DNA of 64,000 bases from an uncultured Methanosarcinales archaeon (GCA_964561995.1 CAZLQZ010000006.1:8789-72788); one strand, 5' to 3'. Counted from the first letter of the stretch, positions 1 through 64,000 are shown. Program-made: numbers and translations. The notes: generated by a model not told the origin, from the sequence alone.

Positions 1-247
1 TATTTGTTTTAAGATTATTTTTTTCTTTTAATTCTTTCCAGTTATATATTTCGCAATTAGAAATGAATTTGTTTTCTAAGGGTTGAGGTATATGATTTAT
101 AATTGCATGAAGATTGTGACCTATGCCATTTTTTCCTTTAACAAAAGTATTAGAACTATCTTTCCCTCTATATTTTATTAGCTTTAATCCTGCATCTATT
201 CTTTTTTTTACGTCCTTAGCATTGAACAATCCAATTATTCCGCACAT
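1..247 (-). CDS. asnB: Asparagine synthase (glutamine-hydrolysing), N-terminal fragment running off the left edge
   Basis: My translation from ATG (245-247, minus): MCGIIGLFNAKDVKKRIDAGLKLIKYRGKD...GIGHNLHAI...NCEIYNWKEL. It has the N-terminal Cys of class-II (Ntn) amidotransferases and a GEIYN-like motif. TATA-like TTTTATATA lies at 270-278. Confidence 0.6.
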   Translation of the reverse strand, partial: MCGIIGLFNAKDVKKRIDAGLKLIKYRGKDSSNTFVKGKNGIGHNLHAIINHIPQPLENKFISNCEIYNWKELKEKNNLKTN

Positions 248-283
248 GATTAGAAATTATAGGTTAGAGTATATAAAAGTTAG

Positions 284-1126
284 CTAATTATTAAATATTC
301 TAAAATCTTCTTTTGTGTAACCTTTATTTGAAATTTTAATTTTCAATTTTCTTTGTGCTTTAATATTTAATAATCTTGGGTATTCTCCTCTTGTACCCAT
401 TGCTATTCCAATATCTTCAAAGATATGGACTTCATATCCATTAAAACCATTTCTTCTTTTTACAATCTCTTTTAATTTTGGATCTAGTTCTTCAACTGCT
501 TCATTTACCAATTCATCAATCATTTTTCGTTCTAAACTTGTTTTTATGGCAAGATCTTTTTCAAGAACAAAAGCAAGGTCAGATTCACAATCTGGGCTAA
601 GGTAGGCATCCAAAGATACAATTTCTCTAAGTCTTTCAAAATATAAATATTTTCGAATTAGTTTTTCATTTTTGTTAAGTGCTTTTGAAATCTCGATTGG
701 TTCAGGATTTCTTTCAAGTTTATTTTTTAATTCATCACTAGTTTTTTGAATTGAGTTAATTGTTTCTTGAGCTGTAACTGGAAATCTAATTGTTGTGCCA
801 TAATTATTAATTGCTCTTCTAATTTTGTGTTTAATCCAATCGCCAGCGTAACCAGAAAATCTACCTTTGTTTGGGTTGAATGTTTTTGCTGCGTGCATTA
901 GTCCCATGTTTCCTTCTTGAACTAAATCTTCATAATCTAAACCTCTATCTACAAAGAAATTGGCAATTTTTTGAACCAATCTCAAATTACATTCTACTAA
1001 TGTATCTATTGCAAGTTCATTTCCTTGTACAGATTTAGTTCCCAATTCGAATTCTTCTTTTTTTGATAGTCTGGGAAATTGTTTAATTTCTCTATCATAT
1101 TGTGTTCTCTGTCTGTAATTAGTCAT
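284..1126 (-). CDS. Sigma-70 family protein, paralog 1 (most diverged; region 4 degenerate)
   Basis: Region 2 motif DLVQEGNMGLMHAAKTFNPNKGRFSGYAGDWIKHKIRRAI, region 1.2-like NLRLVQKIANFF, region 3 start TTIRFPVTAQE. The track start is TTG at 1135; I prefer ATG at 1126 (MTNYRQ) because it restores the same 26-nt spacing to the upstream motif as in the other paralogs. Confidence 0.8.
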   Translation of the reverse strand: MTNYRQRTQYDREIKQFPRLSKKEEFELGTKSVQGNELAIDTLVECNLRLVQKIANFFVDRGLDYEDLVQEGNMGLMHAAKTFNPNKGRFSGYAGDWIKHKIRRAINNYGTTIRFPVTAQETINSIQKTSDELKNKLERNPEPIEISKALNKNEKLIRKYLYFERLREIVSLDAYLSPDCESDLAFVLEKDLAIKTSLERKMIDELVNEAVEELDPKLKEIVKRRNGFNGYEVHIFEDIGIAMGTRGEYPRLLNIKAQRKLKIKISNKGYTKEDFRIFNN

Positions 1127-1151
1127 TAGAAACAAAGGAAATTTTAGTTGA

Positions 1152-1168
1152 TTTTAAAAGATTTTGAC
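1152..1168 (-). promoter_or_regulatory. Conserved promoter motif (TATA-like TTTTAAAA plus GATTTTGAC) upstream of sigma paralog 1
   Basis: Plus-strand TTTTAAAAGATTTTGAC. The TATA-like octamer ends 26 nt from the ATG at 1126. The same motif lies at 2099-2115 and, with one substitution, at 3050-3066. Confidence 0.55.
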
Positions 1169-1212
1169 TTTTTTTATTGTTTTTTAGTAGAAATTTGTTT
1201 TATATGTTGTAA

Positions 1213-2073
1213 TTAATTATTAAATAAACGTAAATCAAAATTTGAATAACCTTTTTTTTCTAATTCTTTTTTTATTACTTTTTCTGATTCTTTTTTTATT
1301 TGTCTTATTCTTTCTCTAGTTTTTCCAATAACTTTGGCTATATCTTCTAATATTTTGGGTTTATTGCCATTTAGTCCATATTTTAAAGTTATAATTATTT
1401 TTTGTCTTGAATCTAATTTTTCATTTATAATTTGATAAAGTTCTGTTACTATGTTTTGTCTTTCTTTATCTGGGTTTTGATCTGTGTCAATTGTCTTTTC
1501 GTCTTTAATAACTTCTTCTAAACAATCTATGTCCTCTTCTGTTATTGGAGCATCAAGAGATGCAGTTTTTAATAATTTTTCATTAATCAAACTTTCACCA
1601 GCTTGTTTTGGACTATATCTTGTATCCTTTGAAACTTCTTGATGTGTTGGTTCTCTTCCTAATTCATTTTTTAATCTAATATATTCTGCATGAATTTTGG
1701 TAATTTTTCCATATGCGCTAATTGGTATTCTTATTGTTCTGCTTTGATTACAAAGTCCCAGTTTCATTTGTTGTTTAATTTGCCAGCAAGCATAAGTTGA
1801 AAATTTAGCACCTTTAGTGGGATCAAATCTTTTTGCAGCTTCCATTAATCCTATGTTTCCTTCTTGTACTAAATCGTAATAAGGAAGTCCTAATTCTGTA
1901 AATCCGTGGGCTAATTCCATAACTAGTCTTAAATTAGAAATAACTAATTTGTCCATTGCTTCTTTATTTCCTTTTTGAACTAATTTTCCAAGAGTTATTT
2001 CTTCTTCTCTTTTTAATAAAGGATATTTTCTGGCTAATGTTGTATATGTTGTATTTTTTTCATATTTTCTCAT
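1213..2073 (-). CDS. Sigma-70 family protein, paralog 2 (RpoD/SigA-like, no region 1.1)
   Basis: NLRLVMELAHGF (1.2/2.1), DLVQEGNIGLMEAAKRFDPTKGAKFSTYACWQIKQQM (2.2-2.4), SRTIRIPISAY (3.0), LEDIAKVIGKTRERIRQIKKESEKVIKKEL (4.2), C-terminal DLRLFNN resembling the RpoD tail. ATG at 2073 preferred over TTG at 2082. Confidence 0.9.
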   Translation of the reverse strand: MRKYEKNTTYTTLARKYPLLKREEEITLGKLVQKGNKEAMDKLVISNLRLVMELAHGFTELGLPYYDLVQEGNIGLMEAAKRFDPTKGAKFSTYACWQIKQQMKLGLCNQSRTIRIPISAYGKITKIHAEYIRLKNELGREPTHQEVSKDTRYSPKQAGESLINEKLLKTASLDAPITEEDIDCLEEVIKDEKTIDTDQNPDKERQNIVTELYQIINEKLDSRQKIIITLKYGLNGNKPKILEDIAKVIGKTRERIRQIKKESEKVIKKELEKKGYSNFDLRLFNN

Positions 2074-2098
2074 AAGAACCAAAAGAAATTTAGTTAGC

Positions 2099-2115
2099 TT
2101 TTAAAAGATTTTGAC
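2099..2115 (-). promoter_or_regulatory. Conserved promoter motif upstream of sigma paralog 2
   Basis: TTTTAAAAGATTTTGAC, 26 nt from the ATG at 2073. The whole ~90-bp intergenic region is visibly homologous to 1127-1212. Confidence 0.55.
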
Positions 2116-2163
2116 CGGTTTTATTATTTTTTAGTAAAAATCTCTGTAGTATGGTGTAATTAA

Positions 2164-3024
2164 TTAATTATTAAATGAACGCAAATCTAAATTGGAATAA
2201 CCTTTTTTTTCTAATTCTTTTTTTATTATTTTTTCTGCTTCTATTTGTATTTGTCTCGCTCTTTCTCCTGTTTTTTTAATTGCTTTACCAATTAATTCTA
2301 GTTTTTTTGGTTTACTTCCATTAAGTCCGTATCTTAATGTGATTACTTTTTTTTGTGTTGGATTTAATTGGTCTAAAATATTGTAAGTTATTTTTACTAG
2401 TCTTTTTTTATCTCCATTAGGATAAAAATAAAGATTTTTATTACTTTCATCTTCTACAACATCTTCTAAATTATCTCCTTCCATGTCTAACCTTATTGCT
2501 GCATCTAAAGATCTAGTTGTAATCAGTTTTGAAGAAAATAAATATATTCTAACTTGTTTTTCTTTTAATTTTGTTTCATTAGATACTTCTTGAATTGTTG
2601 GATTTCTACCTAATTTATCTTGTAAAGTATTGTATGTTCGGGTAATTTTTGAAATTTTTTCATATGCTGTAACTGGTATTCTAATTGTTCGACTTTGATT
2701 TCCTAAATATCGTAAAATCTTTTGTTTAATCCACCAGGCAGAATAATTGGAAAATTTACTTCCTTTTTTGGGATCATATTTTTTGCTTGCAATTATTAAA
2801 CCTTTGTTTCCTTCTTGAATTAAATCTTCAGAATCTACACCTAGGAATTTGTATTCCTTGGCTATTTGTCTTACAAGTCTTAAATTACTTACTACTAATT
2901 TTTGGGCAGCTTTTTCATCTCCTTGTTGAACTCTTTCTCCAAGGCTAACTTCCTCTTTTATTGTTAATAAAGGAAATTTTTCAATGTCTCTGTCGTATAA
3001 AAATCTTTTACTGTATCTGTCCAT
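2164..3024 (-). CDS. Sigma-70 family protein, paralog 3 (RpoD/SigA-like, no region 1.1)
   Basis: NLRLVRQIAKEY, DLIQEGNKGLIIASKKYDPKKGSKFSNYSAWWIKQKI (keeps the WW pair of region 2.3/2.4), SRTIRIPVTAY, LELIGKAIKKTGERARQIQIEAEKIIKKEL, C-terminal DLRSFNN. Confidence 0.9.
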   Translation of the reverse strand: MDRYSKRFLYDRDIEKFPLLTIKEEVSLGERVQQGDEKAAQKLVVSNLRLVRQIAKEYKFLGVDSEDLIQEGNKGLIIASKKYDPKKGSKFSNYSAWWIKQKILRYLGNQSRTIRIPVTAYEKISKITRTYNTLQDKLGRNPTIQEVSNETKLKEKQVRIYLFSSKLITTRSLDAAIRLDMEGDNLEDVVEDESNKNLYFYPNGDKKRLVKITYNILDQLNPTQKKVITLRYGLNGSKPKKLELIGKAIKKTGERARQIQIEAEKIIKKELEKKGYSNLDLRSFNN

Positions 3025-3049
3025 AGGAAATATAAAGAATTGAGATTAA

Positions 3050-3066
3050 TTTTAAAAGCTTTTGAC
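3050..3066 (-). promoter_or_regulatory. Conserved promoter motif upstream of sigma paralog 3
   Basis: TTTTAAAAGCTTTTGAC, 26 nt from the ATG at 3024. The stop codon of the upstream TrmB-like gene (3072) lies only 5 nt away. Confidence 0.5.
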
Positions 3067-3071
3067 TAGAA

Positions 3072-3785
3072 TTATTCTTTATCTGCCATCTTCCACATTA
3101 CATCAAAATAACTTTTAAATGCTTTTGCGGCAGCTTTATTTTCAATAACAATTGCTTCGGGAACGTCTGTCCAAATTACAATTGCAATTTTATCACCATA
3201 AATATTTGTTACTGCTGGGCTTTCGGCAACATCTAGAAATCTGTGTTCGGAATATCTCGAATCTTCCATTTCTTTTCTACCTTTTCTGCAAATTAATTTT
3301 GTTTTAAAATTATTTTCTCTTTGCATTCTCATAAATTGTAATGCGAATTCCGGTATTTTTTTAGAAAATTGTCCTTCACTTCCATAAACAAAATTATCTT
3401 TTTTTGAATTGGCCATGTCTCTAAATATCTGTTTAACTCCTTTAATTCCTTTAAATAATCTTACTTGGCCTTCAATTTTATTAGCTTTATGTCTCGCACT
3501 TAATTCTGGTAAAATTTCTTTAACTTCTGATTCTTGTTCTTTAATATAATCTAGTAATCTTTTTGGACCTGTTGCTTGAAACCATTTAACTTTTCCAATT
3601 AAAACATAACTAACTAATGCTTTTTCAATTAGTGATTTTAATGAATTGTAGCACGAACTTCTGTCAACTTCTGCAAGTTTTGAAATCTTTCCTGCTTTTT
3701 GAGAGCCATGGTCGTTTAATGCCAAATAAACTTTAATCTCATTTGGACTAAAACCCATGTTTGATAGAACTTTTTCAACTTTCAT
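3072..3785 (-). CDS. TrmB-family transcriptional regulator
   Basis: N-terminal winged helix typical of TrmB: LSNMGFSPNEIKVYLALNDHGSQKAGKISKLAEVDRSSCYNSLKSLIEKALVSYV, followed by a ~130-aa C-terminal domain. Confidence 0.75.
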   Translation of the reverse strand: MKVEKVLSNMGFSPNEIKVYLALNDHGSQKAGKISKLAEVDRSSCYNSLKSLIEKALVSYVLIGKVKWFQATGPKRLLDYIKEQESEVKEILPELSARHKANKIEGQVRLFKGIKGVKQIFRDMANSKKDNFVYGSEGQFSKKIPEFALQFMRMQRENNFKTKLICRKGRKEMEDSRYSEHRFLDVAESPAVTNIYGDKIAIVIWTDVPEAIVIENKAAAKAFKSYFDVMWKMADKE

Positions 3786-3847
3786 AATTTTATGAAAATT
3801 TGGTGTTATTTAAATATTGTGTTGTTGTTTATTCTACAACGGATAGA

Positions 3848-4675
3848 TTATGAAATTCTTAATTCATTAATTTGTTTGAATCTATTGTAGTAGTCATTAC
3901 TAGTTTTGTATAATTTCCAAAATACTATTATTAACCATTCTAGCCATTCTTTGTCATAAATTTCATAGTAAAGTCTTATGTCTTGAGGAAGTTCCTTTTC
4001 TTGATACATTTCTTTTAGTTCTTGAGTATTAAATCTTGCAAATGACTCATCAACTATGTATCCACGTAAAGGTTGGTAGTGATGTTTAATTTCTATAAAT
4101 TCGGGATATTTTGTTAACAAAGGAATCATTTTTTCAATGTTACTTAATGAAGCAATATTAATTCTGCATAAGATTTTAATCATTACTTTTCTTTTTAACA
4201 ACTCTTCCAGAATTTGGGACATTTTTTTATCATCTTCTATTTTATTTATAAAAGAAAGATTTCCTGAAAATATGTAAACTACATTTTCTGCTCTTCTTAG
4301 AGCTTCACCCATTTTATAGGTTTTGGCGTTTAATTTATCACTAAAAGATTTTTTATTTTTGTCTGGAATGTACTGGAAAACTTCTAAAAAATCAAATTCT
4401 TCTTTTTTTCTTGATGTTTTAATTTGATTGAATAAGTCTTCTTTAATATCGTCGCTAATTAATGCTTCTGAATAATTATAATAAACTACTTTTACTGCTC
4501 CGGGTGTATTTTTTCTAAATACTTTAATATTTATTAATCCTGTTTGTTCTTTTATTTTTTTTGTATATGAGTCTGCAGTAACCCAGCTTTTTTTAATTAA
4601 TTTGGATATCTCTTGAACTGTTTTTGGTTCATTTTTTACAAATTTTACAATTTTTTCTACTATTTTTGCTTCCAT
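3848..4675 (-). CDS. Putative winged-helix DNA-binding protein with uncharacterised C-terminal domain
   Basis: N-terminus IVKFVKNEPKTVQEISKLIKKSWVTADSYTKKIKEQTGLINIKVF looks like a wHTH. The rest has no motif I recognise. Confidence 0.35.
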   Translation of the reverse strand: MEAKIVEKIVKFVKNEPKTVQEISKLIKKSWVTADSYTKKIKEQTGLINIKVFRKNTPGAVKVVYYNYSEALISDDIKEDLFNQIKTSRKKEEFDFLEVFQYIPDKNKKSFSDKLNAKTYKMGEALRRAENVVYIFSGNLSFINKIEDDKKMSQILEELLKRKVMIKILCRINIASLSNIEKMIPLLTKYPEFIEIKHHYQPLRGYIVDESFARFNTQELKEMYQEKELPQDIRLYYEIYDKEWLEWLIIVFWKLYKTSNDYYNRFKQINELRIS

Positions 4676-4777
4676 TATATGCTCTTAAGTTATTCTTATT
4701 TATATGTTTTTCTAAAACTAAGTTTTAATTTAGTTAAACTAACTGTTAAATCAATTAAAACACTATAGGGTATTACA

Positions 4778-5314
4778 ATGAAACAATATATATTAACCGG
4801 AGGACCTAGTTCAGGAAAAACAACCTTAATTGGGATGTTGAGTGACGACTTTCAAACAGTTCCAGAAGCAGCAGAATTAGTAATTCAAGAACAACAAACA
4901 AAAGGGATTGAAATACCGCAAATTCAACCAAATTTTCAGGGTTTGGTATATCAAAAACAAAAACAACAATTAGAAGATTTACCTTATGCACCTATCGCTA
5001 TTTTTGATAGAAGTATTGCAGATGGATTAGCTTATTGTGCTCTTTTTGATAAACCTGTACCAGATGGTTTAGCTAGTGAAGATTTAACTAATAGATTCGA
5101 AGAAGTTTTTTTAATTGAAAATCTTGGTTTTGCACAGGATAATGGAATAAGATATGAAGATAATGACTTATCTATTAAAATCCAAGAACAATTATTTAAA
5201 ACATATAGGGAACTTGGTTATAATCCCATAAGAGTGCCTGCATTTTGTGATTTATCAAAAGATGATAGTATTGCACAAAGAATGAAAATCATCTATGAGC
5301 AAATAAAATGCTAA
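4778..5314 (+). CDS. P-loop NTPase (AAA_28 / NadR-kinase-like)
   Basis: Walker A ILTGGPSSGKTTL at the N-terminus, small size (178 aa), FDRS motif further on. The stop overlaps the start of the next gene (ATGCTAA). Confidence 0.6.
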   Translation: MKQYILTGGPSSGKTTLIGMLSDDFQTVPEAAELVIQEQQTKGIEIPQIQPNFQGLVYQKQKQQLEDLPYAPIAIFDRSIADGLAYCALFDKPVPDGLASEDLTNRFEEVFLIENLGFAQDNGIRYEDNDLSIKIQEQLFKTYRELGYNPIRVPAFCDLSKDDSIAQRMKIIYEQIKC

Positions 5315-6672
5315 CTTTTGGAATGATTAAAGAAGTGGATTTTTATTTTTTTAATTCTTTAATGTCTCAAAATAAATTAAAAGAATTTGAAATAGATAAA
5401 TCGGTTGAAAGTTTTGTTAAAAAGTATGGTTCTTTGTTAAAAGGATATGATACTTTCACATACAAATTAAGGGAAAGATTGTATGATGTTTGTGGTGATT
5501 TAGTTTTGGAAAATAAATTAAAACTAACAAATGTAATTCCTTTATCTTCTGGGGGAAGTTTAGATTACGCTTTATTTGATGATTATATTAAAAATTCAAG
5601 GTCTAATTTAGAGTCTGCATTAAAGTCAAATAAAAATATAGTTTTTGTAATGGGTCATAAAAATCCTGATACTGATGCAGTTATTAGTTCAATGTTTGAA
5701 GCTTGGAGAAATCATTTAGAAAATCCCTTGACAGTTTATGTTCCAATTGTTCAAAGTAAAAGACTTCCTGATGAAGTTACAGAATTAATACCGAGTTTGT
5801 CTGATTATGTACTATTAACTAATGATCCTTTGTATGAGTTGGCAAAACAATCAAGTTTAATAAGATGGATTTCAGTCGATCAAAATGAAGAATCTGAAGT
5901 TCAGAAATCTTTTGTTAGTATTATAGATCATCATTTACCTTCAAAAATTGCTAAAAATCAAAACATTCCAAAAACATTAGAATTGCTTGGTTCTTGTGCA
6001 GCTTTGGTAACTAGAAAATATTTAGGGATGGGTTTTTCTTTAGATGAGAAACTTGCCAAAATTCTTTATGGGGCTTCTTTAATGGATACTGAAAACAAAA
6101 CTATTTCTAAAATGACTAAAAAAGATGTTTTAATAATGGATTATTTGAAAAAAACTTCAAGAATAAAAGACGATAATGAATTTTATAGTAAATTAATGGG
6201 CAGATTATTAAATACTGATGATGCTGATAATTTATTTAATCGAGATTATAAAGATAATTTTGGATTTGGTTTTGCAGTGGCTAAAGTAAAAAATTGTTTT
6301 AGCAATAATGGTGAAGTTAAAAAACAAAGTTTAGTAAATAGATTATATTCTCTTGCAAATAATAATAATAAAGAAAAAGATTTCCCATTAACTTTGGTTA
6401 AGATAACTGATTATTGTAATGATAATATGACTGTTAATAGAGAAAGAATAGTTGTGCTTTTTAATGTGGATGTAGGTGATGAATTTAAGAAAACGATTAA
6501 AATGACTTTAGAAGGTACTATTCACTTTGAATTTCAGGAAGATGAATTAAATTCTGAATTGTCTTATGTTGATTTATGTGGGACTGGTTTACAATTGTCA
6601 AGAAAAAAAATGGTTCCTATTTTACAACCTTTTATTGGTCTTTCTATGGGTAATGATTTTCATTATGTTTAA
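5308..6672 (+). CDS. DHH-family phosphoesterase (family-II pyrophosphatase-like, DHH + DHHA2-like)
   Basis: VMGHKNPDTDAVISS, SVDQNE and IIDHHLP motifs. N-terminal ~100-aa extension; the start may be an internal ATG (MSQNKL). Confidence 0.7.
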   Translation: MLTFGMIKEVDFYFFNSLMSQNKLKEFEIDKSVESFVKKYGSLLKGYDTFTYKLRERLYDVCGDLVLENKLKLTNVIPLSSGGSLDYALFDDYIKNSRSNLESALKSNKNIVFVMGHKNPDTDAVISSMFEAWRNHLENPLTVYVPIVQSKRLPDEVTELIPSLSDYVLLTNDPLYELAKQSSLIRWISVDQNEESEVQKSFVSIIDHHLPSKIAKNQNIPKTLELLGSCAALVTRKYLGMGFSLDEKLAKILYGASLMDTENKTISKMTKKDVLIMDYLKKTSRIKDDNEFYSKLMGRLLNTDDADNLFNRDYKDNFGFGFAVAKVKNCFSNNGEVKKQSLVNRLYSLANNNNKEKDFPLTLVKITDYCNDNMTVNRERIVVLFNVDVGDEFKKTIKMTLEGTIHFEFQEDELNSELSYVDLCGTGLQLSRKKMVPILQPFIGLSMGNDFHYV

Positions 6673-6786
6673 ATCTAAAAAAAGAGTTCTAGGGGTGTTT
6701 ATGATTGATTTTATGAACTTAGTCGTAGTTGTTGTCTAATTTTCTACAACAAGTCTTTATATCTCTAGTTCTTTTTTTCTAATGAA

Positions 6787-6903
6787 ATGAACCGACAAAC
6801 TGAATTAGAACAAAAAATTCGAAGACTTCATCCAAACTGGAGTCAAGACAAAGCGAGGTTTTTAGCTTTGCAAGTAGTTGGAAGAATAGCAAAAAGGGAA
6901 TGA
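6787..6903 (+). CDS. Possible small ORF (38 aa) overlapping the btpA-like start by ATGA
   Basis: My translation: MNRQTELEQKIRRLHPNWSQDKARFLALQVVGRIAKRE. No homology recognised; only the ATGA coupling supports it. Confidence 0.2.
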   Translation: MNRQTELEQKIRRLHPNWSQDKARFLALQVVGRIAKRE

Positions 6904-7688
6904 TAAAAATGAAACAAATAATTGGAATGATACACGTAGAAGCTCTACCCGGAACTCCTAAAAATAAGTACGGTATGGGCTATATAGTGAATAAGGCATT
7001 AGATGAAGCTTTTGTTTATGCAAGAAATGGTGTGCATATGTTGATGATAGAAAATATGCATGATGTTCCTTATACAAAAGTAATCCGTCCAGAAGTCACT
7101 GCTGCTATGTCAATTGTTGGGATGACTGTTAAAAAGGCCGCTTTGCCCGTAGGAATACAAATTCTTGCAGGTGGTAATAGAGAAGCTCTTGCGGTAGCAA
7201 AAGCTGCAGGATTAGACTTTATAAGGGCTGAAGGTTATGTTTTTGGACATATTGGTGATGAAGGTTACTTTGATTCTTGTGCTGGAGAACTTTTAAGATA
7301 TAGAAAATCACTTGGAGCAGATAATGTTAAAGTTTATACCGATATTAAAAAAAAACATTCAAGCCATGCATTAACAAATGATGTATCTTTAGAAGAAACT
7401 GCTAGGGCAGCTAAATTCTTCTTGTCTGATGGAGTGATAATTACTGGAAGTTCAACAGGAAAAGAACCTTCTTTAAGTGATTTGGCAGAAGTTCAAGAAC
7501 TTGAAATGCCAATATTAATTGGTTCTGGAATAACTGCTCAAAATTTAGAAAAATATTGGAATTTTGCTGATAGTTTTATTGTTGGAAGTTATGTTAAAAA
7601 AGATGGAAACTGGCAAAATGAAATTGATGAAAAAAGAGTTCGAACATTAATGGAAAAATATAAAAGGCTGCAATATGAAAATAAATAA
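6900..7688 (+). CDS. BtpA/SgcQ-family TIM-barrel protein
   Basis: IIGMIHVEALPGTPKN near the N-terminus and ENMHDVPY are characteristic of the BtpA family. Confidence 0.7.
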   Translation: MIKMKQIIGMIHVEALPGTPKNKYGMGYIVNKALDEAFVYARNGVHMLMIENMHDVPYTKVIRPEVTAAMSIVGMTVKKAALPVGIQILAGGNREALAVAKAAGLDFIRAEGYVFGHIGDEGYFDSCAGELLRYRKSLGADNVKVYTDIKKKHSSHALTNDVSLEETARAAKFFLSDGVIITGSSTGKEPSLSDLAEVQELEMPILIGSGITAQNLEKYWNFADSFIVGSYVKKDGNWQNEIDEKRVRTLMEKYKRLQYENK

Positions 7689-8283
7689 AATGAAAAGAAT
7701 AATACTTGCAAGTACTAGTCCAAGAAGACATGGACTTATGCAACAAATTGGTTTAGATTTCGAAGTAATTCCTTCTAATTATGAAGAAGATATGACTATG
7801 AATATGTTCTCTTATAAACTAGTGCAAACTTTGGCTTATGGAAAAGCAAAAGAAGTTGCTAACCGAGTTAAAAGTGGAATTGTTATTGGTGCTGATACTT
7901 TTGTTACTTTAGGAAATAAAAAATTGGGTAAGCCAAAATCAAAAGAAGATGCTAAAAATATGTTAAGGATGCAATCTGGAAAAATGCAAAAAATTTATTC
8001 TGGAATTGCAATTATAGACGTTAAATCAGGTAAAGAATTAATTGCATATGAAGTTACTAAATTAAAAATGAAAAAGCTAACAAAAAAAGAAATTGATGGT
8101 TATGTTGCAACTGGAGAACCATTAGATAAAGCAGGGGCATTTGCACTACAAGGTTTGGGTGCTATTTTTGTTGAAAAAGTTGATGGTTGTTATAGTAATG
8201 TAATTGGGTTACCGTTACATTTACTTGCAAATAAACTTAAAGAATTTAACATAGATATATTTAAACATAAAAAAAATATTTAG
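7675..8283 (+). CDS. maf: Maf-like nucleoside triphosphate pyrophosphatase
   Basis: ILASTSPRRHGLMQQIGLDFEVIPSNYEE, GADT, GKPKSKEDA, DKAGAFALQG, NVIGLPL motifs. Confidence 0.9.
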   Translation: MKINKMKRIILASTSPRRHGLMQQIGLDFEVIPSNYEEDMTMNMFSYKLVQTLAYGKAKEVANRVKSGIVIGADTFVTLGNKKLGKPKSKEDAKNMLRMQSGKMQKIYSGIAIIDVKSGKELIAYEVTKLKMKKLTKKEIDGYVATGEPLDKAGAFALQGLGAIFVEKVDGCYSNVIGLPLHLLANKLKEFNIDIFKHKKNI

Positions 8284-8293
8284 ATAATTTTTT

Positions 8294-8959
8294 TTATTCT
8301 ATTATTGTTCCCATAAATTTCTTATCATTAAGAAGATTCTCTATATTATTTAATTTTCTTCCATTAGCAATAATTACTTTTAATTTTAATCTTTTTGCTG
8401 CTTTAGAAGCAATAGGGTCAAAAGGAGCATTTGAACCTGGAACCCAATCTGTGCCTACAATTTTTAACATTTCGTCCCAAGTAATATTTTTTAACATTTT
8501 AGCATTTTCGTATTTTCTTGGATCTTTAGAATAAACATAATGTGTATTGGTTAAATTAATTACCATTTTTGCATCATAAGTTTTAGCAAACATTACTGCA
8601 TCATAATCTGTTGAACATCCTGGTTTCCATCCTGCTGCAATAATCACGTTTTTATTTGTTTTAACTTTTTTAGTTGGATCAGTTATTACTTCTTTATATG
8701 CTTCTTCTTTAAAAGCAGTTAATACTAACTGAGCATTTAATATTGTTGATTTAATTCCTATCTTATCTTTTTCAACAAGTGAAGAGCCTAATTTATCTGC
8801 TGCATCAATATATTTTCTTGCTAATGCACCACCGCCAACAACTAAAATAAATTTATACTTCTGAGAAAGAATGAATTTTTTAAGTTTGTTAATGTATTGA
8901 AAATCTATTTCATCAGGTACTATTATGCTTCCGCCAACGCTTATTATTATTGTTTCCAT
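8294..8959 (-). CDS. pyrH: UMP kinase (archaeal type)
   Basis: IISVGGSII, VVGGGALARKYI, amino-acid-kinase fold length (221 aa). Confidence 0.8.
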   Translation of the reverse strand: METIIISVGGSIIVPDEIDFQYINKLKKFILSQKYKFILVVGGGALARKYIDAADKLGSSLVEKDKIGIKSTILNAQLVLTAFKEEAYKEVITDPTKKVKTNKNVIIAAGWKPGCSTDYDAVMFAKTYDAKMVINLTNTHYVYSKDPRKYENAKMLKNITWDEMLKIVGTDWVPGSNAPFDPIASKAAKRLKLKVIIANGRKLNNIENLLNDKKFMGTIIE

Positions 8960-9061
8960 AATGTATTACTTAAATTAATGTTATAAAAAGGTATCGGAAG
9001 TTGGTAAATAACTGTTATTTTATTTTAACAAAAACTTAATAAAGGAATTAATATAATTCCT

Positions 9062-9568
9062 ATGATTATGCAGGAAGTGATTGTTAAAGGAAGAGGTGGC
9101 CAAGGTGCTAAAACTGCCGTAGAAATTCTGGCAAAAGCAGCTAATTACGAAGAGAAATGGTATTTGGCATACCCTGAATTTGGTCCAGAAAGAAGTGGAA
9201 CTCCTATTAATGCTTATTTTAAAGTAGATGATATAAATATTAGAAGTAGAGAGCCAATTAAATGTCCCGATATAATTGTTGTTTTTGATAAAACTTTAGA
9301 AAATTTTTCAAGAGGATTAAAACGAAATGGAGTTATAATTGTAAATTCTATTATAGAAAAAAAATATAATTTTGTAGATGCATCAACTATTTCAAAAGAA
9401 ATAGCAGGTAGATTTATTCCTAACATGGTTATGTTGGGTGCATTAATAAAAATAACAAGTATATTAAAAAAAGAGTCAGTTCAAAAAGCAATTAATGATA
9501 CTTTTGAAAAAAAAGTTGCAGATTTTAATATAAAATGTTTTGAAGAGGGTTATAAACAAGCAAAATGA
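9062..9568 (+). CDS. porG: 2-oxoacid (pyruvate/ketoisovalerate):ferredoxin oxidoreductase, gamma subunit
   Basis: GRGGQGAKTAVEILAKAA N-terminal motif; overlaps the next gene by 4 nt. Confidence 0.8.
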   Translation: MIMQEVIVKGRGGQGAKTAVEILAKAANYEEKWYLAYPEFGPERSGTPINAYFKVDDINIRSREPIKCPDIIVVFDKTLENFSRGLKRNGVIIVNSIIEKKYNFVDASTISKEIAGRFIPNMVMLGALIKITSILKKESVQKAINDTFEKKVADFNIKCFEEGYKQAK

Positions 9569-10698
9569 GAAAAGCATATAATGGTATGAATGCAGCAGTA
9601 GAAGCTTTAAGGCAAATAGACCCTGAAGTTGTTCCAGCATATCCTATTACTCCTGCAACAGGAATTCCTGAAGGTTTTTCCAAATTAGTTGATGCTAAAA
9701 AAGTAACTGGTGAATTAATTACAGTTGAATCTGAACATTCTGCATTGTCTGCTTGCGTTGGTGCGGCAGCAACTGGTGTAAGAACTGCAACAGCAACGGC
9801 TTCTCAGGGCTTGGCTTACATGTTTGAAGTTTTAGGAATTGCATCAGGATTAAAATTACCCATTTTAATGTATGTTGGAAACCGTGCATTATCCGCTCCA
9901 ATTAATATTCATTGTGATCATTCAGATTCAATGGCTGCACGTGATCAAGGTTGGATTCAATTATATTGTGAAACCGCTCAAGAAGTTTATGATTTAAGTT
10001 TAATAGGATTGAAATTGGCTGAATGTGTTCGTCTTCCTATAATGATTTGTCAAGATGGTTTTATTACTACTCATACTGTTGAACCTGTAGAGATTCAAGA
10101 AGATAAAAAAGTAAAAAAGTATATTGGAGATTATAGAAATAAAGATGGTTTATTTAATTTTAAAAAACCAAAAACTATTGGACATTTTGCAATGCCTGAT
10201 GTTTTTTTTGAATTTAAAGAACAACAAGAAAGAAGTATGAAATATGCATTAAAGCAATACTCTGTATTACAAAAAAAATATTCAAAATTATTTCATAAAA
10301 AAGAATATCCTTCAGTTGCTCGTTATAAAGTTTCACAAGCAGATTATGTAATTGTTTGTATGAGTTCTGTTTCAGGAATTGTTAAGGATGTTGTTAATGA
10401 ATTAAGAGAAGAAGGTTTTAAGGCTGGTTGTTTAAAAATTAGAATGTTTAGACCATTTCCTTCTAAGGATGTAATGAATGCACTTAAAAATGTTAAAGGT
10501 GTTGCTGTTTTAGATAGGTCAATGTCATTTGGTAGTATGCCACCCTTATTTTCTGAAGTTAAAAATTGTTTTTTAGGAAGTATTCAATCTTATGTATTTG
10601 GACTAGGTGGAAGAGACATTTTTAAAGAAAATATTAAAGAAGTTTTTAAAAAATTAGCAAAAAGAAATTATGAAGAGGGGATAAGGTACATTAAATGA
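9565..10698 (+). CDS. porA: 2-oxoacid:ferredoxin oxidoreductase, alpha subunit
   Basis: NGMNAAVEALRQIDPEVVPAYPITPAT...ESEHSALSACVGAAATGVRTATATASQGL typical of POR/VOR alpha. Confidence 0.85.
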   Translation: MRKAYNGMNAAVEALRQIDPEVVPAYPITPATGIPEGFSKLVDAKKVTGELITVESEHSALSACVGAAATGVRTATATASQGLAYMFEVLGIASGLKLPILMYVGNRALSAPINIHCDHSDSMAARDQGWIQLYCETAQEVYDLSLIGLKLAECVRLPIMICQDGFITTHTVEPVEIQEDKKVKKYIGDYRNKDGLFNFKKPKTIGHFAMPDVFFEFKEQQERSMKYALKQYSVLQKKYSKLFHKKEYPSVARYKVSQADYVIVCMSSVSGIVKDVVNELREEGFKAGCLKIRMFRPFPSKDVMNALKNVKGVAVLDRSMSFGSMPPLFSEVKNCFLGSIQSYVFGLGGRDIFKENIKEVFKKLAKRNYEEGIRYIK

Positions 10699-11540
10699 CT
10701 TTAAAACAAGGATATAAAACCTGTATGGGATGTATGGAACCAATTGTTACTAAATCTGTTTTAGAAGCAATTGAAAATCCTGTTGTTGTTTCATTAGCAA
10801 CTGGTTGTTTAGAAGTTGCTTCAACTAGTTATCCTGATTCTTCATGGACTTGTCCAACAATTCATTCTGCTTTTGGTAATAGTGCAGCTACAATTTCAGG
10901 AATTGAAACTGCATTTAATGTTTTAAAAAGAAAAGGTGAAATTAAAGAAAATCCTAAATTTATCGTCATTGCTGGTGATGGCGGTACTTATGACATTGGT
11001 TTTCAAGCAATGAGTGGAGCATTTGAAAGAGGTCATGATTTTGTATATTTATGTTTAGATAATGGAGCTTATATGAATACTGGTGGACAAAGAAGTTCTG
11101 CTTCTCCATATAAATCTAAAACTTCTACAACTCCAGGTGGAAAAGTTCAATGGAGAAAAGATTTAACTAAAATTGCATTAGCTCATAATATTCCTTATGT
11201 TGCTCAAGCGTCTGTGGCAGATTTGGAAGACTTAAAACAAAAAGCAAAAAAAGCTTTTGAAACTAAGGGTCCTGCTTTTTTGAATGTTTTAGTTCCTTGT
11301 CCAAGATTTTGGAGATATGATTTGATGAATTCTAAAAAAATTAATGATTTGTCTTTTCAAACTTGTTTTTGGCCAATTTTTGAAGTTGAAAATGGTAAAA
11401 AAACTGTTAAAGTTCCTGAAAATAAAATTCCTGTTGAAGAGTTTCTTAAAATTCAAGGTAGATTTAAGAATTTAACTAAAGAAGATATTGATGAAATTCA
11501 ACAAGGTGTTGATAAAAAATGGGAAGAATTAAATAATTAA
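10695..11540 (+). CDS. porB: 2-oxoacid:ferredoxin oxidoreductase, beta (TPP-binding) subunit
   Basis: GDGGTYDIGFQAMSGA...LDNGAYMNTGGQ TPP-binding motif; N-terminal Cys cluster CMGC...GC. Confidence 0.85.
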   Translation: MTLKQGYKTCMGCMEPIVTKSVLEAIENPVVVSLATGCLEVASTSYPDSSWTCPTIHSAFGNSAATISGIETAFNVLKRKGEIKENPKFIVIAGDGGTYDIGFQAMSGAFERGHDFVYLCLDNGAYMNTGGQRSSASPYKSKTSTTPGGKVQWRKDLTKIALAHNIPYVAQASVADLEDLKQKAKKAFETKGPAFLNVLVPCPRFWRYDLMNSKKINDLSFQTCFWPIFEVENGKKTVKVPENKIPVEEFLKIQGRFKNLTKEDIDEIQQGVDKKWEELNN

Positions 11541-12370
11541 GATTGTATTTTCTTTATATCGTATGAACCATCTTTTTTCTGGAATCCTACTCTAAAAGAT
11601 TTAATATTATTAGGTATCAAATGCATATATGTATTGTAAAATTTAATATTGTAATATCTTTCTTTTCCAATGTCTTCTAAAACTTCTTGTTCTGATTCGT
11701 TTAAAGCAAATTTGTCTAAGCTTTCCATATTACCATAGTCTCTTATTATCAATAAAACAACAACCAATGCTGACGATAATAATGTATTAAGTATTTTGTA
11801 TGTAATTGTATTTCCTTGGCTATAAAATAAACTAAAGATAATTACTATTGTTAATGCGACCAGAATTAACCAGCTACTTAATCTTAGTTTTGATTTTAAT
11901 CTCACTGATAAAGCATTTCTTGCTTGTTCTAATGTTGTTAATATTTCAAGCATCCAAGACATCGGTGATGAATTTTTATGTGTCATTCTAGTTTTAAGTG
12001 CGTCATACATCTTTAGAAAATATATTCTTGTTTGTTTATAATGTGTTTCAGAAATTGAATGGTTGGAAACAGTTATGTAATATTTTTCAATTAAATCTCT
12101 TATATGGTTTGAAAACTTTTTTTCATATAGGCTAGCAGTTTTATAAAAACTTAATAATAGTGCGTCTTCTTGTGTCATTAAAGTTCTAATATTATTGTGT
12201 CGTTCATTTAATCTTGAAATAAAGAATCCGGATAAAATTGCAAATATAAATGTGCTAATTGTAATTACCATGGTAATTTCTTCACTCGGACCAACACCAT
12301 TAACGAAAATAGAAAGTATTGTAAACAGTATTATAGAAATTATTCCTCCTTTTACTGCATCAATATACAT
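11537..12370 (-). CDS. Integral membrane protein, function unknown
   Basis: Hydrophobic helices at the N-terminus and around residues 160-210; no catalytic motif recognised. Confidence 0.5.
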   Translation of the reverse strand: MYIDAVKGGIISIILFTILSIFVNGVGPSEEITMVITISTFIFAILSGFFISRLNERHNNIRTLMTQEDALLLSFYKTASLYEKKFSNHIRDLIEKYYITVSNHSISETHYKQTRIYFLKMYDALKTRMTHKNSSPMSWMLEILTTLEQARNALSVRLKSKLRLSSWLILVALTIVIIFSLFYSQGNTITYKILNTLLSSALVVVLLIIRDYGNMESLDKFALNESEQEVLEDIGKERYYNIKFYNTYMHLIPNNIKSFRVGFQKKDGSYDIKKIQS

Positions 12371-12447
12371 ATAATATATATTATGAAAAAAAGAGTATAA
12401 AAATGTTTCTTTTTTTATATAATCAATTAAGAATATAATTTATATCG

Positions 12448-13038
12448 TTACTTGTCATGTTTTTTTAATTTTATAAATCTCTTTTTAAGAAGATAACCTA
12501 GAATAATAAGTAAGAGGGTTGCTATTGTTGTTCTGAGTAGCACATTATAAAATAATTCATAAAAATAATTTGCGGGGTATAATGTTATTAGAAAAGAATC
12601 AAAAGAAAATAAGAAATTTCCTTGTGGGAAGAAAATTAGGTGAAATAATGAAAATATTTGCGCTGGAAAAATTATGCTAGTTATTGAAAGTATTGTTGCT
12701 ATTGCAAGTGGAATCCATAATTTTGTTAAAATTTCTATGCTTTTGTTGAAGTATATTAATAGTCCTGTAATAATAGTTAATATTAAAATAAATAAAATAA
12801 AATTATCATTTAGTTTTTTTACATCTCTCATGTGGGATGATTCTTCTTTAGTTATGTTTAATTCTAGGTTGTTTGTTTTAAAGAATTCTAATACTTTTTG
12901 ATGTTCATCTAATTTGTTTTCACGTTTTGAATGTTTTTCTACTAATCTTTTTTGTAAATTGTTGTCAAATGCTGTAAGTTCAAACGTTACTGAGAAAATT
13001 AATAAAAATAAAAAAATTGAAATAAATGTTTTATTCAT
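12448..13038 (-). CDS. Integral membrane protein, function unknown
   Basis: Signal/anchor plus four hydrophobic segments. Confidence 0.5.
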   Translation of the reverse strand: MNKTFISIFLFLLIFSVTFELTAFDNNLQKRLVEKHSKRENKLDEHQKVLEFFKTNNLELNITKEESSHMRDVKKLNDNFILFILILTIITGLLIYFNKSIEILTKLWIPLAIATILSITSIIFPAQIFSLFHLIFFPQGNFLFSFDSFLITLYPANYFYELFYNVLLRTTIATLLLIILGYLLKKRFIKLKKHDK

Positions 13039-13324
13039 CCTTTGGTGGGTTTTTTAATTTTTTAACCACATCTTTGAATGCTTTAATCTGAGGTTCAGTT
13101 AAATTACCGTATCTGAAGTAATTCAATTTAATTTTTCTCAAAAATGATGATTCCTTATAATATTCTTCTGGAATTTTAAACATTCTTTTCATCTTTGGAT
13201 CTTTTATTTCTTCGCCTTCCATTGATTTTAAATCACATGCATAGCAAGTTGGATATTTGTCTTTCCAATTTGCTGGAACGTAAGCATTTTTACATCTTGA
13301 ACATAGTACTTTATATTTTGCCAT
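13031..13324 (-). CDS. Small basic zinc-ribbon protein
   Basis: MAKYKVLCSRCKNAYVP...YPTCYACD (CxxC...CxxC). Internal ATG at 13324 chosen because the track N-terminus overlaps the upstream gene by 59 nt. Confidence 0.5.
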   Translation of the reverse strand: MAKYKVLCSRCKNAYVPANWKDKYPTCYACDLKSMEGEEIKDPKMKRMFKIPEEYYKESSFLRKIKLNYFRYGNLTEPQIKAFKDVVKKLKNPPKDE

Positions 13325-13325
13325 T

Positions 13326-14342
13326 TTATTTAAACTCCTTTTTTGGATAGAATATTTGCATATCTTTTTTAATTTTTTCTGCAATTAATTCATGTCCTTT
13401 TTTATTTGGATGAAATTTATCTGGTCCTTCTAAAGACTGATTAAAGTTATCTTCCATATATGTAAACATGTCTATAGTATTTAAATTGTTCTGTTCTGCA
13501 GTTGCCCAGATTACGTCATTATAATTTTTTATTATTTCTTTTCCAATTTGTTTAACGTCTATTTCTATTCCTAATATTTGATTTATTCCTTGTTCAATTT
13601 CTATTGCTGATGATAATTTAGAAGCATCTGGAATTGTCATTAAAATTAATTTTGAGTCTGGTATTTGGGTTAGGTTATTTACTATTTTGTTGTATTCTTC
13701 AAAAAATTTATTTGTTGATTCTAATCTTAAAATATTATTTGCGCCAATCCATAAAAAGATTAATTTATTTTTATTAGGGATTTTATTTTTTAATTGTGTT
13801 TGAAGAATATCGCTAGTTGCATCTCCTTCGTGAGCATTATTGATTAATTCTACTTCCAAGTTTTGACTGTATTGATATAACCAATTTTCTGTTTCGGGAT
13901 TATCTAGTCCGAACCCTTGAGTTAAAGAATCTCCGTATCCTATTATTGTTTCAATGTTAATAATTTGCTTTTTAACTTCTAATGTTATTGATTTAGTAAT
14001 TTCTTTTTTTCCATCACTTACTGTACATTTAATTGTATGATTGCCTATTTCATTTAGTGTTACTTCACATTCATTATTTTTGCAATTATTATTCCAATTG
14101 TAGGTGTAGTTTTCTTCTCCCTTATTTGCTTGGCAGTAGATTGTTGTTTTAAGTTCTAATTCTTCTTCTGTTTTGTCTGCAGTGAGTGTTAGTTCTAAAG
14201 GTTCTTTTTGTGGTTCTTGAATTGTTGGTTTGTTTTCTTGAGAAGGTTTTGTAATGTTGTCTTGACTTGTTTTCTCTTTTTTAATAATTGTTTGACAACC
14301 TACTAAAAGAATTATGAGTAAAAGTGGTATTAGGTATTTCAT
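13326..14342 (-). CDS. Lipobox lipoprotein: Ig/PKD-like domain plus SGNH/GDSL hydrolase
   Basis: MKYLIPLLLIILLVGCQT (L-V-G-C lipobox), IIGYGDSLTQG (GDSL block I), IGANN, DKFHPN (block V). Confidence 0.65.
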   Translation of the reverse strand: MKYLIPLLLIILLVGCQTIIKKEKTSQDNITKPSQENKPTIQEPQKEPLELTLTADKTEEELELKTTIYCQANKGEENYTYNWNNNCKNNECEVTLNEIGNHTIKCTVSDGKKEITKSITLEVKKQIINIETIIGYGDSLTQGFGLDNPETENWLYQYSQNLEVELINNAHEGDATSDILQTQLKNKIPNKNKLIFLWIGANNILRLESTNKFFEEYNKIVNNLTQIPDSKLILMTIPDASKLSSAIEIEQGINQILGIEIDVKQIGKEIIKNYNDVIWATAEQNNLNTIDMFTYMEDNFNQSLEGPDKFHPNKKGHELIAEKIKKDMQIFYPKKEFK

Positions 14343-14414
14343 AATAAGAAAATAGTGTTTTTATTTAATTAACTTTCTATTAGTTTTCTTCTTAGTATAT
14401 CTAATTTGTTACTT

Positions 14415-14966
14415 TTAACTTTTGGGGTGTGATTCTGCTTCAATTTCTGCATAAATTTTATCCAGTTTTAAGCGTGATTTGCTAATTGCGATTTGTATTA
14501 ATGGGACGTCTCTTTTTTCTTTTAAACATACGTATTTATGAATATTTTTTGAAAAACCATGTTCTATAAAGAAATAAACTCCTACTATTCTTGTGTTAGG
14601 GTGTCCTGCATATTTTAAAGATGTACCTTGTTCTAATAAATCCATGTGGCTGATTTGGTCGTGATAATCAAAAGACTCGGATTGTCCTTCAAAATTAAAC
14701 AATCCTGGTTCAAAAAGTTGATGGGGTTTATTTCCTGGTTGAATAATTATTCCTGAATTATCAATTAATAATCTTTCAATACTTTCGATTCTTCCGATTA
14801 ATTCAGTAATATAATTACTTTTTGGGTCTTTAATTTTTTCAATATCTTCATAGATGGAATAATTACTAACTTCGCCCCATAAATTATTTGATTTACCTTT
14901 TAGTTTTAAATAAAGAAACTTACTTTCATCATGTTGTGATGGGTCTGTTAAATGATCATTAATCAT
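14415..14966 (-). CDS. Hypothetical protein
   Basis: Uninterrupted 183-aa ORF in a coding-dense region; no motif recognised. Confidence 0.4.
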   Translation of the reverse strand: MINDHLTDPSQHDESKFLYLKLKGKSNNLWGEVSNYSIYEDIEKIKDPKSNYITELIGRIESIERLLIDNSGIIIQPGNKPHQLFEPGLFNFEGQSESFDYHDQISHMDLLEQGTSLKYAGHPNTRIVGVYFFIEHGFSKNIHKYVCLKEKRDVPLIQIAISKSRLKLDKIYAEIEAESHPKS

Positions 14967-15034
14967 AATTAAATGGTAATGTAATTAAAGTTATAATGAT
15001 TTTTTAAAGTTTTTGTAATTAGGTGAAATGTTTA

Positions 15035-16108
15035 CTAGAACCAACTCTTTTTTTTGTTAAATGTTTTTTCTAATTCTATTAAAAGATCTTTTTGTTTTTT
15101 ATTTAGTTTTTTAGGAACTTCAATTGTAACTTTAACATTTTCACTTCCACTTCCGTATCCATCTAAGTGAGGTATTCCTTTTCCTTTCATTTGAAATATG
15201 GTTTCTGATTGTGTTCCTGCTGGAATTTTTAATGTTGCTTCACCTTTTAGGGTTGGAACTTTAATGTCTCCACCTAATGACGCTGTAATAAAAGAAACGG
15301 GTGCTTCAATATTAATATCATAATCTTCTCTTTGAAACAATTTGTGTTCTTTAACTGTAATGAATAAATATAAATCGCCAGTTTCAGCACCTTTTTCTCC
15401 TGCTTCTCCTTCGCCGTGAATTCTTAATCTCATTCCATTATCGACGCCTGCTGGTATTTTTGCATTTATTTTTTTATTAACTTCTCTTCTACCTGAACCA
15501 AAGCAACTAGAACATGGTTGTTCAATTGTTTCTCCTTCTCCTTGGCATTTTCTACATGATGATTGTAAGTTAACAATTCCAAAAGGTGTTCTTTGTTGTC
15601 TTCTTACAACTCCTGAACCATTACAATCTGGACAAGTAACTACTTTACTATGTTTGTCAGCTCCAGTACCTTTGCAATCTTCGCAAGTATCATATTTAGG
15701 TAGGGTGATTTCTTTTTCTACACCTTCTGCTGCTTCTTCTAAAGAAATTGTAATATCATATCTTAAATCGTCTCCTCTTCTCTTTTTAGACTTTCTTGCA
15801 CCGCCAAATCCAAAACCTGAAAAGACTTGATCAAAAATATCATCAAAATTAAATCCCATGTTGGATGGGTCGAATCCTTGACCTTGGGATCCTTCATTAG
15901 TTCCAAATCGGTCATATTGTTCTCTTTTAGTTTCATCGCCTAGAACTGCTGCGGCTTCATTTACTTCTTTGAATTTGTGTTCAGAATCAGGATTGTCCGG
16001 ATTTAAATCGGGGTGATATTTTTTTGCTAGTTTTTTGTACGCTTTTTTAATCTCCTCTTTACTAGCTCCTTTTTCAACTCCCAATGTTTCGTAGTAATCT
16101 TTACTCAT
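15035..16108 (-). CDS. dnaJ: Chaperone DnaJ (type I, with CxxCxGxG zinc-finger repeats)
   Basis: DYYETLGV...YHPDLNP J-domain, G/F-rich linker, CEDCKGTG / CPDCNGSG / CRKCQGEG / CSSCFGSG. Confidence 0.95.
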
Positions 16109-16262
16109 TTTTCCCCTTTACCCTATACTTAGGGTTATTAATTATGTCGTTAATTTCCCATTTTACTTGCTTTTTTAATCGTAAGTTTAGTCTTATATCT
16201 TTCCAAAACCTGCTTCCGATATACGCAAATACAGCGATTATAACAATCCATCCGAATTCCAT
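16101..16262 (-). CDS. Possible 53-aa single-pass membrane peptide overlapping the dnaJ start
   Basis: My translation: [53 protein letters not shown]. Its stop overlaps the dnaJ ATG by 8 nt. Not in the ORF track. Confidence 0.3.
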
Positions 16263-16357
16263 TTTATTATAAATAAAAAAATAAAGGTAATAAAAAGTTA
16301 TTCTTTTTATTCCTTCTTTTCTATCTTCTTTTTCATCAACTACTTTAGCGCAACTGG

Positions 16358-16384
16358 TTACGGTTGGTTGACATCCAACCGTAA
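16358..16384 (-). other. Perfect 10-bp stem / 7-nt loop hairpin in the dnaK-dnaJ spacer
   Basis: TTACGGTTGG-TTGACAT-CCAACCGTAA. It is GC-rich relative to its surroundings, and an adjacent GTAAG/CTTAC pairing would compete with it. Confidence 0.5.
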
Positions 16385-16420
16385 GTACTGTTTCGCTTAC
16401 TCAACTGTACGACTAAAAAA

Positions 16421-18304
16421 TTATTCCTTTTTTTCTTCCTTTTTATCTTCTTTTTCATCAACTACTTCTGCGTCAACTACTTTTTCATCCTTTTTTTCTT
16501 CTTTTTTATCTTTGCCAGGTTCTGCTTTTTGCTTAGCTTCTTGTTCTTTAGCAGCTTTAGCATACATTTCTTGTGCAATCTTATTGAACTTTTCAGTAAG
16601 TTCATCTTTTTTTGTTTTGATGGTTTCGTAGTTTTTGTCTTTGTCTTTTAGTAATTCTTTCATTTCATTGATGTCTTTTTTAATAGGTTCAATTTGTTTT
16701 TTATCAACTTTGTCGCCCATTTCTTTTATGGTTTTTTCATATTGAAATACTAAAGTTTCTGCTTCGTTTAAAGTTTCAATTTTTTCTTTAATTTTTTTGT
16801 CTTCATCTGCATGTGCTTCAGCGTCTTTTTTCATTTTTTCAATATCTTCATCTGACAAGTTTGATGAACCAGTTACTGTAATCTTTTGTTCTTTACCTGT
16901 TCCTAGGTCTTTAGCAGATACATTTACAATTCCATTTGCATCAATGTCGAATGTAACTTCAACTTGAGGAACTCCTCTTGGTGCTGGTGGTATTCCTACT
17001 AAATCGAATCTTCCTAATGATTTGTTATCATTAGCCATTGCTCTTTCACCTTGTAGTACGTTTATTGTTACTGCTGTTTGATTATCTGCAGCTGTACTGA
17101 ATGTTTGAGATTTTCTAGTTGGAATAGTTGTATTTCTTTCTATTAATTTAGTTGATACTCCGCCTAAAGTTTCAATACCTAAAGTTAGTGGTGTAACATC
17201 TAATAATAAAACATCTTTAACTTCTCCGCCTAAAATTCCTGCTTGAATTGCAGCGCCTAGTGCAACAGCTTCATCAGGGTTAACAGATTTATCTCCTTCT
17301 TTTCCAGTTATGCTTTTAACTAATTCTTGTACTGCTGGGATTCTAGTTGATCCTCCTACAAGTAAGATTTTGTTAATTTCGTCTGCTTTAATTCCTGCAT
17401 CTTTAATTGCTTGTTCTGTTGGTCCTTTTAATTTTTCAATAATGTCTGCAATCATATTCTCGAATTGCGCTTTTGTTAAATCTAAATTCAAATGTTTTGG
17501 ACCATCTGCTCCACTTGTAATAAATGGTAAGTTAATTGTAGTCTTTTGAGAAGATGAAAGTTCTTTTTTAGCATTTTCTGCTGCTTCTTTCAATCTTTGT
17601 TCAGCTTGTTTATCTTTTCTTAAGTCAATTCCATTTTCTTTTTTGAAATGTTCTGCTAAGAAATCAATAATTAACTGATCTATATCATCTCCACCTAAGT
17701 GATTATTTCCAGATGTTGATTTTACTTCAAAAACACCGTCTCCAAGTTCCATAACTGAAACATCGAAAGTTCCACCCCCAAAATCGAATACTAATACTGT
17801 GTGTTCGTTGGATTTATCCATTCCGTAAGCTAAACTTGCTGAAGTTGGTTCATTAACTATTCTTAAAACATTTAGTCCTGCAACTTTACCTGCATCTTTA
17901 GTAGCTTGTCTTTGAGCATCATTAAAATATGCTGGTACTGTAATTACTGCGTCAGTTACTGTTCTTCCCATGTATGCTTCTGCATCTGTTTTTAATTTTT
18001 GTAAAATGATTGCTGATACTTCTTGAGGACTATATTCTTTATCTTCAATTTTAATTTTTTCATCAGTTCCAATAATTCTTTTTACACTTCTTATAGTGTG
18101 TTCTGGATTAGTAACTGCTTGGTTTTTTGCAATTTTACCAACTACTCTTTCTCCATCTTTTAGTAAAACTACTGATGGTGTTGTTCTTTCTCCTTCTGCG
18201 TTTGGAATAATTGTTGGTTTTCCACCCTCCATTACTGCTACTGCTGAGAATGTAGTACCTAAATCTATTCCTATTGCTTTTCCTTGTGATGCTTTTTCAG
18301 TCAT
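16421..18304 (-). CDS. dnaK: Chaperone DnaK (Hsp70)
   Basis: [32 protein letters not shown] and the rest of a full-length Hsp70; lysine/glutamate-rich C-terminal tail. Confidence 0.97.
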
Positions 18305-18662
18305 TTTTTTTTACCTCTTGGCAAATTTGCCATTCTTCTTTTGATTGTTTGTTGTTTTTTACAAAATATTTTTTGTAAAATTCCATTGTTACATCTTCTT
18401 GACAATTGCCAAGTTTGCATAACAATGGTTTCACTTTGTGAATAGTACAGTGTTTGATTTTGTCGAAAAAGACGCATGGTCCAAACGGTTTTGGGTGTTT
18501 AGGTCGCCATGCTTCAGTTCCGAACATGTTGGTTTTTTCGAGATGTTTAGATTCTAATTCTTTTTCTGTAATGTTAAGGAATTTGGCAATTGCTTCTTTG
18601 TCTCCTGGCCCTAAAAAACCAGTTGAATATTGGCAACACTTGCCACAATTTAAACAACTCAT
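18297..18662 (-). CDS. YkgJ/UPF0153-family CxxCxxCC metal-binding protein
   Basis: [11 protein letters not shown]... plus downstream C/H residues ([13 protein letters not shown]). The ATG at 18662 overlaps the grpE stop (ATGA), and the 3-prime end overlaps the dnaK start by 8 nt. Confidence 0.6.
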
Positions 18663-19168
18663 TTCTTGCTTACTTTTACTCTTGAACATCTAATAACTTT
18701 ACCGCTGAGTTTGTATCCTTTTTGTAACTCGTCTAAAATAGTTCCTTCAGGTTTATCTGATTCTTCTGTAATTACAGCTTCATGTAATTCTGGATTGAAA
18801 TTTTTGTTATCTTTAATTGGTTCAAGTCCTTCATTTTCTAAAGTTGCTAAAAATTGTGCAAAGATCATTTCCATCCCTTTGATGAATTCTTCTTTGTTTT
18901 CTTTATGTTTTAATGCTAATTCGAACATGTCTAAAACTGGTAAAAGGCTAGTAATAACTTCTTTTTTAAGATATATTTTTAGATCTTTTTTTTCTTCTTC
19001 AGTTCTTCTTTTAAAGTTTGCAAAGTCTGCTTGAGTTGATTGTAATAGGTATGTAAGTTCTTGAATTCTTTCTTCTGAACTCATTTTTATTTCTTTTTTT
19101 TCTTCTTTACAGGTTTTAACTGCTTCTTTGATTTCAGATTTACAAGTTTTTTGTTTTTCTTTTGACAT
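18659..19168 (-). CDS. grpE: Nucleotide exchange factor GrpE
   Basis: ADFANFKRRTEEE, LLPVLDMFELAL and HEAV motifs, with the typical length after a charged N-terminus. Confidence 0.9.
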   Translation of the reverse strand: MSKEKQKTCKSEIKEAVKTCKEEKKEIKMSSEERIQELTYLLQSTQADFANFKRRTEEEKKDLKIYLKKEVITSLLPVLDMFELALKHKENKEEFIKGMEMIFAQFLATLENEGLEPIKDNKNFNPELHEAVITEESDKPEGTILDELQKGYKLSGKVIRCSRVKVSKK

Positions 19169-19194
19169 TTCGAATCCCCTTTTGTGCTTACCTG

Positions 19195-19211
19195 GTTGAC
19201 CTTAAGTCAAC
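19195..19211 (-). promoter_or_regulatory. Inverted repeat GTTGAC-N5-GTCAAC between a TATA-like box (19237-19244) and the grpE start
   Basis: Read directly: GTTGACCTTAAGTCAAC. It sits about 25-40 nt downstream of TTTATAAA, where an archaeal transcription start would fall. Confidence 0.45.
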
Positions 19212-19318
19212 GATAAGTGTGTTAAACCGAGCTTCTTTATAAATGTTTCGGAAAAATGACCTAGTTCTAAAGGTGTTTTCTAATTATTTTTCCTATTTTT
19301 TTATAGAAATAATGTTAT

Positions 19319-19816
19319 CTACCAACCACCAACACTCTTGTAATTCTCTTTATTTTTCATATAATCATACAAAAAAGAATCTTTTTTTTTAAATTTCATG
19401 AATTTATCATAAAGATGATGATTTTTATCAACTAAACTTATAAAATAATTGTTAGAATCTTTAAATTCATTTTTTCCCCAATCTTTCCAACTCCTTAAGT
19501 CTTTATCATTCCAAGAAAATAGCTCACTCATTTCAGATTCATAAGTCTCATTTATACATCTTAGAGTGCAACTTTTATGTTTTTCAAGAAATTTCAATAA
19601 TGATTTTTCTTCATCGTTGAATGTTTTTATTAAATTAGGTTCATTTTTATATCTTTTTTTTTTAAGTTTAAAATTTTCTTTAATGTCTTCAATTATTTCT
19701 AAAAATTTAGATTTGTTTAAAGGAACTTTATTTTGATTTAAAGAATAGATTATATCTTTACCTATGTTAAATATAACTTTGTGTTCTTTACATATTATAC
19801 TTCCAAAATCTCCCAT
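19319..19816 (-). CDS. Hypothetical protein
   Basis: 165-aa ORF; lysine/asparagine rich; no motif recognised. Confidence 0.4.
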   Translation of the reverse strand: MGDFGSIICKEHKVIFNIGKDIIYSLNQNKVPLNKSKFLEIIEDIKENFKLKKKRYKNEPNLIKTFNDEEKSLLKFLEKHKSCTLRCINETYESEMSELFSWNDKDLRSWKDWGKNEFKDSNNYFISLVDKNHHLYDKFMKFKKKDSFLYDYMKNKENYKSVGGW

Positions 19817-19954
19817 AAATAGATAATATGAATTACTTTTATTTAAATATTTGTGTAAAAATTGAACTTAACACACCTCAACTCTTAATTCATCAAATCA
19901 ATTATTTTTTAACCAACCAAAACCCTTAAAAATCCCTAACCAATATCACTCTTT

Positions 19955-21394
19955 ATGCCACTATTAACTAAATCCAAATATATCATCGGAATACAGTGCC
20001 CGAAGTATTTATGGATGGTTTTTCACGAGAAAGATAAGATTCCCGAACACGATAAATCAACCCAATTTCGTTTCGATCAAGGTAATTTAGTTGGCCAACT
20101 AGCTAAGAAGTTATACCCTGAAGGTATCAATATATCAACCAAAGATTTTATGGGTAATATTAATCAAACAAGGATTTTAGTGGATAAACGTGCAACAATG
20201 TTTGAAGCTGGTTTTATGAACAATAGTTTATATTCACGAGTTGATATTCTTAAACCTGCACCTAAGGGACAGTGGGATATTATAGAAGTAAAATCTTCAA
20301 CAAGTGTTAAAGATATTAATCTACACGATATTTCCTTTCAAAAACATTGCTTAGAATGTTATGGGTTAAAGATTAGAAAATGTTTCTTAATGTATCTTAA
20401 TAACAAATATATAAAAAAAGGAAAAATAAGTCCTAAAAACTTATTTGTAACTGAAGAAATAACTGCATTTAAATATGTAAAAATAAAAGAAATGTTCGAT
20501 ATCATAAATTCTAATGTTAATCCTGATACAACAATAGGAAGACATTGTGCAGACCCTTACGGTTGTCCGTTAGAAGGAGAATGTTGGGGATTTTTACCTG
20601 AACAAAACGTGTTTGATTTGTACAGGGGAACTAATGCTGCTTTAGAATTATTTGAAAATGAAGTATTAGAAATAAAAAATATTCCTGAAGATTTCAAATT
20701 AAACGATAAACAAAGTATTCAAAAAAATTGTGCCATAACCAATAAACCTTACATCCAAAAAGAAGGAATTAAAGATTTCATTAAAACTTTAAATTATCCT
20801 TTATACTATTTAGACTTTGAAACTCATAGTCCAGCAATCCCAATTTATGATGGAATGAGACCTTATCAAAGAATTCCTTTCCAATTTTCTTTACATATTG
20901 TTCAAGAAGATGGCACTTCTTCACATCATTCTTTTTTAGCAGAAGGAAAAGAAGATCCAAGACCAAAATTCTTAGAAGAATTAAAGAAATTACTTGATGA
21001 TAAAGGAAGTATTGTTGTTTACAATCAAACATTTGAAATAAGTATGTTAAACGAATTAGCAGTGAGCTTTCCAGAATATAACGAAGTAATTAAACAATAT
21101 AAGGATAGAATTGTAGACTTGCTAGTGCCTTTTAGAAACTTTCATTATTATCATCCAAAACAAGCAGGCTCAGCATCAATTAAGAAAGTTCTCCCTGCAC
21201 TAACTGGTAAGAGTTATGATGACTTAGGAATTAATCAGGGCAATGATGCAAGCCTTTCTTTTGTACGTATGATCTTTGGTGAAGATTCTAAAGAAGAAAA
21301 AGATAAAATTAAAGCTGATTTAGAAAAGTATTGTAAACTTGATACTGAAGGGATGATTTGGATTGTTGATGAATTGAGAAAGTTAATTGAGTGA
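19955..21394 (+). CDS. DUF2779-like protein (PD-(D/E)xK nuclease-like N-domain + RNase H-like C-domain)
   Basis: N-terminus LLTKSKYIIGIQCPKYLWM resembles the DUF2779 signature. DILKP...WDIIEVKSST fits a D..ExK nuclease motif; YYLDFET fits a DEDD-type exonuclease motif. Confidence 0.55.
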   Translation: MPLLTKSKYIIGIQCPKYLWMVFHEKDKIPEHDKSTQFRFDQGNLVGQLAKKLYPEGINISTKDFMGNINQTRILVDKRATMFEAGFMNNSLYSRVDILKPAPKGQWDIIEVKSSTSVKDINLHDISFQKHCLECYGLKIRKCFLMYLNNKYIKKGKISPKNLFVTEEITAFKYVKIKEMFDIINSNVNPDTTIGRHCADPYGCPLEGECWGFLPEQNVFDLYRGTNAALELFENEVLEIKNIPEDFKLNDKQSIQKNCAITNKPYIQKEGIKDFIKTLNYPLYYLDFETHSPAIPIYDGMRPYQRIPFQFSLHIVQEDGTSSHHSFLAEGKEDPRPKFLEELKKLLDDKGSIVVYNQTFEISMLNELAVSFPEYNEVIKQYKDRIVDLLVPFRNFHYYHPKQAGSASIKKVLPALTGKSYDDLGINQGNDASLSFVRMIFGEDSKEEKDKIKADLEKYCKLDTEGMIWIVDELRKLIE

Positions 21395-21398
21395 ACGT

Positions 21399-21905
21399 TT
21401 ATTGAACTGTTATTTCTAAATACTCTTGAATATTTTCATGAAAAGATATTTCACATGCATAAATTCCTGGAACTTCATTTGTTAATCCAATCATAATTGG
21501 AACCTTTTTAGATTGTTTAGAAGGAATACTGGTAGGGGCATTTTGATATGTGGGATTTATTCCTACACATTCTAAATTTATTGCTGGTTTTATTTCTTCT
21601 TCATTTGGATTGAAAACATAAGTCAACAGTAAATTATCTTTATCATTCTTAAAAGTTAATTCATTCCCTCCATTGGGTATGGTGATCAAGTCTGATTCTG
21701 TTGCTGGAATAGCGTCAACATATTCTATTGGTTGAAGTTTTGTAGTTTCAAAAGTTTTTACTCCAGATTTAACAAATAAAACCTTAAAACCTAATCCCGC
21801 AATTAAGAGTAATGCAACAACAATTATGGTTATAATTGGAACTTTGAATGATTTCTTCTTAAAAAATTCATTAATTTGATTAAGATTATATCCACTCTTA
21901 ACCAT
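21399..21905 (-). CDS. Membrane-anchored hypothetical protein
   Basis: One TM helix (PIITIIVVALLLIAGLGFKVLF) followed by a beta-rich ectodomain. ATG at 21905 preferred over the TTG track start. Confidence 0.45.
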   Translation of the reverse strand: MVKSGYNLNQINEFFKKKSFKVPIITIIVVALLLIAGLGFKVLFVKSGVKTFETTKLQPIEYVDAIPATESDLITIPNGGNELTFKNDKDNLLLTYVFNPNEEEIKPAINLECVGINPTYQNAPTSIPSKQSKKVPIMIGLTNEVPGIYACEISFHENIQEYLEITVQ

Positions 21906-22110
21906 CTTCTTTTTTATCAATTCCTTTGCATTCAACTCTCATAAATGGTGCATCTTTATTATAACCATTTTTAAAATGTATTTCATCATAAGATTTACTC
22001 AAACGAACATCCCAATATGGTTTTATTTCTCTATATTCTATTTTTTTCTTTTCTGAAGCAATTTTTTCAAACCATTTTTTGTGTAAAGTTAAATGTAAAA
22101 TCTTCCTAAT
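21898..22110 (-). pseudogene. ASCH-like ORF lacking an in-frame canonical start
   Basis: My translation: ...ILHLTLHKKWFEKIASEKKKIEYREIKPYWDVRLSKSYDEIHFKNGYNKDAPFMRVECKGIDKKEDG. The only nearby ATG (22127-22129) is out of frame across an A6 run (22114-22119). The family call is from memory of the EYREIKPYW pattern and is tentative. Confidence 0.35.
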
Positions 22111-22312
22111 CTTAAAAAATGAATTTCATTTATAAATTTAGCTTATATTATTTTATTCAAAACTTATTAGATTAGATAAGTTGGATTCTACTTTTTAAAA
22201 AAAACAATCTCAAAGTACAAGAATGTTTGATTATTTGTAAAACGGAGGATTTAACTACTTTCAAGTAACTGCACTTCATTAACTTTATATATTAGTTAAT
22301 CTTTCTTTTGTT

Positions 22313-23059
22313 ATGGTCGAACAAACAATATACTTGTTAAGACATGGTCAAACATATTGGAATGCCGAATCTAAGAAAAAACATCAAACTCATTCTAATG
22401 GTATTGGTAATTTATTATCTTTAAAAGGAATTGAACAGGCAAAAACTGCTGCTCAAATTTTGAAAGGTGTAGAATTGCATTATGCTTTTCATACTCCTTT
22501 AACAAGATCTAAACAAACTTTAAATGAAGTTATTAAATATCATCCCAGTTTATGTGTTTTTGAAAAACCAGAATTAAATGAATTATCATTGGCTTTTCTT
22601 GATGGAATGACTCAGGATGAATGGGAAAAAGAGTTTCCAGAAACAAAAGCACTTTATGATGCTAGAAAAAAAGATAAATTTGGGTGTAAACTTCCTGATG
22701 AAGATTATTCTGCATGTTTTAAAAAAGCTAAACAAATTGCAGAAGCGAATGGAGAACCTATGAAAATAATTCCAAATTGGGAAAACTATGCTGATGTTAT
22801 GAAAAGAACAAAAGAAAGTTTTATTGATAAATTGGATGTTCTTGGGAATTGTTCAATTTTAGTTTCAGGACATCAAGGATTAAATCGGTCTTTACTTGGT
22901 AATTTTTTAATTAATTCAAATTATATTTCTCAAGCAAATGAAATTGTTAATTTAGAAACACCTAATGCCGTGATTTTTAGAATAAATGCTTCTTCTGATG
23001 GAGTTAAACTTTATCATAATATTGGTAATGGTTGGATTGAAGGTTTTGTTAAAAACTAA
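22313..23059 (+). CDS. Histidine phosphatase (phosphoglycerate mutase-like) family protein
   Basis: IYLLRHGQTYWN (RHG catalytic motif) and a downstream SGHQG motif. Confidence 0.8.
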   Translation: MVEQTIYLLRHGQTYWNAESKKKHQTHSNGIGNLLSLKGIEQAKTAAQILKGVELHYAFHTPLTRSKQTLNEVIKYHPSLCVFEKPELNELSLAFLDGMTQDEWEKEFPETKALYDARKKDKFGCKLPDEDYSACFKKAKQIAEANGEPMKIIPNWENYADVMKRTKESFIDKLDVLGNCSILVSGHQGLNRSLLGNFLINSNYISQANEIVNLETPNAVIFRINASSDGVKLYHNIGNGWIEGFVKN

Positions 23060-23271
23060 TTTTTCTCTTTTTTATAACCATGTTTACACATATATGCGAT
23101 AACACATATAGATTGAAGTGCCATAGAACCAACAAACATTTTTCCAACTAGTTTATCCAATCCGCTCACTTCACTAGAAATATAAGTTTGTTTTTTTTCA
23201 ACTACTTCATTGCTTTGAGCATACGGTAATAATGCTAAACTACTTATCGCTATCATTCTTTTGTAATTCAT
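23056..23271 (-). CDS. Small hypothetical protein with signal-like N-terminus
   Basis: 71-aa ORF, hydrophobic N- and C-terminal segments; weak support. Confidence 0.3.
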   Translation of the reverse strand: MNYKRMIAISSLALLPYAQSNEVVEKKQTYISSEVSGLDKLVGKMFVGSMALQSICVIAYMCKHGYKKEKN

Positions 23272-23433
23272 TAAAATGGTGAATGTATGTTGATTTATAA
23301 AATTTCTTTAGAAAAATTAATCCTGAACTTCTCTAATGCTAGACCTACTTCATCTACATTTTTAATTTTAAGTATATTTTTGTATTTCTTTCTACAACAC
23401 ACCTTATTATACTATCTTATCTTTCTTCAAATT

Positions 23434-23847
23434 ATGAAATACGAATTAATATCTCGTGGGACTAAAAATGTTTTTAGATGTGAAGATACAAAACAACTTT
23501 TTAAGATTGATGGACTGGATATTGAATCAGCAATAAAAAAGCATGAGTTTTTGAAAGTTTTTAGAAATCCTAGTTGTGAAAATGATTGCGCTGATGTTGA
23601 ATATTTATGTTCTACTCAAGTCGATAGTCGTGATATGCTTTGTGGCGAGGGATATTATATGGCGGTTTACAAATGTTTTGATTGTAGTTCATATTGGATA
23701 AATGGAATTTATTGTGATTCGATTATGCCTGATTTTGATGCATATCGTAAAATTAAAATTTCTTGGAATAAAGATGAAGATGTTTTAGTACAGTTAGTAA
23801 GGAATATGAGGGGTAGTATTAATACTTCTCTTTTAAAACACTTATAA
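23434..23847 (+). CDS. Cysteine-rich hypothetical protein
   Basis: From the internal ATG (MKYELISRG). The track N-terminus is a hydrophobic AT-rich read-through. Multiple Cys residues (CENDCADVEYLC...CGEGYY...CFDC). Confidence 0.4.
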   Translation: MKYELISRGTKNVFRCEDTKQLFKIDGLDIESAIKKHEFLKVFRNPSCENDCADVEYLCSTQVDSRDMLCGEGYYMAVYKCFDCSSYWINGIYCDSIMPDFDAYRKIKISWNKDEDVLVQLVRNMRGSINTSLLKHL

Positions 23848-23921
23848 TTTGGTTTTTAATAATTAATGGTGTACTTTATTCCCACAAAGTTTTTAATATA
23901 ATAAATTATTAAATATATGGC

Positions 23922-24461
23922 ATGGTTTTGGAAGTAACGTTAACTGATAATGATGGACAATGGGAAGTAAATGGTTTGCTTGATAATTATTCTGTGCATT
24001 CTATTTCAAGATACAATGAAAAAATTTTTGTTATTGCAGGCTATTACCCTGATTTTTTGGGTAAGATTTCTACAATAAAATTCAGAATCGAAGAAATTAA
24101 GATTCATAACACTGGATTTGAAAGATTTAAATGTAAAATTCTTGGATCAGAACTTCCTTATAAACGTATTCAAAAATTATCTGATGAAATTAATAACTTA
24201 CAAAGAAGAGAAAAAAGTCCTGAATATGTAGCTTTTTCTGGAACAGATAAACTAGTAGAAAAAGAAACTCAATATTACATAAGAGAATCTTCAAATGTTA
24301 TTGGTTTTAGGTTTCATGAATCAAAATTAAATACTCATTTAGTTATGCCATTAAATCCTAAACGTCCTATGAAATTTAGACAGTCTTACATAAATTATCA
24401 AGGTTTTAGTGATCATGATTTAGAAGTTTTAGTTAATAATGGTCATCAAGTTTTAAATTAA
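23922..24461 (+). CDS. Hypothetical protein
   Basis: 179-aa ORF; no motif recognised. Confidence 0.4.
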   Translation: MVLEVTLTDNDGQWEVNGLLDNYSVHSISRYNEKIFVIAGYYPDFLGKISTIKFRIEEIKIHNTGFERFKCKILGSELPYKRIQKLSDEINNLQRREKSPEYVAFSGTDKLVEKETQYYIRESSNVIGFRFHESKLNTHLVMPLNPKRPMKFRQSYINYQGFSDHDLEVLVNNGHQVLN

Positions 24462-24793
24462 CTAACAAAAAAATAAGTAATAATTCCAATTATTAGTATA
24501 ATAGATGCAAATGTTAATCCTACAATTTTAATCTTTTTTTCTTTTTTAGTAAGATCTTTCCATTTCTTTCTTTTTTTTCTCCAGTTATCTCTGTTAATTA
24601 ATCCTGCAATAAATAATGCTAAACCCGGAATCCATAATGCTTTGTTATCAAATATAATTCCTATTACTAACCATATTAGTCCAATTACAAACATTGTATA
24701 ATAATCCACTTTTGCTTTTGACTTTTTAGTAAAAAAAATTCCTAGTGCTAAAAGAATTAATATTATAATCATAACAATAATTAACCAAGCCAT
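24458..24793 (-). CDS. Small membrane protein (three to four TM helices)
   Basis: Hydrophobic segments separated by the KRKKWKDLTKKEKK loop. Confidence 0.45.
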   Translation of the reverse strand: MAWLIIVMIIILILLALGIFFTKKSKAKVDYYTMFVIGLIWLVIGIIFDNKALWIPGLALFIAGLINRDNWRKKRKKWKDLTKKEKKIKIVGLTFASIILIIGIITYFFVS

Positions 24794-24827
24794 AATGTGT
24801 TTAATATTTTAAAGTTTATATGTTTTT

Positions 24828-25520
24828 TTATTCCCATGGAATATACTTATTTGGAGTTGAAAGTTTCATTTCAGTTTCCAATCCTTTAATATTATCTTGA
24901 GTGTCGTAATAATTAATTTCTATTCCTGTTCCATAAAGTTTATTTTTCCAATTTAATAAGTTTTCAAGAGAATATTTTCTTCCTTCACCATTTTGATGAA
25001 AAAAGATTTCAAATTCATTAATTCTTCCAAGATAAATTCCACAATGTTTTCTTTGATAATCTTCATTCCATATTAATTCTACAACACAACCTGGAATGGG
25101 ATATTCACATCTTGGTAAAGTTTTAAGTAAAGTTCTAAATGCTCCTTTTCCAATAAATCCTGGACCTGATTTAGGTAAATGGACTCCATCCTTAACAGGT
25201 AAATCAAAGTACCAATTTTCATGATTTTTTTTAATCCACTGTTCATAAATTAATTGTTCTTTATTTAAAACATGTGCAATCATTCCTCTTGAGTTTGGTT
25301 TGACGTGAGAATTTATATTTTGTTTACCAAACTCTGGATGACAGATTAAATCCATAATTCTTGATTCATAAGGGGTATTAGCCAGTAATTCAATTAATAT
25401 CTCTTCTTTTGTTAATATATGTTGATATATAAGTAATTGGGGTAATTTAGCAATTCCCAGGGTGCTTTTGAAATTCATGACTGAATTAAATTGGGTTTCT
25501 ATATAAATCTTATCCAACAC
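24828..25520 (-). CDS. Hypothetical protein (HCGIYLG motif; possible papain/NlpC-like fold, very tentative)
   Basis: 230-aa ORF. Its only feature is HCGIYLGR, reminiscent of the His block of NlpC/P60-type enzymes. Confidence 0.3.
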   Translation of the reverse strand: MLDKIYIETQFNSVMNFKSTLGIAKLPQLLIYQHILTKEEILIELLANTPYESRIMDLICHPEFGKQNINSHVKPNSRGMIAHVLNKEQLIYEQWIKKNHENWYFDLPVKDGVHLPKSGPGFIGKGAFRTLLKTLPRCEYPIPGCVVELIWNEDYQRKHCGIYLGRINEFEIFFHQNGEGRKYSLENLLNWKNKLYGTGIEINYYDTQDNIKGLETEMKLSTPNKYIPWE

Positions 25521-25580
25521 TACTTAAAAGTAACAACACAATCAAAACATTTAAATATGAGTTATACATTACTTTAATCT

Positions 25581-26354
25581 ATGAAGTTATTATTAAGTAT
25601 TTTAACATCTATAGGATTTTTAATAACCTTTACCCTATTCTTATTTTATGTTCCAGATATTGAAGCTACAGGCATGACTATTGTTTCTGGAGCTCATAGA
25701 GGTAATTCAATAAATTATACTGAGAATTCAGTTTTAGCAATTTATGACGCCACAATTAATCCTAAATACGATTTTGTTGAATTTGATGTTCAATACACTA
25801 AAGATATGGTTCCAGTAGTTTTTCATGATTATACTTTAACTAGGTTACATAAAATTCCATTTACTGTTTCAAGTTTAACATATGATCAATTAAAAGAACT
25901 TTCACACAATACTATTCCAACTTTTGAAGAAGTAATGAGTATAATTGGAAATAGAAAAGATATTAATATTGAAATTAAACCTGTTGATGATAAGTTAGAT
26001 ATTCAACTTACAGATTATACTATTAAATATTGTGAAGACCATGGTATAAAACAAAATATTATTTTGAGTAGTATATCAAAGGATGTTGTACGTTATGTTT
26101 CAGAAAATCATCCCGAAATTCCTACTGGATTAATTTATTTTGTACACCCCGTTACATATTTACATTTTGATAGTTTAGTTTTAGATTTATATAAAGAAGT
26201 GGATGAAGTTGGTGCGGATTATCTTATGATGCATGGTGTTAATGTAAGAGATAAAAAATTGTTTGAATTAAAACCAGATAACATTACTTTAGTATTTTGG
26301 TATTTTACTGATGAAATGATAATTATAGAAGATTATGACGATGTTATTTGGTAA
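25581..26354 (+). CDS. Glycerophosphodiester phosphodiesterase with N-terminal membrane anchor
   Basis: GAHRGNS...ENSVLAI...EFDVQYTKDMVPVVFHD and NIEIK motifs. Confidence 0.8.
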   Translation: MKLLLSILTSIGFLITFTLFLFYVPDIEATGMTIVSGAHRGNSINYTENSVLAIYDATINPKYDFVEFDVQYTKDMVPVVFHDYTLTRLHKIPFTVSSLTYDQLKELSHNTIPTFEEVMSIIGNRKDINIEIKPVDDKLDIQLTDYTIKYCEDHGIKQNIILSSISKDVVRYVSENHPEIPTGLIYFVHPVTYLHFDSLVLDLYKEVDEVGADYLMMHGVNVRDKKLFELKPDNITLVFWYFTDEMIIIEDYDDVIW

Positions 26355-26360
26355 ATAACT

Positions 26361-27764
26361 TTAATTATGATTTCTTTTTCTTATTATTGCTCTTCTTAAT
26401 TTGAATGCGATTAATTTGTGAGATAGTTTATTTTTTAAAATTTTAAGATTATGATTTACATAATTTTGTTTTAATTTATCATTATTAATTATTTTAATAA
26501 CTTCATCTACTTTCTCAATTTCAAATTTATCTAGTGAAACGCATTTAAATCCAAATTGTGCTATGTCTTTTATAAATACAGGATATGTGTACAATATCGG
26601 TACTAATCCTCCTGCCATAACTTCCAATAAATTATTTCCAAAACCTTCAATTTCACTAAAATAAGTTGATACTCCTCCCAATCTTGCAATGATTGATGGG
26701 AATTCTGCAAATCTAATTTCAGTTTTAAAATCTTCATTAAAAACTAAGAAGAATTTAGTAGTGTTATATTGTTTAGATAATTTATTATTTAATTTTTTAA
26801 GTTCTTTTTTGTATGTTGTATCTAATTTTCCAGTATGTCCTGAAATAAAGAAAATCATTGCTTTTTTATCTAATTTGGAATGTAATTCATATGCATATTT
26901 TAATGCAAAATCGATTCTTTTTCTTGGAACAATTCTTGTATGTTGTAAACAAAATTGGGTATCTTCTAATGTTAAATTTTCTTTTTTTAACATTTCCCAT
27001 ATTTTAAAATCTTCTAAGAATTTTTCAACTCTTTCTTTAAATTCATCCTTTCTTAATTCGCTGTAATTGTTAATTACTGCAGTTGCAGTATTATAAACAA
27101 CATCATAATTAAGTAATATATCTTTGTGTAATTCTTCATAATATTTTCTTGCTAATTCATATTGCATTGAATTAATAAACAAGATATATTCGACATATTT
27201 ACTTGGAACGCCTTCATCTAAGTATCCTTTTACATCAGGAGAAGGATTTTCAAATTTCGGTCTTTCTAAATGTGAATCGTGCCACCATAAAACATATTTT
27301 GGTGTTGATTTATTATTTTTTATTGCATCTCGATAATATCTTGCAAGAGCAACTGGTCCAATAAAATTAACAGGATGCGAGTAATTATGAATTATTAAAA
27401 TATCAATTTTCTTTTTTTCAATCCATTGGGTAATTTCTTCTTGTGCATTTTGTATTGCTTTTTCAATTTCTTCATAACAATTAACATAACCTTTTGAGAA
27501 ATTATGAACCATTTTTTTATTTAATTTATTACCATGCCATAAAATTTTTCTTTGTGTAATTTGTTTAGATTTTTTTCCAGATTTACCAATCAAATAATAA
27601 ATATTAGAAGCAGGAATATTAAGATATTCTTTCATTGCATATTCTACTTGGTCCATAACAATAGAAACACCGTCCTCAAAACCAAATTGAGAATGAATAA
27701 CACCATAATTTAATGATGGAATTTGTTTTTTAGTAAATTTCATTAATATTTTAATTAATTTCAT
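26361..27764 (-). CDS. Glycosyltransferase (GT-B fold, GT4-like)
   Basis: C-terminal EIEGFGNNLLEVMAGGLVPI resembles the GT4 E-x7-E region. An alternative start (MKFTKKQ, 27743) lies 24 nt from a TTTAAAAATA box. Confidence 0.55.
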   Translation of the reverse strand: MKLIKILMKFTKKQIPSLNYGVIHSQFGFEDGVSIVMDQVEYAMKEYLNIPASNIYYLIGKSGKKSKQITQRKILWHGNKLNKKMVHNFSKGYVNCYEEIEKAIQNAQEEITQWIEKKKIDILIIHNYSHPVNFIGPVALARYYRDAIKNNKSTPKYVLWWHDSHLERPKFENPSPDVKGYLDEGVPSKYVEYILFINSMQYELARKYYEELHKDILLNYDVVYNTATAVINNYSELRKDEFKERVEKFLEDFKIWEMLKKENLTLEDTQFCLQHTRIVPRKRIDFALKYAYELHSKLDKKAMIFFISGHTGKLDTTYKKELKKLNNKLSKQYNTTKFFLVFNEDFKTEIRFAEFPSIIARLGGVSTYFSEIEGFGNNLLEVMAGGLVPILYTYPVFIKDIAQFGFKCVSLDKFEIEKVDEVIKIINNDKLKQNYVNHNLKILKNKLSHKLIAFKLRRAIIRKRNHN

Positions 27765-27864
27765 CCTTTAAAAATATTTTCAAAATTAAACTTGACCGGC
27801 AAATTGTTTTAAATTAATATTAATCATATAAAACCTTATTAATTAATAATCATTTTAATCTTTT

Positions 27865-28206
27865 ATGCCTAATGAATTTAAAAATGAAGATTTGCAGAAA
27901 TTATATGATGTTTTAAATAAAAATGGTATAACTCTAAAAGATACTTTTCAATCTATTTCTACCACTTTGGAAGTTGTTGATTTTATTCCTAGAGGCACTT
28001 TAAATACTCTTGTTTTAGAACCAATTGAAGCAGATTATTTAGCAGAGTATAGAATTGATAAAAGATGTCCTTGGTCAATGAAATCATCTCATTTTGGAAT
28101 AACCCTTTTTTCAAGTTATGGTACAAATCAAGAAAAAAATCTGGTTTATGACGGTCTTCATTCAGTTATTTTAAGATATGAAAAAAGAAATGAAGAAGAT
28201 AGTTAA
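27865..28206 (+). CDS. Hypothetical protein
   Basis: 113-aa ORF; no motif recognised. Confidence 0.35.
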   Translation: MPNEFKNEDLQKLYDVLNKNGITLKDTFQSISTTLEVVDFIPRGTLNTLVLEPIEADYLAEYRIDKRCPWSMKSSHFGITLFSSYGTNQEKNLVYDGLHSVILRYEKRNEEDS

Positions 28207-28249
28207 TTTTCCAAAAATTATATAAATAATACAATCTATATTTATAATT

Positions 28250-28654
28250 ATGAGATTCAGTCACAAAATTACAATTATTAATGTAAGAAGGCCAAAAGAG
28301 TCTGATGTGAATGAAGATTTACAATATTTTGGATCTTCTTTAGGACTGTTTGGATTAAGAGATAAAGATAAATCATGTTATAGAATTTTTCTTGAGTTGT
28401 TAAAAGCAGCAAAATTAAAGGGTGGTTTTTCTTCAGATGAATTAGCTTTTAGATTAAATTTAACTCGTGGAACTGTAGTTCATCATTTAAACAAATTAAT
28501 GGAAGCTGGAATTGCAATTAATGTTAAAAATCGTTATTATCTTAGAGAAGAAAATCTACAAATAGTTGTTCAAGCAATAAAAAGTGATTTAGAACAATCT
28601 ATGGATGAATTAACTAATCTTGCTAAAGAGATTGACGACTGGATGGGATTGTAG
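28250..28654 (+). CDS. Winged-helix (ArsR/MarR-like) transcriptional regulator
   Basis: SCYRIFLELLKAAKLKGGFSSDELAFRLNLTRGTVVHHLNKLMEAGIA. Confidence 0.6.
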   Translation: MRFSHKITIINVRRPKESDVNEDLQYFGSSLGLFGLRDKDKSCYRIFLELLKAAKLKGGFSSDELAFRLNLTRGTVVHHLNKLMEAGIAINVKNRYYLREENLQIVVQAIKSDLEQSMDELTNLAKEIDDWMGL

Positions 28655-28702
28655 TTTTAATATTTCATAAACTTTTTAAACCGATTTGTTAGTTTTTTTA
28701 TT

Positions 28703-29689
28703 ATGAATGATGAAATTAAAAAACTTAATGAACAAGCAGAAATTTTTTCAAAAGATTTAATGCTGTTGAGTGAAGAAATTAAAAAAGTAATTGTTGGTCA
28801 AGATTCTGTTATTAATAAAGTAATAATTGCATTAATTGCTAATGGTCATATTTTATTGGAAGGAGTTCCAGGTTTAGCTAAAACTTTGTTAATTAGGACT
28901 CTTGCACAGTCGATTTCTGCAGATTTTTGTAGACTTCAATTTACTCCGGATTTGTTACCTGCTGATATTATGGGTACAAAAATTTATAATGCTAAAACGG
29001 GTTTGTTTATAACAAAAAAAGGACCAATATTTTCAAATTTCATTCTTGCTGATGAAATTAATCGTGCTCCTCCTAAAGTACAATCTGCATTATTAGAAGC
29101 TATGCAAGAACATCAAGTTACAATCTCGGGAGACACTTTTAAACTAGATACTCCCTTTCTTGTAATGGCAACACAAAATCCTTTAGAAACTGAAGGAACT
29201 TATCGTTTACCTGAAGCTCAAATAGATAGGTTTATGTTTAAAATTTTAATTTCTTATCCTTCTAAAGATCAAGAAAAAGAAATTATTCAAAGAAATACTC
29301 AAGGAAATGAAATTAAAGTAAAAACTATTTTATCTACTTCAAAATTATTAGGTATTCAAAAGTTTAATTATTTAATTTATGCAGATAAAAAAATCGAAGA
29401 TTATGTTACTTCATTAGTGGATATTACTCGAAATCCAAATGATTACGGGTTAAATGTTGATAATCATATTGAGTTGGGTGCATCACCTAGGGCTAGTTTA
29501 TGGTTGATTTTAGCTGCAAAAGCTAATGCACTTTTGAATGGTAGGGGATATGTAATTCCTGAAGATGTTCAAGAAATTGCTCCTGATGTTTTAAGACACA
29601 GAATAGTATTATCTTATGACGCTGAAGCTGAAGGAATAGACGCCGATGATATAATTGAAAAAATTCTTGATAAAGTGAAGATACCTTAA
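28703..29689 (+). CDS. MoxR-family AAA+ ATPase
   Basis: LLEGVPGLAKTLL (Walker A), ILADEINRAPPKVQSALLEAMQE (Walker B/sensor), LPEAQIDRF. Confidence 0.9.
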   Translation: MNDEIKKLNEQAEIFSKDLMLLSEEIKKVIVGQDSVINKVIIALIANGHILLEGVPGLAKTLLIRTLAQSISADFCRLQFTPDLLPADIMGTKIYNAKTGLFITKKGPIFSNFILADEINRAPPKVQSALLEAMQEHQVTISGDTFKLDTPFLVMATQNPLETEGTYRLPEAQIDRFMFKILISYPSKDQEKEIIQRNTQGNEIKVKTILSTSKLLGIQKFNYLIYADKKIEDYVTSLVDITRNPNDYGLNVDNHIELGASPRASLWLILAAKANALLNGRGYVIPEDVQEIAPDVLRHRIVLSYDAEAEGIDADDIIEKILDKVKIP

Positions 29690-29690
29690 A

Positions 29691-30566
29691 ATGCCAGAAA
29701 CAAAAGAAATTTTAAAACAAGTTAAGAAAATAGAAATATCAACCAATTATTTAGTTGAAGAACTTCTTCAGGGAATGTATCATTCCGTGTTTAAAGGAAT
29801 GGGCATAGAATTTTCTGAAGTTAGAGAATACATTTATGGTGATGATATAAGAACTATTGATTGGAATGTTACTGCAAGGATGGGTCATCCTTATGTAAAA
29901 GAATTTATTGAAGAAAGAAATTTGACTATTTATATTGTGTTGGATGTTTCGGCGAGTAATGAGTTTGGTAATATAAAAGAAAAAAAACGTATTGCAATTG
30001 AATTAGCAGCTTCATTAATGTTTGCGGCAATTAAAAATAATGACAGAGTTGGACTTATTTTGTTTAGTGATGAAGTTGAAAAATTCATTCCACCAAGAAC
30101 TGGTAAAAGATTTATTTTAAAATTAATAAGAGAAATGCTTTATTATAAACCTAAATCAAAAAGTACTAATTTAACTGTACCTTTGATTTTTCTATCCAAG
30201 ATTGTTAAAAAAAAGAGTGCAATTTTTGTTTTTTCTGATTTTTTTTCAATAGATTTTTCTAAGTCTTTAAGAATTTTAAAAAATAAACATGATGTAATTG
30301 CAATTAACTTAAGAGATGAAAGAGAAGAATCTCTTCCTGAAATAGGTTATGTAGAATTAGAAGATGAAGAAACTGGGGAAACTATAATTGTTAATACTTC
30401 TGATTCTGAAGTTAGAGAAAATTTTAAAAAAATAATTAAAGAAAAAAATGATGAACTAACTCATTTATTTAGAAAACTTAAAATTGATGTTATAAAAATT
30501 AGAACAGATGAAACTTTTGAAATACCGTTAAGGAAATTTTTCAAATTAAGGAGGAATAAAAGGTGA
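29691..30566 (+). CDS. DUF58-family protein (MoxR partner)
   Basis: EFSEVREYIYGDDIRTIDWNVTARMGHPYVKEFIEERN...VLDVSAS. Confidence 0.85.
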   Translation: MPETKEILKQVKKIEISTNYLVEELLQGMYHSVFKGMGIEFSEVREYIYGDDIRTIDWNVTARMGHPYVKEFIEERNLTIYIVLDVSASNEFGNIKEKKRIAIELAASLMFAAIKNNDRVGLILFSDEVEKFIPPRTGKRFILKLIREMLYYKPKSKSTNLTVPLIFLSKIVKKKSAIFVFSDFFSIDFSKSLRILKNKHDVIAINLRDEREESLPEIGYVELEDEETGETIIVNTSDSEVRENFKKIIKEKNDELTHLFRKLKIDVIKIRTDETFEIPLRKFFKLRRNKR

Positions 30567-31510
30567 ATGTGCAAAATCCAATTTGGTTAATATTTTTATT
30601 AGCAATTCCGTTAATGATTTATTTTTATAATCAACATTTAAAAAAAGCAAGAAATGCAGCTATCAAATTTAGTAATTTGGGATTTATTAAACAAGCCCAA
30701 AAAAATAAAAAAAGAAGTTTAAGAAAACATTTGGAATTTATTTTATCTTCTTTATTAATCTTTTTTTTAATTTTAGGTTTGGCTGACCTTCATATTCCAT
30801 TAAAACAAACTAAAGAAGGTGTAAATGTTGTTTTGGCTTTGGATGTTAGTGGGAGTATGCAAGCAACAGATTATAAACCAAATAGGTTAGAATCTGCTAA
30901 ATCTTCCGCAAAAATATTGATAAATTCTTTAAAGTCTAAAGACCATGTTGGGATAGTAATATTTGAATCTGGTGCTACAACTGCTGCTTATTTGAGTCCT
31001 TTTAAAGATATGGTTTTAAGTAAACTTGAAAACATTGCCCCAAAAGATGGAAGGACCGCAATTGGGGATGGTTTAAGTCTTGCAATAGACATGGCCTCAT
31101 CAATTCCAAATAAAAAAAAGGTTGTAATTTTATTAAGTGATGGTGTTAGTAATTCTGGAGTTATTTCACCTGATGAAGCAATCTCTTTTGCTAAAGATAA
31201 TAAAATTCAAGTTCATACGATTGGTATGGGTTCTGATGAACAAACTATCTTGGGTTATGATTATTTTGGAAATCCTCAATATGCAGAGTTAGATGAAAAA
31301 ACATTAAAAAATATTGCTATAAATACTGGTGGAAAATACTTTAAATCTGTTAATTCAGAAACTCTTGATGATGTTTATGAAGATATAAGTAAGGACTTAG
31401 AACGAGAAAAAGAATTGACAAGTATAAAGGATTGGTTTTTTATTCTTTCTTTATTTATGGTAGGGTTGCTTATTTATTTCAAATATGGGAAGTATAGGAT
31501 AATCAGATGA
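30563..31510 (+). CDS. Membrane-anchored von Willebrand factor A protein (BatA-like)
   Basis: N- and C-terminal TM helices; MIDAS LALDVSGSM, LLSDGVSN. Confidence 0.85.
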   Translation: MNVQNPIWLIFLLAIPLMIYFYNQHLKKARNAAIKFSNLGFIKQAQKNKKRSLRKHLEFILSSLLIFFLILGLADLHIPLKQTKEGVNVVLALDVSGSMQATDYKPNRLESAKSSAKILINSLKSKDHVGIVIFESGATTAAYLSPFKDMVLSKLENIAPKDGRTAIGDGLSLAIDMASSIPNKKKVVILLSDGVSNSGVISPDEAISFAKDNKIQVHTIGMGSDEQTILGYDYFGNPQYAELDEKTLKNIAINTGGKYFKSVNSETLDDVYEDISKDLEREKELTSIKDWFFILSLFMVGLLIYFKYGKYRIIR

Positions 31511-33000
31511 AATTATTTATTTATTTGTTTATGTTTTTATTTTTATTTAATTTTGTTTTTGCAGATATAGATACAATTGAATTCTCAACTAATCAATCTG
31601 AATATTATTTTTTAGTTAATCAAAATGCAATTCTTCCTTTACAAGTTTTAAACCCATATGAAAAAGAAATTCAAGGAACGTTTTCTTTAACAATGTCTTA
31701 TAAACAATCTCAAAATGGTTTTACTCAGATGCAGTCAAAATCGCAGTCACAATTAATGACTGTGGTTAATGATACTTTAAATTTAGATTTTGGTACTTCT
31801 AATCAACCATTAGAAATTAGTTTAGAAAATATTAAATTTGATTATTCTTATGATGATGATTTGTATCAAGTATCTCTTTTTGAAATAAAGATTTTTTTTG
31901 TTGAAAATCCTAATCAACAACAAAATCAAGAAAATCAACAAAATAGTGAAACTAAAAATCAACAGCAATTAGAAGAAGAACAAAAACAACAACAAGAAGA
32001 ACAACAAAAAGCAGAACAGGAAAAAAGAATGCAAGAACAACTTAATCAACAAAGAAATCAACTTCTTCAAAATAATCAATTAAATCAAGATTCTAGTGCT
32101 CTAAAAAAGTCTTTACAAGAACAACAACAAAAAAACGAACAAATAAAAGAAAAATTTAAAGAAAATTTACTAAATAATGAAGAATTTAAGCAAAAACAAA
32201 ATGAGTTAGAAAAACAAGGTTTTAAACAAACTAATTCTAAATTTGATTCTGAATCTAATTCTTCTGGAAATTTTGAAATGTCTTATGAAAATAAAGATGG
32301 TGAAAAATTAGATTTAAAAGGAAAATTAGATGGTGAGAATTTACAAATGAATGAACTTTCATCACAAGATTTTGAAAATATTGAAAAACAACTTCAACAA
32401 AATTCTGATTTTCAGGATTTTCAAGAGTATTTAAAAGAAAATTCTTTCAATCAGTCTAATTTTGAGTATGAACAAAATATAGATAAAACTTCTATTAAAA
32501 TTTCTTATAATAATTCAAATCAAAATGCTAATGTAATGTTCGATTATCAAAATAAAACTGTTCAAAATTTAAAATTTCATAAAGCAAAGAATAAATTTAA
32601 TTTTTTTTGGTTATTAACTTTATTATTTATAATACCATTTTTATTATTTTTTAAAAAAACAAAAGTAGTTTCTGATATTTCTATTAAAAAAGAAATACCT
32701 ACTGATTTTGTTAAAGAATCAATTTATATGCTTGAAAATGCAAAGAAGCTTTTTTTAAAAGGAGAAGGAAAAGAAGCATATGCAAAAGTTTCTCAAGCAG
32801 TAAGGTTTTATTTATCATATAAGTTCAAAATAAGAAAAGAGATTTCTATTAGTCAAGCATTTGAGTTTTCTAAAAGTTACAAAAATCAAAAAATAAGGTC
32901 TTGTTTAAGTTTAACTCAATTGGTAGAATTTGCAAAGTATAAAGCTAATAAAGTTGATTTTGACAAAATAATTAAATATGCTGAACAAATAATTAAATAA
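31507..33000 (+). CDS. Secreted/membrane protein with a long Q/N/E-rich low-complexity region (fourth gene of the Bat-like operon)
   Basis: Signal-like N-terminus, about 100 aa of NQQQNQENQQ...EEQQKAEQEKRMQEQLNQQ, a TM helix (FFWLLTLLFIIPFLLFF), then a helical C-terminal domain. Confidence 0.6.
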   Translation: MKLFIYLFMFLFLFNFVFADIDTIEFSTNQSEYYFLVNQNAILPLQVLNPYEKEIQGTFSLTMSYKQSQNGFTQMQSKSQSQLMTVVNDTLNLDFGTSNQPLEISLENIKFDYSYDDDLYQVSLFEIKIFFVENPNQQQNQENQQNSETKNQQQLEEEQKQQQEEQQKAEQEKRMQEQLNQQRNQLLQNNQLNQDSSALKKSLQEQQQKNEQIKEKFKENLLNNEEFKQKQNELEKQGFKQTNSKFDSESNSSGNFEMSYENKDGEKLDLKGKLDGENLQMNELSSQDFENIEKQLQQNSDFQDFQEYLKENSFNQSNFEYEQNIDKTSIKISYNNSNQNANVMFDYQNKTVQNLKFHKAKNKFNFFWLLTLLFIIPFLLFFKKTKVVSDISIKKEIPTDFVKESIYMLENAKKLFLKGEGKEAYAKVSQAVRFYLSYKFKIRKEISISQAFEFSKSYKNQKIRSCLSLTQLVEFAKYKANKVDFDKIIKYAEQIIK

Positions 33001-33114
33001 ATCTTTTAATTTTTGTTTAATGTTATAAAATATTAGTAGATTTTTTAGTTAATAAAATGGGAGTATTCTATTTTTTTCTAAACTTATTTATATATGATTA
33101 AGTTGTTGATTTAA

Positions 33115-33798
33115 ATGATAAAATTTGTAGACCTAAGTATTGTAATAAAAAACACTTTAATTATATCAGATTTACATATAGGTTATGAGGAAGCACTAAA
33201 CAAACAAGGTGTAATGGTCCCTAGATTACAATTCAATAAATTAAAGATAAGACTAACAAAACTTTTTAAAAAAGTTCAGCCCAAAACTGTAATTATTAAT
33301 GGGGATTTAAAACATGAATTTGGTACAATTTCGAAACAAGAATGGCGAGATACTCTAAAAATTATTGATTTAATTACATTAACTTCTAAATTAATCATAA
33401 TAAAAGGCAACCACGATTCTATTATGGGACCTATTGCAAAAAAACGTAATGTAGAATTCAAATCTTCCCACATAATTGATAACATAATTATATTACATGG
33501 TGATAAAATTCCAAAAATAATCAAACAAGATACAATTATTATTGGGCATGAACATCCTGCAATAACACTTAGAGAAGGAGCAAAAAAAGAAATTTATAAA
33601 TGTTTTTTAAAAGGTAAGTTTAGAAACAAAACATTGTATGTTTTGCCTTCATTTAATTTTACTTCTGAAGGTACCGATATAACTTATGAAAAACTTCTTT
33701 CACCATTTTTAAAAGAAATGAAAAGTGTACAAGTAACAATTTCTCAAGATAATGAATTGTACAATTTTGGTAAAGTTAAGTTGGGAAATAATGTCTAA
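33115..33798 (+). CDS. Calcineurin-like metallophosphoesterase
   Basis: ISDLHIGYE, NGDLKHE, KGNHD, HGD, GHEHP motifs in canonical order. Confidence 0.8.
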   Translation: MIKFVDLSIVIKNTLIISDLHIGYEEALNKQGVMVPRLQFNKLKIRLTKLFKKVQPKTVIINGDLKHEFGTISKQEWRDTLKIIDLITLTSKLIIIKGNHDSIMGPIAKKRNVEFKSSHIIDNIIILHGDKIPKIIKQDTIIIGHEHPAITLREGAKKEIYKCFLKGKFRNKTLYVLPSFNFTSEGTDITYEKLLSPFLKEMKSVQVTISQDNELYNFGKVKLGNNV

Positions 33799-34303
33799 CT
33801 TTTTTTATGAAATATTTAAATGCCATAAAGTATTTTTTCTTTTTCAAACAGACTAATTTAATATCATCGCATGCTTTACGAACGTATTTTTTATCATCTC
33901 CAATTTGGATTGCTATGGCGAATTGAGGAATTGCTAAGTCAATTTCTCCCCCCATTAAAAAAATTTCTCCAATGTTTACCATTGACCTAGCATTTCTTGG
34001 ATGTTTAGAGATAACTTCGTAGCTTTCATAAACGGATGATTTGAAATCATTATATCTTTTGTATTGTTCTGCAAGAATGCATCGATATTTTGGATTTTCA
34101 GATGCCTCTGCTGCACAAATAAGAGAATCTATCGTTTTTTCAGGTTGGTTTGAATGGTTATATGCTTTTGCTAGGTTAAGGGCAGTTTCAGGATTTTGAG
34201 GATTTAAAATTGTGGCTTTTTTAAAACTTTTAATAGCTTCTTCAAATTTTCCACGATATAACATAATTTTTCCTTCATGAATATGTTTATCTATATTTGA
34301 CAT
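33776..34303 (-). CDS. TPR-repeat protein
   Basis: Repeated 34-aa helical motifs (GKFEEAIKSFKKATILNPQNPETALNLAKAY...). Confidence 0.6.
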   Translation of the reverse strand: MSNIDKHIHEGKIMLYRGKFEEAIKSFKKATILNPQNPETALNLAKAYNHSNQPEKTIDSLICAAEASENPKYRCILAEQYKRYNDFKSSVYESYEVISKHPRNARSMVNIGEIFLMGGEIDLAIPQFAIAIQIGDDKKYVRKACDDIKLVCLKKKKYFMAFKYFIKKVRHYFPT

Positions 34304-34342
34304 TAAAGTAAGAAATTAATAATAATTTAAAAAGACATCCTA

Positions 34343-35452
34343 TTAATCAGAATTAATAACTATTAAAGGTACTAACATTTCTTGTTTAGTTAATCCGCCA
34401 TGATTTCCTATTGGCATCTCAAATTCTTCATTATCCAAACAATCAAAAGCAATGTAATCTTTTTTCATAAGTAAAGTGAAATCTCCAATTCTTTCTAACA
34501 ATTTTGGGTTTACTTTTCCTAGTCCAAAATAATTCTTTTTAACTAAATCTTCACTTTTATGGACTAAAAAATATTTTTTATATTTTTCGCATTCTAATAA
34601 AAATTGTTTTACTTTTGATAATCTTACATAACAATAAACAAATCTAGGTTCTCCACTTAAAGGCATGGATAAACATTCGTAGAATTTTTTATTTTCTTTT
34701 AAATTAATTATTTTTTTGTTAGCATCAATCATTCCATGATCTGCTGTAATTAATAATTGGGTGTCTTTTAATTTTAATTTTTGTATCCTTTCTTCTAATT
34801 CTTTAAAATGTTCTAATAATTCTTCATTTGCAATTCCTAATTCGTGACCCATGCTATCAAAATCAGGCCAATATGCATGAATATATTTTTTTCCAGGTAG
34901 ATTGACTGCTTTTTTAATTTGTTTAAACAATCCTTCTAAAGAATCATATGCAAAAACTTTTTTTCTGCCTTTTAAAATACTTTTTCCTACTATTTTTTTT
35001 GGAAAAATATATACACTGTTTCCTTTAATTTTTTCAGATACTTGTTTTTCTGAACATATTGATTCAAAATTGAAATTCATTTCATTTAAATTATATGAAC
35101 CAAATCTTGCATTAAATGGTAATGGTGAAATTATTGTTCCTATTTCTTTTGAATTCATAAACCATCCTGTTAAACCGTGTTGTTGAGCGGGAACTCCTTT
35201 TTGAATTCCTATTGCTGCACATGTTGTAGTTGAAGGAAAAGTTGATGTTAAACTTCTAACACATTTTTCTTTTAAAAAAGTTCCATTTTTCATTAAATAT
35301 TCATAACCTAATCCGTCTATTAGAAAAAGAATAATATTTTTTTTATCTAATTTGATATTTAAAGGTCTGTATCCATTTCTAGAACCAAATTTTTCCATTA
35401 CAGAACTAATTAAATTAATTATACTTCCATTTTTATAATTTGGTTTTATCAT
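34343..35452 (-). CDS. Alkaline-phosphatase-superfamily enzyme (type I phosphodiesterase / nucleotide pyrophosphatase or PglZ-like)
   Basis: ILFLIDGLGYEYL, STFPSTTT, TADHGM and GNHGG motifs. Confidence 0.6.
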   Translation of the reverse strand: MIKPNYKNGSIINLISSVMEKFGSRNGYRPLNIKLDKKNIILFLIDGLGYEYLMKNGTFLKEKCVRSLTSTFPSTTTCAAIGIQKGVPAQQHGLTGWFMNSKEIGTIISPLPFNARFGSYNLNEMNFNFESICSEKQVSEKIKGNSVYIFPKKIVGKSILKGRKKVFAYDSLEGLFKQIKKAVNLPGKKYIHAYWPDFDSMGHELGIANEELLEHFKELEERIQKLKLKDTQLLITADHGMIDANKKIINLKENKKFYECLSMPLSGEPRFVYCYVRLSKVKQFLLECEKYKKYFLVHKSEDLVKKNYFGLGKVNPKLLERIGDFTLLMKKDYIAFDCLDNEEFEMPIGNHGGLTKQEMLVPLIVINSD

Positions 35453-35474
35453 TTTTTATAACTCCTTTTAAATA

Positions 35475-36725
35475 TTATCTTAAGAAATCGTCAAATTCTA
35501 ATCTTTCGTTCATTTCTCCTTTAATATTCTTTGTTATCTCTTTAATATCTAATTTCTGTCCAAACATCCAACTTAATTTCATTAAAGCAGTTTCTGCAAG
35601 CATATCTTCTAAATAAACTACTCCTAGTCCTACTGATAATTTTCTTAATGCTGAATAAACTGTTCCGGACACTTTACCATATAAACACTGAGTTGTCATT
35701 GCAACAAAAACACCATTTTCAATAAGCATTTTTATTTTATCATAAATTGATTGAGGCACATGACCTAATCCTGTACCAATTAATATTAATCCTTTGTAAT
35801 CTTTGTATGAATCTAATAATGATGGGTCGATATTGGGATAAATATAAAATAATCCTATTTTTTTTTCAAATTTATTTAAAACTTGAATTTTGTCTTTATT
35901 TCTTTTCTTAAAATCGTTATTAATTAATTTAATTTCGCCTTTTCCATATATTTTTGCAATCTCTTTAGTATTTATTGAACGAAAAGCATCTCTTCTTGAA
36001 CTGTGCATTTTTCTTACTTTAGTTCCTTTAATTAAATTACAATATTCATCATTTGAAGACCCGTGCATACATACTGCAACTTCTGCTCCGTTCCAATTAG
36101 CAGCAGCATTTACTGAGCTAATTAAATTAAAAAAAGCATCTGAGCTTCCTCTATCAATTGACTTTTGAGCAGCAGTAATTATTACAGGTTTGTTTAATTC
36201 AAGTGCAAACGATAGAGCTGCAGAAATGTAACTTAATGTGTCTGTACCCATTGTAAGAACAACACCATCAACATCTTCTAATTCTTTTGCAACTTCTTGA
36301 GCCATAACTGAAATATCATCATAACTTACATCTTCAGTCATTATGCCCATTATTTTTTTAGCTTTAATATTTGCTAATTCTTGTAATTCTGGACACATTT
36401 CTACAAAGTCCTCTGCAGTATAGTCTGCAACAACTCCGCCTGTATTATAATCAACTTTAGAAGAAATTGTACCTCCGGTAGATAAAATGGCAATTGTTGG
36501 TAATTTTTTATTAAATGTTAATTCTTTTTTATTTTTTTTATGAATTAAATATTCTTCAATAACTTTCATGGAAGTAATTTTATCTTTATCAATGCCAATG
36601 TTATAACCATTAGAAAGTTTAATTATTATAGTATCTTGTTTAAGTAATTGAGGTTTTTCTAAATACATACCTTCAATTACTTCATCTTTTAAAAAAATTT
36701 TAACTTTATCTCCTGGTTTAACCAT
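35475..36725 (-). CDS. gatD: Glutamyl-tRNA(Gln) amidotransferase subunit D
   Basis: N-terminal AD domain followed by an asparaginase fold: ILSTGGTISS, TMGTDTL, IGTGLGHV. Confidence 0.9.
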   Translation of the reverse strand: MVKPGDKVKIFLKDEVIEGMYLEKPQLLKQDTIIIKLSNGYNIGIDKDKITSMKVIEEYLIHKKNKKELTFNKKLPTIAILSTGGTISSKVDYNTGGVVADYTAEDFVEMCPELQELANIKAKKIMGIMTEDVSYDDISVMAQEVAKELEDVDGVVLTMGTDTLSYISAALSFALELNKPVIITAAQKSIDRGSSDAFFNLISSVNAAANWNGAEVAVCMHGSSNDEYCNLIKGTKVRKMHSSRRDAFRSINTKEIAKIYGKGEIKLINNDFKKRNKDKIQVLNKFEKKIGLFYIYPNIDPSLLDSYKDYKGLILIGTGLGHVPQSIYDKIKMLIENGVFVAMTTQCLYGKVSGTVYSALRKLSVGLGVVYLEDMLAETALMKLSWMFGQKLDIKEITKNIKGEMNERLEFDDFLR

Positions 36726-36760
36726 AATTTATTCTAATTAGAAATAGTTTATAAAACTTG

Positions 36761-38023
36761 CTAAAAGATGAAACTGTTTATTTTTAATCCTAAATAATCT
36801 TCACTAATTTTTATTTTACTCATTATTTCTACAAAATCTTCATATTCTCTTTCAAATTGAGCTTTAGGCATAATATAATTTCTTCTTTCAAATACTGGAA
36901 TTTCTTTTAATTCAAGTTCTGTTTTTTTTTGTTTTGGTTTTTTTAGTTTTCTTTGTAAATTTTTCTCTCTTTTTTTTATGCTTGTTAAAAGCATTTTTAA
37001 GTCTTTAGATGTTTCTTCTAACTCGTAAGATTCATACTCTTGGTCTTCTTCTTCTTTATCTTCGCCATAACTTGCAACACAGATATTGCCTTTACTAACC
37101 ATTCTTTCTTCTTTTTTTGTTTGGTCTAAGATTAGGTCTAATTTTTCTAATTCTTTAGTTGTTCTTGATACAAATCTTTTTGATGCAGAAACATTTTCTT
37201 TTTTATCAAATAAGCTTTCAGCACAGTATGATCTTATGGCTAAAGATTTAGCATAATCATTAATTAAGTATCCAACCATGTCGCTAAATGGTTCAGGTTT
37301 TTCTATTAAGTATGAATATATTAATCTAGAAATTCTTACTGACCTTTCTGCGTCTCTGTAAGCCCGAATTAAGTCTTTTAATTCAGTAAATGGATTAATT
37401 ATTTCTTCTGCTTCTTGAATAAATGCTTGGCATCTGTGATAATAATGTCCTGCTTCTTCAAGTAAATTTTCAAAGCTATCTTCATCTATTCCGTCTGGAA
37501 ATATGTCTACGCCTTTACAATCTTCAATCATTAGTTCTAATGCTTCACACTTGTCATCACAATAAGACCCTTTTCTTTTATATGCTCTTCTTAGATTGTC
37601 TTCATTATAAACTATTGCCGATTGGTCTACAATAACTTCATTATTTGTTTTTTTTAATTCTGTTTCATTCTTTATTGCATTTAAGTAACTCATAGCTCCA
37701 TTAAGATTTAAATATTGAAATTCTTCATTAAGGGAAGTCATTGTTTTTAGAATTGATTTTTGGGCATCTTGAAATTGTCCTGGTCTTGTAATATTAAGAA
37801 TTAAAGTTTTTTTTGCCATTTCAATTCTTGCTTGTCCTTTTAGATTTTGTTGAACATATTTTTTTAGCATATGCATTTTGGCTTTTCCAAGACCAGAATA
37901 TGTTACAGAAGCATTTAATGACGCTTTCGTTTTTTTAATATCAAAAACATAAGTTGGAAAAACTGTTCTTAAATTTGGTTTTTTGTTATCAACATTAGGA
38001 TAATATTCTAGTGGTTGTACCAT
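36761..38023 (-). CDS. Hypothetical protein (420 aa)
   Basis: Long uninterrupted ORF; helical, charged C-terminus; no motif recognised. Confidence 0.45.
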   Translation of the reverse strand: MVQPLEYYPNVDNKKPNLRTVFPTYVFDIKKTKASLNASVTYSGLGKAKMHMLKKYVQQNLKGQARIEMAKKTLILNITRPGQFQDAQKSILKTMTSLNEEFQYLNLNGAMSYLNAIKNETELKKTNNEVIVDQSAIVYNEDNLRRAYKRKGSYCDDKCEALELMIEDCKGVDIFPDGIDEDSFENLLEEAGHYYHRCQAFIQEAEEIINPFTELKDLIRAYRDAERSVRISRLIYSYLIEKPEPFSDMVGYLINDYAKSLAIRSYCAESLFDKKENVSASKRFVSRTTKELEKLDLILDQTKKEERMVSKGNICVASYGEDKEEEDQEYESYELEETSKDLKMLLTSIKKREKNLQRKLKKPKQKKTELELKEIPVFERRNYIMPKAQFEREYEDFVEIMSKIKISEDYLGLKINSFIF

Positions 38024-38129
38024 TATTATGTTGTTATTTAGTTATTTAAATAGATTTCTGGTATTATTTACTACAATTCTAAAAACTAATTCATAATTTT
38101 TATAAATAAACTATTAATTAGGTTATATT

Positions 38130-38810
38130 ATGAAAGAGAATCTGCATTTGGCAATGATTATGGATGGAAATAGGAGATGGGCAGTAAAAAATGGGTTGCC
38201 TAAGTTGGAAGGACACAAAAAAGGTGCTGAAAATCTAAGAAATGTTATCAAGTGGTGTGAGCAGCTTAAAGTTAGAGCTTTAACATTATATGCAATGTCT
38301 ACTGAGAATTTTAACAGAACAGAAATTGAAAAACAAGCTTTGTTTATGTTATTCAAAAAATGTTTTAAAGAAATATTGGAAAGTGATGAAGTTAAAGAAA
38401 AGAAAATAAAAATAAAATTTCTAGGAAATTTGTCAATGTTTCCAAAAGATTTACAAGAACTAATGAATCAAGTCGAAAAAGTTACTAATGATAATGATGG
38501 TTTTAGATTAAATTTTTGTATGGCTTATGGTGGAAGACAAGAAATATTAAATGCAGTAAATAAAGCAATTAAAGCAGGAAAAGAATTAACTGAAGAAGAA
38601 TTTGAAAATAATTTGTATATGAAGGACTCTCCTGAAATTGTTATTAGGACTGGTGGAAAAGAAGCTATGAGAACGTCTAATTTTTTACCTTGGCAAACTG
38701 CATATTCTGAATGGTTTTTTTTAAAAACCTATTGGCCAGCATTAACTAAAGAAGAACTTGTTCAAATAATTGATGAATTTGAAAGCAGAAAAAGGAATTT
38801 TGGTAAATAG
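38130..38810 (+). CDS. uppS: cis-Prenyltransferase (undecaprenyl diphosphate synthase family)
   Basis: HLAMIMDGNRRWA, TLYAMSTENFNR, IRTGG...SNFLPWQ..YSEW. Confidence 0.9.
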   Translation: MKENLHLAMIMDGNRRWAVKNGLPKLEGHKKGAENLRNVIKWCEQLKVRALTLYAMSTENFNRTEIEKQALFMLFKKCFKEILESDEVKEKKIKIKFLGNLSMFPKDLQELMNQVEKVTNDNDGFRLNFCMAYGGRQEILNAVNKAIKAGKELTEEEFENNLYMKDSPEIVIRTGGKEAMRTSNFLPWQTAYSEWFFLKTYWPALTKEELVQIIDEFESRKRNFGK

Positions 38811-38927
38811 ACGTGAGTTTCGGTTTTTATGAAATATTTCCGATTTTTATTTGATTTTTTAAATTAATTCTAATTTATTCGTAATATTTCTAATATTTAT
38901 TGTATTTCTTTCGGTTTTTTTTTAAAA

Positions 38928-39401
38928 ATGCCTTTTAAAGGTAAAACCTTAATTTATTTTATGAAAATTAGAAATCATAAAGTCGAAAAACCAGGTAGGG
39001 TTGTTGCTTGCTTAGCACTAGGAATTGGTTGTTATTTTGGTGTTATTAAAGCTTCAAGTTATTTTAAAAAACCCGAAGTTGAGAAAAAACAAGAAATAGT
39101 ACAAATTGAAGACTCAAAAAAAAATAATGAACCCTATTTTAAAAAAGAACAAACTCCAGATGATCTTGTTTATCTTATTAAAACTGAATATAACACTTTG
39201 CCGGTAAACGAAAAAAAGAAAGTTTTAGATTATTTTTTTAGTGATATGCTTGAGCATAAGTGTGAATCGTTTTCTTTTAAAGTTAAGAATTCAATAAGTT
39301 ATATTTTTTCAAGACTTGAAGAAAAACTGGAGAAATTTGATTATGAAAGTATTCAAGATAATTATTCAAGATTAGAAGATTTTATTGGAGGTGCAAAATG
39401 A
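38928..39401 (+). CDS. Membrane-anchored hypothetical protein (orphan operon gene 1)
   Basis: One TM helix (VVACLALGIGCYFGVI). The start may be the ATG at 38961. The stop overlaps the next start (ATGA). Confidence 0.4.
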   Translation: MPFKGKTLIYFMKIRNHKVEKPGRVVACLALGIGCYFGVIKASSYFKKPEVEKKQEIVQIEDSKKNNEPYFKKEQTPDDLVYLIKTEYNTLPVNEKKKVLDYFFSDMLEHKCESFSFKVKNSISYIFSRLEEKLEKFDYESIQDNYSRLEDFIGGAK

Positions 39402-39661
39402 AAAAAATAATTAAAGCAGCAGGAAGTATGGCTGTAATGAGTAGTTTATTATGTGGTGCAATGTATGCTGTGGACCATTTTTTACCTGCAGCTTACCAAG
39501 TAGAAACAAGAAGAGAAGCAAAAGTAATTTACAATAAAAATGGTGATGTATTTGTTCATTCAGATCCGGAGAATATGCTTCGTTATTTGATTCGAGAAGA
39601 TTCTCATCAATTAAGGTATGCATTATCTAATTTAGAATCTTCTTTAAGGGGTGAAAAATGA
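39398..39661 (+). CDS. Small membrane-anchored hypothetical protein (orphan operon gene 2)
   Basis: 87 aa, N-terminal TM helix, ATGA overlaps on both sides. Confidence 0.4.
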   Translation: MKKIIKAAGSMAVMSSLLCGAMYAVDHFLPAAYQVETRREAKVIYNKNGDVFVHSDPENMLRYLIREDSHQLRYALSNLESSLRGEK

Positions 39662-40617
39662 CTTTGGATTATGAAAAAATAGATTCTTTGATTACAACAA
39701 ATACGTCTTACGGTAATGGAAGGCTTCCTTCATTATCTAATTCGTCTGCCTTAGTTGTAAATTTTCAAAATGTTAAAACAATTATTGAAAATAATTATCA
39801 TGCATTGCAAGAAAAAAATCCAGTAAGATATTCAAAAGGTGTAAAGGTTGTTGAAAAGGAAATAGAAGTTCCAAGAGGAGGAAGAGTTGGAGCATTTTTT
39901 GGTTGGACTACCACCGTTACAGAAGAAAATGCAGAAGAATATATTCATGAAAAGGATTTACAAGAATCTATGGATGTTGTTGTTCAAAATGTTAAATCTG
40001 TTTCAGCTTCTCTTCAAATTGCTGCAAAATCTTTGAGAGAAGAAGTAAAGGTTAGAGATAAAGTAATTACATCAATGGAAGGTACGGGTTCAACATATAA
40101 TCATCTTTTCACTGATTTGAGTAAAGATTATGATGGGAATGTTGAAGAGTTATCAAATTCTTGTAAGCAGTTAGATGCAATTGAAGATTATTTAGGGAGT
40201 AATGACCATAATCAGGTCGATTTTGCAGAAAATTTAGACAGAAAGGATGGTTTAGAAGCAAAGATTCAAAGATGTAAACAAAATAGTGATTTAATTATTC
40301 AAAGAAAAAATGATGTTAGTACTTTAAAGGGTAATAATCAAACAGCATTATTAAATTATATTGATGTTAATAGATCTTTAATGATTTATGTTCAATTAGC
40401 AGAAGCTACAAGTGAATATGTTGCTCAAAATATTAGGGATGGAGAAATGTCTAGTAAATCTTATTTTTTATTGAGTAATTTATTTTTAGAGTTTGCTGAT
40501 ACAAGTAAGCAAATGATAACTTTAAATAATTTTGGTGCTGAAGTACAAACTAAGTTAAGGGATTTATTGTCTTTATGCACAGGAGGTAATAAAAAACAAT
40601 TAACTACTGCTCAATAG
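39658..40617 (+). CDS. Helical hypothetical protein (orphan operon gene 3)
   Basis: 319 aa, heptad-like charged helices; no motif recognised. Confidence 0.45.
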   Translation: MTLDYEKIDSLITTNTSYGNGRLPSLSNSSALVVNFQNVKTIIENNYHALQEKNPVRYSKGVKVVEKEIEVPRGGRVGAFFGWTTTVTEENAEEYIHEKDLQESMDVVVQNVKSVSASLQIAAKSLREEVKVRDKVITSMEGTGSTYNHLFTDLSKDYDGNVEELSNSCKQLDAIEDYLGSNDHNQVDFAENLDRKDGLEAKIQRCKQNSDLIIQRKNDVSTLKGNNQTALLNYIDVNRSLMIYVQLAEATSEYVAQNIRDGEMSSKSYFLLSNLFLEFADTSKQMITLNNFGAEVQTKLRDLLSLCTGGNKKQLTTAQ

Positions 40618-40652
40618 AAATGTTTATAAAATAGTTTTTATTCTTTTTAATT

Positions 40653-41216
40653 ATGGGAGAAAACAATTTTACATACGGATTTAGCTTTTTATCATTTATT
40701 TTAACTTTTATTTATATAACTATTGGACTAATGAGAAATTCAATTCAAACATTAGATTTAGCTTTATTTTCATTATTTATCATTTTATCAATGCTTGCTT
40801 TGATAAATTGTAAAAATAAGTTTGGTTGGTTTTTATCAACTATTTTATTCGCATTTTTAATAAGTTATATGACTTTAATGTTTATTAATGGAGAAACACT
40901 TATTAGATTTATTTTAATAGTATTAAATGTTTTAGCTTTTTTATTCTCTGTTTTAGCTGTTGGAAGAATTAATAACAGTGGAAAAAATCATAAACTTGAT
41001 GAAACTGTTTTATTAAAAAAAGAATTGGCTGAATTGGCAGAAGAAAGAAAAGCTGCTGAGCAAGAATTTTCAAACATGATTGAAAACGAAGAAGATAAAG
41101 TAGAAGAAAAAGAAATCCAAAATTTAGATAATAAGCCTAAAAAAACTGTAAAAAAAACTACAAAAAAGAAAACTGCAAAGAAAACATCAACTAAAAAAGT
41201 TCTAAAAAATAATTAA
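40653..41216 (+). CDS. Four-TM membrane protein with coiled-coil and lysine-rich tail
   Basis: Four hydrophobic helices, then LKKELAELAEERKAAEQE and KKTVKKTTKKKTAKKTSTKK. Confidence 0.45.
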   Translation: MGENNFTYGFSFLSFILTFIYITIGLMRNSIQTLDLALFSLFIILSMLALINCKNKFGWFLSTILFAFLISYMTLMFINGETLIRFILIVLNVLAFLFSVLAVGRINNSGKNHKLDETVLLKKELAELAEERKAAEQEFSNMIENEEDKVEEKEIQNLDNKPKKTVKKTTKKKTAKKTSTKKVLKNN

Positions 41217-41322
41217 GAATGTATATAAGTAATTAATAATTAAATAAATAAATTAATAAAATAGTTCTTAGATATGATTCATATTGATTAGTTTATTATT
41301 ATATTCTTTGGTTTTTTAATTT

Positions 41323-42333
41323 ATGAACTGTGTTAAAAATATAATGAATTCTGGAGTTTTAGCATTTGCTTTAGCAAATCCTTTAATCTCAGTAAAAGCT
41401 CAAGATTCTCCCATTATATTAGAACAAAGAGTTATGTTTGATGATTCTAAAACTGGAGTTGAATCTGAAACTTTAATTAAAACAGATGATTCAATAACTA
41501 TTATTGATCAAAAAGGTGATAGCAACAGGTTAGGTTATGAAAATAAATTAGGAGATAATCTAAAATTAAACATTGGATATTCAAATGTTGATAAAATTGA
41601 ATCTAAAAGAATAAATGGTACAATTGATGTTGGTTTATCTTCAATAAATGCTGGTTATCATGAAAAAGAACAAGAAGATTTTTGGGAATTGTATTCTGTT
41701 AATAATCTACAAAATTTCGATTTAGAAATGGGAATTAATTCATTAGACCATTTAGCTTTTATTGCAAAGTATTACCTTGAAAAAAATTCAGTAGGTTTGG
41801 CGGGAATTGCATCTGATGATGATTTTTATAGATTAGGTGTTGCTTGTGCTCATAGTGGAAAAATGGGATTGTTTTCTTACGCAGTAATGGGAAAAAATGA
41901 AGATGGTTCTAGTTATCATGAATTAAGATTAAGGGGTGGACCTGGTGGCAAAACACGAAAGGAATCAATTGGATTTTTTAGTGTTGAAGAAGGATGTTTG
42001 TTCGATGAAAACTTGGTTGAAAGTTTAACAGATCCTTATTTTAAAGGAATTACTAGTACAATTACTAATTTTCCTGCGTCAATAAGAGGCAGTCCTTGGG
42101 GATTTGATTCAAAGTATAAAAATTATGTTTTTTCATTAAATGTTGCAGTATCAAAAGGTCCATTAACAATAATTCCGGGAGTATTTTATAATGTTAAAAC
42201 TGGTGATTTGTGTGAAAGATTAGAAGGTCATTTAGATTTACCAAATGGATTTTATGTATTAGGACAAGTAGATAATAATAAAGATTCAGATATTACACAA
42301 ACTTATTTATTTGGTTGGAGGGGAGATTTTTAA
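41323..42333 (+). CDS. Secreted beta-rich protein ending in a terminal Phe
   Basis: Signal peptide ...ALANPLISVKAQD, alternating hydrophobic/polar stretches, C-terminus TYLFGWRGDF. Confidence 0.45.
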   Translation: MNCVKNIMNSGVLAFALANPLISVKAQDSPIILEQRVMFDDSKTGVESETLIKTDDSITIIDQKGDSNRLGYENKLGDNLKLNIGYSNVDKIESKRINGTIDVGLSSINAGYHEKEQEDFWELYSVNNLQNFDLEMGINSLDHLAFIAKYYLEKNSVGLAGIASDDDFYRLGVACAHSGKMGLFSYAVMGKNEDGSSYHELRLRGGPGGKTRKESIGFFSVEEGCLFDENLVESLTDPYFKGITSTITNFPASIRGSPWGFDSKYKNYVFSLNVAVSKGPLTIIPGVFYNVKTGDLCERLEGHLDLPNGFYVLGQVDNNKDSDITQTYLFGWRGDF

Positions 42334-42334
42334 A

Positions 42335-43018
42335 ATGAGTTTAGAAAGTGATTATATGAAATACATTAATAAAACTCAAGAAGAAAAGTTTCCTTATTTT
42401 CTTGATTCTAAAGATACTTTTGGTTTTAAAATTAAAGTTAATAAAGAAGTTTTTTCTTTAAAATATTCTTTTTCATGGTCTTTTATTACTCCATTACTTT
42501 CAGATGTAAAAGGGGAAAAAAGAGTTTTAGAAATCGGTTCTGGTTGTGGGATTAGTTCTTTATATATGTCCAGATATGCAAAATCTGTTTTAGCAGTAGA
42601 TATTAATGAAGCTGCTGTTAAAAATACTAAAGAAAATGCCGAATTGAATGGTGTAAAAAACCTTGAAGTTTTGGTGAGTGATGTTTTTTCAAATGTGGAA
42701 GGAAAATTTGATACTATTTATTGGAATTTTCCTTGGATTTTTGTTTCAGAAGATATGGAGGTAACACCTTTAGAAAGGGCTTATTTTGATCCAGGTTATA
42801 AGTGTATAAATCGTTTATTAAAAGAAGGAAAAAATCATTTAGAAAAAGATGGAAGAATATTGTTGGCCATAGGTTATAACACTTCTAATCTTGAGTTATT
42901 TCAAATATTAGTTGAAGAATCAGGTTATAAAACTAGAGAAGTTTTAAGAAAGCGATTTGTTCCGCCTAATGACTGGTTTTTACTCCCTTATGATCTTGCT
43001 TTATTAGAATTAAAATAA
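42335..43018 (+). CDS. Class I SAM-dependent methyltransferase (HemK/PrmC-like small-domain type)
   Basis: VLEIGSGCGISS (motif I), DIN (motif II), IYWNFPW (NPPY-like motif IV). ATG at 42335 is preceded by GGAGGGGAG. Confidence 0.6.
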   Translation: MSLESDYMKYINKTQEEKFPYFLDSKDTFGFKIKVNKEVFSLKYSFSWSFITPLLSDVKGEKRVLEIGSGCGISSLYMSRYAKSVLAVDINEAAVKNTKENAELNGVKNLEVLVSDVFSNVEGKFDTIYWNFPWIFVSEDMEVTPLERAYFDPGYKCINRLLKEGKNHLEKDGRILLAIGYNTSNLELFQILVEESGYKTREVLRKRFVPPNDWFLLPYDLALLELK

Positions 43019-43031
43019 TTTTTAATTGAAA

Positions 43032-43472
43032 TTACTGTTTTTTACTAAAGTAATAAATTAACAAAACAACTCCAATAACTAAAGCAGAATCTGCAATGTT
43101 AAATGTAGGCCAGTGATAATTTTTTATAAATAAATCTAAAAAATCAATCACATATCCTCTAAAAATTCTATCTATTAAATTTCCAACGATTCCTGCAGTA
43201 ATTAATCCTGAAGCAAAAATAACATATTTTTCATCAGGTATTTTTTTGTAATATTTACAAATAAACCATAAAACCATTATTGAAACAACAATTAAAATAA
43301 TGTTATATCCTTGTAAAATTCCAAATCCTGCACCTGTATTTTTTACAAAGATTATAGAAAAAAAGGGTAATAAGTTTAAGGCTGGTTTGTAAATAACAAT
43401 CAAGGTTTTAGTAATGACATCCAAGCATAATGCAATAATAAAAGTAAGAAAAAAGATTCTGTTTTTTACCAT
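43032..43472 (-). CDS. lspA: Lipoprotein signal peptidase (signal peptidase II)
   Basis: NTGAGFG, AGIVGNLIDRIFRGYVIDFLD and FNIADSALVIG motifs in four TM segments, 146 aa. Confidence 0.85.
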   Translation of the reverse strand: MVKNRIFFLTFIIALCLDVITKTLIVIYKPALNLLPFFSIIFVKNTGAGFGILQGYNIILIVVSIMVLWFICKYYKKIPDEKYVIFASGLITAGIVGNLIDRIFRGYVIDFLDLFIKNYHWPTFNIADSALVIGVVLLIYYFSKKQ

Positions 43473-43864
43473 CTTCTTTCATTGTTAGAAATTTTTTGTT
43501 CTAAATTTGCAATTCTTTGATTAAGAACTTCAATCATATTTTTTAAACCGTCAATTTTTGCAATAACAACTTCCATTTTATCTCCTGATAATGGTGTGAC
43601 TGGTTGAGGAGGTTGAACAATTTGAGGTCTACTATTCATGTTTAAAGATGATGGTCTTTCCTGATCTAATGGTGGCATAGATGGTGTGTCTGGCATAGGA
43701 GGTAATCCCAATTCATTATCCATTGGCGCCATTGATGGTTCTGCAAATGCTTGTTCAGGTGGAGGAAATTTTCCTTCTCCATTGTCCGTGCCTAAGTTTG
43801 CTTGTTCATCAAAAGGAGGCATATCTTCATCTTTATCTCTTTTTTTTTTATTTAATCCAAACAT
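43466..43864 (-). CDS. Proline-rich protein with C-terminal coiled coil
   Basis: PPFDEQ...PPPEQAFAEPSMAPMD...PPMPDTPSMPPLD, then IDGLKNMIEVLNQRIANLEQKI. The stop overlaps the lspA start (ATGGTAA). Confidence 0.45.
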   Translation of the reverse strand: MFGLNKKKRDKDEDMPPFDEQANLGTDNGEGKFPPPEQAFAEPSMAPMDNELGLPPMPDTPSMPPLDQERPSSLNMNSRPQIVQPPQPVTPLSGDKMEVVIAKIDGLKNMIEVLNQRIANLEQKISNNERRW

Positions 43865-43956
43865 AAAAGAAATTTATCGTATAAATTCTATATAAATGTT
43901 TCTTTTTAAATCATTTAAAAGAAAACTTTATATAAAAATAATAAATGTAATTCTTT

Positions 43957-44496
43957 ATGATCCCAGTTGAAATATCTAATAGACATTTACACATATCAAA
44001 GGAAGATTATGAAAAATTATTTGATAAAGAATTAACTAAATTAAGAAACCTTTCTCAAGAGGGTGAATTTGCAGCTAATGAAACTGTTGAACTTAATGGA
44101 TTTAATGTAAGAATAATTGGTTCTTTTAGGGAATGTTCTCAATTGGAACTTTCAAAAACTGATGCAAGAATTATAAAGCTTAATTTGCCATTAAATTTAT
44201 CTGGTGATTTAACTAATGCTCCTTTGATTGAAGTTAAAACGAATAAAGGAACAGTAAGAATTCCTGCAATAATTGCAAAAAGACATTTACATTGTAATGA
44301 AAATAAAGCTAAAGAATTAGGATTAAAAAATAATGAAATCATTTCATTAAAAGTGATGGGTTTAAGACCAATTACCTTTCATGATGTTGTAGTAAGAGTA
44401 AAAAAAGATTTTAATTTAGTATTTCATTTGGATACTGATGAAGGAAATGCTGCTGGAGTTAATAAAAATACTGAAGCTTTTTTAGTGGAGAAGTAA
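43957..44496 (+). CDS. pduL: PduL-type phosphate acyltransferase
   Basis: Two PduL half-domains: VEISNRHLHISKEDYEKLF and IIAKRHLHCNENKAKELG, plus HLDTDEGNAAGV. Confidence 0.85.
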   Translation: MIPVEISNRHLHISKEDYEKLFDKELTKLRNLSQEGEFAANETVELNGFNVRIIGSFRECSQLELSKTDARIIKLNLPLNLSGDLTNAPLIEVKTNKGTVRIPAIIAKRHLHCNENKAKELGLKNNEIISLKVMGLRPITFHDVVVRVKKDFNLVFHLDTDEGNAAGVNKNTEAFLVEK

Positions 44497-45003
44497 TGTT
44501 CTTGTTGCAGATATAACAAAACCCTTTCCTATTTTTCTTCTTAACATTTTAGCTGTTTTTTCAACATTATAATTGGTTGTTTCTGGTTTTGCGTGTCTGT
44601 TTTTTGTTTGTTTAACTGCTAGATTTATGAGTAAATCATGATTAGGTCTAATATTTAAAAAGTCTAAAATTTTTTTTAGTTGGTTATCTCTTATAAATGT
44701 GGGTAGTTCTTTTATTTTATTTTGGTTTTTTATAATTAATTCTTCTTTTTTAACTTTAATACTTAATCCTTTTTTAAATCTATGAATAAAGTATTCTTTT
44801 TCTAATTCTAAAACATTATTAAAATCTTCATCATTATAATCATAGTTTCTTTCTCCGTCGTTAATTATGAACTCTTTCCATCCTAATTTTAGAATTATTG
44901 AAATATTGCATCTTTTTCCAGATTTAGTGTCTTCTTCTTTAATGAGGAATTTTACTTTTAATTTTTCTCTTGCGCATTCAAAAATAAAATCTTTTATGTT
45001 CAT
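44482..45003 (-). CDS. Hypothetical protein
   Basis: 173-aa ORF; basic C-terminus; no motif recognised. Confidence 0.35.
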   Translation of the reverse strand: MNIKDFIFECAREKLKVKFLIKEEDTKSGKRCNISIILKLGWKEFIINDGERNYDYNDEDFNNVLELEKEYFIHRFKKGLSIKVKKEELIIKNQNKIKELPTFIRDNQLKKILDFLNIRPNHDLLINLAVKQTKNRHAKPETTNYNVEKTAKMLRRKIGKGFVISATRTLLLH

Positions 45004-45034
45004 AATTTAATTAAGAAATTAATAATATTTAAAT

Positions 45035-45841
45035 TTAGTTATCTAAAATAATATTTTCTAGTTCATAAGGGTCATATTGGTCTCTTTGATCTTCTGGAAT
45101 GTTAAACATTTCATACATTCTATTTGCCCATTCTGCTTTTTCTTGTTTTTCTCTAAATTCTTTTATTGCTTCTCTATCGGATTCTGTGGAAGTTGGTTTA
45201 AATGTCGTTAAATAAACTGCTCTACTTTGATTTGAAACTCTTTTAAATCCTGAAGATTGTTTAACTAATTTTCCAGGTGGTAGTTCTTGTGCAATTTTAT
45301 AGTCAATTGATATGCCGTTTTTAGAGTGGTATCCTTGATTAGTATCTACCTCTAGATGTGAATAGTCTAATTCAACATTTTGCATGTCATAGGATCTAAC
45401 AGATTCTGGTAATCTTGCGGTTTGAGGTTGATAATAAACTAATGGGGTTAAAGGAAAAAAATCTAACATTTTTTTTTCAAGTCCTCTTAAATGAATCATC
45501 CTATCAATTTCTTTTTTAGAATATTTTTTTAAACTTTTATCATCTCTGGCTTTGCCGCTACTTCCCAATCTAACCATAAAATCTTTATCGTTCTTGTAAA
45601 AAACCGTGCATAAAAATGCATTTGAATTTTGACTTATTTTTTCAACAAGATTATTAAAATTAGAAATTTTTCTTTTATGGTGATTAAAAACAATATAAAC
45701 CTCTGCTGGATTTTCTACATTGATTCTTTGAGCAACATATATTGTGTTGTCTACGCATGGATTAACATTATATCTTCCAGAAATAACTAAACAATCTTCA
45801 ATAAAATTTTGCATAGCTTGTTTTTCAGATTTTTTAATCAT
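45035..45841 (-). CDS. Hypothetical protein
   Basis: 268-aa ORF; no motif recognised. Confidence 0.4.
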   Translation of the reverse strand: MIKKSEKQAMQNFIEDCLVISGRYNVNPCVDNTIYVAQRINVENPAEVYIVFNHHKRKISNFNNLVEKISQNSNAFLCTVFYKNDKDFMVRLGSSGKARDDKSLKKYSKKEIDRMIHLRGLEKKMLDFFPLTPLVYYQPQTARLPESVRSYDMQNVELDYSHLEVDTNQGYHSKNGISIDYKIAQELPPGKLVKQSSGFKRVSNQSRAVYLTTFKPTSTESDREAIKEFREKQEKAEWANRMYEMFNIPEDQRDQYDPYELENIILDN

Positions 45842-45873
45842 TAAAAATAATAATTTAAAGAATTATATAAAGT

Positions 45874-46245
45874 TTATTTAACTAAAACGCCGCTTACTGA
45901 ACTTGATTGTCCGGGTCTAGACGTAATTTTAGCTTTACCTTTATCAGTTTCTACAATTGCTCCTTTAGTAAGAATGTTTTGTCTGATAAAGTTTCTATTA
46001 GCATTGTTATCAACAACAGTTTTAATTTTTGCTTTTACGTAAGATTTTCCATCAAAAAGATTTAAAGTGTCAGTTTTAACAGTTTTTTGTTTTATATTTC
46101 CACCAAGAACTCTTTCAATTCTATTTCTTACTTCGCCAATTATTGTCATAACTGGAACTCTACCTGTTTCACTTTTTCTTTTTTTTCTACTGGGTTTGTA
46201 TAAACCGCCAGAGACTTTTCTTTTTGATCTTTTTCTTGAAATCAT
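45874..46245 (-). CDS. rps8e: 30S ribosomal protein S8e
   Basis: ISRKRSKRKVSGGLYKPSRKKRKSETGR N-terminus and length (123 aa). TTTATAAA lies at 46268-46275. Confidence 0.85.
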   Translation of the reverse strand: MISRKRSKRKVSGGLYKPSRKKRKSETGRVPVMTIIGEVRNRIERVLGGNIKQKTVKTDTLNLFDGKSYVKAKIKTVVDNNANRNFIRQNILTKGAIVETDKGKAKITSRPGQSSSVSGVLVK

Positions 46246-46412
46246 ATTGTTTAAGAAATACAGTTAATTTATAAATCTTATTGTTTTCTTAATTTATAGG
46301 TTATATTTTTAATTATTTGGTTTAATTTAATCAAATAGGTGTATGTTTTAACCAAAAAATAATAACATTTAAAAAAGGATGTAGATTCAACATCATAAGA
46401 GGGAAATTTAAA

Positions 46413-46640
46413 ATGGAAACATCAAGACCACTAGATGCATTAAATAATGCAAGAAATAAGAGAGTAATTGTACAATTAAAGAATGGGAAAGTGTTTGTTG
46501 GAAAGTTAACTGCTTTTGATATACACATTAATACTGTTCTTGAAGACGCAGAAGAAAGAGAAAATGGAGAGACAAAGAGACAATTGGGTACTTTGTTCTT
46601 AAGAGGAGACACAATAATCTTCATTTCGCCGCAGGTATAA
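46413..46640 (+). CDS. Sm-like (LSm) archaeal protein
   Basis: [44 protein letters not shown] (Sm1) and [15 protein letters not shown] (Sm2). Confidence 0.9.
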
Positions 46641-46641
46641 A

Positions 46642-46806
46642 ATGTCAAAAGGAACAGCTTCTATGGGGAAAAAATCTGGAAAGATGAATATGATTCATTG
46701 TAGAAGATGCGGCAATAGAACTTATCATGCTAGTAAGAAAGTATGTAGTTCATGTGGTTATGGAAGTTCTGCTAAGCTTAGAAGTTACGCTTGGCAAAAG
46801 AAATAA
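46642..46806 (+). CDS. rpl37e: 50S ribosomal protein L37e (not in the supplied ORF track)
   Basis: My translation: [54 protein letters not shown]. It has the CxxC...CxxC zinc ribbon, starts 2 nt after the LSm stop, and follows the conserved archaeal LSm-L37e gene order. Confidence 0.85.
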
Positions 46807-46831
46807 TTGTTTTTTTTAAATTCTATTTTTC

Positions 46832-47266
46832 TTAATTTATTTTTTTTAATATTGGGTATGCTATAAATACTAAAAATGCTCCAGTAAAATTTATTAACAT
46901 ATCTGTTGGTTGAAAGCATCTGTAGGGTATGAGTGCTTGAATTATTTCTATGATTATACCGTAGCTGCCTGCAATGATTGCTGCTTTTAATAGGATCTTT
47001 TCTCTATTTTGCATTCTCATGTCAAATAGTCCCGATATAAACTTTTTATAATCTGTTGCAAAACCTTTTTCTAATTCTTTAAAGTAAATAACTAATGAAC
47101 ACGAGAGTATGAAGTATGCTGTAAGGTGAGCAAAGGTTCCAGAATTAATTAAACTCACCGGTCCAATTTCTATAGCTTTTGTTTTTAATGTGGAAAAAAT
47201 TAGTATTAATATTGCAAAAAGTATCGCTATACTTAAGGAAATTGTAATTTTTATTTTTTTTCTCAT
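46832..47266 (-). CDS. VanZ-like membrane protein
   Basis: Four TM helices; FAHLTAYFILS and PTDMLINFTGAFL resemble VanZ family motifs. Confidence 0.45.
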   Translation of the reverse strand: MRKKIKITISLSIAILFAILILIFSTLKTKAIEIGPVSLINSGTFAHLTAYFILSCSLVIYFKELEKGFATDYKKFISGLFDMRMQNREKILLKAAIIAGSYGIIIEIIQALIPYRCFQPTDMLINFTGAFLVFIAYPILKKIN

Positions 47267-47427
47267 GATATTTTATTTTGTTGGTATTATATAAACTTTA
47301 TGTTAAGAAAAGTTTTTGATTAATTTTGTTTAGATTTAATTATTAATTTAATTTTAATTTGTGATTTTGTAATTAATGATTATTTTAAGAATGTTTGTTT
47401 GAATTATTTGATTAAAATAAAATTGTA

Positions 47428-47511
47428 TGCGGGGCACAGGGTTTGAACCTGCGTAGGCACTAAGCCAATAGGGCCTAAACCTATCCCGTTTGACCACTCC
47501 GGCAACCCCGC
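47428..47511 (-). tRNA. tRNA-Leu (anticodon UAG), type II with long variable arm, no encoded CCA
   Basis: Reverse complement GCGGGGTTGCCGGAGTGGTCAAACGGGATAGGTTTAGGCCCTATTGGCTTAGTGCCTACGCAGGTTCAAACCCTGTGCCCCGCA folds by hand. Parts: 7-bp acceptor, anticodon stem ATAGG/CCTAT with loop TTTAGGC, variable stem GGC/GCC, T-arm GCAGG-TTCAAAC-CCTGT. TTTATAAA at 47540-47547 lies about 30 nt upstream. Confidence 0.9.
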
Positions 47512-47921
47512 AATGTTAAATTAAAGAATACACAACTTGTTTATAAAATTATCTATGTGGTTTTATACTACTATATATATAATGTGAATTTTTTATGATT
47601 TTATCTTTATAAATTTTTTTTAAATTGGTAAATTTGGTGAAAATGCTTTTTTTTATTGATACTCTTTTGAAGTAATGAAGTGGTATTTTTTAACAATTTG
47701 GGGGATACAGCCTTTGTTCTTGCTGAATTGATTATTTGCCAACCAAAATTTGCGAAAAGCTTATAAATGATTAATGAAGAAAAAACTCTATCTTTGGTTA
47801 TTTCGCCATAGAAGAATTGTGGGTGTGTAGGTAATCACGCCACAATCTTTAAATATGCGTGAAATTTTTCAGAAGAAAACAACGCCCAATGGGCAAAAAC
47901 TTGAAACACGGAGGTGTTTAG

Positions 47922-50333
47922 ATGAAGGTGAGAAAAACAATAAAAAAAATTGCAGCTTTGGGAGTAGGACTCTCTATGCTAGGAACAACTGTTCTTGGTG
48001 CTATGGCTGCTGACTTAGGCGATTACCCTGCACCACTATTTATTCAAAATGGTGAATTTAACGGAGTAATTGTATTAGGTGACAACGCTATTTCTTCAGA
48101 TACATTAGGAGCTATTGACATTGCAACATCATTACAATATGGTGGCGGTTCAACTGAAACTTCTATATCTAACGGAGTAAAAATTGAAGCTTCAGGTAAT
48201 GACTTGAATATCAATGAAAGTATGGCAGATATCGATACTACATTAGATGATGCAGATCTTCCAGTAATCTTAGGAGATGGTACTTTTGAAGAAAGTGATG
48301 GTAATAATAAAAATGAAGAAGACTATACTCAGGAATTAAAGTTTTATGATGGAACTGGCGAATTACAGTTAGATCAAGATAAAACTGATGCTCCAAATGG
48401 TGGACTTTATCTTGTAATCGACAAAAATGAAGTATTATATAATTATACTTTAGAATTTGAAGATTATTTAGAATACGATAACACATCTGCAACAACTGCA
48501 AGTGATGATATGGAAACTGCTAAAATCGAAATACAAGGTAATTTATATACAATTACTGATGTTAAATTAGATACTGGTAAAATCAAATCACTTACTTTAC
48601 AAGCTGGAGATACAACTGTATGGCTAGAACAAGGAGCACCAATTACAAGAATTATTGGTGGTGAAGAGCATGAAGTTGAATTGATGGATGTTAATGAAGA
48701 TGAAAACAAATGTGGTGTTACAGTTGATGGAACTTTAATGTGGGTTGATACAGGTTCTTCAAAGAAAGTTTCTGGAATTGAAATCGGAGTAACTGACGCA
48801 ATAGTTGTACATTCAGAATTGAAAGATACTGATGTTTGTGAAGTTAATTTAGGAGCTTCTGAAATTAAATTAGAAAACAACCAAGAAATTGAATTGAACG
48901 GAAAAGATATTGATGGTTCAAAAGCATTTTACATAGAAGCTCTAGGTGGAAAACTTGAAGAAATTAAAATTCAATACACACCTGATGAAAAAATGTATCT
49001 TGCAGCTGGCGATACATATGCAGACCCAGTTCTTGGAAATTTTGAAATTTCATATGCAGGAGTAACAGTAGAAACTTCAGACATTAGTCTTGATGTATCT
49101 AGCAACGATTTTGCTTTATCATTCAATAACGTTGATGGTAAAGAGGTAGAATTACCTTTCTATTGTAATAATAGTTGTGATGCAGCTACTGATGTTATGT
49201 TTTTCGGAACTGACAACTCACCAGATGAAAGATACTATTTTGACGGTGGAATTTGCGTAGGTACATCCGATGTAAATGATTGTGAAGGTGCAAGATTTTT
49301 AGTTGAAGAAGGTAAAGAATTACACGTAATTGAAATAGATGATATCGATACAAGTAATAATAGAACTACTTTAAAAGATATTACATATGGCAGTTCAAAA
49401 ACAACTAGTAATTCAATTACTAACGCAGCTGTTGCACACGATTTACCTGCTGGTGGACAAACGGTTAATTTAGCAATTAATACTGCTACTAATGCTGTAT
49501 CATTTATTGATGCAGGAACTGATAATTTAGTTGGAGTTAATGATGCTTTCTTTACAGAATATGAAGCACAATTAAATTTGACTGGATTTGATGTAAATGG
49601 AAGCGTTGCTTCTGTATTAGGAAACCTTACACCATCTAACTTTACAGTTACATTTGTAGAGCCAGATAATGCAGTTGATTCAACATCAGGAACTGAAGAT
49701 AGTAGATCCGAAACTACATTTATGATTGACATTGACACAAGCGATGAAGAGTTTGATGTAAATGCACCAGGAATGGTTAGAGCTACTTTCAACAATGTTG
49801 ATGTAAGTAAATCAAATGATGACGACCAATTATACTACTCTAACTTTGGTACAAGTGTAGTATATGATAGCAAAGAAGCTAGAAGTGCAGAAATAGTATT
49901 CCCAGAAGAAGAACTTTTTGCAAGTGTATTTGTTAGTCCAGTTGGTGCAAATGTTGTTGTAAGTGGATCAGGCGCTTCAAAGAAAATTGAAGTTGGAACT
50001 GCAAAATTAGCTTCAGAAGTTGCTAGCTTAGAAGCACAAAACTCACTTATTATAGGTGGTCCATGTGCAAACGCAGCTGCAGCTGAGTTCTTAGGTGTAA
50101 CAAGTGCAACTTGTTCAGAAGGAGCTCCAGAAGTAAATACAGCAGTGATAAAACTTCAAGCTTATGGCGAAAATGTAGCTATGTTAGTTAACGGTTACGA
50201 CGCTATAGACACTAGAAGGGCTGCTAGAGTACTTGCAAACTATGCAGACTATTCTGTTGAATTAACTGGAGACGAAGTTGTTGTTTCTGGTACTGACTTC
50301 AGTAATATAGTTGTTACTAGCGCTGCAGAATAA
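47922..50333 (+). CDS. S-layer / major surface protein (Methanococcales-type S_layer_N and S_layer_C-like ends)
   Basis: Signal peptide MKVRKTIKKIAALGVGLSMLGTTVLGAMA. VIVLGDNAISSDTLGAIDIATSLQY near the N-terminus and IIGGPCANAAAAEF...DAIDTRRAARVLANY near the C-terminus. Acidic, Thr/Ser/Asp-rich middle. Strong SD GGAGGTG at 47910-47916. Visibly higher GC than its neighbours. Confidence 0.7.
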   Translation: MKVRKTIKKIAALGVGLSMLGTTVLGAMAADLGDYPAPLFIQNGEFNGVIVLGDNAISSDTLGAIDIATSLQYGGGSTETSISNGVKIEASGNDLNINESMADIDTTLDDADLPVILGDGTFEESDGNNKNEEDYTQELKFYDGTGELQLDQDKTDAPNGGLYLVIDKNEVLYNYTLEFEDYLEYDNTSATTASDDMETAKIEIQGNLYTITDVKLDTGKIKSLTLQAGDTTVWLEQGAPITRIIGGEEHEVELMDVNEDENKCGVTVDGTLMWVDTGSSKKVSGIEIGVTDAIVVHSELKDTDVCEVNLGASEIKLENNQEIELNGKDIDGSKAFYIEALGGKLEEIKIQYTPDEKMYLAAGDTYADPVLGNFEISYAGVTVETSDISLDVSSNDFALSFNNVDGKEVELPFYCNNSCDAATDVMFFGTDNSPDERYYFDGGICVGTSDVNDCEGARFLVEEGKELHVIEIDDIDTSNNRTTLKDITYGSSKTTSNSITNAAVAHDLPAGGQTVNLAINTATNAVSFIDAGTDNLVGVNDAFFTEYEAQLNLTGFDVNGSVASVLGNLTPSNFTVTFVEPDNAVDSTSGTEDSRSETTFMIDIDTSDEEFDVNAPGMVRATFNNVDVSKSNDDDQLYYSNFGTSVVYDSKEARSAEIVFPEEELFASVFVSPVGANVVVSGSGASKKIEVGTAKLASEVASLEAQNSLIIGGPCANAAAAEFLGVTSATCSEGAPEVNTAVIKLQAYGENVAMLVNGYDAIDTRRAARVLANYADYSVELTGDEVVVSGTDFSNIVVTSAAE

Positions 50334-50431
50334 GAAGGCAAATAGCTTTTTTTCTTTTTTTTTTTTAATAAAATTCTAATTTTTTAAATAAAACCATAAA
50401 AATTATAAATGAGTTATTTATTAATGATAAT

Positions 50432-50965
50432 ATGAAAAAAATAATTTGTATTTTATTGATGTTGATGATTATACCTTCTGCTTTAGCTTTTACTCTTAAA
50501 TCGTATCCTGGTATGTTTACAAATAAGAATCAATTGGATGTTAAAATTGTAGTTGGTGATTTAGCAATTGCTTCAGATACAATTGGGGCAGTAGAAATTG
50601 CAACTTCTTTACAATATAATCCAACTACCAATAAAACTTATATTGGGGTTCAGGCAGTATTGGCTTCAGAAATTGAAGATGTAAGTCAAGAAAATTTAAT
50701 TATAGTTGGTGGGCCTTGTGCAAATGCGATTGCGGCAGAATTAATGAATTATCCAAATCCTTGTTATAGTCCTATTCCTGATAATACGGGTATACTAAGA
50801 TTATATGAATTTGATTATGGAGTCTCAATTTTAGTAGCGGGCAGATCTGCAATAGATACAAGAAGAGCTTCAAGAATAATTGCTAATTATTATGATTATA
50901 ACCTTGCAAATTCAAAATATATGGAAGTTTTCGCAGCATTAGAAACTCAAATTTTAATTAATTAA
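50432..50965 (+). CDS. Small secreted paralog carrying only the terminal modules of the S-layer protein
   Basis: KIVVGDLAIASDTIGAVEIATSLQY followed within ~40 aa by IVGGPCANAIAAEL...SAIDTRRASRIIANY. Confidence 0.65.
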   Translation: MKKIICILLMLMIIPSALAFTLKSYPGMFTNKNQLDVKIVVGDLAIASDTIGAVEIATSLQYNPTTNKTYIGVQAVLASEIEDVSQENLIIVGGPCANAIAAELMNYPNPCYSPIPDNTGILRLYEFDYGVSILVAGRSAIDTRRASRIIANYYDYNLANSKYMEVFAALETQILIN

Positions 50966-52153
50966 TTCTGCAGTAAAAATATTGTGCTTAGTTCTTTTTA
51001 TTTTAACTTTAATAATTCCTTTTGAAAAAGAGTTAATAATAGAAATGGTTCTGTTTTTTGCAACTAATAATTTTTCATTCTTTAATCTACCCTCACTAAT
51101 TATCTTAGCTTCAATTATTTCGCCCTTTTTAAACGGTTTAGGGAGGTTTTTTGTTTTTTCTATGTCAAAGTCCGTCTCATCAAAAATGAGCTTTAAACCA
51201 TATTTATCTTGTAATTCTTTTAGTTTAGAAAAAAAATCTTCCCAACTTAATTCTTTTAATAATCTTCCACCTTTATATCTTAAATATTTTTGAATACCGA
51301 CTTTAGGATGTGTTTGTTTGTTTTTTAGTTTTGCTACAAAGTTCACTATTTCTTCAATGTCATTATCATTAATTCCTGGTGCCCAAACTGGTGCAACAAT
51401 TAATTCTACTTTAGATTTAGCAACATATTTTATCATATTTAAAACATGTTCCAGATTGTATGGTTTTACAGCTATTTGCTTAGCATTTTTTTTATCGACT
51501 GAATTTAATGATATGTTAAGTCTTGTAAATCCTGATTCAATGAACTCATCTATTATTTTTTCAGTTAATAAAGTTCCATTAGTGTCCATTGAAACTCTTT
51601 TTACAGATTTATTTTTTCTAATTTCTTTAACTAAATAGGCTAGTTTTTTGTATCTTAGGGGTTCACCTTGACAACCAATGTGAATTTCGATGTTATTATT
51701 TTCTTTGAATTCAATTAATTTGTTTAATTCTTCGACCATGTAGTCAGCTTCAACAATAAAATCTACTGGTCTTTTTAATTCCGAAACTGAACAATAAATG
51801 CAATCAAGGTTACAAGATGTAATTGGTTTAATTTCAATTATGTTTGTATTTCTGTCAATAATTCCAAATGCAACATTTCCCATTAAGGGAATTTCTGAAT
51901 TTTTATGTATATAAACTGTTTTTTTGCCATTGAGAATGTTTGTTAATTCATTAAAACCTTTTAGTAATAAGTGGTCAAATTTATGTGATTTTTTTTCAGA
52001 ACAATTAATGGTTAAAATTTCGTCTTTAACTTTGAATTTTCCTATTTTTTCTAATTCTTCATTTTTAATATCAAAATAAAATATTTTTAGAAAATTAGCT
52101 CTTACAAAATCTTCTTTTTGATTGAATTTAATATCTTCAAATTTTAATTGCAT
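50954..52153 (-). CDS. Radical SAM protein
   Basis: CNLDCIYCS (CxxxCxxC) with a downstream GEPL motif; N- and C-terminal extra domains. Confidence 0.75.
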   Translation of the reverse strand: MQLKFEDIKFNQKEDFVRANFLKIFYFDIKNEELEKIGKFKVKDEILTINCSEKKSHKFDHLLLKGFNELTNILNGKKTVYIHKNSEIPLMGNVAFGIIDRNTNIIEIKPITSCNLDCIYCSVSELKRPVDFIVEADYMVEELNKLIEFKENNNIEIHIGCQGEPLRYKKLAYLVKEIRKNKSVKRVSMDTNGTLLTEKIIDEFIESGFTRLNISLNSVDKKNAKQIAVKPYNLEHVLNMIKYVAKSKVELIVAPVWAPGINDNDIEEIVNFVAKLKNKQTHPKVGIQKYLRYKGGRLLKELSWEDFFSKLKELQDKYGLKLIFDETDFDIEKTKNLPKPFKKGEIIEAKIISEGRLKNEKLLVAKNRTISIINSFSKGIIKVKIKRTKHNIFTAELIN

Positions 52154-52302
52154 CTTGTTGTTATTTAATATATATTTTATAAAGGTTTTTAAGAATGGGT
52201 TATATAATTAAATAATTATTGGTATGTTTAAAAAGTATTTTTTTAGGTATTTTTGTTATAGAATCTAAAACTTTAAATACCTCTTTTTTCTATTATTTAT
52301 TT

Positions 52303-52917
52303 ATGGGGGAAGAAGACGTTGTAATTACATATGAAACTCTATTTGAGATCTTTAGAAGAGAGAAAAATAGAGGAGAATTACAAACACTAGATGAGGATTT
52401 TTTCATTAATGTTGTTAAGTATTTAGGCCAAAAAAAAAATATTGTTGAAAAAGAGAATAATACTCAAGATGCTTTATTTGCTGAAGAAGAAAAATTAAAG
52501 GCTGAAAAACAACTTTATAATATAAAAAAAATCTTGCGTGATTTATACGAAATTAGAGAAAAGAAAATTGTTGATATGGCTTTAAATAAATCTAGAACAC
52601 AAAGTCCATTAATTGATGATTCTTCTTTATTAAAAGAGGAAAGAATTCTTTATGTAGACATTGTTAAAATATTTGATAGGCATAGGCAAGATATTTTGAT
52701 GAGAATATTAAATACTCAGATGCCTACTATTGATGTTGATGAAAAAAAAGCTGATGAGCCAACTGAGTTAAAATTAAAATTTGTTGAAGATACACCCGAA
52801 TTTGTTGGTCCGGATATGGAAACATTAGGCCCTTTTGTTAAGGATGATGTTTCAGTTTTTTCTAAACAAATTGCCGATATTCTATTGAGTAAGGGCTGTG
52901 CTGAATCTTTTGAATAA
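52303..52917 (+). CDS. GINS-family replication protein (Gins51/Sld5-like), tentative
   Basis: ITYETLFEIFRREKNRGELQTLDEDFF...LYNIKKILRDLYEIREKKIVDMAL resembles the GINS A-domain. ATG at 52303 lies 23 nt downstream of CTTTAAATAC. Confidence 0.5.
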   Translation: MGEEDVVITYETLFEIFRREKNRGELQTLDEDFFINVVKYLGQKKNIVEKENNTQDALFAEEEKLKAEKQLYNIKKILRDLYEIREKKIVDMALNKSRTQSPLIDDSSLLKEERILYVDIVKIFDRHRQDILMRILNTQMPTIDVDEKKADEPTELKLKFVEDTPEFVGPDMETLGPFVKDDVSVFSKQIADILLSKGCAESFE

Positions 52918-53117
52918 TTTTTAAGGCTAATTTAGATTATTAATTTTGTTATATTCTGTGTTATAATATTATGTGCTATACGAACGAAGCGAGTGTAGTA
53001 CTTTGGTAGCTATATCAAAAACAATGTTTTCGGAACGTTCTTTGAACGCATACGAAACCGTAGTGCAGAAACAAATGAATAGTAACCTTTTTAAATAGGT
53101 GGAATTTTCAAGTAGTT

Positions 53118-53441
53118 ATGAAAGTTCCTAAACAGATGAATAGATACTGTGCTAAATGTAAAAAGCATACTGAACACAAAGTAGCACAAGCTAAAAGAAA
53201 AGGTCTTAACGCTACTCATCATCAAACAAGAGATAGTAGGAAAAGACAATCTTTAAGAGATAGAGGTGTTGGTATTGGGAGTGGTAATAAAGGAAAATAT
53301 TCTCGTCCTCCTATTGCAAAAAGGAAGATGACTGGTAAAAAACTTACTAAAAAAACTGATTTCAGATATACTTGTGGTGTATGTAAAAAAATTAGCGTTC
53401 AAGCAACTGGAATGAGATTAAAGAAAGTAGATTTGCAATAA
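53118..53441 (+). CDS. rpl44e: 50S ribosomal protein L44e
   Basis: MKVPKQMNRYCAKCKKHTEHKV...CGVCKK zinc-ribbon pattern and basic composition. Confidence 0.85.
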   Translation: MKVPKQMNRYCAKCKKHTEHKVAQAKRKGLNATHHQTRDSRKRQSLRDRGVGIGSGNKGKYSRPPIAKRKMTGKKLTKKTDFRYTCGVCKKISVQATGMRLKKVDLQ

Positions 53442-53448
53442 TTTTATT

Positions 53449-54180
53449 GTGATACGTAAATCATTTATTTTTCTACCTGGTATAAGTTATAATTTAGAGA
53501 AAAGTCTATGGAACCAAGGTATTTTAAATTGGAATGACTTTTTAAAATCAAAAAAAATAAAAGGAATTTCTACAAAACGAAAAAATATTTACAATTTAAT
53601 TTTAAATAAAGTTAAAAGTGAATTATTCTCTTTAAATTCTGATTATTTTATTGATAAATTGCCTTCTTCTGAAAATTGGAGGTTGTATAAATTTTTTGAA
53701 AATGAAGTTGTTTTTTTAGATATTGAAGTTGAGCATGTAACAAAGGATGTTACTGTTATTGGTTTGTTTGATGGTATTGATACTAAAATAATGATTCGAG
53801 GTTATAATCTTGATATGAAAGTATTAAAGCAGGAATTATTAAAATATAAATTAATTGTTACATATAATGGTTCTACTTTTGATATACCTTTTTTAAATAA
53901 GCGTTATCCTGGTCTTATACCTAAAATTCCTTGTTTTGATTTAAAGGTGGGGTGTAGAAGGCTGGGTTTAATTGGAGGATTAAAGGAAGTTGAAAAAAAA
54001 CTAAATATTAAGCGTTCTCAAATTATAAAAAAATTAACAAATGGTGATCCTTATCTACTATATCGAATGTGGAAAGGTTCTGGTGACAATTATTATTTAA
54101 AATTATTAGTTGAATACAATGAAGAAGATGTCATTAATTTGAAGAAAATTGCTAATTATGTATCTAAAAATCTATCGTAA
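53449..54180 (+). CDS. RNase H-fold 3-prime-5-prime exonuclease-like protein (YprB/COG3359-like)
   Basis: VVFLDIEV (Exo I-like), VTYNGSTFDIPFL (Exo II-like), YNEEDV (Exo III-like). GTG start. Confidence 0.5.
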   Translation: MIRKSFIFLPGISYNLEKSLWNQGILNWNDFLKSKKIKGISTKRKNIYNLILNKVKSELFSLNSDYFIDKLPSSENWRLYKFFENEVVFLDIEVEHVTKDVTVIGLFDGIDTKIMIRGYNLDMKVLKQELLKYKLIVTYNGSTFDIPFLNKRYPGLIPKIPCFDLKVGCRRLGLIGGLKEVEKKLNIKRSQIIKKLTNGDPYLLYRMWKGSGDNYYLKLLVEYNEEDVINLKKIANYVSKNLS

Positions 54181-54225
54181 TCTTTATAAATATCTTTACT
54201 TTCATATCATTAGGGGGAATTTAAA

Positions 54226-54594
54226 ATGAAAAAGATATTATTTATTATTGCACTTTTATTTTTAGTTGGTTGTACATCAAGTGATAACAGTTTAACAAAT
54301 GATATTACTGGAAATGTTGTTGCATATGATGCACCTTCTAATGTTAAGGTAACAGTTAAATTACAAGGTAGTGTAATGGATCCAAGTGAAATTACTGTAA
54401 AACAAGGCTCTTTAGTTTTATTAGAAATTATTGATTTGGATAATGCAACTGATGTATTTGTAGTAAATGGTTACAATGTTGAAGAAAAATTAGTAAATGG
54501 AGAAGGACTATTTTATTTTAAAGCAAATAAGAAAGGCGCATTTACTTATGGTTTAAGAACTGATAAAAGAAAAGGAACATTAGTTGTTAATTAA
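54226..54594 (+). CDS. Lipobox lipoprotein with cupredoxin-like beta-sandwich
   Basis: MKKILFIIALLFLVGCTSS (L-V-G-C lipobox). EITVKQGSLVLLEI...FYFKANKKGAFTYG...GTLVV resembles the cupredoxin_1 fold without obvious Cu ligands. Confidence 0.5.
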   Translation: MKKILFIIALLFLVGCTSSDNSLTNDITGNVVAYDAPSNVKVTVKLQGSVMDPSEITVKQGSLVLLEIIDLDNATDVFVVNGYNVEEKLVNGEGLFYFKANKKGAFTYGLRTDKRKGTLVVN

Positions 54595-54630
54595 ATAATC
54601 ACGAATTTGTATCGTGATATTTAAAAATTT

Positions 54631-54948
54631 TTAATTCTTATTTTTTTTAATAAAATAAGCACTTAAGAACAAAATTATTCCAACAATAATAAATCCACAT
54701 TCTTTTTGAAAAAAAGTATATTTTATAATAAGTTCAACAATTCCTAATGATATTAATACTGTTCCAACAATATTTAAAATAGTTGCTTTAAGGTGTTTTT
54801 GAAATAATTCTTTTGGTTTTTTATGAAGTGAAAATCCAGAAAATAATTTATCTTTTACATGTCCTACAAAATATGTTACAAAATCAACAACGATACTTGA
54901 AATTGCATCTTCAAGTTGCTCTTTTTTTTTAGATTTTTTATTTGCCAT
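54631..54948 (-). CDS. Small membrane protein
   Basis: Two C-terminal TM helices after a charged N-terminus. Confidence 0.4.
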   Translation of the reverse strand: MANKKSKKKEQLEDAISSIVVDFVTYFVGHVKDKLFSGFSLHKKPKELFQKHLKATILNIVGTVLISLGIVELIIKYTFFQKECGFIIVGIILFLSAYFIKKNKN

Positions 54949-55034
54949 GTTTTTATTATGATTATTTGAGTATATAAGTTTTTTGTTTTATTACACATCT
55001 TTTGAGTAATGATCAAAAATTCTTCATTTTTGTG

Positions 55035-56273
55035 TTAGTATTTACCTAAAGATATTTGTTTTTCTTTAATTTTAAATTTTTTAATGTTGACTTTTCCTTT
55101 AAAAACTGGCTCTCCGTAAACTCCATCGTATCCTGGTTTAACTTTTATTTCTCCATTTCTGTTTTTCATTATTATTTTTGCAATATCTGGATTTATTTTC
55201 ATTAAATCTTTTTTTGGAGTATTTAATAAAATTTCATATTCTGTTTTTTTGTTAACAAATTGATTATACATTTCCCAACATTTTTTTGTTGTAATGCCCA
55301 TCTTATAAAATTTTGAAATTAATTCAGATAAGGGCATTAATTTGTAAACTTTTTTTGCATTTTTAGGTATGTAACCTTCTTCTCTGTCTGCTAATTCTTC
55401 AACTCTATTCTCAACACCAATAACCACTTTTTTCCCACAATTAGGACACAGTCCTCCTAATTCTGTTGTTTGTTTAGGAGATAAAATCACTTCACATTTT
55501 CTATGTCCGTCCCAATGATATTTTCCGTAAGCTGGATCAACTTCAATTGTTCCATGAATTGTATTATTTTTTAGTTGTTTTTGAACATTATCGTATGATA
55601 TTTTTCCATTAAACAATGTTGCCTCTCTTCCAATTCTCCAAGGCCAAAAAGAATGTAAATCTGAAAATGAAACTAATGTATATTTATCTAATTGTGATAA
55701 ACGCCAGTTCATTTCTGGGTCTGATGAAATGCCAGTTTCTAACGCATGAATTTTTTTAGTTTGATCTTGAAAACATTCTTTTACAGTATTAAATCCGGAT
55801 TTAGAACCAAACATACTAAACCATGGTGTCCAAATGTGTGCTGGAATTATTTCAACTTTAGGATTTATTTCAGTTAGTTTTTCAACAAATTCGGGACATG
55901 GTATTTTGAATATTGGTCTTCCATCATAATCAACTCTTCCCTTTGATTTAAACCATTCAGTAATTTGGTCTGCAGTTCCTAAATCTGGTGCAAGAATAAC
56001 ATTGTGTACTCTTCTTCCTTTTTCATTATCTGTATAAATTAAACTTATTTCAGTTTGTAATAAAAATGGAAAATCTGTTGAAGTTTTCATTACTCCATTA
56101 TCCTCTTTTAATTCTGATTTTATTTCTTGAATCCACTCAGGATGTGTGAAATCTCCAGTACCTAATAATTGAACACCTTTTAATCTTGCATATTTTTCAA
56201 GATTTTTTATAGTTAAATTTTTACTACATCCTCTTGAGAATCTTCCATGTATGTGTAAATCTGCAATAAACAT
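55035..56273 (-). CDS. PHP-domain nuclease with zinc ribbon (Endonuclease Q / COG1379-like)
   Basis: FIADLHIHGRFSRGCSKN at the N-terminus, HIWTPW, and an internal CPNCGKK zinc ribbon. Confidence 0.7.
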   Translation of the reverse strand: MFIADLHIHGRFSRGCSKNLTIKNLEKYARLKGVQLLGTGDFTHPEWIQEIKSELKEDNGVMKTSTDFPFLLQTEISLIYTDNEKGRRVHNVILAPDLGTADQITEWFKSKGRVDYDGRPIFKIPCPEFVEKLTEINPKVEIIPAHIWTPWFSMFGSKSGFNTVKECFQDQTKKIHALETGISSDPEMNWRLSQLDKYTLVSFSDLHSFWPWRIGREATLFNGKISYDNVQKQLKNNTIHGTIEVDPAYGKYHWDGHRKCEVILSPKQTTELGGLCPNCGKKVVIGVENRVEELADREEGYIPKNAKKVYKLMPLSELISKFYKMGITTKKCWEMYNQFVNKKTEYEILLNTPKKDLMKINPDIAKIIMKNRNGEIKVKPGYDGVYGEPVFKGKVNIKKFKIKEKQISLGKY

Positions 56274-56327
56274 AATTAGAATTAATTTTTTTTCTTTTTA
56301 TGTTTTGTTGTTTTCTTTTTATTTTTT

Positions 56328-57398
56328 CTATATTTCATCCAAAAATGATTCTACTTCGTGTCTTTCAAATTGGGATAGATGTGTTTTGAAAGGTTCTTTT
56401 GTTTTTGGATTAAGTAATTGGCAGTTAAACATTTCAACAACATCATAAACAAAATTATTTTCCATGAGTTTTACTGCTAATTTTTTATCTGAAACAACTT
56501 CCCCTAACATTTTTTTAAATTTTTGTTCAAAAAGTTGAAATAAAAAGTCTCTTTTCTCTTGATTATTTAAGTTTGTATAGTCATTTTGATTACAATATCC
56601 AAATCTTCTAATTAATTCTAAAGCAACATTAGTCTCTACTATGTTTCTTGAATAATGTTCTTCAACGTAAATTAATGCTCCTATTTTATCTTTTATTATA
56701 ACTCGCATTCTTTTTTTATCGCTTATTTGTAATGCTTTTGTATGATATAATCCAAATAGATGTCCAACAAAATCTCTTTTTTCTGGTTCATTAAGGTTAT
56801 CAAAATTATGAGAATTACAAAATCTATGTTTTATCATTGACGTAATTATTTTATCGAGTGACTTACCTTTATAATAATCTCTTTCTAATAATTGAATTGC
56901 ATCAAGTGAATTATCATCCTCTTGTCGATAAGCTTCTGCTATGTTTATCCAATCTTCGATTTCTTTTGGATCTTCATCTACTTGATTTGGTTCATATTCA
57001 TCTAAATTTTCAAAATAATTTGGTTCAGATTCATAATGAGGTATATAATTTTGTTTAAAAACTTCACCAGTCCATTCATAAAAACTGGGCCAATAATAAT
57101 CTTCGTCCATATATTCATCATTATACGCATTTACCCAGTACAAAACTTCTGTATCGTCTTGGGTTGTAACGAAATGACCTGAACTTTCACCTTCAAAAGC
57201 TTTTTTGCCATCTGATTTCGCGTCTCTAAGATATTTTTGTCTTGTTTCTTCCCAAGTCTCTTCGTGTTTTACTATTTCATCTAATCTTACTTTTACTGTT
57301 CCGTCAGTATATTGGGTACATTTAACAATATCAAAACCTAATTTAGCTTGTTCTAGTTTAAGATTATTATATTTAGAAGCTTGAATAACTATATACAT
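56328..57398 (-). CDS. Acidic hypothetical protein with an internal ~90-aa duplication
   Basis: IKHRFCNSHNFDNLNEPEKRDFVGHLFGLY... repeats as IRRFGYCNQNDYTNLNNQEKRDFLFQLFEQKF... Confidence 0.45.
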   Translation of the reverse strand: MYIVIQASKYNNLKLEQAKLGFDIVKCTQYTDGTVKVRLDEIVKHEETWEETRQKYLRDAKSDGKKAFEGESSGHFVTTQDDTEVLYWVNAYNDEYMDEDYYWPSFYEWTGEVFKQNYIPHYESEPNYFENLDEYEPNQVDEDPKEIEDWINIAEAYRQEDDNSLDAIQLLERDYYKGKSLDKIITSMIKHRFCNSHNFDNLNEPEKRDFVGHLFGLYHTKALQISDKKRMRVIIKDKIGALIYVEEHYSRNIVETNVALELIRRFGYCNQNDYTNLNNQEKRDFLFQLFEQKFKKMLGEVVSDKKLAVKLMENNFVYDVVEMFNCQLLNPKTKEPFKTHLSQFERHEVESFLDEI

Positions 57399-57414
57399 TA
57401 AAAAAGAGAATTAT

Positions 57415-57578
57415 TATTTCTTTTTATGCTTTGTTGTTTTCTTTTTCTTATCCTTAATACATTTACAACAAATATTACCTTTACATGCTGTTATTCCAAA
57501 TACTGGGTGTGCAATAAATCTGTATCTCCATCCACTTAGTGGTACTCCACAATCTTTACATTTATTAATTTTTAACAT
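57415..57578 (-). pseudogene. Small zinc-ribbon ORF interrupted by a frame change
   Basis: ATG at 57578 gives MLKINKCKDCGVP then TAA. The -1 frame continues LSGWRYRFIAHPVFGITACKGNICCKCIKDKKKKTTKHKKK to the stop at 57415-57417. Joined, they give a CxxC...CCxC protein. Confidence 0.3.
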
Positions 57579-57579
57579 T

Positions 57580-58920
57580 TTATATCTGCCTAAATTTTTC
57601 TTCTTTTCCTATGGTATTTTTTACAATATTCATAATTTCGTGAACTTTTTGAATGCTTGTAGCTTCAATTCTTAATCTGATTAAATTTTCTGTATTTGAT
57701 TTACGAATATTAAACCATCCTTCCTTATCACTAATTGTAATTCCATCAAGATAATTTTTTTTACCCTTTAGTTTTTTAAATCTTTTCATTAATGTGTCTT
57801 TATCTTCAACTTCATAATTTATTTCATCAGAAGTAAAATATTTTTCAAAAGGTTTTATCAAGTTTGATATTTTTTCTTTTTTATGTGATAAAATATTTAA
57901 AATTTTTATTGCAGTAAGTAATCCTGAATCAGTATAAAAGTTATCTTTAAAATAATAATGTCCGGACAATTCTCCTCCTAATACTGCATTTTTTTGTCTC
58001 ATCATTCTTGTTAAGTTTGAATGGCCAACTTTACTTCGAATTAAAGTCACACCTTTTTCATTACAAACTTCTTCTAGGATTTTACTCATTCTTAAATCAA
58101 CAACAACTTTATCGCCTTTTTCTGCTAATTCTTTTATTAATAAAGCCATAATGTAGTCACTTTTTATTGGATTTCCTTTTTCATCAATAAATACTGCTCT
58201 ATCAACATCTCCATCAAATCCAATTCCTAGATCTACTTTGGAATTTTTAACTCTCTTAATTAAAGTTTTGATGTTCTCTTTTAAAATTGGGTTTGGTGTG
58301 TGATTTGGAAACGAACCGTCAGGTTTAAAATACATATTTTTAATTGATAAATATTTTTTTAAAAAACTGAATTTCACTCCTCCCATTCCATTGCCAGCGT
58401 CTACAATCACCTTTAATTTTTTTAATCCTTCAAGGTGTTCTTCTAAGAACATTTGATAATCATCGTCTATATTAAATTCAATTAGTTTTCCTTTTTTATT
58501 ATTAATTTTAATTCTTTTTTTTATTTTCTTTTCAATTTTTTTTATTTTATCATAAGTTAAAGGAATTGCTTTTTCTTTTACAAATTTAAATCCATTAAAT
58601 TCTTTTTCATTATGTGAAGCAGTGACCATTATACCGCCTTTAAATCCATAATAAGCACATGCAAAATAAAACATTGGTGACGAACATAAACCAATATTAT
58701 AAACGTCAATACCTCTTAATCTTAAACCATCAGTTAAGGCATCAAAAAGATTTTTTGATGTTGTTCTCATATCGTATCCTACTATAACTTTTTTAGAATT
58801 AACCACTTCTGGAAAAAAATTACCAATTTTTTTTGCTAACCACTCATTAATTTGTTCAGGATAAATGCCTCTGACATCATATGCTCTAAAGACACTTTCT
58901 TGCATGCTTTTTTTAATCAT
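57580..58920 (-). CDS. Phosphomannomutase/phosphoglucomutase (alpha-D-phosphohexomutase family)
   Basis: TASHNEKEFNGFK (active-site Ser loop), GFDGDVDR (metal loop), GGELSGH (sugar loop). Confidence 0.9.
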   Translation of the reverse strand: MIKKSMQESVFRAYDVRGIYPEQINEWLAKKIGNFFPEVVNSKKVIVGYDMRTTSKNLFDALTDGLRLRGIDVYNIGLCSSPMFYFACAYYGFKGGIMVTASHNEKEFNGFKFVKEKAIPLTYDKIKKIEKKIKKRIKINNKKGKLIEFNIDDDYQMFLEEHLEGLKKLKVIVDAGNGMGGVKFSFLKKYLSIKNMYFKPDGSFPNHTPNPILKENIKTLIKRVKNSKVDLGIGFDGDVDRAVFIDEKGNPIKSDYIMALLIKELAEKGDKVVVDLRMSKILEEVCNEKGVTLIRSKVGHSNLTRMMRQKNAVLGGELSGHYYFKDNFYTDSGLLTAIKILNILSHKKEKISNLIKPFEKYFTSDEINYEVEDKDTLMKRFKKLKGKKNYLDGITISDKEGWFNIRKSNTENLIRLRIEATSIQKVHEIMNIVKNTIGKEEKFRQI

Positions 58921-59016
58921 AATTTGTATAATATGTATTTTCTTTTATAAATATGTATTATTACTTTATAATGGTCATAAATTCTTATATAGTACTTTTA
59001 AATATTAAATTTAACA

Positions 59017-59406
59017 ATGAAAAATAAAAAATCTAAAAAATTAAAATTAGACAAAAGATTTGGTCATTATTCTTTTGCAATAGGGGTGTTAATAGCAGTA
59101 ATTTTAGGTCTAGCAGGTTCTGTAGGATTTAGCGATACAACAAAGCAAGGATTATTTTCATTATTAGTATTACTTGGTATTGTAATAGGATTATTAAATA
59201 TTACAGGCAAGGAAACTAAAGAATTTGTATTGTCTGCAGGAGTATTAGTAATAATTTCATTATTGGCATTAAATTTAAAAGTATTTCATGATGTACTTTA
59301 TGTTGGAAGTGTTTTAGTTGATTTGTTAAGAGCAATTATTTCATTTACCTTTCCAGCCGTTATTATAGTGTCAGTAAAGAATATCTGGAGACTTGCTAAA
59401 ACATAA
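59017..59406 (+). CDS. Four-TM membrane protein
   Basis: Four hydrophobic helices after a lysine-rich N-terminus. Confidence 0.4.
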   Translation: MKNKKSKKLKLDKRFGHYSFAIGVLIAVILGLAGSVGFSDTTKQGLFSLLVLLGIVIGLLNITGKETKEFVLSAGVLVIISLLALNLKVFHDVLYVGSVLVDLLRAIISFTFPAVIIVSVKNIWRLAKT

Positions 59407-59458
59407 TTTTTTTTATTTTTTAAATTAAAATTATTAAATCGATATATTTAAATAAAAG

Positions 59459-59677
59459 ATGGCCAATGAAGTAAATATGAAAAATCATTTAATTCATCAT
59501 TATATGTTAACCATCTCTGCTTGCATTGTTGCATTTATAGGATTATTAATTATGAAAAGTTTTACAGGTTATACTGTTATGGATTCTACTGATTGTCCAA
59601 TGTGTAGTAAAATAACTTTGGCAATTGTTCTAGTATTAGGAATGATAGTATTTTTTGAGAGGACACACCATGAATAA
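59459..59677 (+). CDS. Small two-TM membrane protein
   Basis: 72 aa, two hydrophobic helices, CPMC motif between them; overlaps the pilin start by 8 nt. Confidence 0.35.
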   Translation: MANEVNMKNHLIHHYMLTISACIVAFIGLLIMKSFTGYTVMDSTDCPMCSKITLAIVLVLGMIVFFERTHHE

Positions 59678-60110
59678 AAAAGGAGTTTCACCATTGATTG
59701 CAACTATTTTTCTTATTGCAGTTTCAGTTGCACTTGGTTCAATAGTTATGAGTTTAGGACAAGATTATGTTTCACAGGCTTCACCAGATTCTCCTTCTTG
59801 TGACGTGGTAACTTTTAATGTTAAAAATATTAATTATTTTTCTTCAACAAATTCAATTAGTATTGCGATTGATAATGGTGATCAAAATATTGATGGTTTT
59901 TTAATTAAATTATTTAATCAAGATTATTCTCAAGGTAGTGTGGTTACACTGGCTGAAAAAATTGATGCTCATGGTGTGAAGATTTTAAGTTTTAATTCTG
60001 AAACTTCGGACGTTTATGAGATAAAAATAATTCCCATTTCAAGTGATAATGTTTGTAATACAGCTTCAAAGGAAGTGACAAGAAATTCTCCATTGTTTAA
60101 AGTTCAATAA
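59670..60110 (+). CDS. Archaeal type IV pilin-like protein (class III signal peptide, DUF361-type N-terminus)
   Basis: MNKKGVSPLIATIFLIAVSVALGSIVMSL from the ATG at 59670, with GAGAGG upstream. Confidence 0.8.
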   Translation: MNKKGVSPLIATIFLIAVSVALGSIVMSLGQDYVSQASPDSPSCDVVTFNVKNINYFSSTNSISIAIDNGDQNIDGFLIKLFNQDYSQGSVVTLAEKIDAHGVKILSFNSETSDVYEIKIIPISSDNVCNTASKEVTRNSPLFKVQ

Positions 60111-60252
60111 TTTTTTTATAAAATCTAAATTTTCTTCTTTTTTTTATTAAATGTCTTAATATGTACAATTATTACTTACAAAATGATGAAAAATAGTCGA
60201 AAAATTATTAATAGATAGTAAACTTTAAATTCTTGCTATTTATTGATACATT

Positions 60253-61026
60253 ATGAGACTTGTTTTAGACTTAAAAAAATCGATGGATCAAAATGCTTCA
60301 GTTTATTATGAAAAGTCCAAAAAAGCTAAAAGAAAATTAAAAGGAGCATCTGAAACCATAGAAAAAACTCAAAAAGAACTAAATAAATTACTAAAAACGC
60401 ATGAAGTGGCAGAAAAAAACAGAGTTGTTAAGGTCGATAGAAAAAAAGAATGGTTTGAAAAGTTTAGATGGTTTTATACTTCTAATGGTTTGCTAGTTAT
60501 TGGTGGAAGAGATGCTACTACTAATGAAATTGTAATAAAAAAACATACTGATAAAGAAGATATTGTATTTCACACTGACATGGCAGGAAGTCCATTTTTT
60601 GTATTAAAAACTGAAGGGAAAAAAGTTGATCAAAAAATTCTAAAAGAAGTGGCAGATGCTACTTGTACTTTTTCTCGTGCTTGGAAATTGGGCATACAAT
60701 CGCAAGATGTTTTTTATGTTAATCCCGAACAAGTTTCTAAAAAACAAGAATCTGGCACAACTCATCTAGCTAAGGGTGCATTTATGATTTATGGTAAAAC
60801 TAATTATATGGAAAATAAAGTTAATGCTTGTGTTGGAATGAAAGATGGCATGATTATGTGTGGTCCTTGTGAATCTGTAAAAAAACATTGTAAAGAAATT
60901 ATTCAAGTTATTCAAGGTAAAGAGAAAGCTTCTGTTGTTGCAAAGAAAATCAAAGCTAAGTTGGGTGGGGAGTTGGATGAAATAATTAGAGTATTGCCTT
61001 CTGGAAGTTTTGAGATTAAGAAATAG
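60253..61026 (+). CDS. NFACT-R/DUF814 domain protein (Rqc2/NEMF C-terminal-like)
   Basis: FEKFRWFYTSNGLLVIGGRDATTNEIVIKKH...DIVFHTDMAGSPFFVLK. Confidence 0.6.
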   Translation: MRLVLDLKKSMDQNASVYYEKSKKAKRKLKGASETIEKTQKELNKLLKTHEVAEKNRVVKVDRKKEWFEKFRWFYTSNGLLVIGGRDATTNEIVIKKHTDKEDIVFHTDMAGSPFFVLKTEGKKVDQKILKEVADATCTFSRAWKLGIQSQDVFYVNPEQVSKKQESGTTHLAKGAFMIYGKTNYMENKVNACVGMKDGMIMCGPCESVKKHCKEIIQVIQGKEKASVVAKKIKAKLGGELDEIIRVLPSGSFEIKK

Positions 61027-61031
61027 GTAAT

Positions 61032-62546
61032 TTAAGAAATATATAATTCTTTATCCAAATTTGTTAAAAATACATCAAAGTATTCAATGTTTCTTTGACG
61101 TTGTTCTGGTGTAGTATTCCAAGTTTCTAATTTTAATTCTATTTCTGAAATGTATGTTTTATCATTATGACTCAAAGTAATTTTTAATAAATCATTTTCA
61201 TATTGAAATTCTGTTAGTTCTTTTTTTATTCTTTTTACATTTCCTGGTCTCCACTTTTCATCCATCCATCCTCTATTTAATCCTAGTTCAATTTCTGTTT
61301 TAGCAACTGCTTGAATAATTTTATCTGAATCATAATTATTTCTTTTTAAGTGTAAAACTAAATATCTTTCAAATCTATAGTTTATATGAAAAGATTGACT
61401 TTTATAAAAATTAGGTTCTTCATCATTTTGCCATGTTTCATAAATATTTGATAATCCTGTTCTAATATCGGCTACAAATTTAGTGTGAACTTTTTCTACT
61501 TGTTTTGATACTTTTGAAATTAAATAATTTTTCTTTCTTTTTGTACTATTATGGCTTATGAAGTTACTTAATATTGTCATAGCTTCACTGTATAAGTTTT
61601 CCAGCACATTATTTTCATTATGAGCATAATTAAAACCTGTGTCTGTTACTGCTCTTTGTAAATCTGGAAAATTAAATAGTTTAGGTTGTTTTCCTTTTAA
61701 TAAACAATATCCATCATGTCTTAATCTTTCTATAAAAGGCATCCAGCTAATTCTCATTCTTGAACCTTCAAAATCAAATTTTTTGTTAAATTCAACGTAA
61801 GATAAATCTCTTTCTGGGTGTGAATATCGAGAGCTATATAAAATCCCTAATTGTTGTAATTTATCTTCGTTATCTTCAAATCCTGCAAAATGTTTTTTTT
61901 TGCTTGCTTCACAATTTTTTATTGGGACCTTATTAACAACGCAAATTGGATGAATTTGGTCTTTTTGAATTCCCTTAGATAATAAGTATTTTTTTATTGC
62001 CGCATATTGTCTTAAACCAATTTCAATTGTATTTTTTTCAGGTGTTACAATTACTAATGGAAATAATTCTACGTCTTTCATTGCTTCAATTATTGGCATT
62101 ATAGAATGGTCTAAAATTAATCCTGGATGCGGAATCGGTGGCAAGTCAACACCAATTATATCAACATTTTTCATGTCTTGGGTTACAATGTTTTGTAATT
62201 TTGTTTTTGTTTTTGGATTTTCATAAATCATTCCAACTGGAAAAACCGCAGTAGGAGCAAAGGCTGGTTGAATTTTAATTTTCATTCTTTTTGATCCTTT
62301 TGCAAAGCCAAAATCAGCACCCGGGTGCAATTCAACAATTCTTGTTTCTAAATCTTCATAAAAATCCTTATTTTGATTTCCAAAAGAATCTTTGTTAGTA
62401 ATTGTACCAAACATTGTTGCTTGATGATCTGTATCAATTATTCCTATATTATAATTGATGCTCAAAACTGTCATTAAATCAACAAGTAAAGAAGTTTTTC
62501 CTACTCCTCCTTTATTATTAACTGGAAATATTAATGATTTTTTCAT
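61032..62546 (-). CDS. ParA/MinD-like P-loop ATPase fused to a ~280-aa uncharacterised C-terminal region
   Basis: Deviant Walker A NNKGGVGKTS directly after MKKSLIFPV (ATG at 62546), then IIDTDHQ and VDLPP. The C-terminal half has no motif I recognise. Confidence 0.6.
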   Translation of the reverse strand: MKKSLIFPVNNKGGVGKTSLLVDLMTVLSINYNIGIIDTDHQATMFGTITNKDSFGNQNKDFYEDLETRIVELHPGADFGFAKGSKRMKIKIQPAFAPTAVFPVGMIYENPKTKTKLQNIVTQDMKNVDIIGVDLPPIPHPGLILDHSIMPIIEAMKDVELFPLVIVTPEKNTIEIGLRQYAAIKKYLLSKGIQKDQIHPICVVNKVPIKNCEASKKKHFAGFEDNEDKLQQLGILYSSRYSHPERDLSYVEFNKKFDFEGSRMRISWMPFIERLRHDGYCLLKGKQPKLFNFPDLQRAVTDTGFNYAHNENNVLENLYSEAMTILSNFISHNSTKRKKNYLISKVSKQVEKVHTKFVADIRTGLSNIYETWQNDEEPNFYKSQSFHINYRFERYLVLHLKRNNYDSDKIIQAVAKTEIELGLNRGWMDEKWRPGNVKRIKKELTEFQYENDLLKITLSHNDKTYISEIELKLETWNTTPEQRQRNIEYFDVFLTNLDKELYIS

Positions 62547-62643
62547 AGAAAATAATAATTTACTGATTATTATAAAGTTAAGCATAAAAATAACAAAATA
62601 TATAAACCATTAATTCTGTAAAAATATACAAAGAGGTGTATGA

Positions 62644-64000
62644 ATGTTAGAAGCAAGTGTATTATTTTTAGATTTAACAATAATTTTTGTAACGATTGCT
62701 ATTTTATCATTCATTGCTAAGTTTTTCAAACAGCCATTAATTCCAGTTTATATCATTGCAGGAATTATTTTAGTTCCATTAACACATTCACTTCATAATG
62801 GTGGACTTGTTTCTTCAATTTCACAATTTGGAATTGTATTCTTATTATTTATTGCAGGTTTAGAATTAGATTTTGAAAGATTAAAACACGTTGGGGCAGT
62901 TTCTACCATGGGTGGAACAATCATAGTTGTTTTGCTCTTTTTAATTGGTTTAGGAGTTTCATCGTTAATTGGTTTTACTGGATTAAGCTCAGTCTATATG
63001 GGTTTAGTTTTTGCTTTTTCTTCAACTATGGTTGTTGTTAAATTATTGTCTGATGATAATGAACTGGATTCATTGCATGGTAAGATTGCATTAGGTTTAC
63101 TTATAGTTCAAGACGTCTTTGCAATACTTGCATTTATTTTATTAACTTCAATAGGTAATTTTTCAATAATTAATTTATTGACTTTAATTGGGTCTGTTTT
63201 GGCAATTATTGTTGGAGTATTTTTAGTTTCGAAATATATTCTTCCAAAATTATTTGCTTTTGCAGCAGAATCTCAAGAAGTTTTATTTATTGCATCGATT
63301 GCAATTTGTTTATTAATTGCTTCTTTGTTTGGACAATTTCTTAATCCTGAGGCATTAGGTATTGGAGCTTTTATTGCTGGTTTGGCTTTAGCGAATTTAC
63401 CTTACAATATAGAAATAATTTCAAGGATATCTCCATTAAAAGATTTTTTTTCTATGTTATTTTTCTTATCAATTGGAATGTTGCTTCCATTATCAGACGT
63501 TCCTGCAGTTATCGTTCCATCAATAATATTTGTTTTAATGATATTAATTATTAAGCCTGTACTAAATTATATAATTATAAGTGTGTTTGGTTATATGCCT
63601 AGAGTTGCTTTTTTAACAGCTGTAACTCAATCACAAGTTTCAGAATTTGGATTAATTTTAGTTTTTTTTGGAATTGCAACAGGTCAAATTTCTAATAGTT
63701 TATTTGCTTCTGTGGTTGTAATTGCCATTTTATCACTAACTTGTTCATCTTACATGTTTGAGCACAAAGATTTTTTGTTTAATAAATTAAATAAACTGCT
63801 TTGCAAAATTGGTTATGGTGAAGATCAATCTAAGACTTTGAGATTTCTTCCTAAGAAGTTTAAAAAGAAATTTATTTTATTAGTTGGTTATGACAGGTTG
63901 GGATATACTATTTTAGAAACGTTAAAGAAAATGAGAGAAATAGTTGTTGTTGTAGATTTCAATCCTGCAGTAATAAAAAAATTAATGGATGAAAAAATTA
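62644..64000 (+). CDS. CPA2-family (Kef-type) cation/H+ antiporter with C-terminal TrkA-N (RCK) domain, truncated by the window edge
   Basis: My translation from the ATG at 62644 (AAGAGGTG upstream): MLEASVLFLDLTIIFVTIAILSFIAKFFKQPLIPVYIIAGIIL... Many TM helices follow, then LLVGYDRLGYTILETLKK...VVVVDFNP (Rossmann). The ORF is open at 64000 and absent from the track. Confidence 0.75.
   Translation, partial: MLEASVLFLDLTIIFVTIAILSFIAKFFKQPLIPVYIIAGIILVPLTHSLHNGGLVSSISQFGIVFLLFIAGLELDFERLKHVGAVSTMGGTIIVVLLFLIGLGVSSLIGFTGLSSVYMGLVFAFSSTMVVVKLLSDDNELDSLHGKIALGLLIVQDVFAILAFILLTSIGNFSIINLLTLIGSVLAIIVGVFLVSKYILPKLFAFAAESQEVLFIASIAICLLIASLFGQFLNPEALGIGAFIAGLALANLPYNIEIISRISPLKDFFSMLFFLSIGMLLPLSDVPAVIVPSIIFVLMILIIKPVLNYIIISVFGYMPRVAFLTAVTQSQVSEFGLILVFFGIATGQISNSLFASVVVIAILSLTCSSYMFEHKDFLFNKLNKLLCKIGYGEDQSKTLRFLPKKFKKKFILLVGYDRLGYTILETLKKMREIVVVVDFNPAVIKKLMDEKI

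Follow-up and report, generated by a model that had tools for sequence, protein, structure and literature searches.

Three tandem, divergent sigma-70-like genes on an archaeal contig: possible DNA-binding regulators of bacterial origin

Introduction

Sigma factors on one side, TBP and TFB on the other, are the textbook markers dividing bacterial transcription initiation from that of archaea and eukaryotes. Sigma genes of archaea have been noted since 2013 and never explained. A review (PMC6126073) credits Rinke et al. 2013 with their first description. Castelle et al. 2021 (PMC8204110) found sigma-70 genes in DPANN, especially in Woesearchaeota (family fam00359). They excluded mis-binning, reported only archaeal initiation factors, found no anti-sigma factors and called the mechanism unclear. 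In a 2025 study two genes of DPANN viruses are annotated as rpoS, and one of the two lies on a prophage.

The preliminary description of the locus considered here stated that sigma-like genes had been mentioned for some DPANN bins, and the literature bears this out (Castelle et al. 2021, PMC8204110). The weight it placed on novelty was too high, as the phenomenon had already been published. What is already known is the presence of sigma-70 genes in DPANN, and what is new is a divergent, triplicated member. The locus was analysed within a window of 64 kb, which is part of a 98-kb contig. It is a compact test case, with three stages of divergence, archaeal promoters of its own and one conserved 17-nt element.

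Results

Three consecutive ORFs on the minus strand are listed at 284-1135, 1213-2082 and 2164-3024. The first two, encoding paralogs 1 and 2, have TTG starts in this list (at 1135 and 2082). Translation most likely begins instead at the ATGs in positions 1126 and 2073, since the database gene calls are of 280 and 286 aa and these ATGs share a 25-nt distance to an upstream 17-nt motif. With these starts paralog 1 occupies 284..1126 (280 aa), paralog 2 1213..2073 (286 aa) and paralog 3 2164..3024 (286 aa; regions 1.2, 2, 3 and 4), all on the minus strand, in agreement with the three consecutive sigma-70 genes of 280-286 aa described before.

Profile searches, proposed earlier as a check, recovered the sigma domains. 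Sigma70_r2 (PF04542) scored 63, 55.5 and 60.4 bits in paralogs 1, 2 and 3 (Pfam cut-off 24), and Sigma70_r3 34.4, 25.7 and 36.5 bits (cut-off 25.3). Sigma70_r4 (PF04545; cut-off 24.1) matched paralogs 2 and 3 with 29.2 and 28.5 bits and had no match in paralog 1. The scores of Sigma70_r1_2 were 26.5 and 31.7 bits in paralogs 2 and 3, and 19.1 bits, under the cut-off of 22, in paralog 1. Region 4 of paralog 1 is nevertheless aligned by the NCBIfam RpoS model, as far as residue 277, and its AlphaFold2 model keeps the three region 4 helices (pLDDT 84-92). Region 1.1 had no Pfam match in any of the three proteins, and there is no room for it, as region 1.2 already starts at residues 12-18; its absence had been read correctly from the sequence. 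The motifs NLRLV, DL[VI]QEGNxGL, TIR[IF]P, TRERIRQI/TGERARQI and ...DLRxFNN, also read by eye, are all present.

Matches to SigA and RpoS sequences of PDB run end to end, the best one of paralog 3 being SigA (E 1e-45, residues 9-267). Judged by these profiles and motifs, the trio belongs to the group-1/2-like (RpoD/RpoS-like) sigma-70 family, with regions 1.2-2-3-4 in order and no region 1.1. By the same kind of evidence none of its members is an RpoD or RpoS equivalog. They score 179-214 bits with the RpoS model of NCBIfam (trusted cut-off 378.7) and 153-182 bits with RpoD_Cterm (354), that is, 153-214 bits overall against equivalog cut-offs of 354-394.

The same contig contains archaeal genes matched by the profiles Ribosomal_S8e, L37e, L44e, GatD, Gins51 (GINS), LSM and TrmB. 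Among the archaeal markers named in the preliminary description, S8e, L37e, L44e, LSm and GatD are thus secure, whereas the class III pilin gives a weak Pilin_N match (E 0.003). The TrmB-family regulator (3072..3785, minus strand), which flanks the sigma unit without being part of it, provides a taxonomic anchor. More than 100 proteins share 70-77% identity with it, and the named ones all come from Woesearchaeota, Nanoarchaeota or Pacearchaeota. On this sequence evidence the host is assigned to Woesearchaeota (DPANN), and the trio to its chromosome. No sigma gene neighbours the closest TrmB orthologues elsewhere, and therefore the cluster is patchy rather than a core Woesearchaeal feature. The other flanking genes encode a second protein predicted to bind DNA and one that resembles amidotransferases. 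The window contains no further sigma gene, and no gene for a bacterial or archaeal RNA polymerase subunit.

The trio is compositionally indistinguishable from the host and most likely not chimeric. The GC content of its genes is 27-29% and their GC3 is 11-15%, compared with 27.9+/-3.0% and 15.1+/-3.6% in 69 other genes. By codon usage they rank 19, 34 and 44 among 72 genes, and GC is uniform along the window. The intact frames and the archaeal context bear out the view that these genes are retained, triplicated and diverging in an archaeon.

One could still suppose that these are canonical sigmas serving a bacterial-type core encoded elsewhere in the genome, or that the locus is an assembly or binning chimera. 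Indeed, the window is only part of the genome, and the cluster lies 284 nt from its edge. However, past the cluster there follows a further host-like gene in the same orientation (MCGIIG..., with its start at 247), the promoters are of the archaeal kind, the composition is that of the host, and the TrmB neighbour has the Woesearchaeota similarity given above. The contigs of the nearest bacterial homologs that were measured have a GC content of 37-68%, against 27% here. Finally, for DPANN sigma genes mis-binning has been excluded and only archaeal initiation factors were reported (Castelle et al. 2021, PMC8204110). This reading is extremely improbable.

Each sigma gene is preceded by a 17-nt BRE/TATA-like promoter element on the minus strand. 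It is GTCAAAAGCTTTTAAAA before paralog 3 (3050..3066, 5 nt past the TrmB stop codon), and GTCAAAATCTTTTAAAA before paralog 2 (2099..2115) and paralog 1 (1152..1168). A search of the window found the exact 17-mer at the three sigma genes only, always 25 nt from the ATG. Of the 46 upstream regions examined, 14 contain a BRE/TATA pattern related to it, compared with 3.3% of random windows, with a peak at -38 to -30. By their sequence, the sigma promoter elements are BRE/TATA-like and in a register common to other genes of the window.

No excess of sigma-70-type promoters was observed, either in positions 1-5000 (17 sites, 25.7+/-5.6 expected) or in 47 upstream segments (20 sites, 16.4+/-4.2 expected). 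The idea of bacterial promoters at the sigma genes is rejected in view of this lack of excess and of the BRE/TATA-like elements there.

The spacer between paralogs 3 and 2 (2074..2163, minus strand) is 77% identical to its counterpart between paralogs 2 and 1 (1127..1212, minus strand), whereas coding DNA is 61% identical and control pairs of upstream regions 49.5+/-4.5%. This could reflect gene conversion instead of selection. Just upstream of each promoter the pentamer GTCAA, which is TTGAC on the opposite strand, is exactly conserved. The TTGAC motif noted in the preliminary description is the reverse complement of this pentamer; it adjoins the BRE/TATA-like promoter of the gene-sense strand and does not represent a bacterial -35 box oriented as in a promoter. 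GTCAA is a candidate autoregulatory site.

TTGAC was also considered as a regulon motif and rejected, the 11 intergenic sites being not significantly more than the approximately 6.7 expected. These sites cluster at the sigma genes and at the Hsp70 operon, which is a post hoc observation. Candidate DNA targets of the paralogs are the element GTCAAAAKCTTTTAAAA and the grpE palindrome GTTGACTTAAGGTCAAC.

The closest relative among 5.8 billion database proteins is at most 46% identical. The gene contexts of the nearest matches were bacterial in all six cases inspected. Among about 200 best matches ranked by amino-acid composition, none looked archaeal, and the most AT-rich-looking were a protein named as coming from Omnitrophota and another whose gene context is bacterial. 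The only match in a single-protein scan of species-representative genomes was a Spirochaete sigma factor (32%). A three-paralog profile detected 80 metagenomic loci, all at most 40% identical. In the low-GC loci that were inspected, L039, L044 and L032, the sigma genes encode 359-379 aa in a bacterial-looking arrangement, and two of the three have a gene of about 500 aa immediately upstream.

The three proteins are reciprocal best hits of one another. They form a clade in the neighbour-joining tree (bootstrap 152/200) and carry a C-terminal tail, KGY[ST]..D[LF]R.F...FNN, that is private to them among 200 sigma proteins. These sequence relationships identify the trio as one clade, paralogs of a single bacterial group-1/2-like sigma-70 gene. 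The pairwise identities are 51% (3 and 2), 41% (3 and 1) and 37% (2 and 1), so the by-eye estimate that paralogs 2 and 3 agree at about half of their positions, with paralog 1 more distant, was accurate.

Alternatively, the cluster may be cargo of a provirus or another mobile element. In comparison with the relatives it resembles an insertion beside TrmB, and one of the two DPANN viral rpoS genes of the 2025 study was on a prophage. On the other hand, neither integrase nor capsid genes nor any others typical of an element lie beside it, and its composition is that of the host. The homologs found in viral scans are at most 37% identical and weaker than the bacterial chromosomal ones. This makes mobile cargo a highly improbable explanation.

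The residues Y430, W433, W434, Q437 and R441, together with R584, E585, R588 and Q589, are those which we take to be the canonical readers of the -10 and -35 boxes; the E. coli numbering of these positions was verified. Paralog 3 retains all of them save R584, with equivalents of both W433 and W434 and of Q437 and R441 in place and TGERARQI in region 4.2 (R584G). Paralog 2 has the canonical TRERIRQI and all the reading residues of region 4.2, and the substitutions W434Q and R441L. It is the most bacterial-like copy, with 46% identity to P0094. Paralog 1 is the most diverged (W433D, Q437H, R584G, Q589L). Its recognition helix in region 4.2 has degenerated to G-E-Y-P-R-L and so includes a proline.

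In bacteria, region 4 grips the beta-flap and recognises the -35 box, and the core enzyme is bound mainly through the region 2.2 motif. This motif matters structurally as well. Among 197 bacterial homologs, 53 columns are at least 95% conserved. The three paralogs keep 42, 45 and 38 of them, and E. coli sigma-70 keeps 49. This retention is below that of every, or every but one, of the 197 homologs, a contrast that is inflated, as the reference consists of the closest bacterial matches, which are mutually related. For region 4, where the 5th percentile of the bacterial homologs is 0.94, the fractions kept are 0.69, 0.62 and 0.44, and for region 3 they are 1.0, 1.0 and 0.9. DLxQEGNxGL of region 2.2 is intact in all three proteins, and NLRLV is also invariant. 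With regions 2 and 3.0 near bacterial levels and region 4 drifted in every copy, we infer that the proteins are probably under selection. The dN/dS ratio between the paralogs (pS 0.42-0.53, pN 0.30-0.40) is uninformative in this respect, because with GC3 near 12% even saturated synonymous sites show a low apparent value.

The low overall retention, the proline in the recognition helix of paralog 1 and the missing cluster at the TrmB loci of the closest relatives might also be expected of functionless relics of a transfer in the course of decay. We consider this quite unlikely, as three frames of 280-286 codons remain open at 27% GC, where stop codons arise easily. Moreover, their composition is fully ameliorated, neither the promoter 17-mer nor its 25-nt spacing varies, and regions 2 and 3 stay near bacterial levels.

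Discussion

In our opinion the trio represents long-resident, horizontally acquired sigma genes that now encode DNA-binding regulators acting inside archaeal transcription. We give this reading a probability of roughly 0.55; the regulator role follows from the pattern of residues kept and lost. Firstly, a bacterial sigma gene would have been acquired long ago by horizontal transfer. Secondly, two tandem duplications would have produced the three copies. Each copy is probably transcribed separately by the archaeal TBP, TFB and RNA polymerase into a leaderless or nearly leaderless mRNA, with a predicted start 0-8 nt ahead of the ATG. Finally, the products have most likely ceased to be initiation factors for a bacterial polymerase and become sequence-specific DNA-binding regulators. 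Region 1.1 masks DNA binding. Its absence, together with the finding of neither a bacterial core nor an excess of sigma-70-type promoters in the window, is the reason why the paralogs most likely are not bacterial initiation factors. Subfunctionalisation is possible, from the most canonical paralog 2 to the most diverged paralog 1. GTCAA near each sigma promoter might mediate autoregulation. If the paralogs are indeed free-standing regulators, the locus illustrates cleanly how a general factor becomes a specific one.

The intact region 2.2 could mean that a polymerase partner is still required, and the conserved surface may touch the clamp of the archaeal RNA polymerase. In this clamp, the Rpo1 coiled-coil corresponds by homology to the beta-prime clamp helices of bacteria. 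One possibility is that the sigmas dock on the archaeal polymerase, with region 2.2 on this coiled-coil, and steer or modulate the choice of promoters with or instead of TFB and TFE. DLxQEGNxGL and NLRLV are invariant in the three proteins despite an overall identity of 37-51%, and the three paralogs look like a repertoire of alternative sigmas. What has drifted is region 4, whose partner, the beta-flap tip, has to our knowledge no archaeal equivalent. However, no population of sigma-70-type promoters is visible in the window, the sigma genes themselves have ordinary BRE/TATA promoters, and the conservation of region 2.2 is unspecific, given the structural importance of the motif. Thus hybrid initiation of this kind is doubtful. 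If true, it would mean that a bacterial initiation factor has been re-used across the domain boundary, in a bacterial-archaeal initiation system with alternative sigma-like factors in a Woesearchaeon. A variant combines refitted sigmas with autoregulation through GTCAA. The paralogs would then be alternative promoter-specificity factors working with or against TFB and TFE, the beta-flap role of region 4 being lost. This variant seems unlikely.

Phage-encoded sigma factors redirect bacterial RNA polymerase. By analogy, the paralogs might be aimed at a bacterial cell, either a host or prey, which they enter or act on and whose polymerase they redirect, and the canonical core-binding and DNA-reading residues kept, especially in paralogs 2 and 3, are in line with such effectors. 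We find this very unlikely. Inspection by eye revealed neither a signal peptide nor a context of secretion genes. All three proteins have a degraded region 4, without which a sigma factor can neither dock on the beta-flap nor read the -35 box. The known DPANN hosts in Castelle et al. 2021 (PMC8204110) are archaea.

Comparison with known systems

The trio can be compared with three groups of described proteins. The DPANN sigma-70 genes of fam00359 (Castelle et al. 2021) have the same archaeal contig context, a Woesearchaeota host and no anti-sigma gene nearby, a likeness of host and contig context. The present genes differ in being three tandem paralogs with separate, conserved promoters of the archaeal kind, and in their private C-terminal tail.

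Phage and viral sigma-70-like factors, including rpoS of DPANN viruses, are similar in that they occur outside a normal bacterial chromosome and have diverged from host-type sigmas. However, they are more distant from the trio (at most 37%) than the bacterial chromosomal homologs, and no viral genes flank the trio.

The short bacterial group-1/2 sigmas, that is, RpoS and the RpoD/SigA proteins of 270-300 aa from Lentisphaerae, Verrucomicrobia, Omnitrophota and Patescibacteria, are 40-46% identical to the trio. They share with it the order 1.2-2-3-4 and likewise lack both region 1.1 and the non-conserved insert. RpoS and RpoD_Cterm are the best NCBIfam models for the trio, yet its scores are far under the equivalog cut-offs. 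In contrast to these bacterial proteins, the trio has lost near-invariant residues of region 4, is preceded by BRE/TATA promoters and resides in a host with an archaeal transcription apparatus.

Sigma-70 genes of the cluster

Three consecutive open reading frames on the minus strand (284-1135, 1213-2082 and 2164-3024, encoding paralogs 1, 2 and 3) represent the three tandem, diverged sigma-70 genes claimed in the preliminary description. The Pfam search proposed there confirmed this: all three proteins pass the cut-offs of Sigma70_r2 (63, 55.5 and 60.4 bits, respectively; cut-off 24) and Sigma70_r3, and paralogs 2 and 3 also those of Sigma70_r4 and Sigma70_r1_2. In paralog 1, Pfam yielded no Sigma70_r4 match and a sub-threshold match to Sigma70_r1_2. 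The NCBIfam models RpoS, RpoD_Cterm and SigA align with each paralog nearly end to end, with scores of 153-214 bits, far under the equivalog cut-offs of 354-394. Residues 9-267 of paralog 3 match solved SigA and RpoS chains in PDB (E ~1e-45). Region 1.1 is absent from all three, as had been claimed, since region 1.2 begins at residue 18 or earlier. With a profile of sigma homologs, no further sigma-like ORF was detected in any of the window's reading frames.

Paralogs 1 and 2 most likely start at the ATG codons at positions 1126 and 2073, respectively. The resulting products of 280 and 286 aa match those in the protein database, and all three starts then lie exactly 25 nt 3' of one 17-nt motif. 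The pairwise identities are 51% (paralogs 3 and 2), 41% (3 and 1) and 37% (2 and 1).

Conserved and lost residues

The paralogs were aligned with E. coli sigma-70, whose residues 379-613 were checked against PDB chains, and 197 bacterial homologs. Among the 53 near-invariant columns (conservation of 95% or more among the bacterial homologs), paralogs 3, 2 and 1 retain 45, 42 and 38, and E. coli sigma-70 retains 49. In region 3 (10 columns) the retained fractions are 1.0, 1.0, 0.9 and 0.9 in the same order; in region 4 (16 columns) they are 0.62, 0.69, 0.44 and 0.94. The paralogs are thus at or under the bottom of the bacterial distribution, the loss being centred on region 4 with its bacterial 5th percentile of 0.94, although the similarity of the reference sequences to one another exaggerates the contrast to some extent.

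In region 2, paralog 3 matches the bacterial level. The motifs NLRLV and DLxQEGNxGL (regions 2.1 and 2.2, the chief contact with the beta-prime clamp helices) are unbroken in all three proteins. Region 2.2 may contact the archaeal polymerase clamp. One possibility, which we regard as doubtful, is true hybrid initiation on the archaeal polymerase. Both tryptophans of the W433/W434 pair (E. coli numbering) are retained in paralog 3 only; the substitutions are W434Q and R441L in paralog 2, W433D and Q437H in paralog 1. Paralog 2 has a canonical region 4.2 (TRERIRQI) and paralog 3 one with R584G; that of paralog 1 is degenerate, its recognition helix containing a proline. None of the three has the bacterial consensus residue at positions 555, 563, 572 and 595. 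The region 4 helices are still predicted when paralog 1 is modelled with AlphaFold2 (mean pLDDT 81), and the best structural matches of this model in PDB are RpoS and SigA chains. That the genes are functionless relics seems improbable.

Host and genomic setting

The archaeal-type genes of the window encode S8e, L37e, L44e, GatD with its N-terminal domain, GINS51 and an S-layer protein. An LSm gene adjoins L37e, and there are TrmB-type regulators; the contig is archaeal and not bacterial, as had been stated. Over 100 database proteins are 70-77% identical to the product of the TrmB gene directly upstream of the sigma cluster (3072-3785, minus); where a name is given, it is 'Candidatus Woesearchaeota archaeon', 'Nanoarchaeota archaeon' or 'Pacearchaeota'. 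The host is thus a DPANN archaeon of the Woesearchaeota type. The striking conservation of TrmB suggests that it is a core regulator of the lineage. With the three sigma genes and the gene for a 275-aa predicted DNA-binding protein (3848-4675), it makes up five putative DNA-binding genes in a row on one strand.

Bacterial-type genes are also present: grpE-dnaK-dnaJ, the lipoprotein transacylase Lit (12448-13038), the MoxR-DUF58-BatA/VWA (Bat) set (28703-31510), signal peptidase II LspA (43032-43472) and the phosphate propanoyltransferase PduL (43957-44496). LspA and Lit suggest bacterial-style lipoprotein processing. Such a mix of archaeal and bacterial genes is as described for DPANN genomes (Castelle et al. 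2021, PMC8204110).

The GC content is flat throughout the window (24-33%). The sigma genes have GC of 27-29% and GC3 of 11-15%, compared with 27.9+/-3.0% and 15.1+/-3.6% in 69 other genes, and their codon usage is unremarkable (ranks 19, 34 and 44 of 72). The cluster is embedded between TrmB and a same-strand gene that starts at 247 and runs off the window; its product (MCGIIG...) is amidotransferase-like by eye and has no Pfam match. The nearest bacterial homologs measured lie on contigs with GC of 37-68%. Given this host-like composition and the embedding, mis-assembly joining archaeal with bacterial DNA is very unlikely. The window contains no bacterial RNA polymerase core, and an explanation by a chimera or a hidden bacterial core is hardly credible. 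The loci of the three nearest TrmB orthologues, of which one is on a contig of 737 kb, have no sigma gene in the vicinity; therefore the cluster is lineage-specific or patchy, and not a conserved Woesearchaeal neighbourhood.

Origin

The best non-self match of each paralog is another paralog. The C-terminal tail KGY[ST]..D[LF]R.F...FNN is common to the three and occurs in none of the 197 other sigma proteins, and the neighbour-joining tree groups them in 152 of 200 bootstraps. The simplest history would be one acquisition followed by two tandem duplications. Among 5.8 billion proteins, the best outside matches have 40-46% identity; those named are from Lentisphaeria, Opitutales, Verrucomicrobiota, Omnitrophota, Rhodothermales and Patescibacteria. 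All six match contexts inspected are bacterial (ribosomal proteins S21, S18, L33, S6 and L9; DnaB; LpxK). Most probably the genes were gained horizontally in the distant past and are now used by the archaeal cell. Close relatives were found neither in the metagenome scan (identity at most 40%) nor in viral contigs (at most 37%). A 2025 study annotated 'rpoS' on two DPANN viral genomes; mobile-element cargo is nevertheless an unlikely description of this cluster.

Promoters and spacers

In archaeal promoters, a TATA box centred near -26 comes after a purine-rich BRE. Many genes of the window have an A-rich stretch and then CTTT(T/A)(T/A)(T/A)A some 30-38 nt upstream of the start codon, a pattern which we take to be the BRE/TATA of this organism. 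Its strict form occurs in 14 of 46 upstream regions, compared with 3.3% of random windows, and shows a sharp positional peak. With the pattern so placed, the mRNAs would have no leader or a very short one. Upstream of all three sigma genes lies GTCAAAAKCTTTTAAAA, the last base of which is 25 nt from the ATG; these are the only exact copies in 64 kb. The elements are in the register of the BRE/TATA pattern, so the three genes seem set up for one-by-one transcription by the archaeal machinery.

Identity between the spacers 2074-2163 and 1127-1212 is 77%, compared with 61% for the coding DNA next to them and 49.5+/-4.5% for random pairs of upstream regions. Either selection or gene conversion has kept the spacers alike. 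The TTGAC-containing motif of the preliminary description turned out to be the reverse complement of GTCAA, the 5' edge of the GTCAAAAKCTTTTAAAA element, abutting the BRE/TATA-like sequence; as a -35 box it was rejected, being the wrong way round for a promoter. The conserved GTCAA may serve autoregulation. Matches to sigma-70-type promoters are not enriched, either in positions 1-5000 (17 vs 25.7+/-5.6 expected) or on the sense strand of 47 upstream segments (20 vs 16.4+/-4.2).

The 8-mer CCGGTCAA is common to the paralog 2 promoter (2108-2115) and 27790-27800 (about 0.3 expected by composition). The latter lies in the divergent promoter region between a glycosyltransferase gene (26361-27764, minus) and the ORF 27865-28206.

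The grpE-dnaK-dnaJ region and other loci

Upstream of grpE (18659-19168) there is a perfect 17-nt palindrome GTTGACTTAAGGTCAAC (19192-19210, minus), situated between the BRE/TATA-like GAAACATTTATAAAG and the Shine-Dalgarno-like AGGGG and ATG of grpE. It could be an operator or a 5'-UTR hairpin of this bacterial-type Hsp70 operon, and seems to differ from the CIRCE and HAIR consensuses. A GC-rich hairpin ACGGTTGG-ATGTCAA-CCAACCGT (about 16355-16385, minus) lies just 3' of dnaK (16421-18304) and includes an exact TTGACA on the plus strand. Between dnaK and dnaJ there is a 53-aa ORF (16101-16262, minus) whose product has a hydrophobic stretch at the N-terminus. Of the window's ten non-tRNA intergenic TTGAC sites, six are at the sigma genes or this operon. 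The clustering at these two sets, both bacterial in origin, hints that a regulator is shared, although the observation is post hoc and statistically weak.

Two RNase_H_2-superfamily proteins are encoded at 19955-21394 and 53449-54180, one of them with DUF2779. Next after the gene of a large S-layer-like protein (803 aa, 47922-50333) comes that of a short S_layer_C paralog (177 aa, 50432-50965). The sole tRNA gene of the window (Leu, 47427-47512) is just upstream of the S-layer-like gene, in a 655-nt gap.

Possible function and comparison with known sigma genes

The chromosome of this DPANN archaeon carries three intact, host-like genes of the sigma-70 family, each preceded by a promoter of archaeal type. 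Regions 2 and 3 are conserved, region 4 is remodelled and region 1.1 is absent; the window shows no excess of sigma-70-type promoters, no bacterial polymerase core and no anti-sigma factor. This combination fits DNA-binding domains still in use with no role on a bacterial polymerase. Action on the polymerase of a bacterial partner is rated as improbable. Somewhat better than even (roughly 0.55) is the chance that the three proteins are sequence-specific regulators in archaeal transcription, which may touch the polymerase clamp via region 2.2 and may autoregulate through GTCAA.

The remark in the preliminary description on sigma-like genes in DPANN bins proved correct. Castelle et al. 2021 (PMC8204110), who had reconstructed new DPANN genomes, reported sigma-70 genes (fam00359) there as 'particularly prevalent in Woesearchaeota'. 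Mis-binning was excluded in that study, anti-sigma factors were likewise not found, and no clear mechanism was given. According to a passage in a 2018 review (PMC6126073), archaeal sigma factors were first described by Rinke et al. 2013. Recent reviews still say that archaea do not need a sigma factor or lack sigma factors, and we found no published test of the function of an archaeal sigma gene. The value of the locus is that of a well-defined test case. Since sigma-70 genes had already been reported in DPANN, the cluster is an unusually divergent, triplicated addition to a known unexplained class: it is new as a member, and the class itself, already published, is not a new type of system.

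Follow-up and report, generated by a model that had tools for sequence, protein, structure and literature searches.

Three genes whose products resemble the bacterial sigma-70 factor stand head to tail on an archaeal contig, and a near-identical 17-mer precedes each of them. This raises the question of how genes of bacterial origin are read in an archaeal cell. It also raises the question of whether the 17-mer is an ordinary promoter or, as an initial annotation had suggested, a site where the sigma-like proteins might bind and regulate their own expression.

The contig and its host

We analysed a stretch of 64,000 nucleotides (the window), which reads as the reverse complement of ENA ERZ27316330 contig k141_242186 (98,299 nt) and has a G+C content of 27.6%. 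SRR8526173 contains this sequence as well. Together with 8.9 kb on its left and 8.6 kb on its right, the readable DNA came to 81.5 kb. The contig is archaeal because it carries, as found with Pfam, GatD with its N-terminal domain (GatD_N), Gins51 (Gins51_C), an S-layer protein (S_layer_C), TrmB, L44e, ZPR1, a diphthamide-synthase domain and an MJ0043-like protein (MJ0043_C). We describe the host as AT-rich and DPANN-like, a label that reflects composition and gene content only and is not a taxonomic placement. None of the ten window proteins that we checked, not even DnaK, shares a cluster with another protein at 90% identity, so sampling of this lineage is poor. No genes for TBP, TFB or RNA polymerase were found within the 81.5 kb of the contig. 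Bacterial rpoA, rpoB and rpoC genes were also absent from the 81.5 kb, and unlike bacterial sigma-70 systems this one has no bacterial RNA polymerase core in evidence.

The sigma-like genes

The three ORFs are on the minus strand at 284-1126 (paralog 1, 280 aa), 1213-2073 (paralog 2, 286 aa) and 2164-3024 (paralog 3, 286 aa). They were identified with Pfam and by alignment, and paralog 2 was also compared with SigA. Directly upstream of paralog 3, on the same strand, is the gene for a TrmB-family regulator (3072-3785; Pfam PF01978, E = 4e-13), which has its own TATA box 21 nt ahead of its ATG. The sigma paralogs match sigma A and RpoS in the PDB with E values down to 3e-46. In paralogs 2 and 3, sigma regions 1.2, 2, 3 and 4 all score above the Pfam cut-off. 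For paralog 1 this holds for regions 2 and 3 only; its region 1.2 is weak, and a region 4 was not detected.

We looked at the residues that would contact a bacterial promoter, namely the helix of region 4.2 and the positions Y430, W433, W434 and Q437 (numbering of E. coli sigma-70), which we take to be the -10 aromatic positions. In the alignment, paralog 1 has lost the equivalents of W433 and Q437 as well as the 4.2 helix. In paralog 2 the helix TRERIRQI had been called intact, and it does align to GVTRERIRQIE of B. subtilis SigA; its W434 equivalent is Q (WQ). Paralog 3 keeps the aromatics of regions 2.3/2.4 (Y, WW, Q) and has TGERARQI in place of the 4.2 helix. The full set of an RERxRQ helix plus the -10 aromatic residues is thus complete in none of the three paralogs. 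All of them carry a private C-terminal tail.

When we searched 5.8 billion proteins with paralog 2, with paralog 1 and with a profile of the three sequences, we found no homologue above 46% identity. These three protein searches also gave no orthologous locus for a promoter comparison. The closest matches are short sigma factors that resemble primary ones. Few of these have a named source, and those that do are mostly labelled Lentisphaeria or other PVC-group bacteria. The gene contexts of five homologues were examined and all five are bacterial, with neighbors such as Mfd, S21, S1, L21/L27 and DnaG-like genes. Each paralog resembles the other two more than any outside homologue, which fits a single acquisition from bacteria followed by triplication in this lineage. 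A scan of genome contigs with the paralog-specific C-terminal tail returned one Saprospiraceae locus, which is irrelevant here.

The 17-mer and its layout

The pattern TTTTAAAAG[A/C]TTTTGAC occurs exactly three times in the window, starting at 1152, 2099 and 3050. The 17-mer is TTTTAAAAGATTTTGAC at 1152-1168 and 2099-2115, and TTTTAAAAGCTTTTGAC at 3050-3066, so the coordinates and sequences of the initial annotation are all correct. In 100 dinucleotide-preserving shuffles we expected 0.01 +/- 0.10 exact matches; three is far above chance. A search allowing two mismatches was uninformative (3 found, 1.5 expected), and the exact-match statistic is the relevant one. The three copies are paralogous and therefore do not count as three independent events.

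In gene orientation each copy reads GT-CAAAA-[T/G]C-TTTTAAAA, where CAAAA is the BRE and TTTTAAAA the TATA box. All three core promoters are on the minus strand. At paralog 1 (1152-1168) the order is GT, BRE CAAAA at 1166-1162, TC and TATA at 1159-1152, with a log-odds score of 9.1; this is also the best PWM site in its upstream region. At paralog 2 (2099-2115) the BRE is at 2113-2109 and the TATA box at 2106-2099 (log-odds 8.9). At paralog 3 (3050-3066) they are at 3064-3060 and 3057-3050 (log-odds 8.8), and this promoter begins 5 nt past the stop codon of the TrmB-like gene.

The fixed spacing that had been noted is also real: 1152-1126, 2099-2073 and 3050-3024 all equal 26, which means that 25 nt lie between the TATA box and the ATG at each of the three genes. 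These spacers are on the minus strand at 1127-1151, 2074-2098 and 3025-3049 for paralogs 1, 2 and 3. None of them contains an SD motif, and the base at -1 is A for paralog 1 and T for paralogs 2 and 3. The spacers of paralogs 1 and 2 have the same length, although two 1-nt indels may have compensated each other between them. The correct starts of paralogs 1 and 2 are the ATGs at 1126 and 2073, because with the in-frame TTGs at 1135 and 2082 the TATA box would be only 16 nt from the start codon. The transcript of paralog 1 is predicted to carry either no leader or one of up to 3 nt.

The generic promoter of this genome

A BRE plus TATA promoter at the distance of leaderless mRNAs had been proposed for the sigma-like genes, and we compared it with the other promoters on this DNA. 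An EM motif search was run on 58 genes preceded by 30 nt or more of intergenic DNA, using the 60 nt ahead of the first ATG of each, and the dominant motif was c-R-A-A-A-n-c-TTTAWAAA. In 38 of the 58 regions its TATA part ended 21-25 nt from the ATG, versus about 7 expected under random placement, so the proposed architecture is the same one that these regions have. The distances in the 38 cases were 22 (the mode, 16 cases), 21 (8), 23 (7), 24 (2) and 25 (5). In this promoter class T stands at -1 in 25/38 and an SD-like motif was seen in 1/38, versus 9/14 of the operon-internal genes, and we therefore regard them as leaderless archaeal promoters. That genes of bacterial origin have archaeal-style promoters is well supported, and such promoters also precede most of the other genes here.

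The sigma 17-mer fills positions 1-17 of the generic matrix. The bases that it carries are found among the other 36 promoters at these frequencies: G 1%, T 39%, C 41%, A 55/55/84/95%, and then the TATA positions. The leading G was seen in none of the 36. The T beside it is the commonest generic base at that position and the C of GTC is the consensus cytosine of the BRE, so that the first G alone sets the sigma promoters apart. TTTTAAAA is a minority form of the TATA box (T 22% and A 25% at the two atypical positions), and a spacing of 25 is among the longest seen in this genome. Two independent promoters on this DNA share 10.0 of 17 bases on average. Near-identity is also found elsewhere: a tandem paralog pair at 55035-56273 and 56328-57398 shares 16/17 promoter bases, as does one unrelated gene pair.

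The layout resembles the leaderless core promoters of Sulfolobus and Haloferax, in which an A-rich BRE with a leading C (CGAAA there, CAAAA here) sits beside an 8-bp TATA box (PMC7289017, PMC4983044). The archaeal arrangement has been described as an A-rich BRE adjoining the TATA box, with an initiator T(A/G) and leaderless mRNAs (PMC7289017); in haloarchaea the BRE is CGAAA, and in Haloferax 72% of the transcripts lack a leader (PMC4983044). As in those organisms, the TATA box is about 22-25 nt before the start, a T precedes the initiating A, there is no SD motif and most genes have this layout. At the sigma-like genes, CAAAA lies 2 nt upstream of the TATA box and fits both the c-R-A-A-A of the window and the haloarchaeal element. 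There are also differences from Sulfolobus and Haloferax. Here the start is read from the ATG, to which the 25 nt at all three genes are measured, and the spacing is 3 nt above the genomic mode. In addition, the TATA box of the sigma-like genes is a perfect palindrome and the genes that it drives are of bacterial origin.

One could ask whether the contig is bacterial after all, or whether the 17-mer belongs to a bacterial-type promoter or terminator or to an RNA element. The genes are sigma-70 homologues with bacterial nearest relatives, which is what such a reading would have in its favor. The archaeal markers and the BRE/TATA leaderless layout, which extends over the contig and is also found right beside the sigma-like genes, speak against it. 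No bacterial pair of -35 TTGACA and -10 TATAAT, 16-18 bp apart in gene orientation, was found at the sigma promoters. The intergenic RNAs of the sigma-like genes have no significant fold (z = +0.46, -1.39 and +0.68), so that a stable or conserved RNA structure is missing as well. We rejected this explanation and give it practically no weight.

A further possibility is that the G at -9 and the palindromic TTTTAAAA define a promoter class read by a particular TFB or TBP paralog, or that they form the operator of the TrmB-like regulator. Both features are common to the three sigma promoters and rare elsewhere, and the TrmB-family gene is directly upstream on the same strand. Against this, there are just two semi-independent observations, the 81.5 kb contain no further member of such a class, and the dyad symmetry typical of TrmB sites is absent; we found no convincing dyad operator in the sigma promoters. 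We consider either role very unlikely. Some sigma-specific constraint on the leading G or on the TTTTAAAA variant may still be present, since the former is seen in no other promoter and the latter is in the minority.

Duplication history and selection

How much of the conservation is due to descent? The paralogs are 38-51% identical in protein (51% for 2 versus 3 and 42% for 1 versus 3). Their four-fold degenerate sites are 51-57% identical, and about 44% would be expected from the third-position base composition alone. These sites are close to saturation, and the paralogs are old.

The intergenic regions 1127-1212 and 2074-2163 had been described as homologous over their whole length, and we measured 77% identity across them. 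They belong to a longer block on the minus strand that is 82% identical over 211 columns: each copy joins the final ~120 coding nt of one paralog to the intergenic region and promoter that follow. In 1127-1332 these are the end of paralog 2 and promoter 1, and in the partner, 2074-2283, the end of paralog 3 and promoter 2. Over most of their coding sequence the paralogs are only about 60-66% identical, versus the 82% in this ~200-nt block. Between paralogs 2 and 3, identity is 91-93% in the final 60-90 coding nt and 66% in the first 660 nt. This pattern points to a later homogenisation of the block, and gene conversion or unequal crossover would be the likely mechanism. Promoters 1 and 2 are both inside the block and therefore do not count as independent evidence.

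Promoter 3 is more informative. The initial annotation had stated that the third copy conserves only the 17-mer and had taken this as an argument for selection, and on both points our numbers agree. The 17-mer of promoter 3 matches the other copies at 16/17 positions, versus 13-14/25 in the spacer and 11/20 in the upstream flank (52-56%). Against a baseline of 0.55, a match of 16/17 has a P of about 6e-4. This island of conservation indicates purifying selection on the BRE and TATA box. Fifteen of the 17 bases are BRE plus TATA, and core-promoter selection therefore explains the conservation. The chance that the two extra bases (G and T) would be conserved between promoter 3 and promoters 1 and 2 is substantial, with a P of about 0.3.

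If there had been no selection on the element, its identity would be a passive relic of duplication and gene conversion. Promoters 1 and 2 would agree with such a history, as they lie in a block of 77-93% identity that also includes non-functional spacer and 3' coding sequence, and the left edge of homology at promoter 3 could be the boundary of the duplicated unit. But the spacer of promoter 3 has decayed to 52-56% within the duplicated unit and the 17-mer adjacent to it is still 94% identical, and the element agrees in sequence and in position with the promoter motif found across the genome. We regard a pure relic as very improbable.

We think it likely that the 17-mer is the ordinary archaeal core promoter of each sigma-like gene, repeated by paralogy and kept by selection. 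It would consist of a TFB-recognition element, C-A-A-A-A, followed after two bases by the 8-bp TATA box. TBP and TFB would bind the element and position the archaeal RNA polymerase, and transcription would start at the ATG or at most 3 nt before it, giving leaderless mRNAs as for most genes here. The near-identity of the copies would have three reasons. The first is that a single promoter was copied when its gene, acquired once from bacteria, was tandemly triplicated, and the second is that promoters 1 and 2 lie in the block that was probably homogenised more recently. The third is purifying selection, which would act on the BRE, on the TATA box and on the distance from the TATA box to the ATG.

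The TTGAC extension

The initial annotation had also read the TTGAC at the end of the 17-mer as the core of a bacterial -35 element and had proposed autoregulation. In detail, one or more of the sigma-like proteins, most plausibly paralog 2, would bind the BRE-overlapping TTGAC and, in competition or cooperation with TFB, exert feedback on their own genes. Several observations make this worth considering. TTGAC[T/C] has five of the six bases of the -35 consensus (TTGACA) at all three promoters, paralog 2 keeps its recognition helix RERIRQ, the leading G is missing from 36/36 other promoters, and no anti-sigma factor is known in these archaea (PMC8204110).

We find that the sequence does not support this site. 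TTGAC is on the strand opposite to the sigma-like genes and has no -10 partner. It overlaps the BRE: its CAA, on the gene strand, is ordinary BRE, with a C there in 41% of the other promoters, so that three of its five bases are accounted for and only the G and T fall outside BRE and TATA. Since the C of GTC is a consensus BRE base, the reading as a -35 core comes down to about two bases, whose conservation is not significant. In positions 1-6000, matches of sigma-70 type are not enriched; we counted 22 weak ones, below the 31.3 +/- 6.0 of the shuffles. In strand, -10 partner, overlap with the BRE and enrichment, the site differs from bacterial -35 elements and autoregulated sigma genes. Also, the 4.2 helices of paralogs 1 and 3 are damaged.

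A regulon should contain further sites, and a motif search had been suggested for this reason. We ran it over the 81.5 kb, and neither the 17-mer nor the looser pattern [AG]GTCA[AG]AAnnTTT occurs anywhere beyond the three sigma promoters; no other promoter has the extension. All 23 other GTCAAAA heptamers in the 81.5 kb are without an adjacent TATA box. We also scanned metagenome contigs with the pattern GTCAAAANCTTTTAAAA-N24-26-ATG and obtained at least 119 loci. Among the loci listed, none encodes or neighbors a sigma homologue as judged by phmmer and tblastn, and most of the ATGs open short ORFs. A TTGAC dyad in the grpE promoter was tried as a second target and discarded, as it is no more frequent than chance (1 versus 1.39 expected).

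Taken as an operator for feedback by sigma-like proteins, then, the extension has very little going for it and we believe this role to be very unlikely. A more specific version is that the sigma-like proteins have been domesticated as ordinary DNA-binding regulators and are not polymerase subunits, with the 4.2 helix of paralog 2 sitting on the BRE-overlapping TTGAC at all three promoters and gating the access of TFB. It would be a feedback loop built from a bacterial module and archaeal machinery, and we see it as a long shot. Self-binding of this kind is speculation with a low prior, and the sequence gives no positive evidence for it beyond two bases.

The sigma-like genes in their archaeal setting

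All three old paralogs keep a native core promoter that looks functional, and the exact TATA-to-ATG distance, under purifying selection, and for this reason the sigma-like genes are very probably expressed. They are integrated in this genome and are neither contamination nor dead cargo. Bacterial-origin genes on native promoters are what one expects of any transferred gene that is expressed. This sharpens a question in the literature, namely what role a bacterial initiation factor has in a cell with an archaeal polymerase.

Sigma-70 genes have been reported in DPANN, especially in Woesearchaeota, as fam00359 (Castelle et al. 2021, PMC8204110), so the presence of such genes in DPANN is not new. 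That report describes anti-sigma factors as absent and the mechanism as unclear. The locus described here is similar to fam00359 in having sigma-70 homologues beside archaeal genes and no anti-sigma factor nearby. It differs from what is described there in having three tandem paralogs, with the 38-51% mutual identity and the private C-terminal tail noted above.

Recognition residues and tails of the sigma paralogs

As judged from their sequences, the decay of DNA-recognition determinants is complementary among the three tandem sigma-70-like genes (284-3024, minus strand). Paralog 3 retains the region 2.3/2.4 aromatics Y, WW and Q (the -10 residues), and the first R of its region 4.2 helix (the -35 recognition helix of sigma-70 proteins) has become G. 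Paralog 2 retains RERIRQ in that helix and carries WQ in region 2.3/2.4. Both sets of determinants are lost from paralog 1, and we could not detect region 4 in it. The core-binding motif DL(V/I)QEGNxGL is retained in all three.

The ends of paralogs 1-3 also have a tail in common, KGY(S/T)xxD(L/F)RxFNN, which lies 3' of region 4.2 and is encoded by the gene ends at 284-330, 1213-1260 and 2164-2211. The tail is absent from the bacterial homologues that we aligned, and when one genome of each GTDB species was scanned for it, nothing related came up. Between paralogs 2 and 3, the tail DNA is 91-93% identical.

Neighbours of the sigma genes

Immediately upstream of the three sigma genes, and on the strand that they occupy, come two consecutive putative regulators: a TrmB-family putative winged-helix regulator (3072-3785) and a putative winged-helix regulator of 275 aa (3848-4675), for which we have weak Pfam hints only. 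These two putative regulators and the three sigma genes make up a five-gene block of DNA-binding proteins.

On its left, paralog 1 is flanked by a gene for a 685-aa asparagine-synthase/diphthamide-synthase fusion. In the interval 251-290, the promoter of this fusion gene is canonical, with CTAACTTTTATATA, 22 nt and then the ATG at 250, and it is directly downstream of the paralog 1 stop codon (284-286), with the BRE-like part beginning 1 nt past the stop. Because the promoter abuts the stop codon, there is no room for a separate terminator of the sigma cluster.

The grpE-dnaK region

A perfect dyad, GTTGAC-N5-GTCAAC, occupies 19195-19211 in the promoter region of grpE, a minus-strand gene whose ATG is at 19168. 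The dyad is 22 nt downstream of a canonical CGAAACATTTATAAA BRE/TATA and coincides with the predicted start of a leadered grpE-CxxCxxCC-dnaK operon, a position like that of CIRCE. Dyads of the GTTGAC/GTCAAC type are not above chance in the 81 kb of window and contig flanks (1 versus 1.39 expected). About 40 nt past the dnaK stop codon, in the 312-nt gap between dnaK and dnaJ, is a hairpin, GGTTGG-N7-CCAACC (16362-16380), a candidate for a 3' structure or for a processing site.

Sampling of the lineage

At 90% identity, each of the proteins that we checked against approximately 15 billion sequences is a singleton, DnaK, DnaJ and GatD among them. We saw the contig itself in one ENA assembly and in Logan runs, and nowhere else. 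Sampling of this lineage is very sparse.

A second tandem paralog pair

Another tandem pair of paralogs is found at 55035-56273 and 56328-57398. Our scans assigned no Pfam family to the pair; an MJ0043_C match is on record for one of the two genes. The promoters of the pair, at 56293-56312 and 57419-57438, are nearly identical (AACAACAAA[AG]CATAAAAAGA); in each, an unusual CATAAAAA box precedes the ATG by 21-22 nt.
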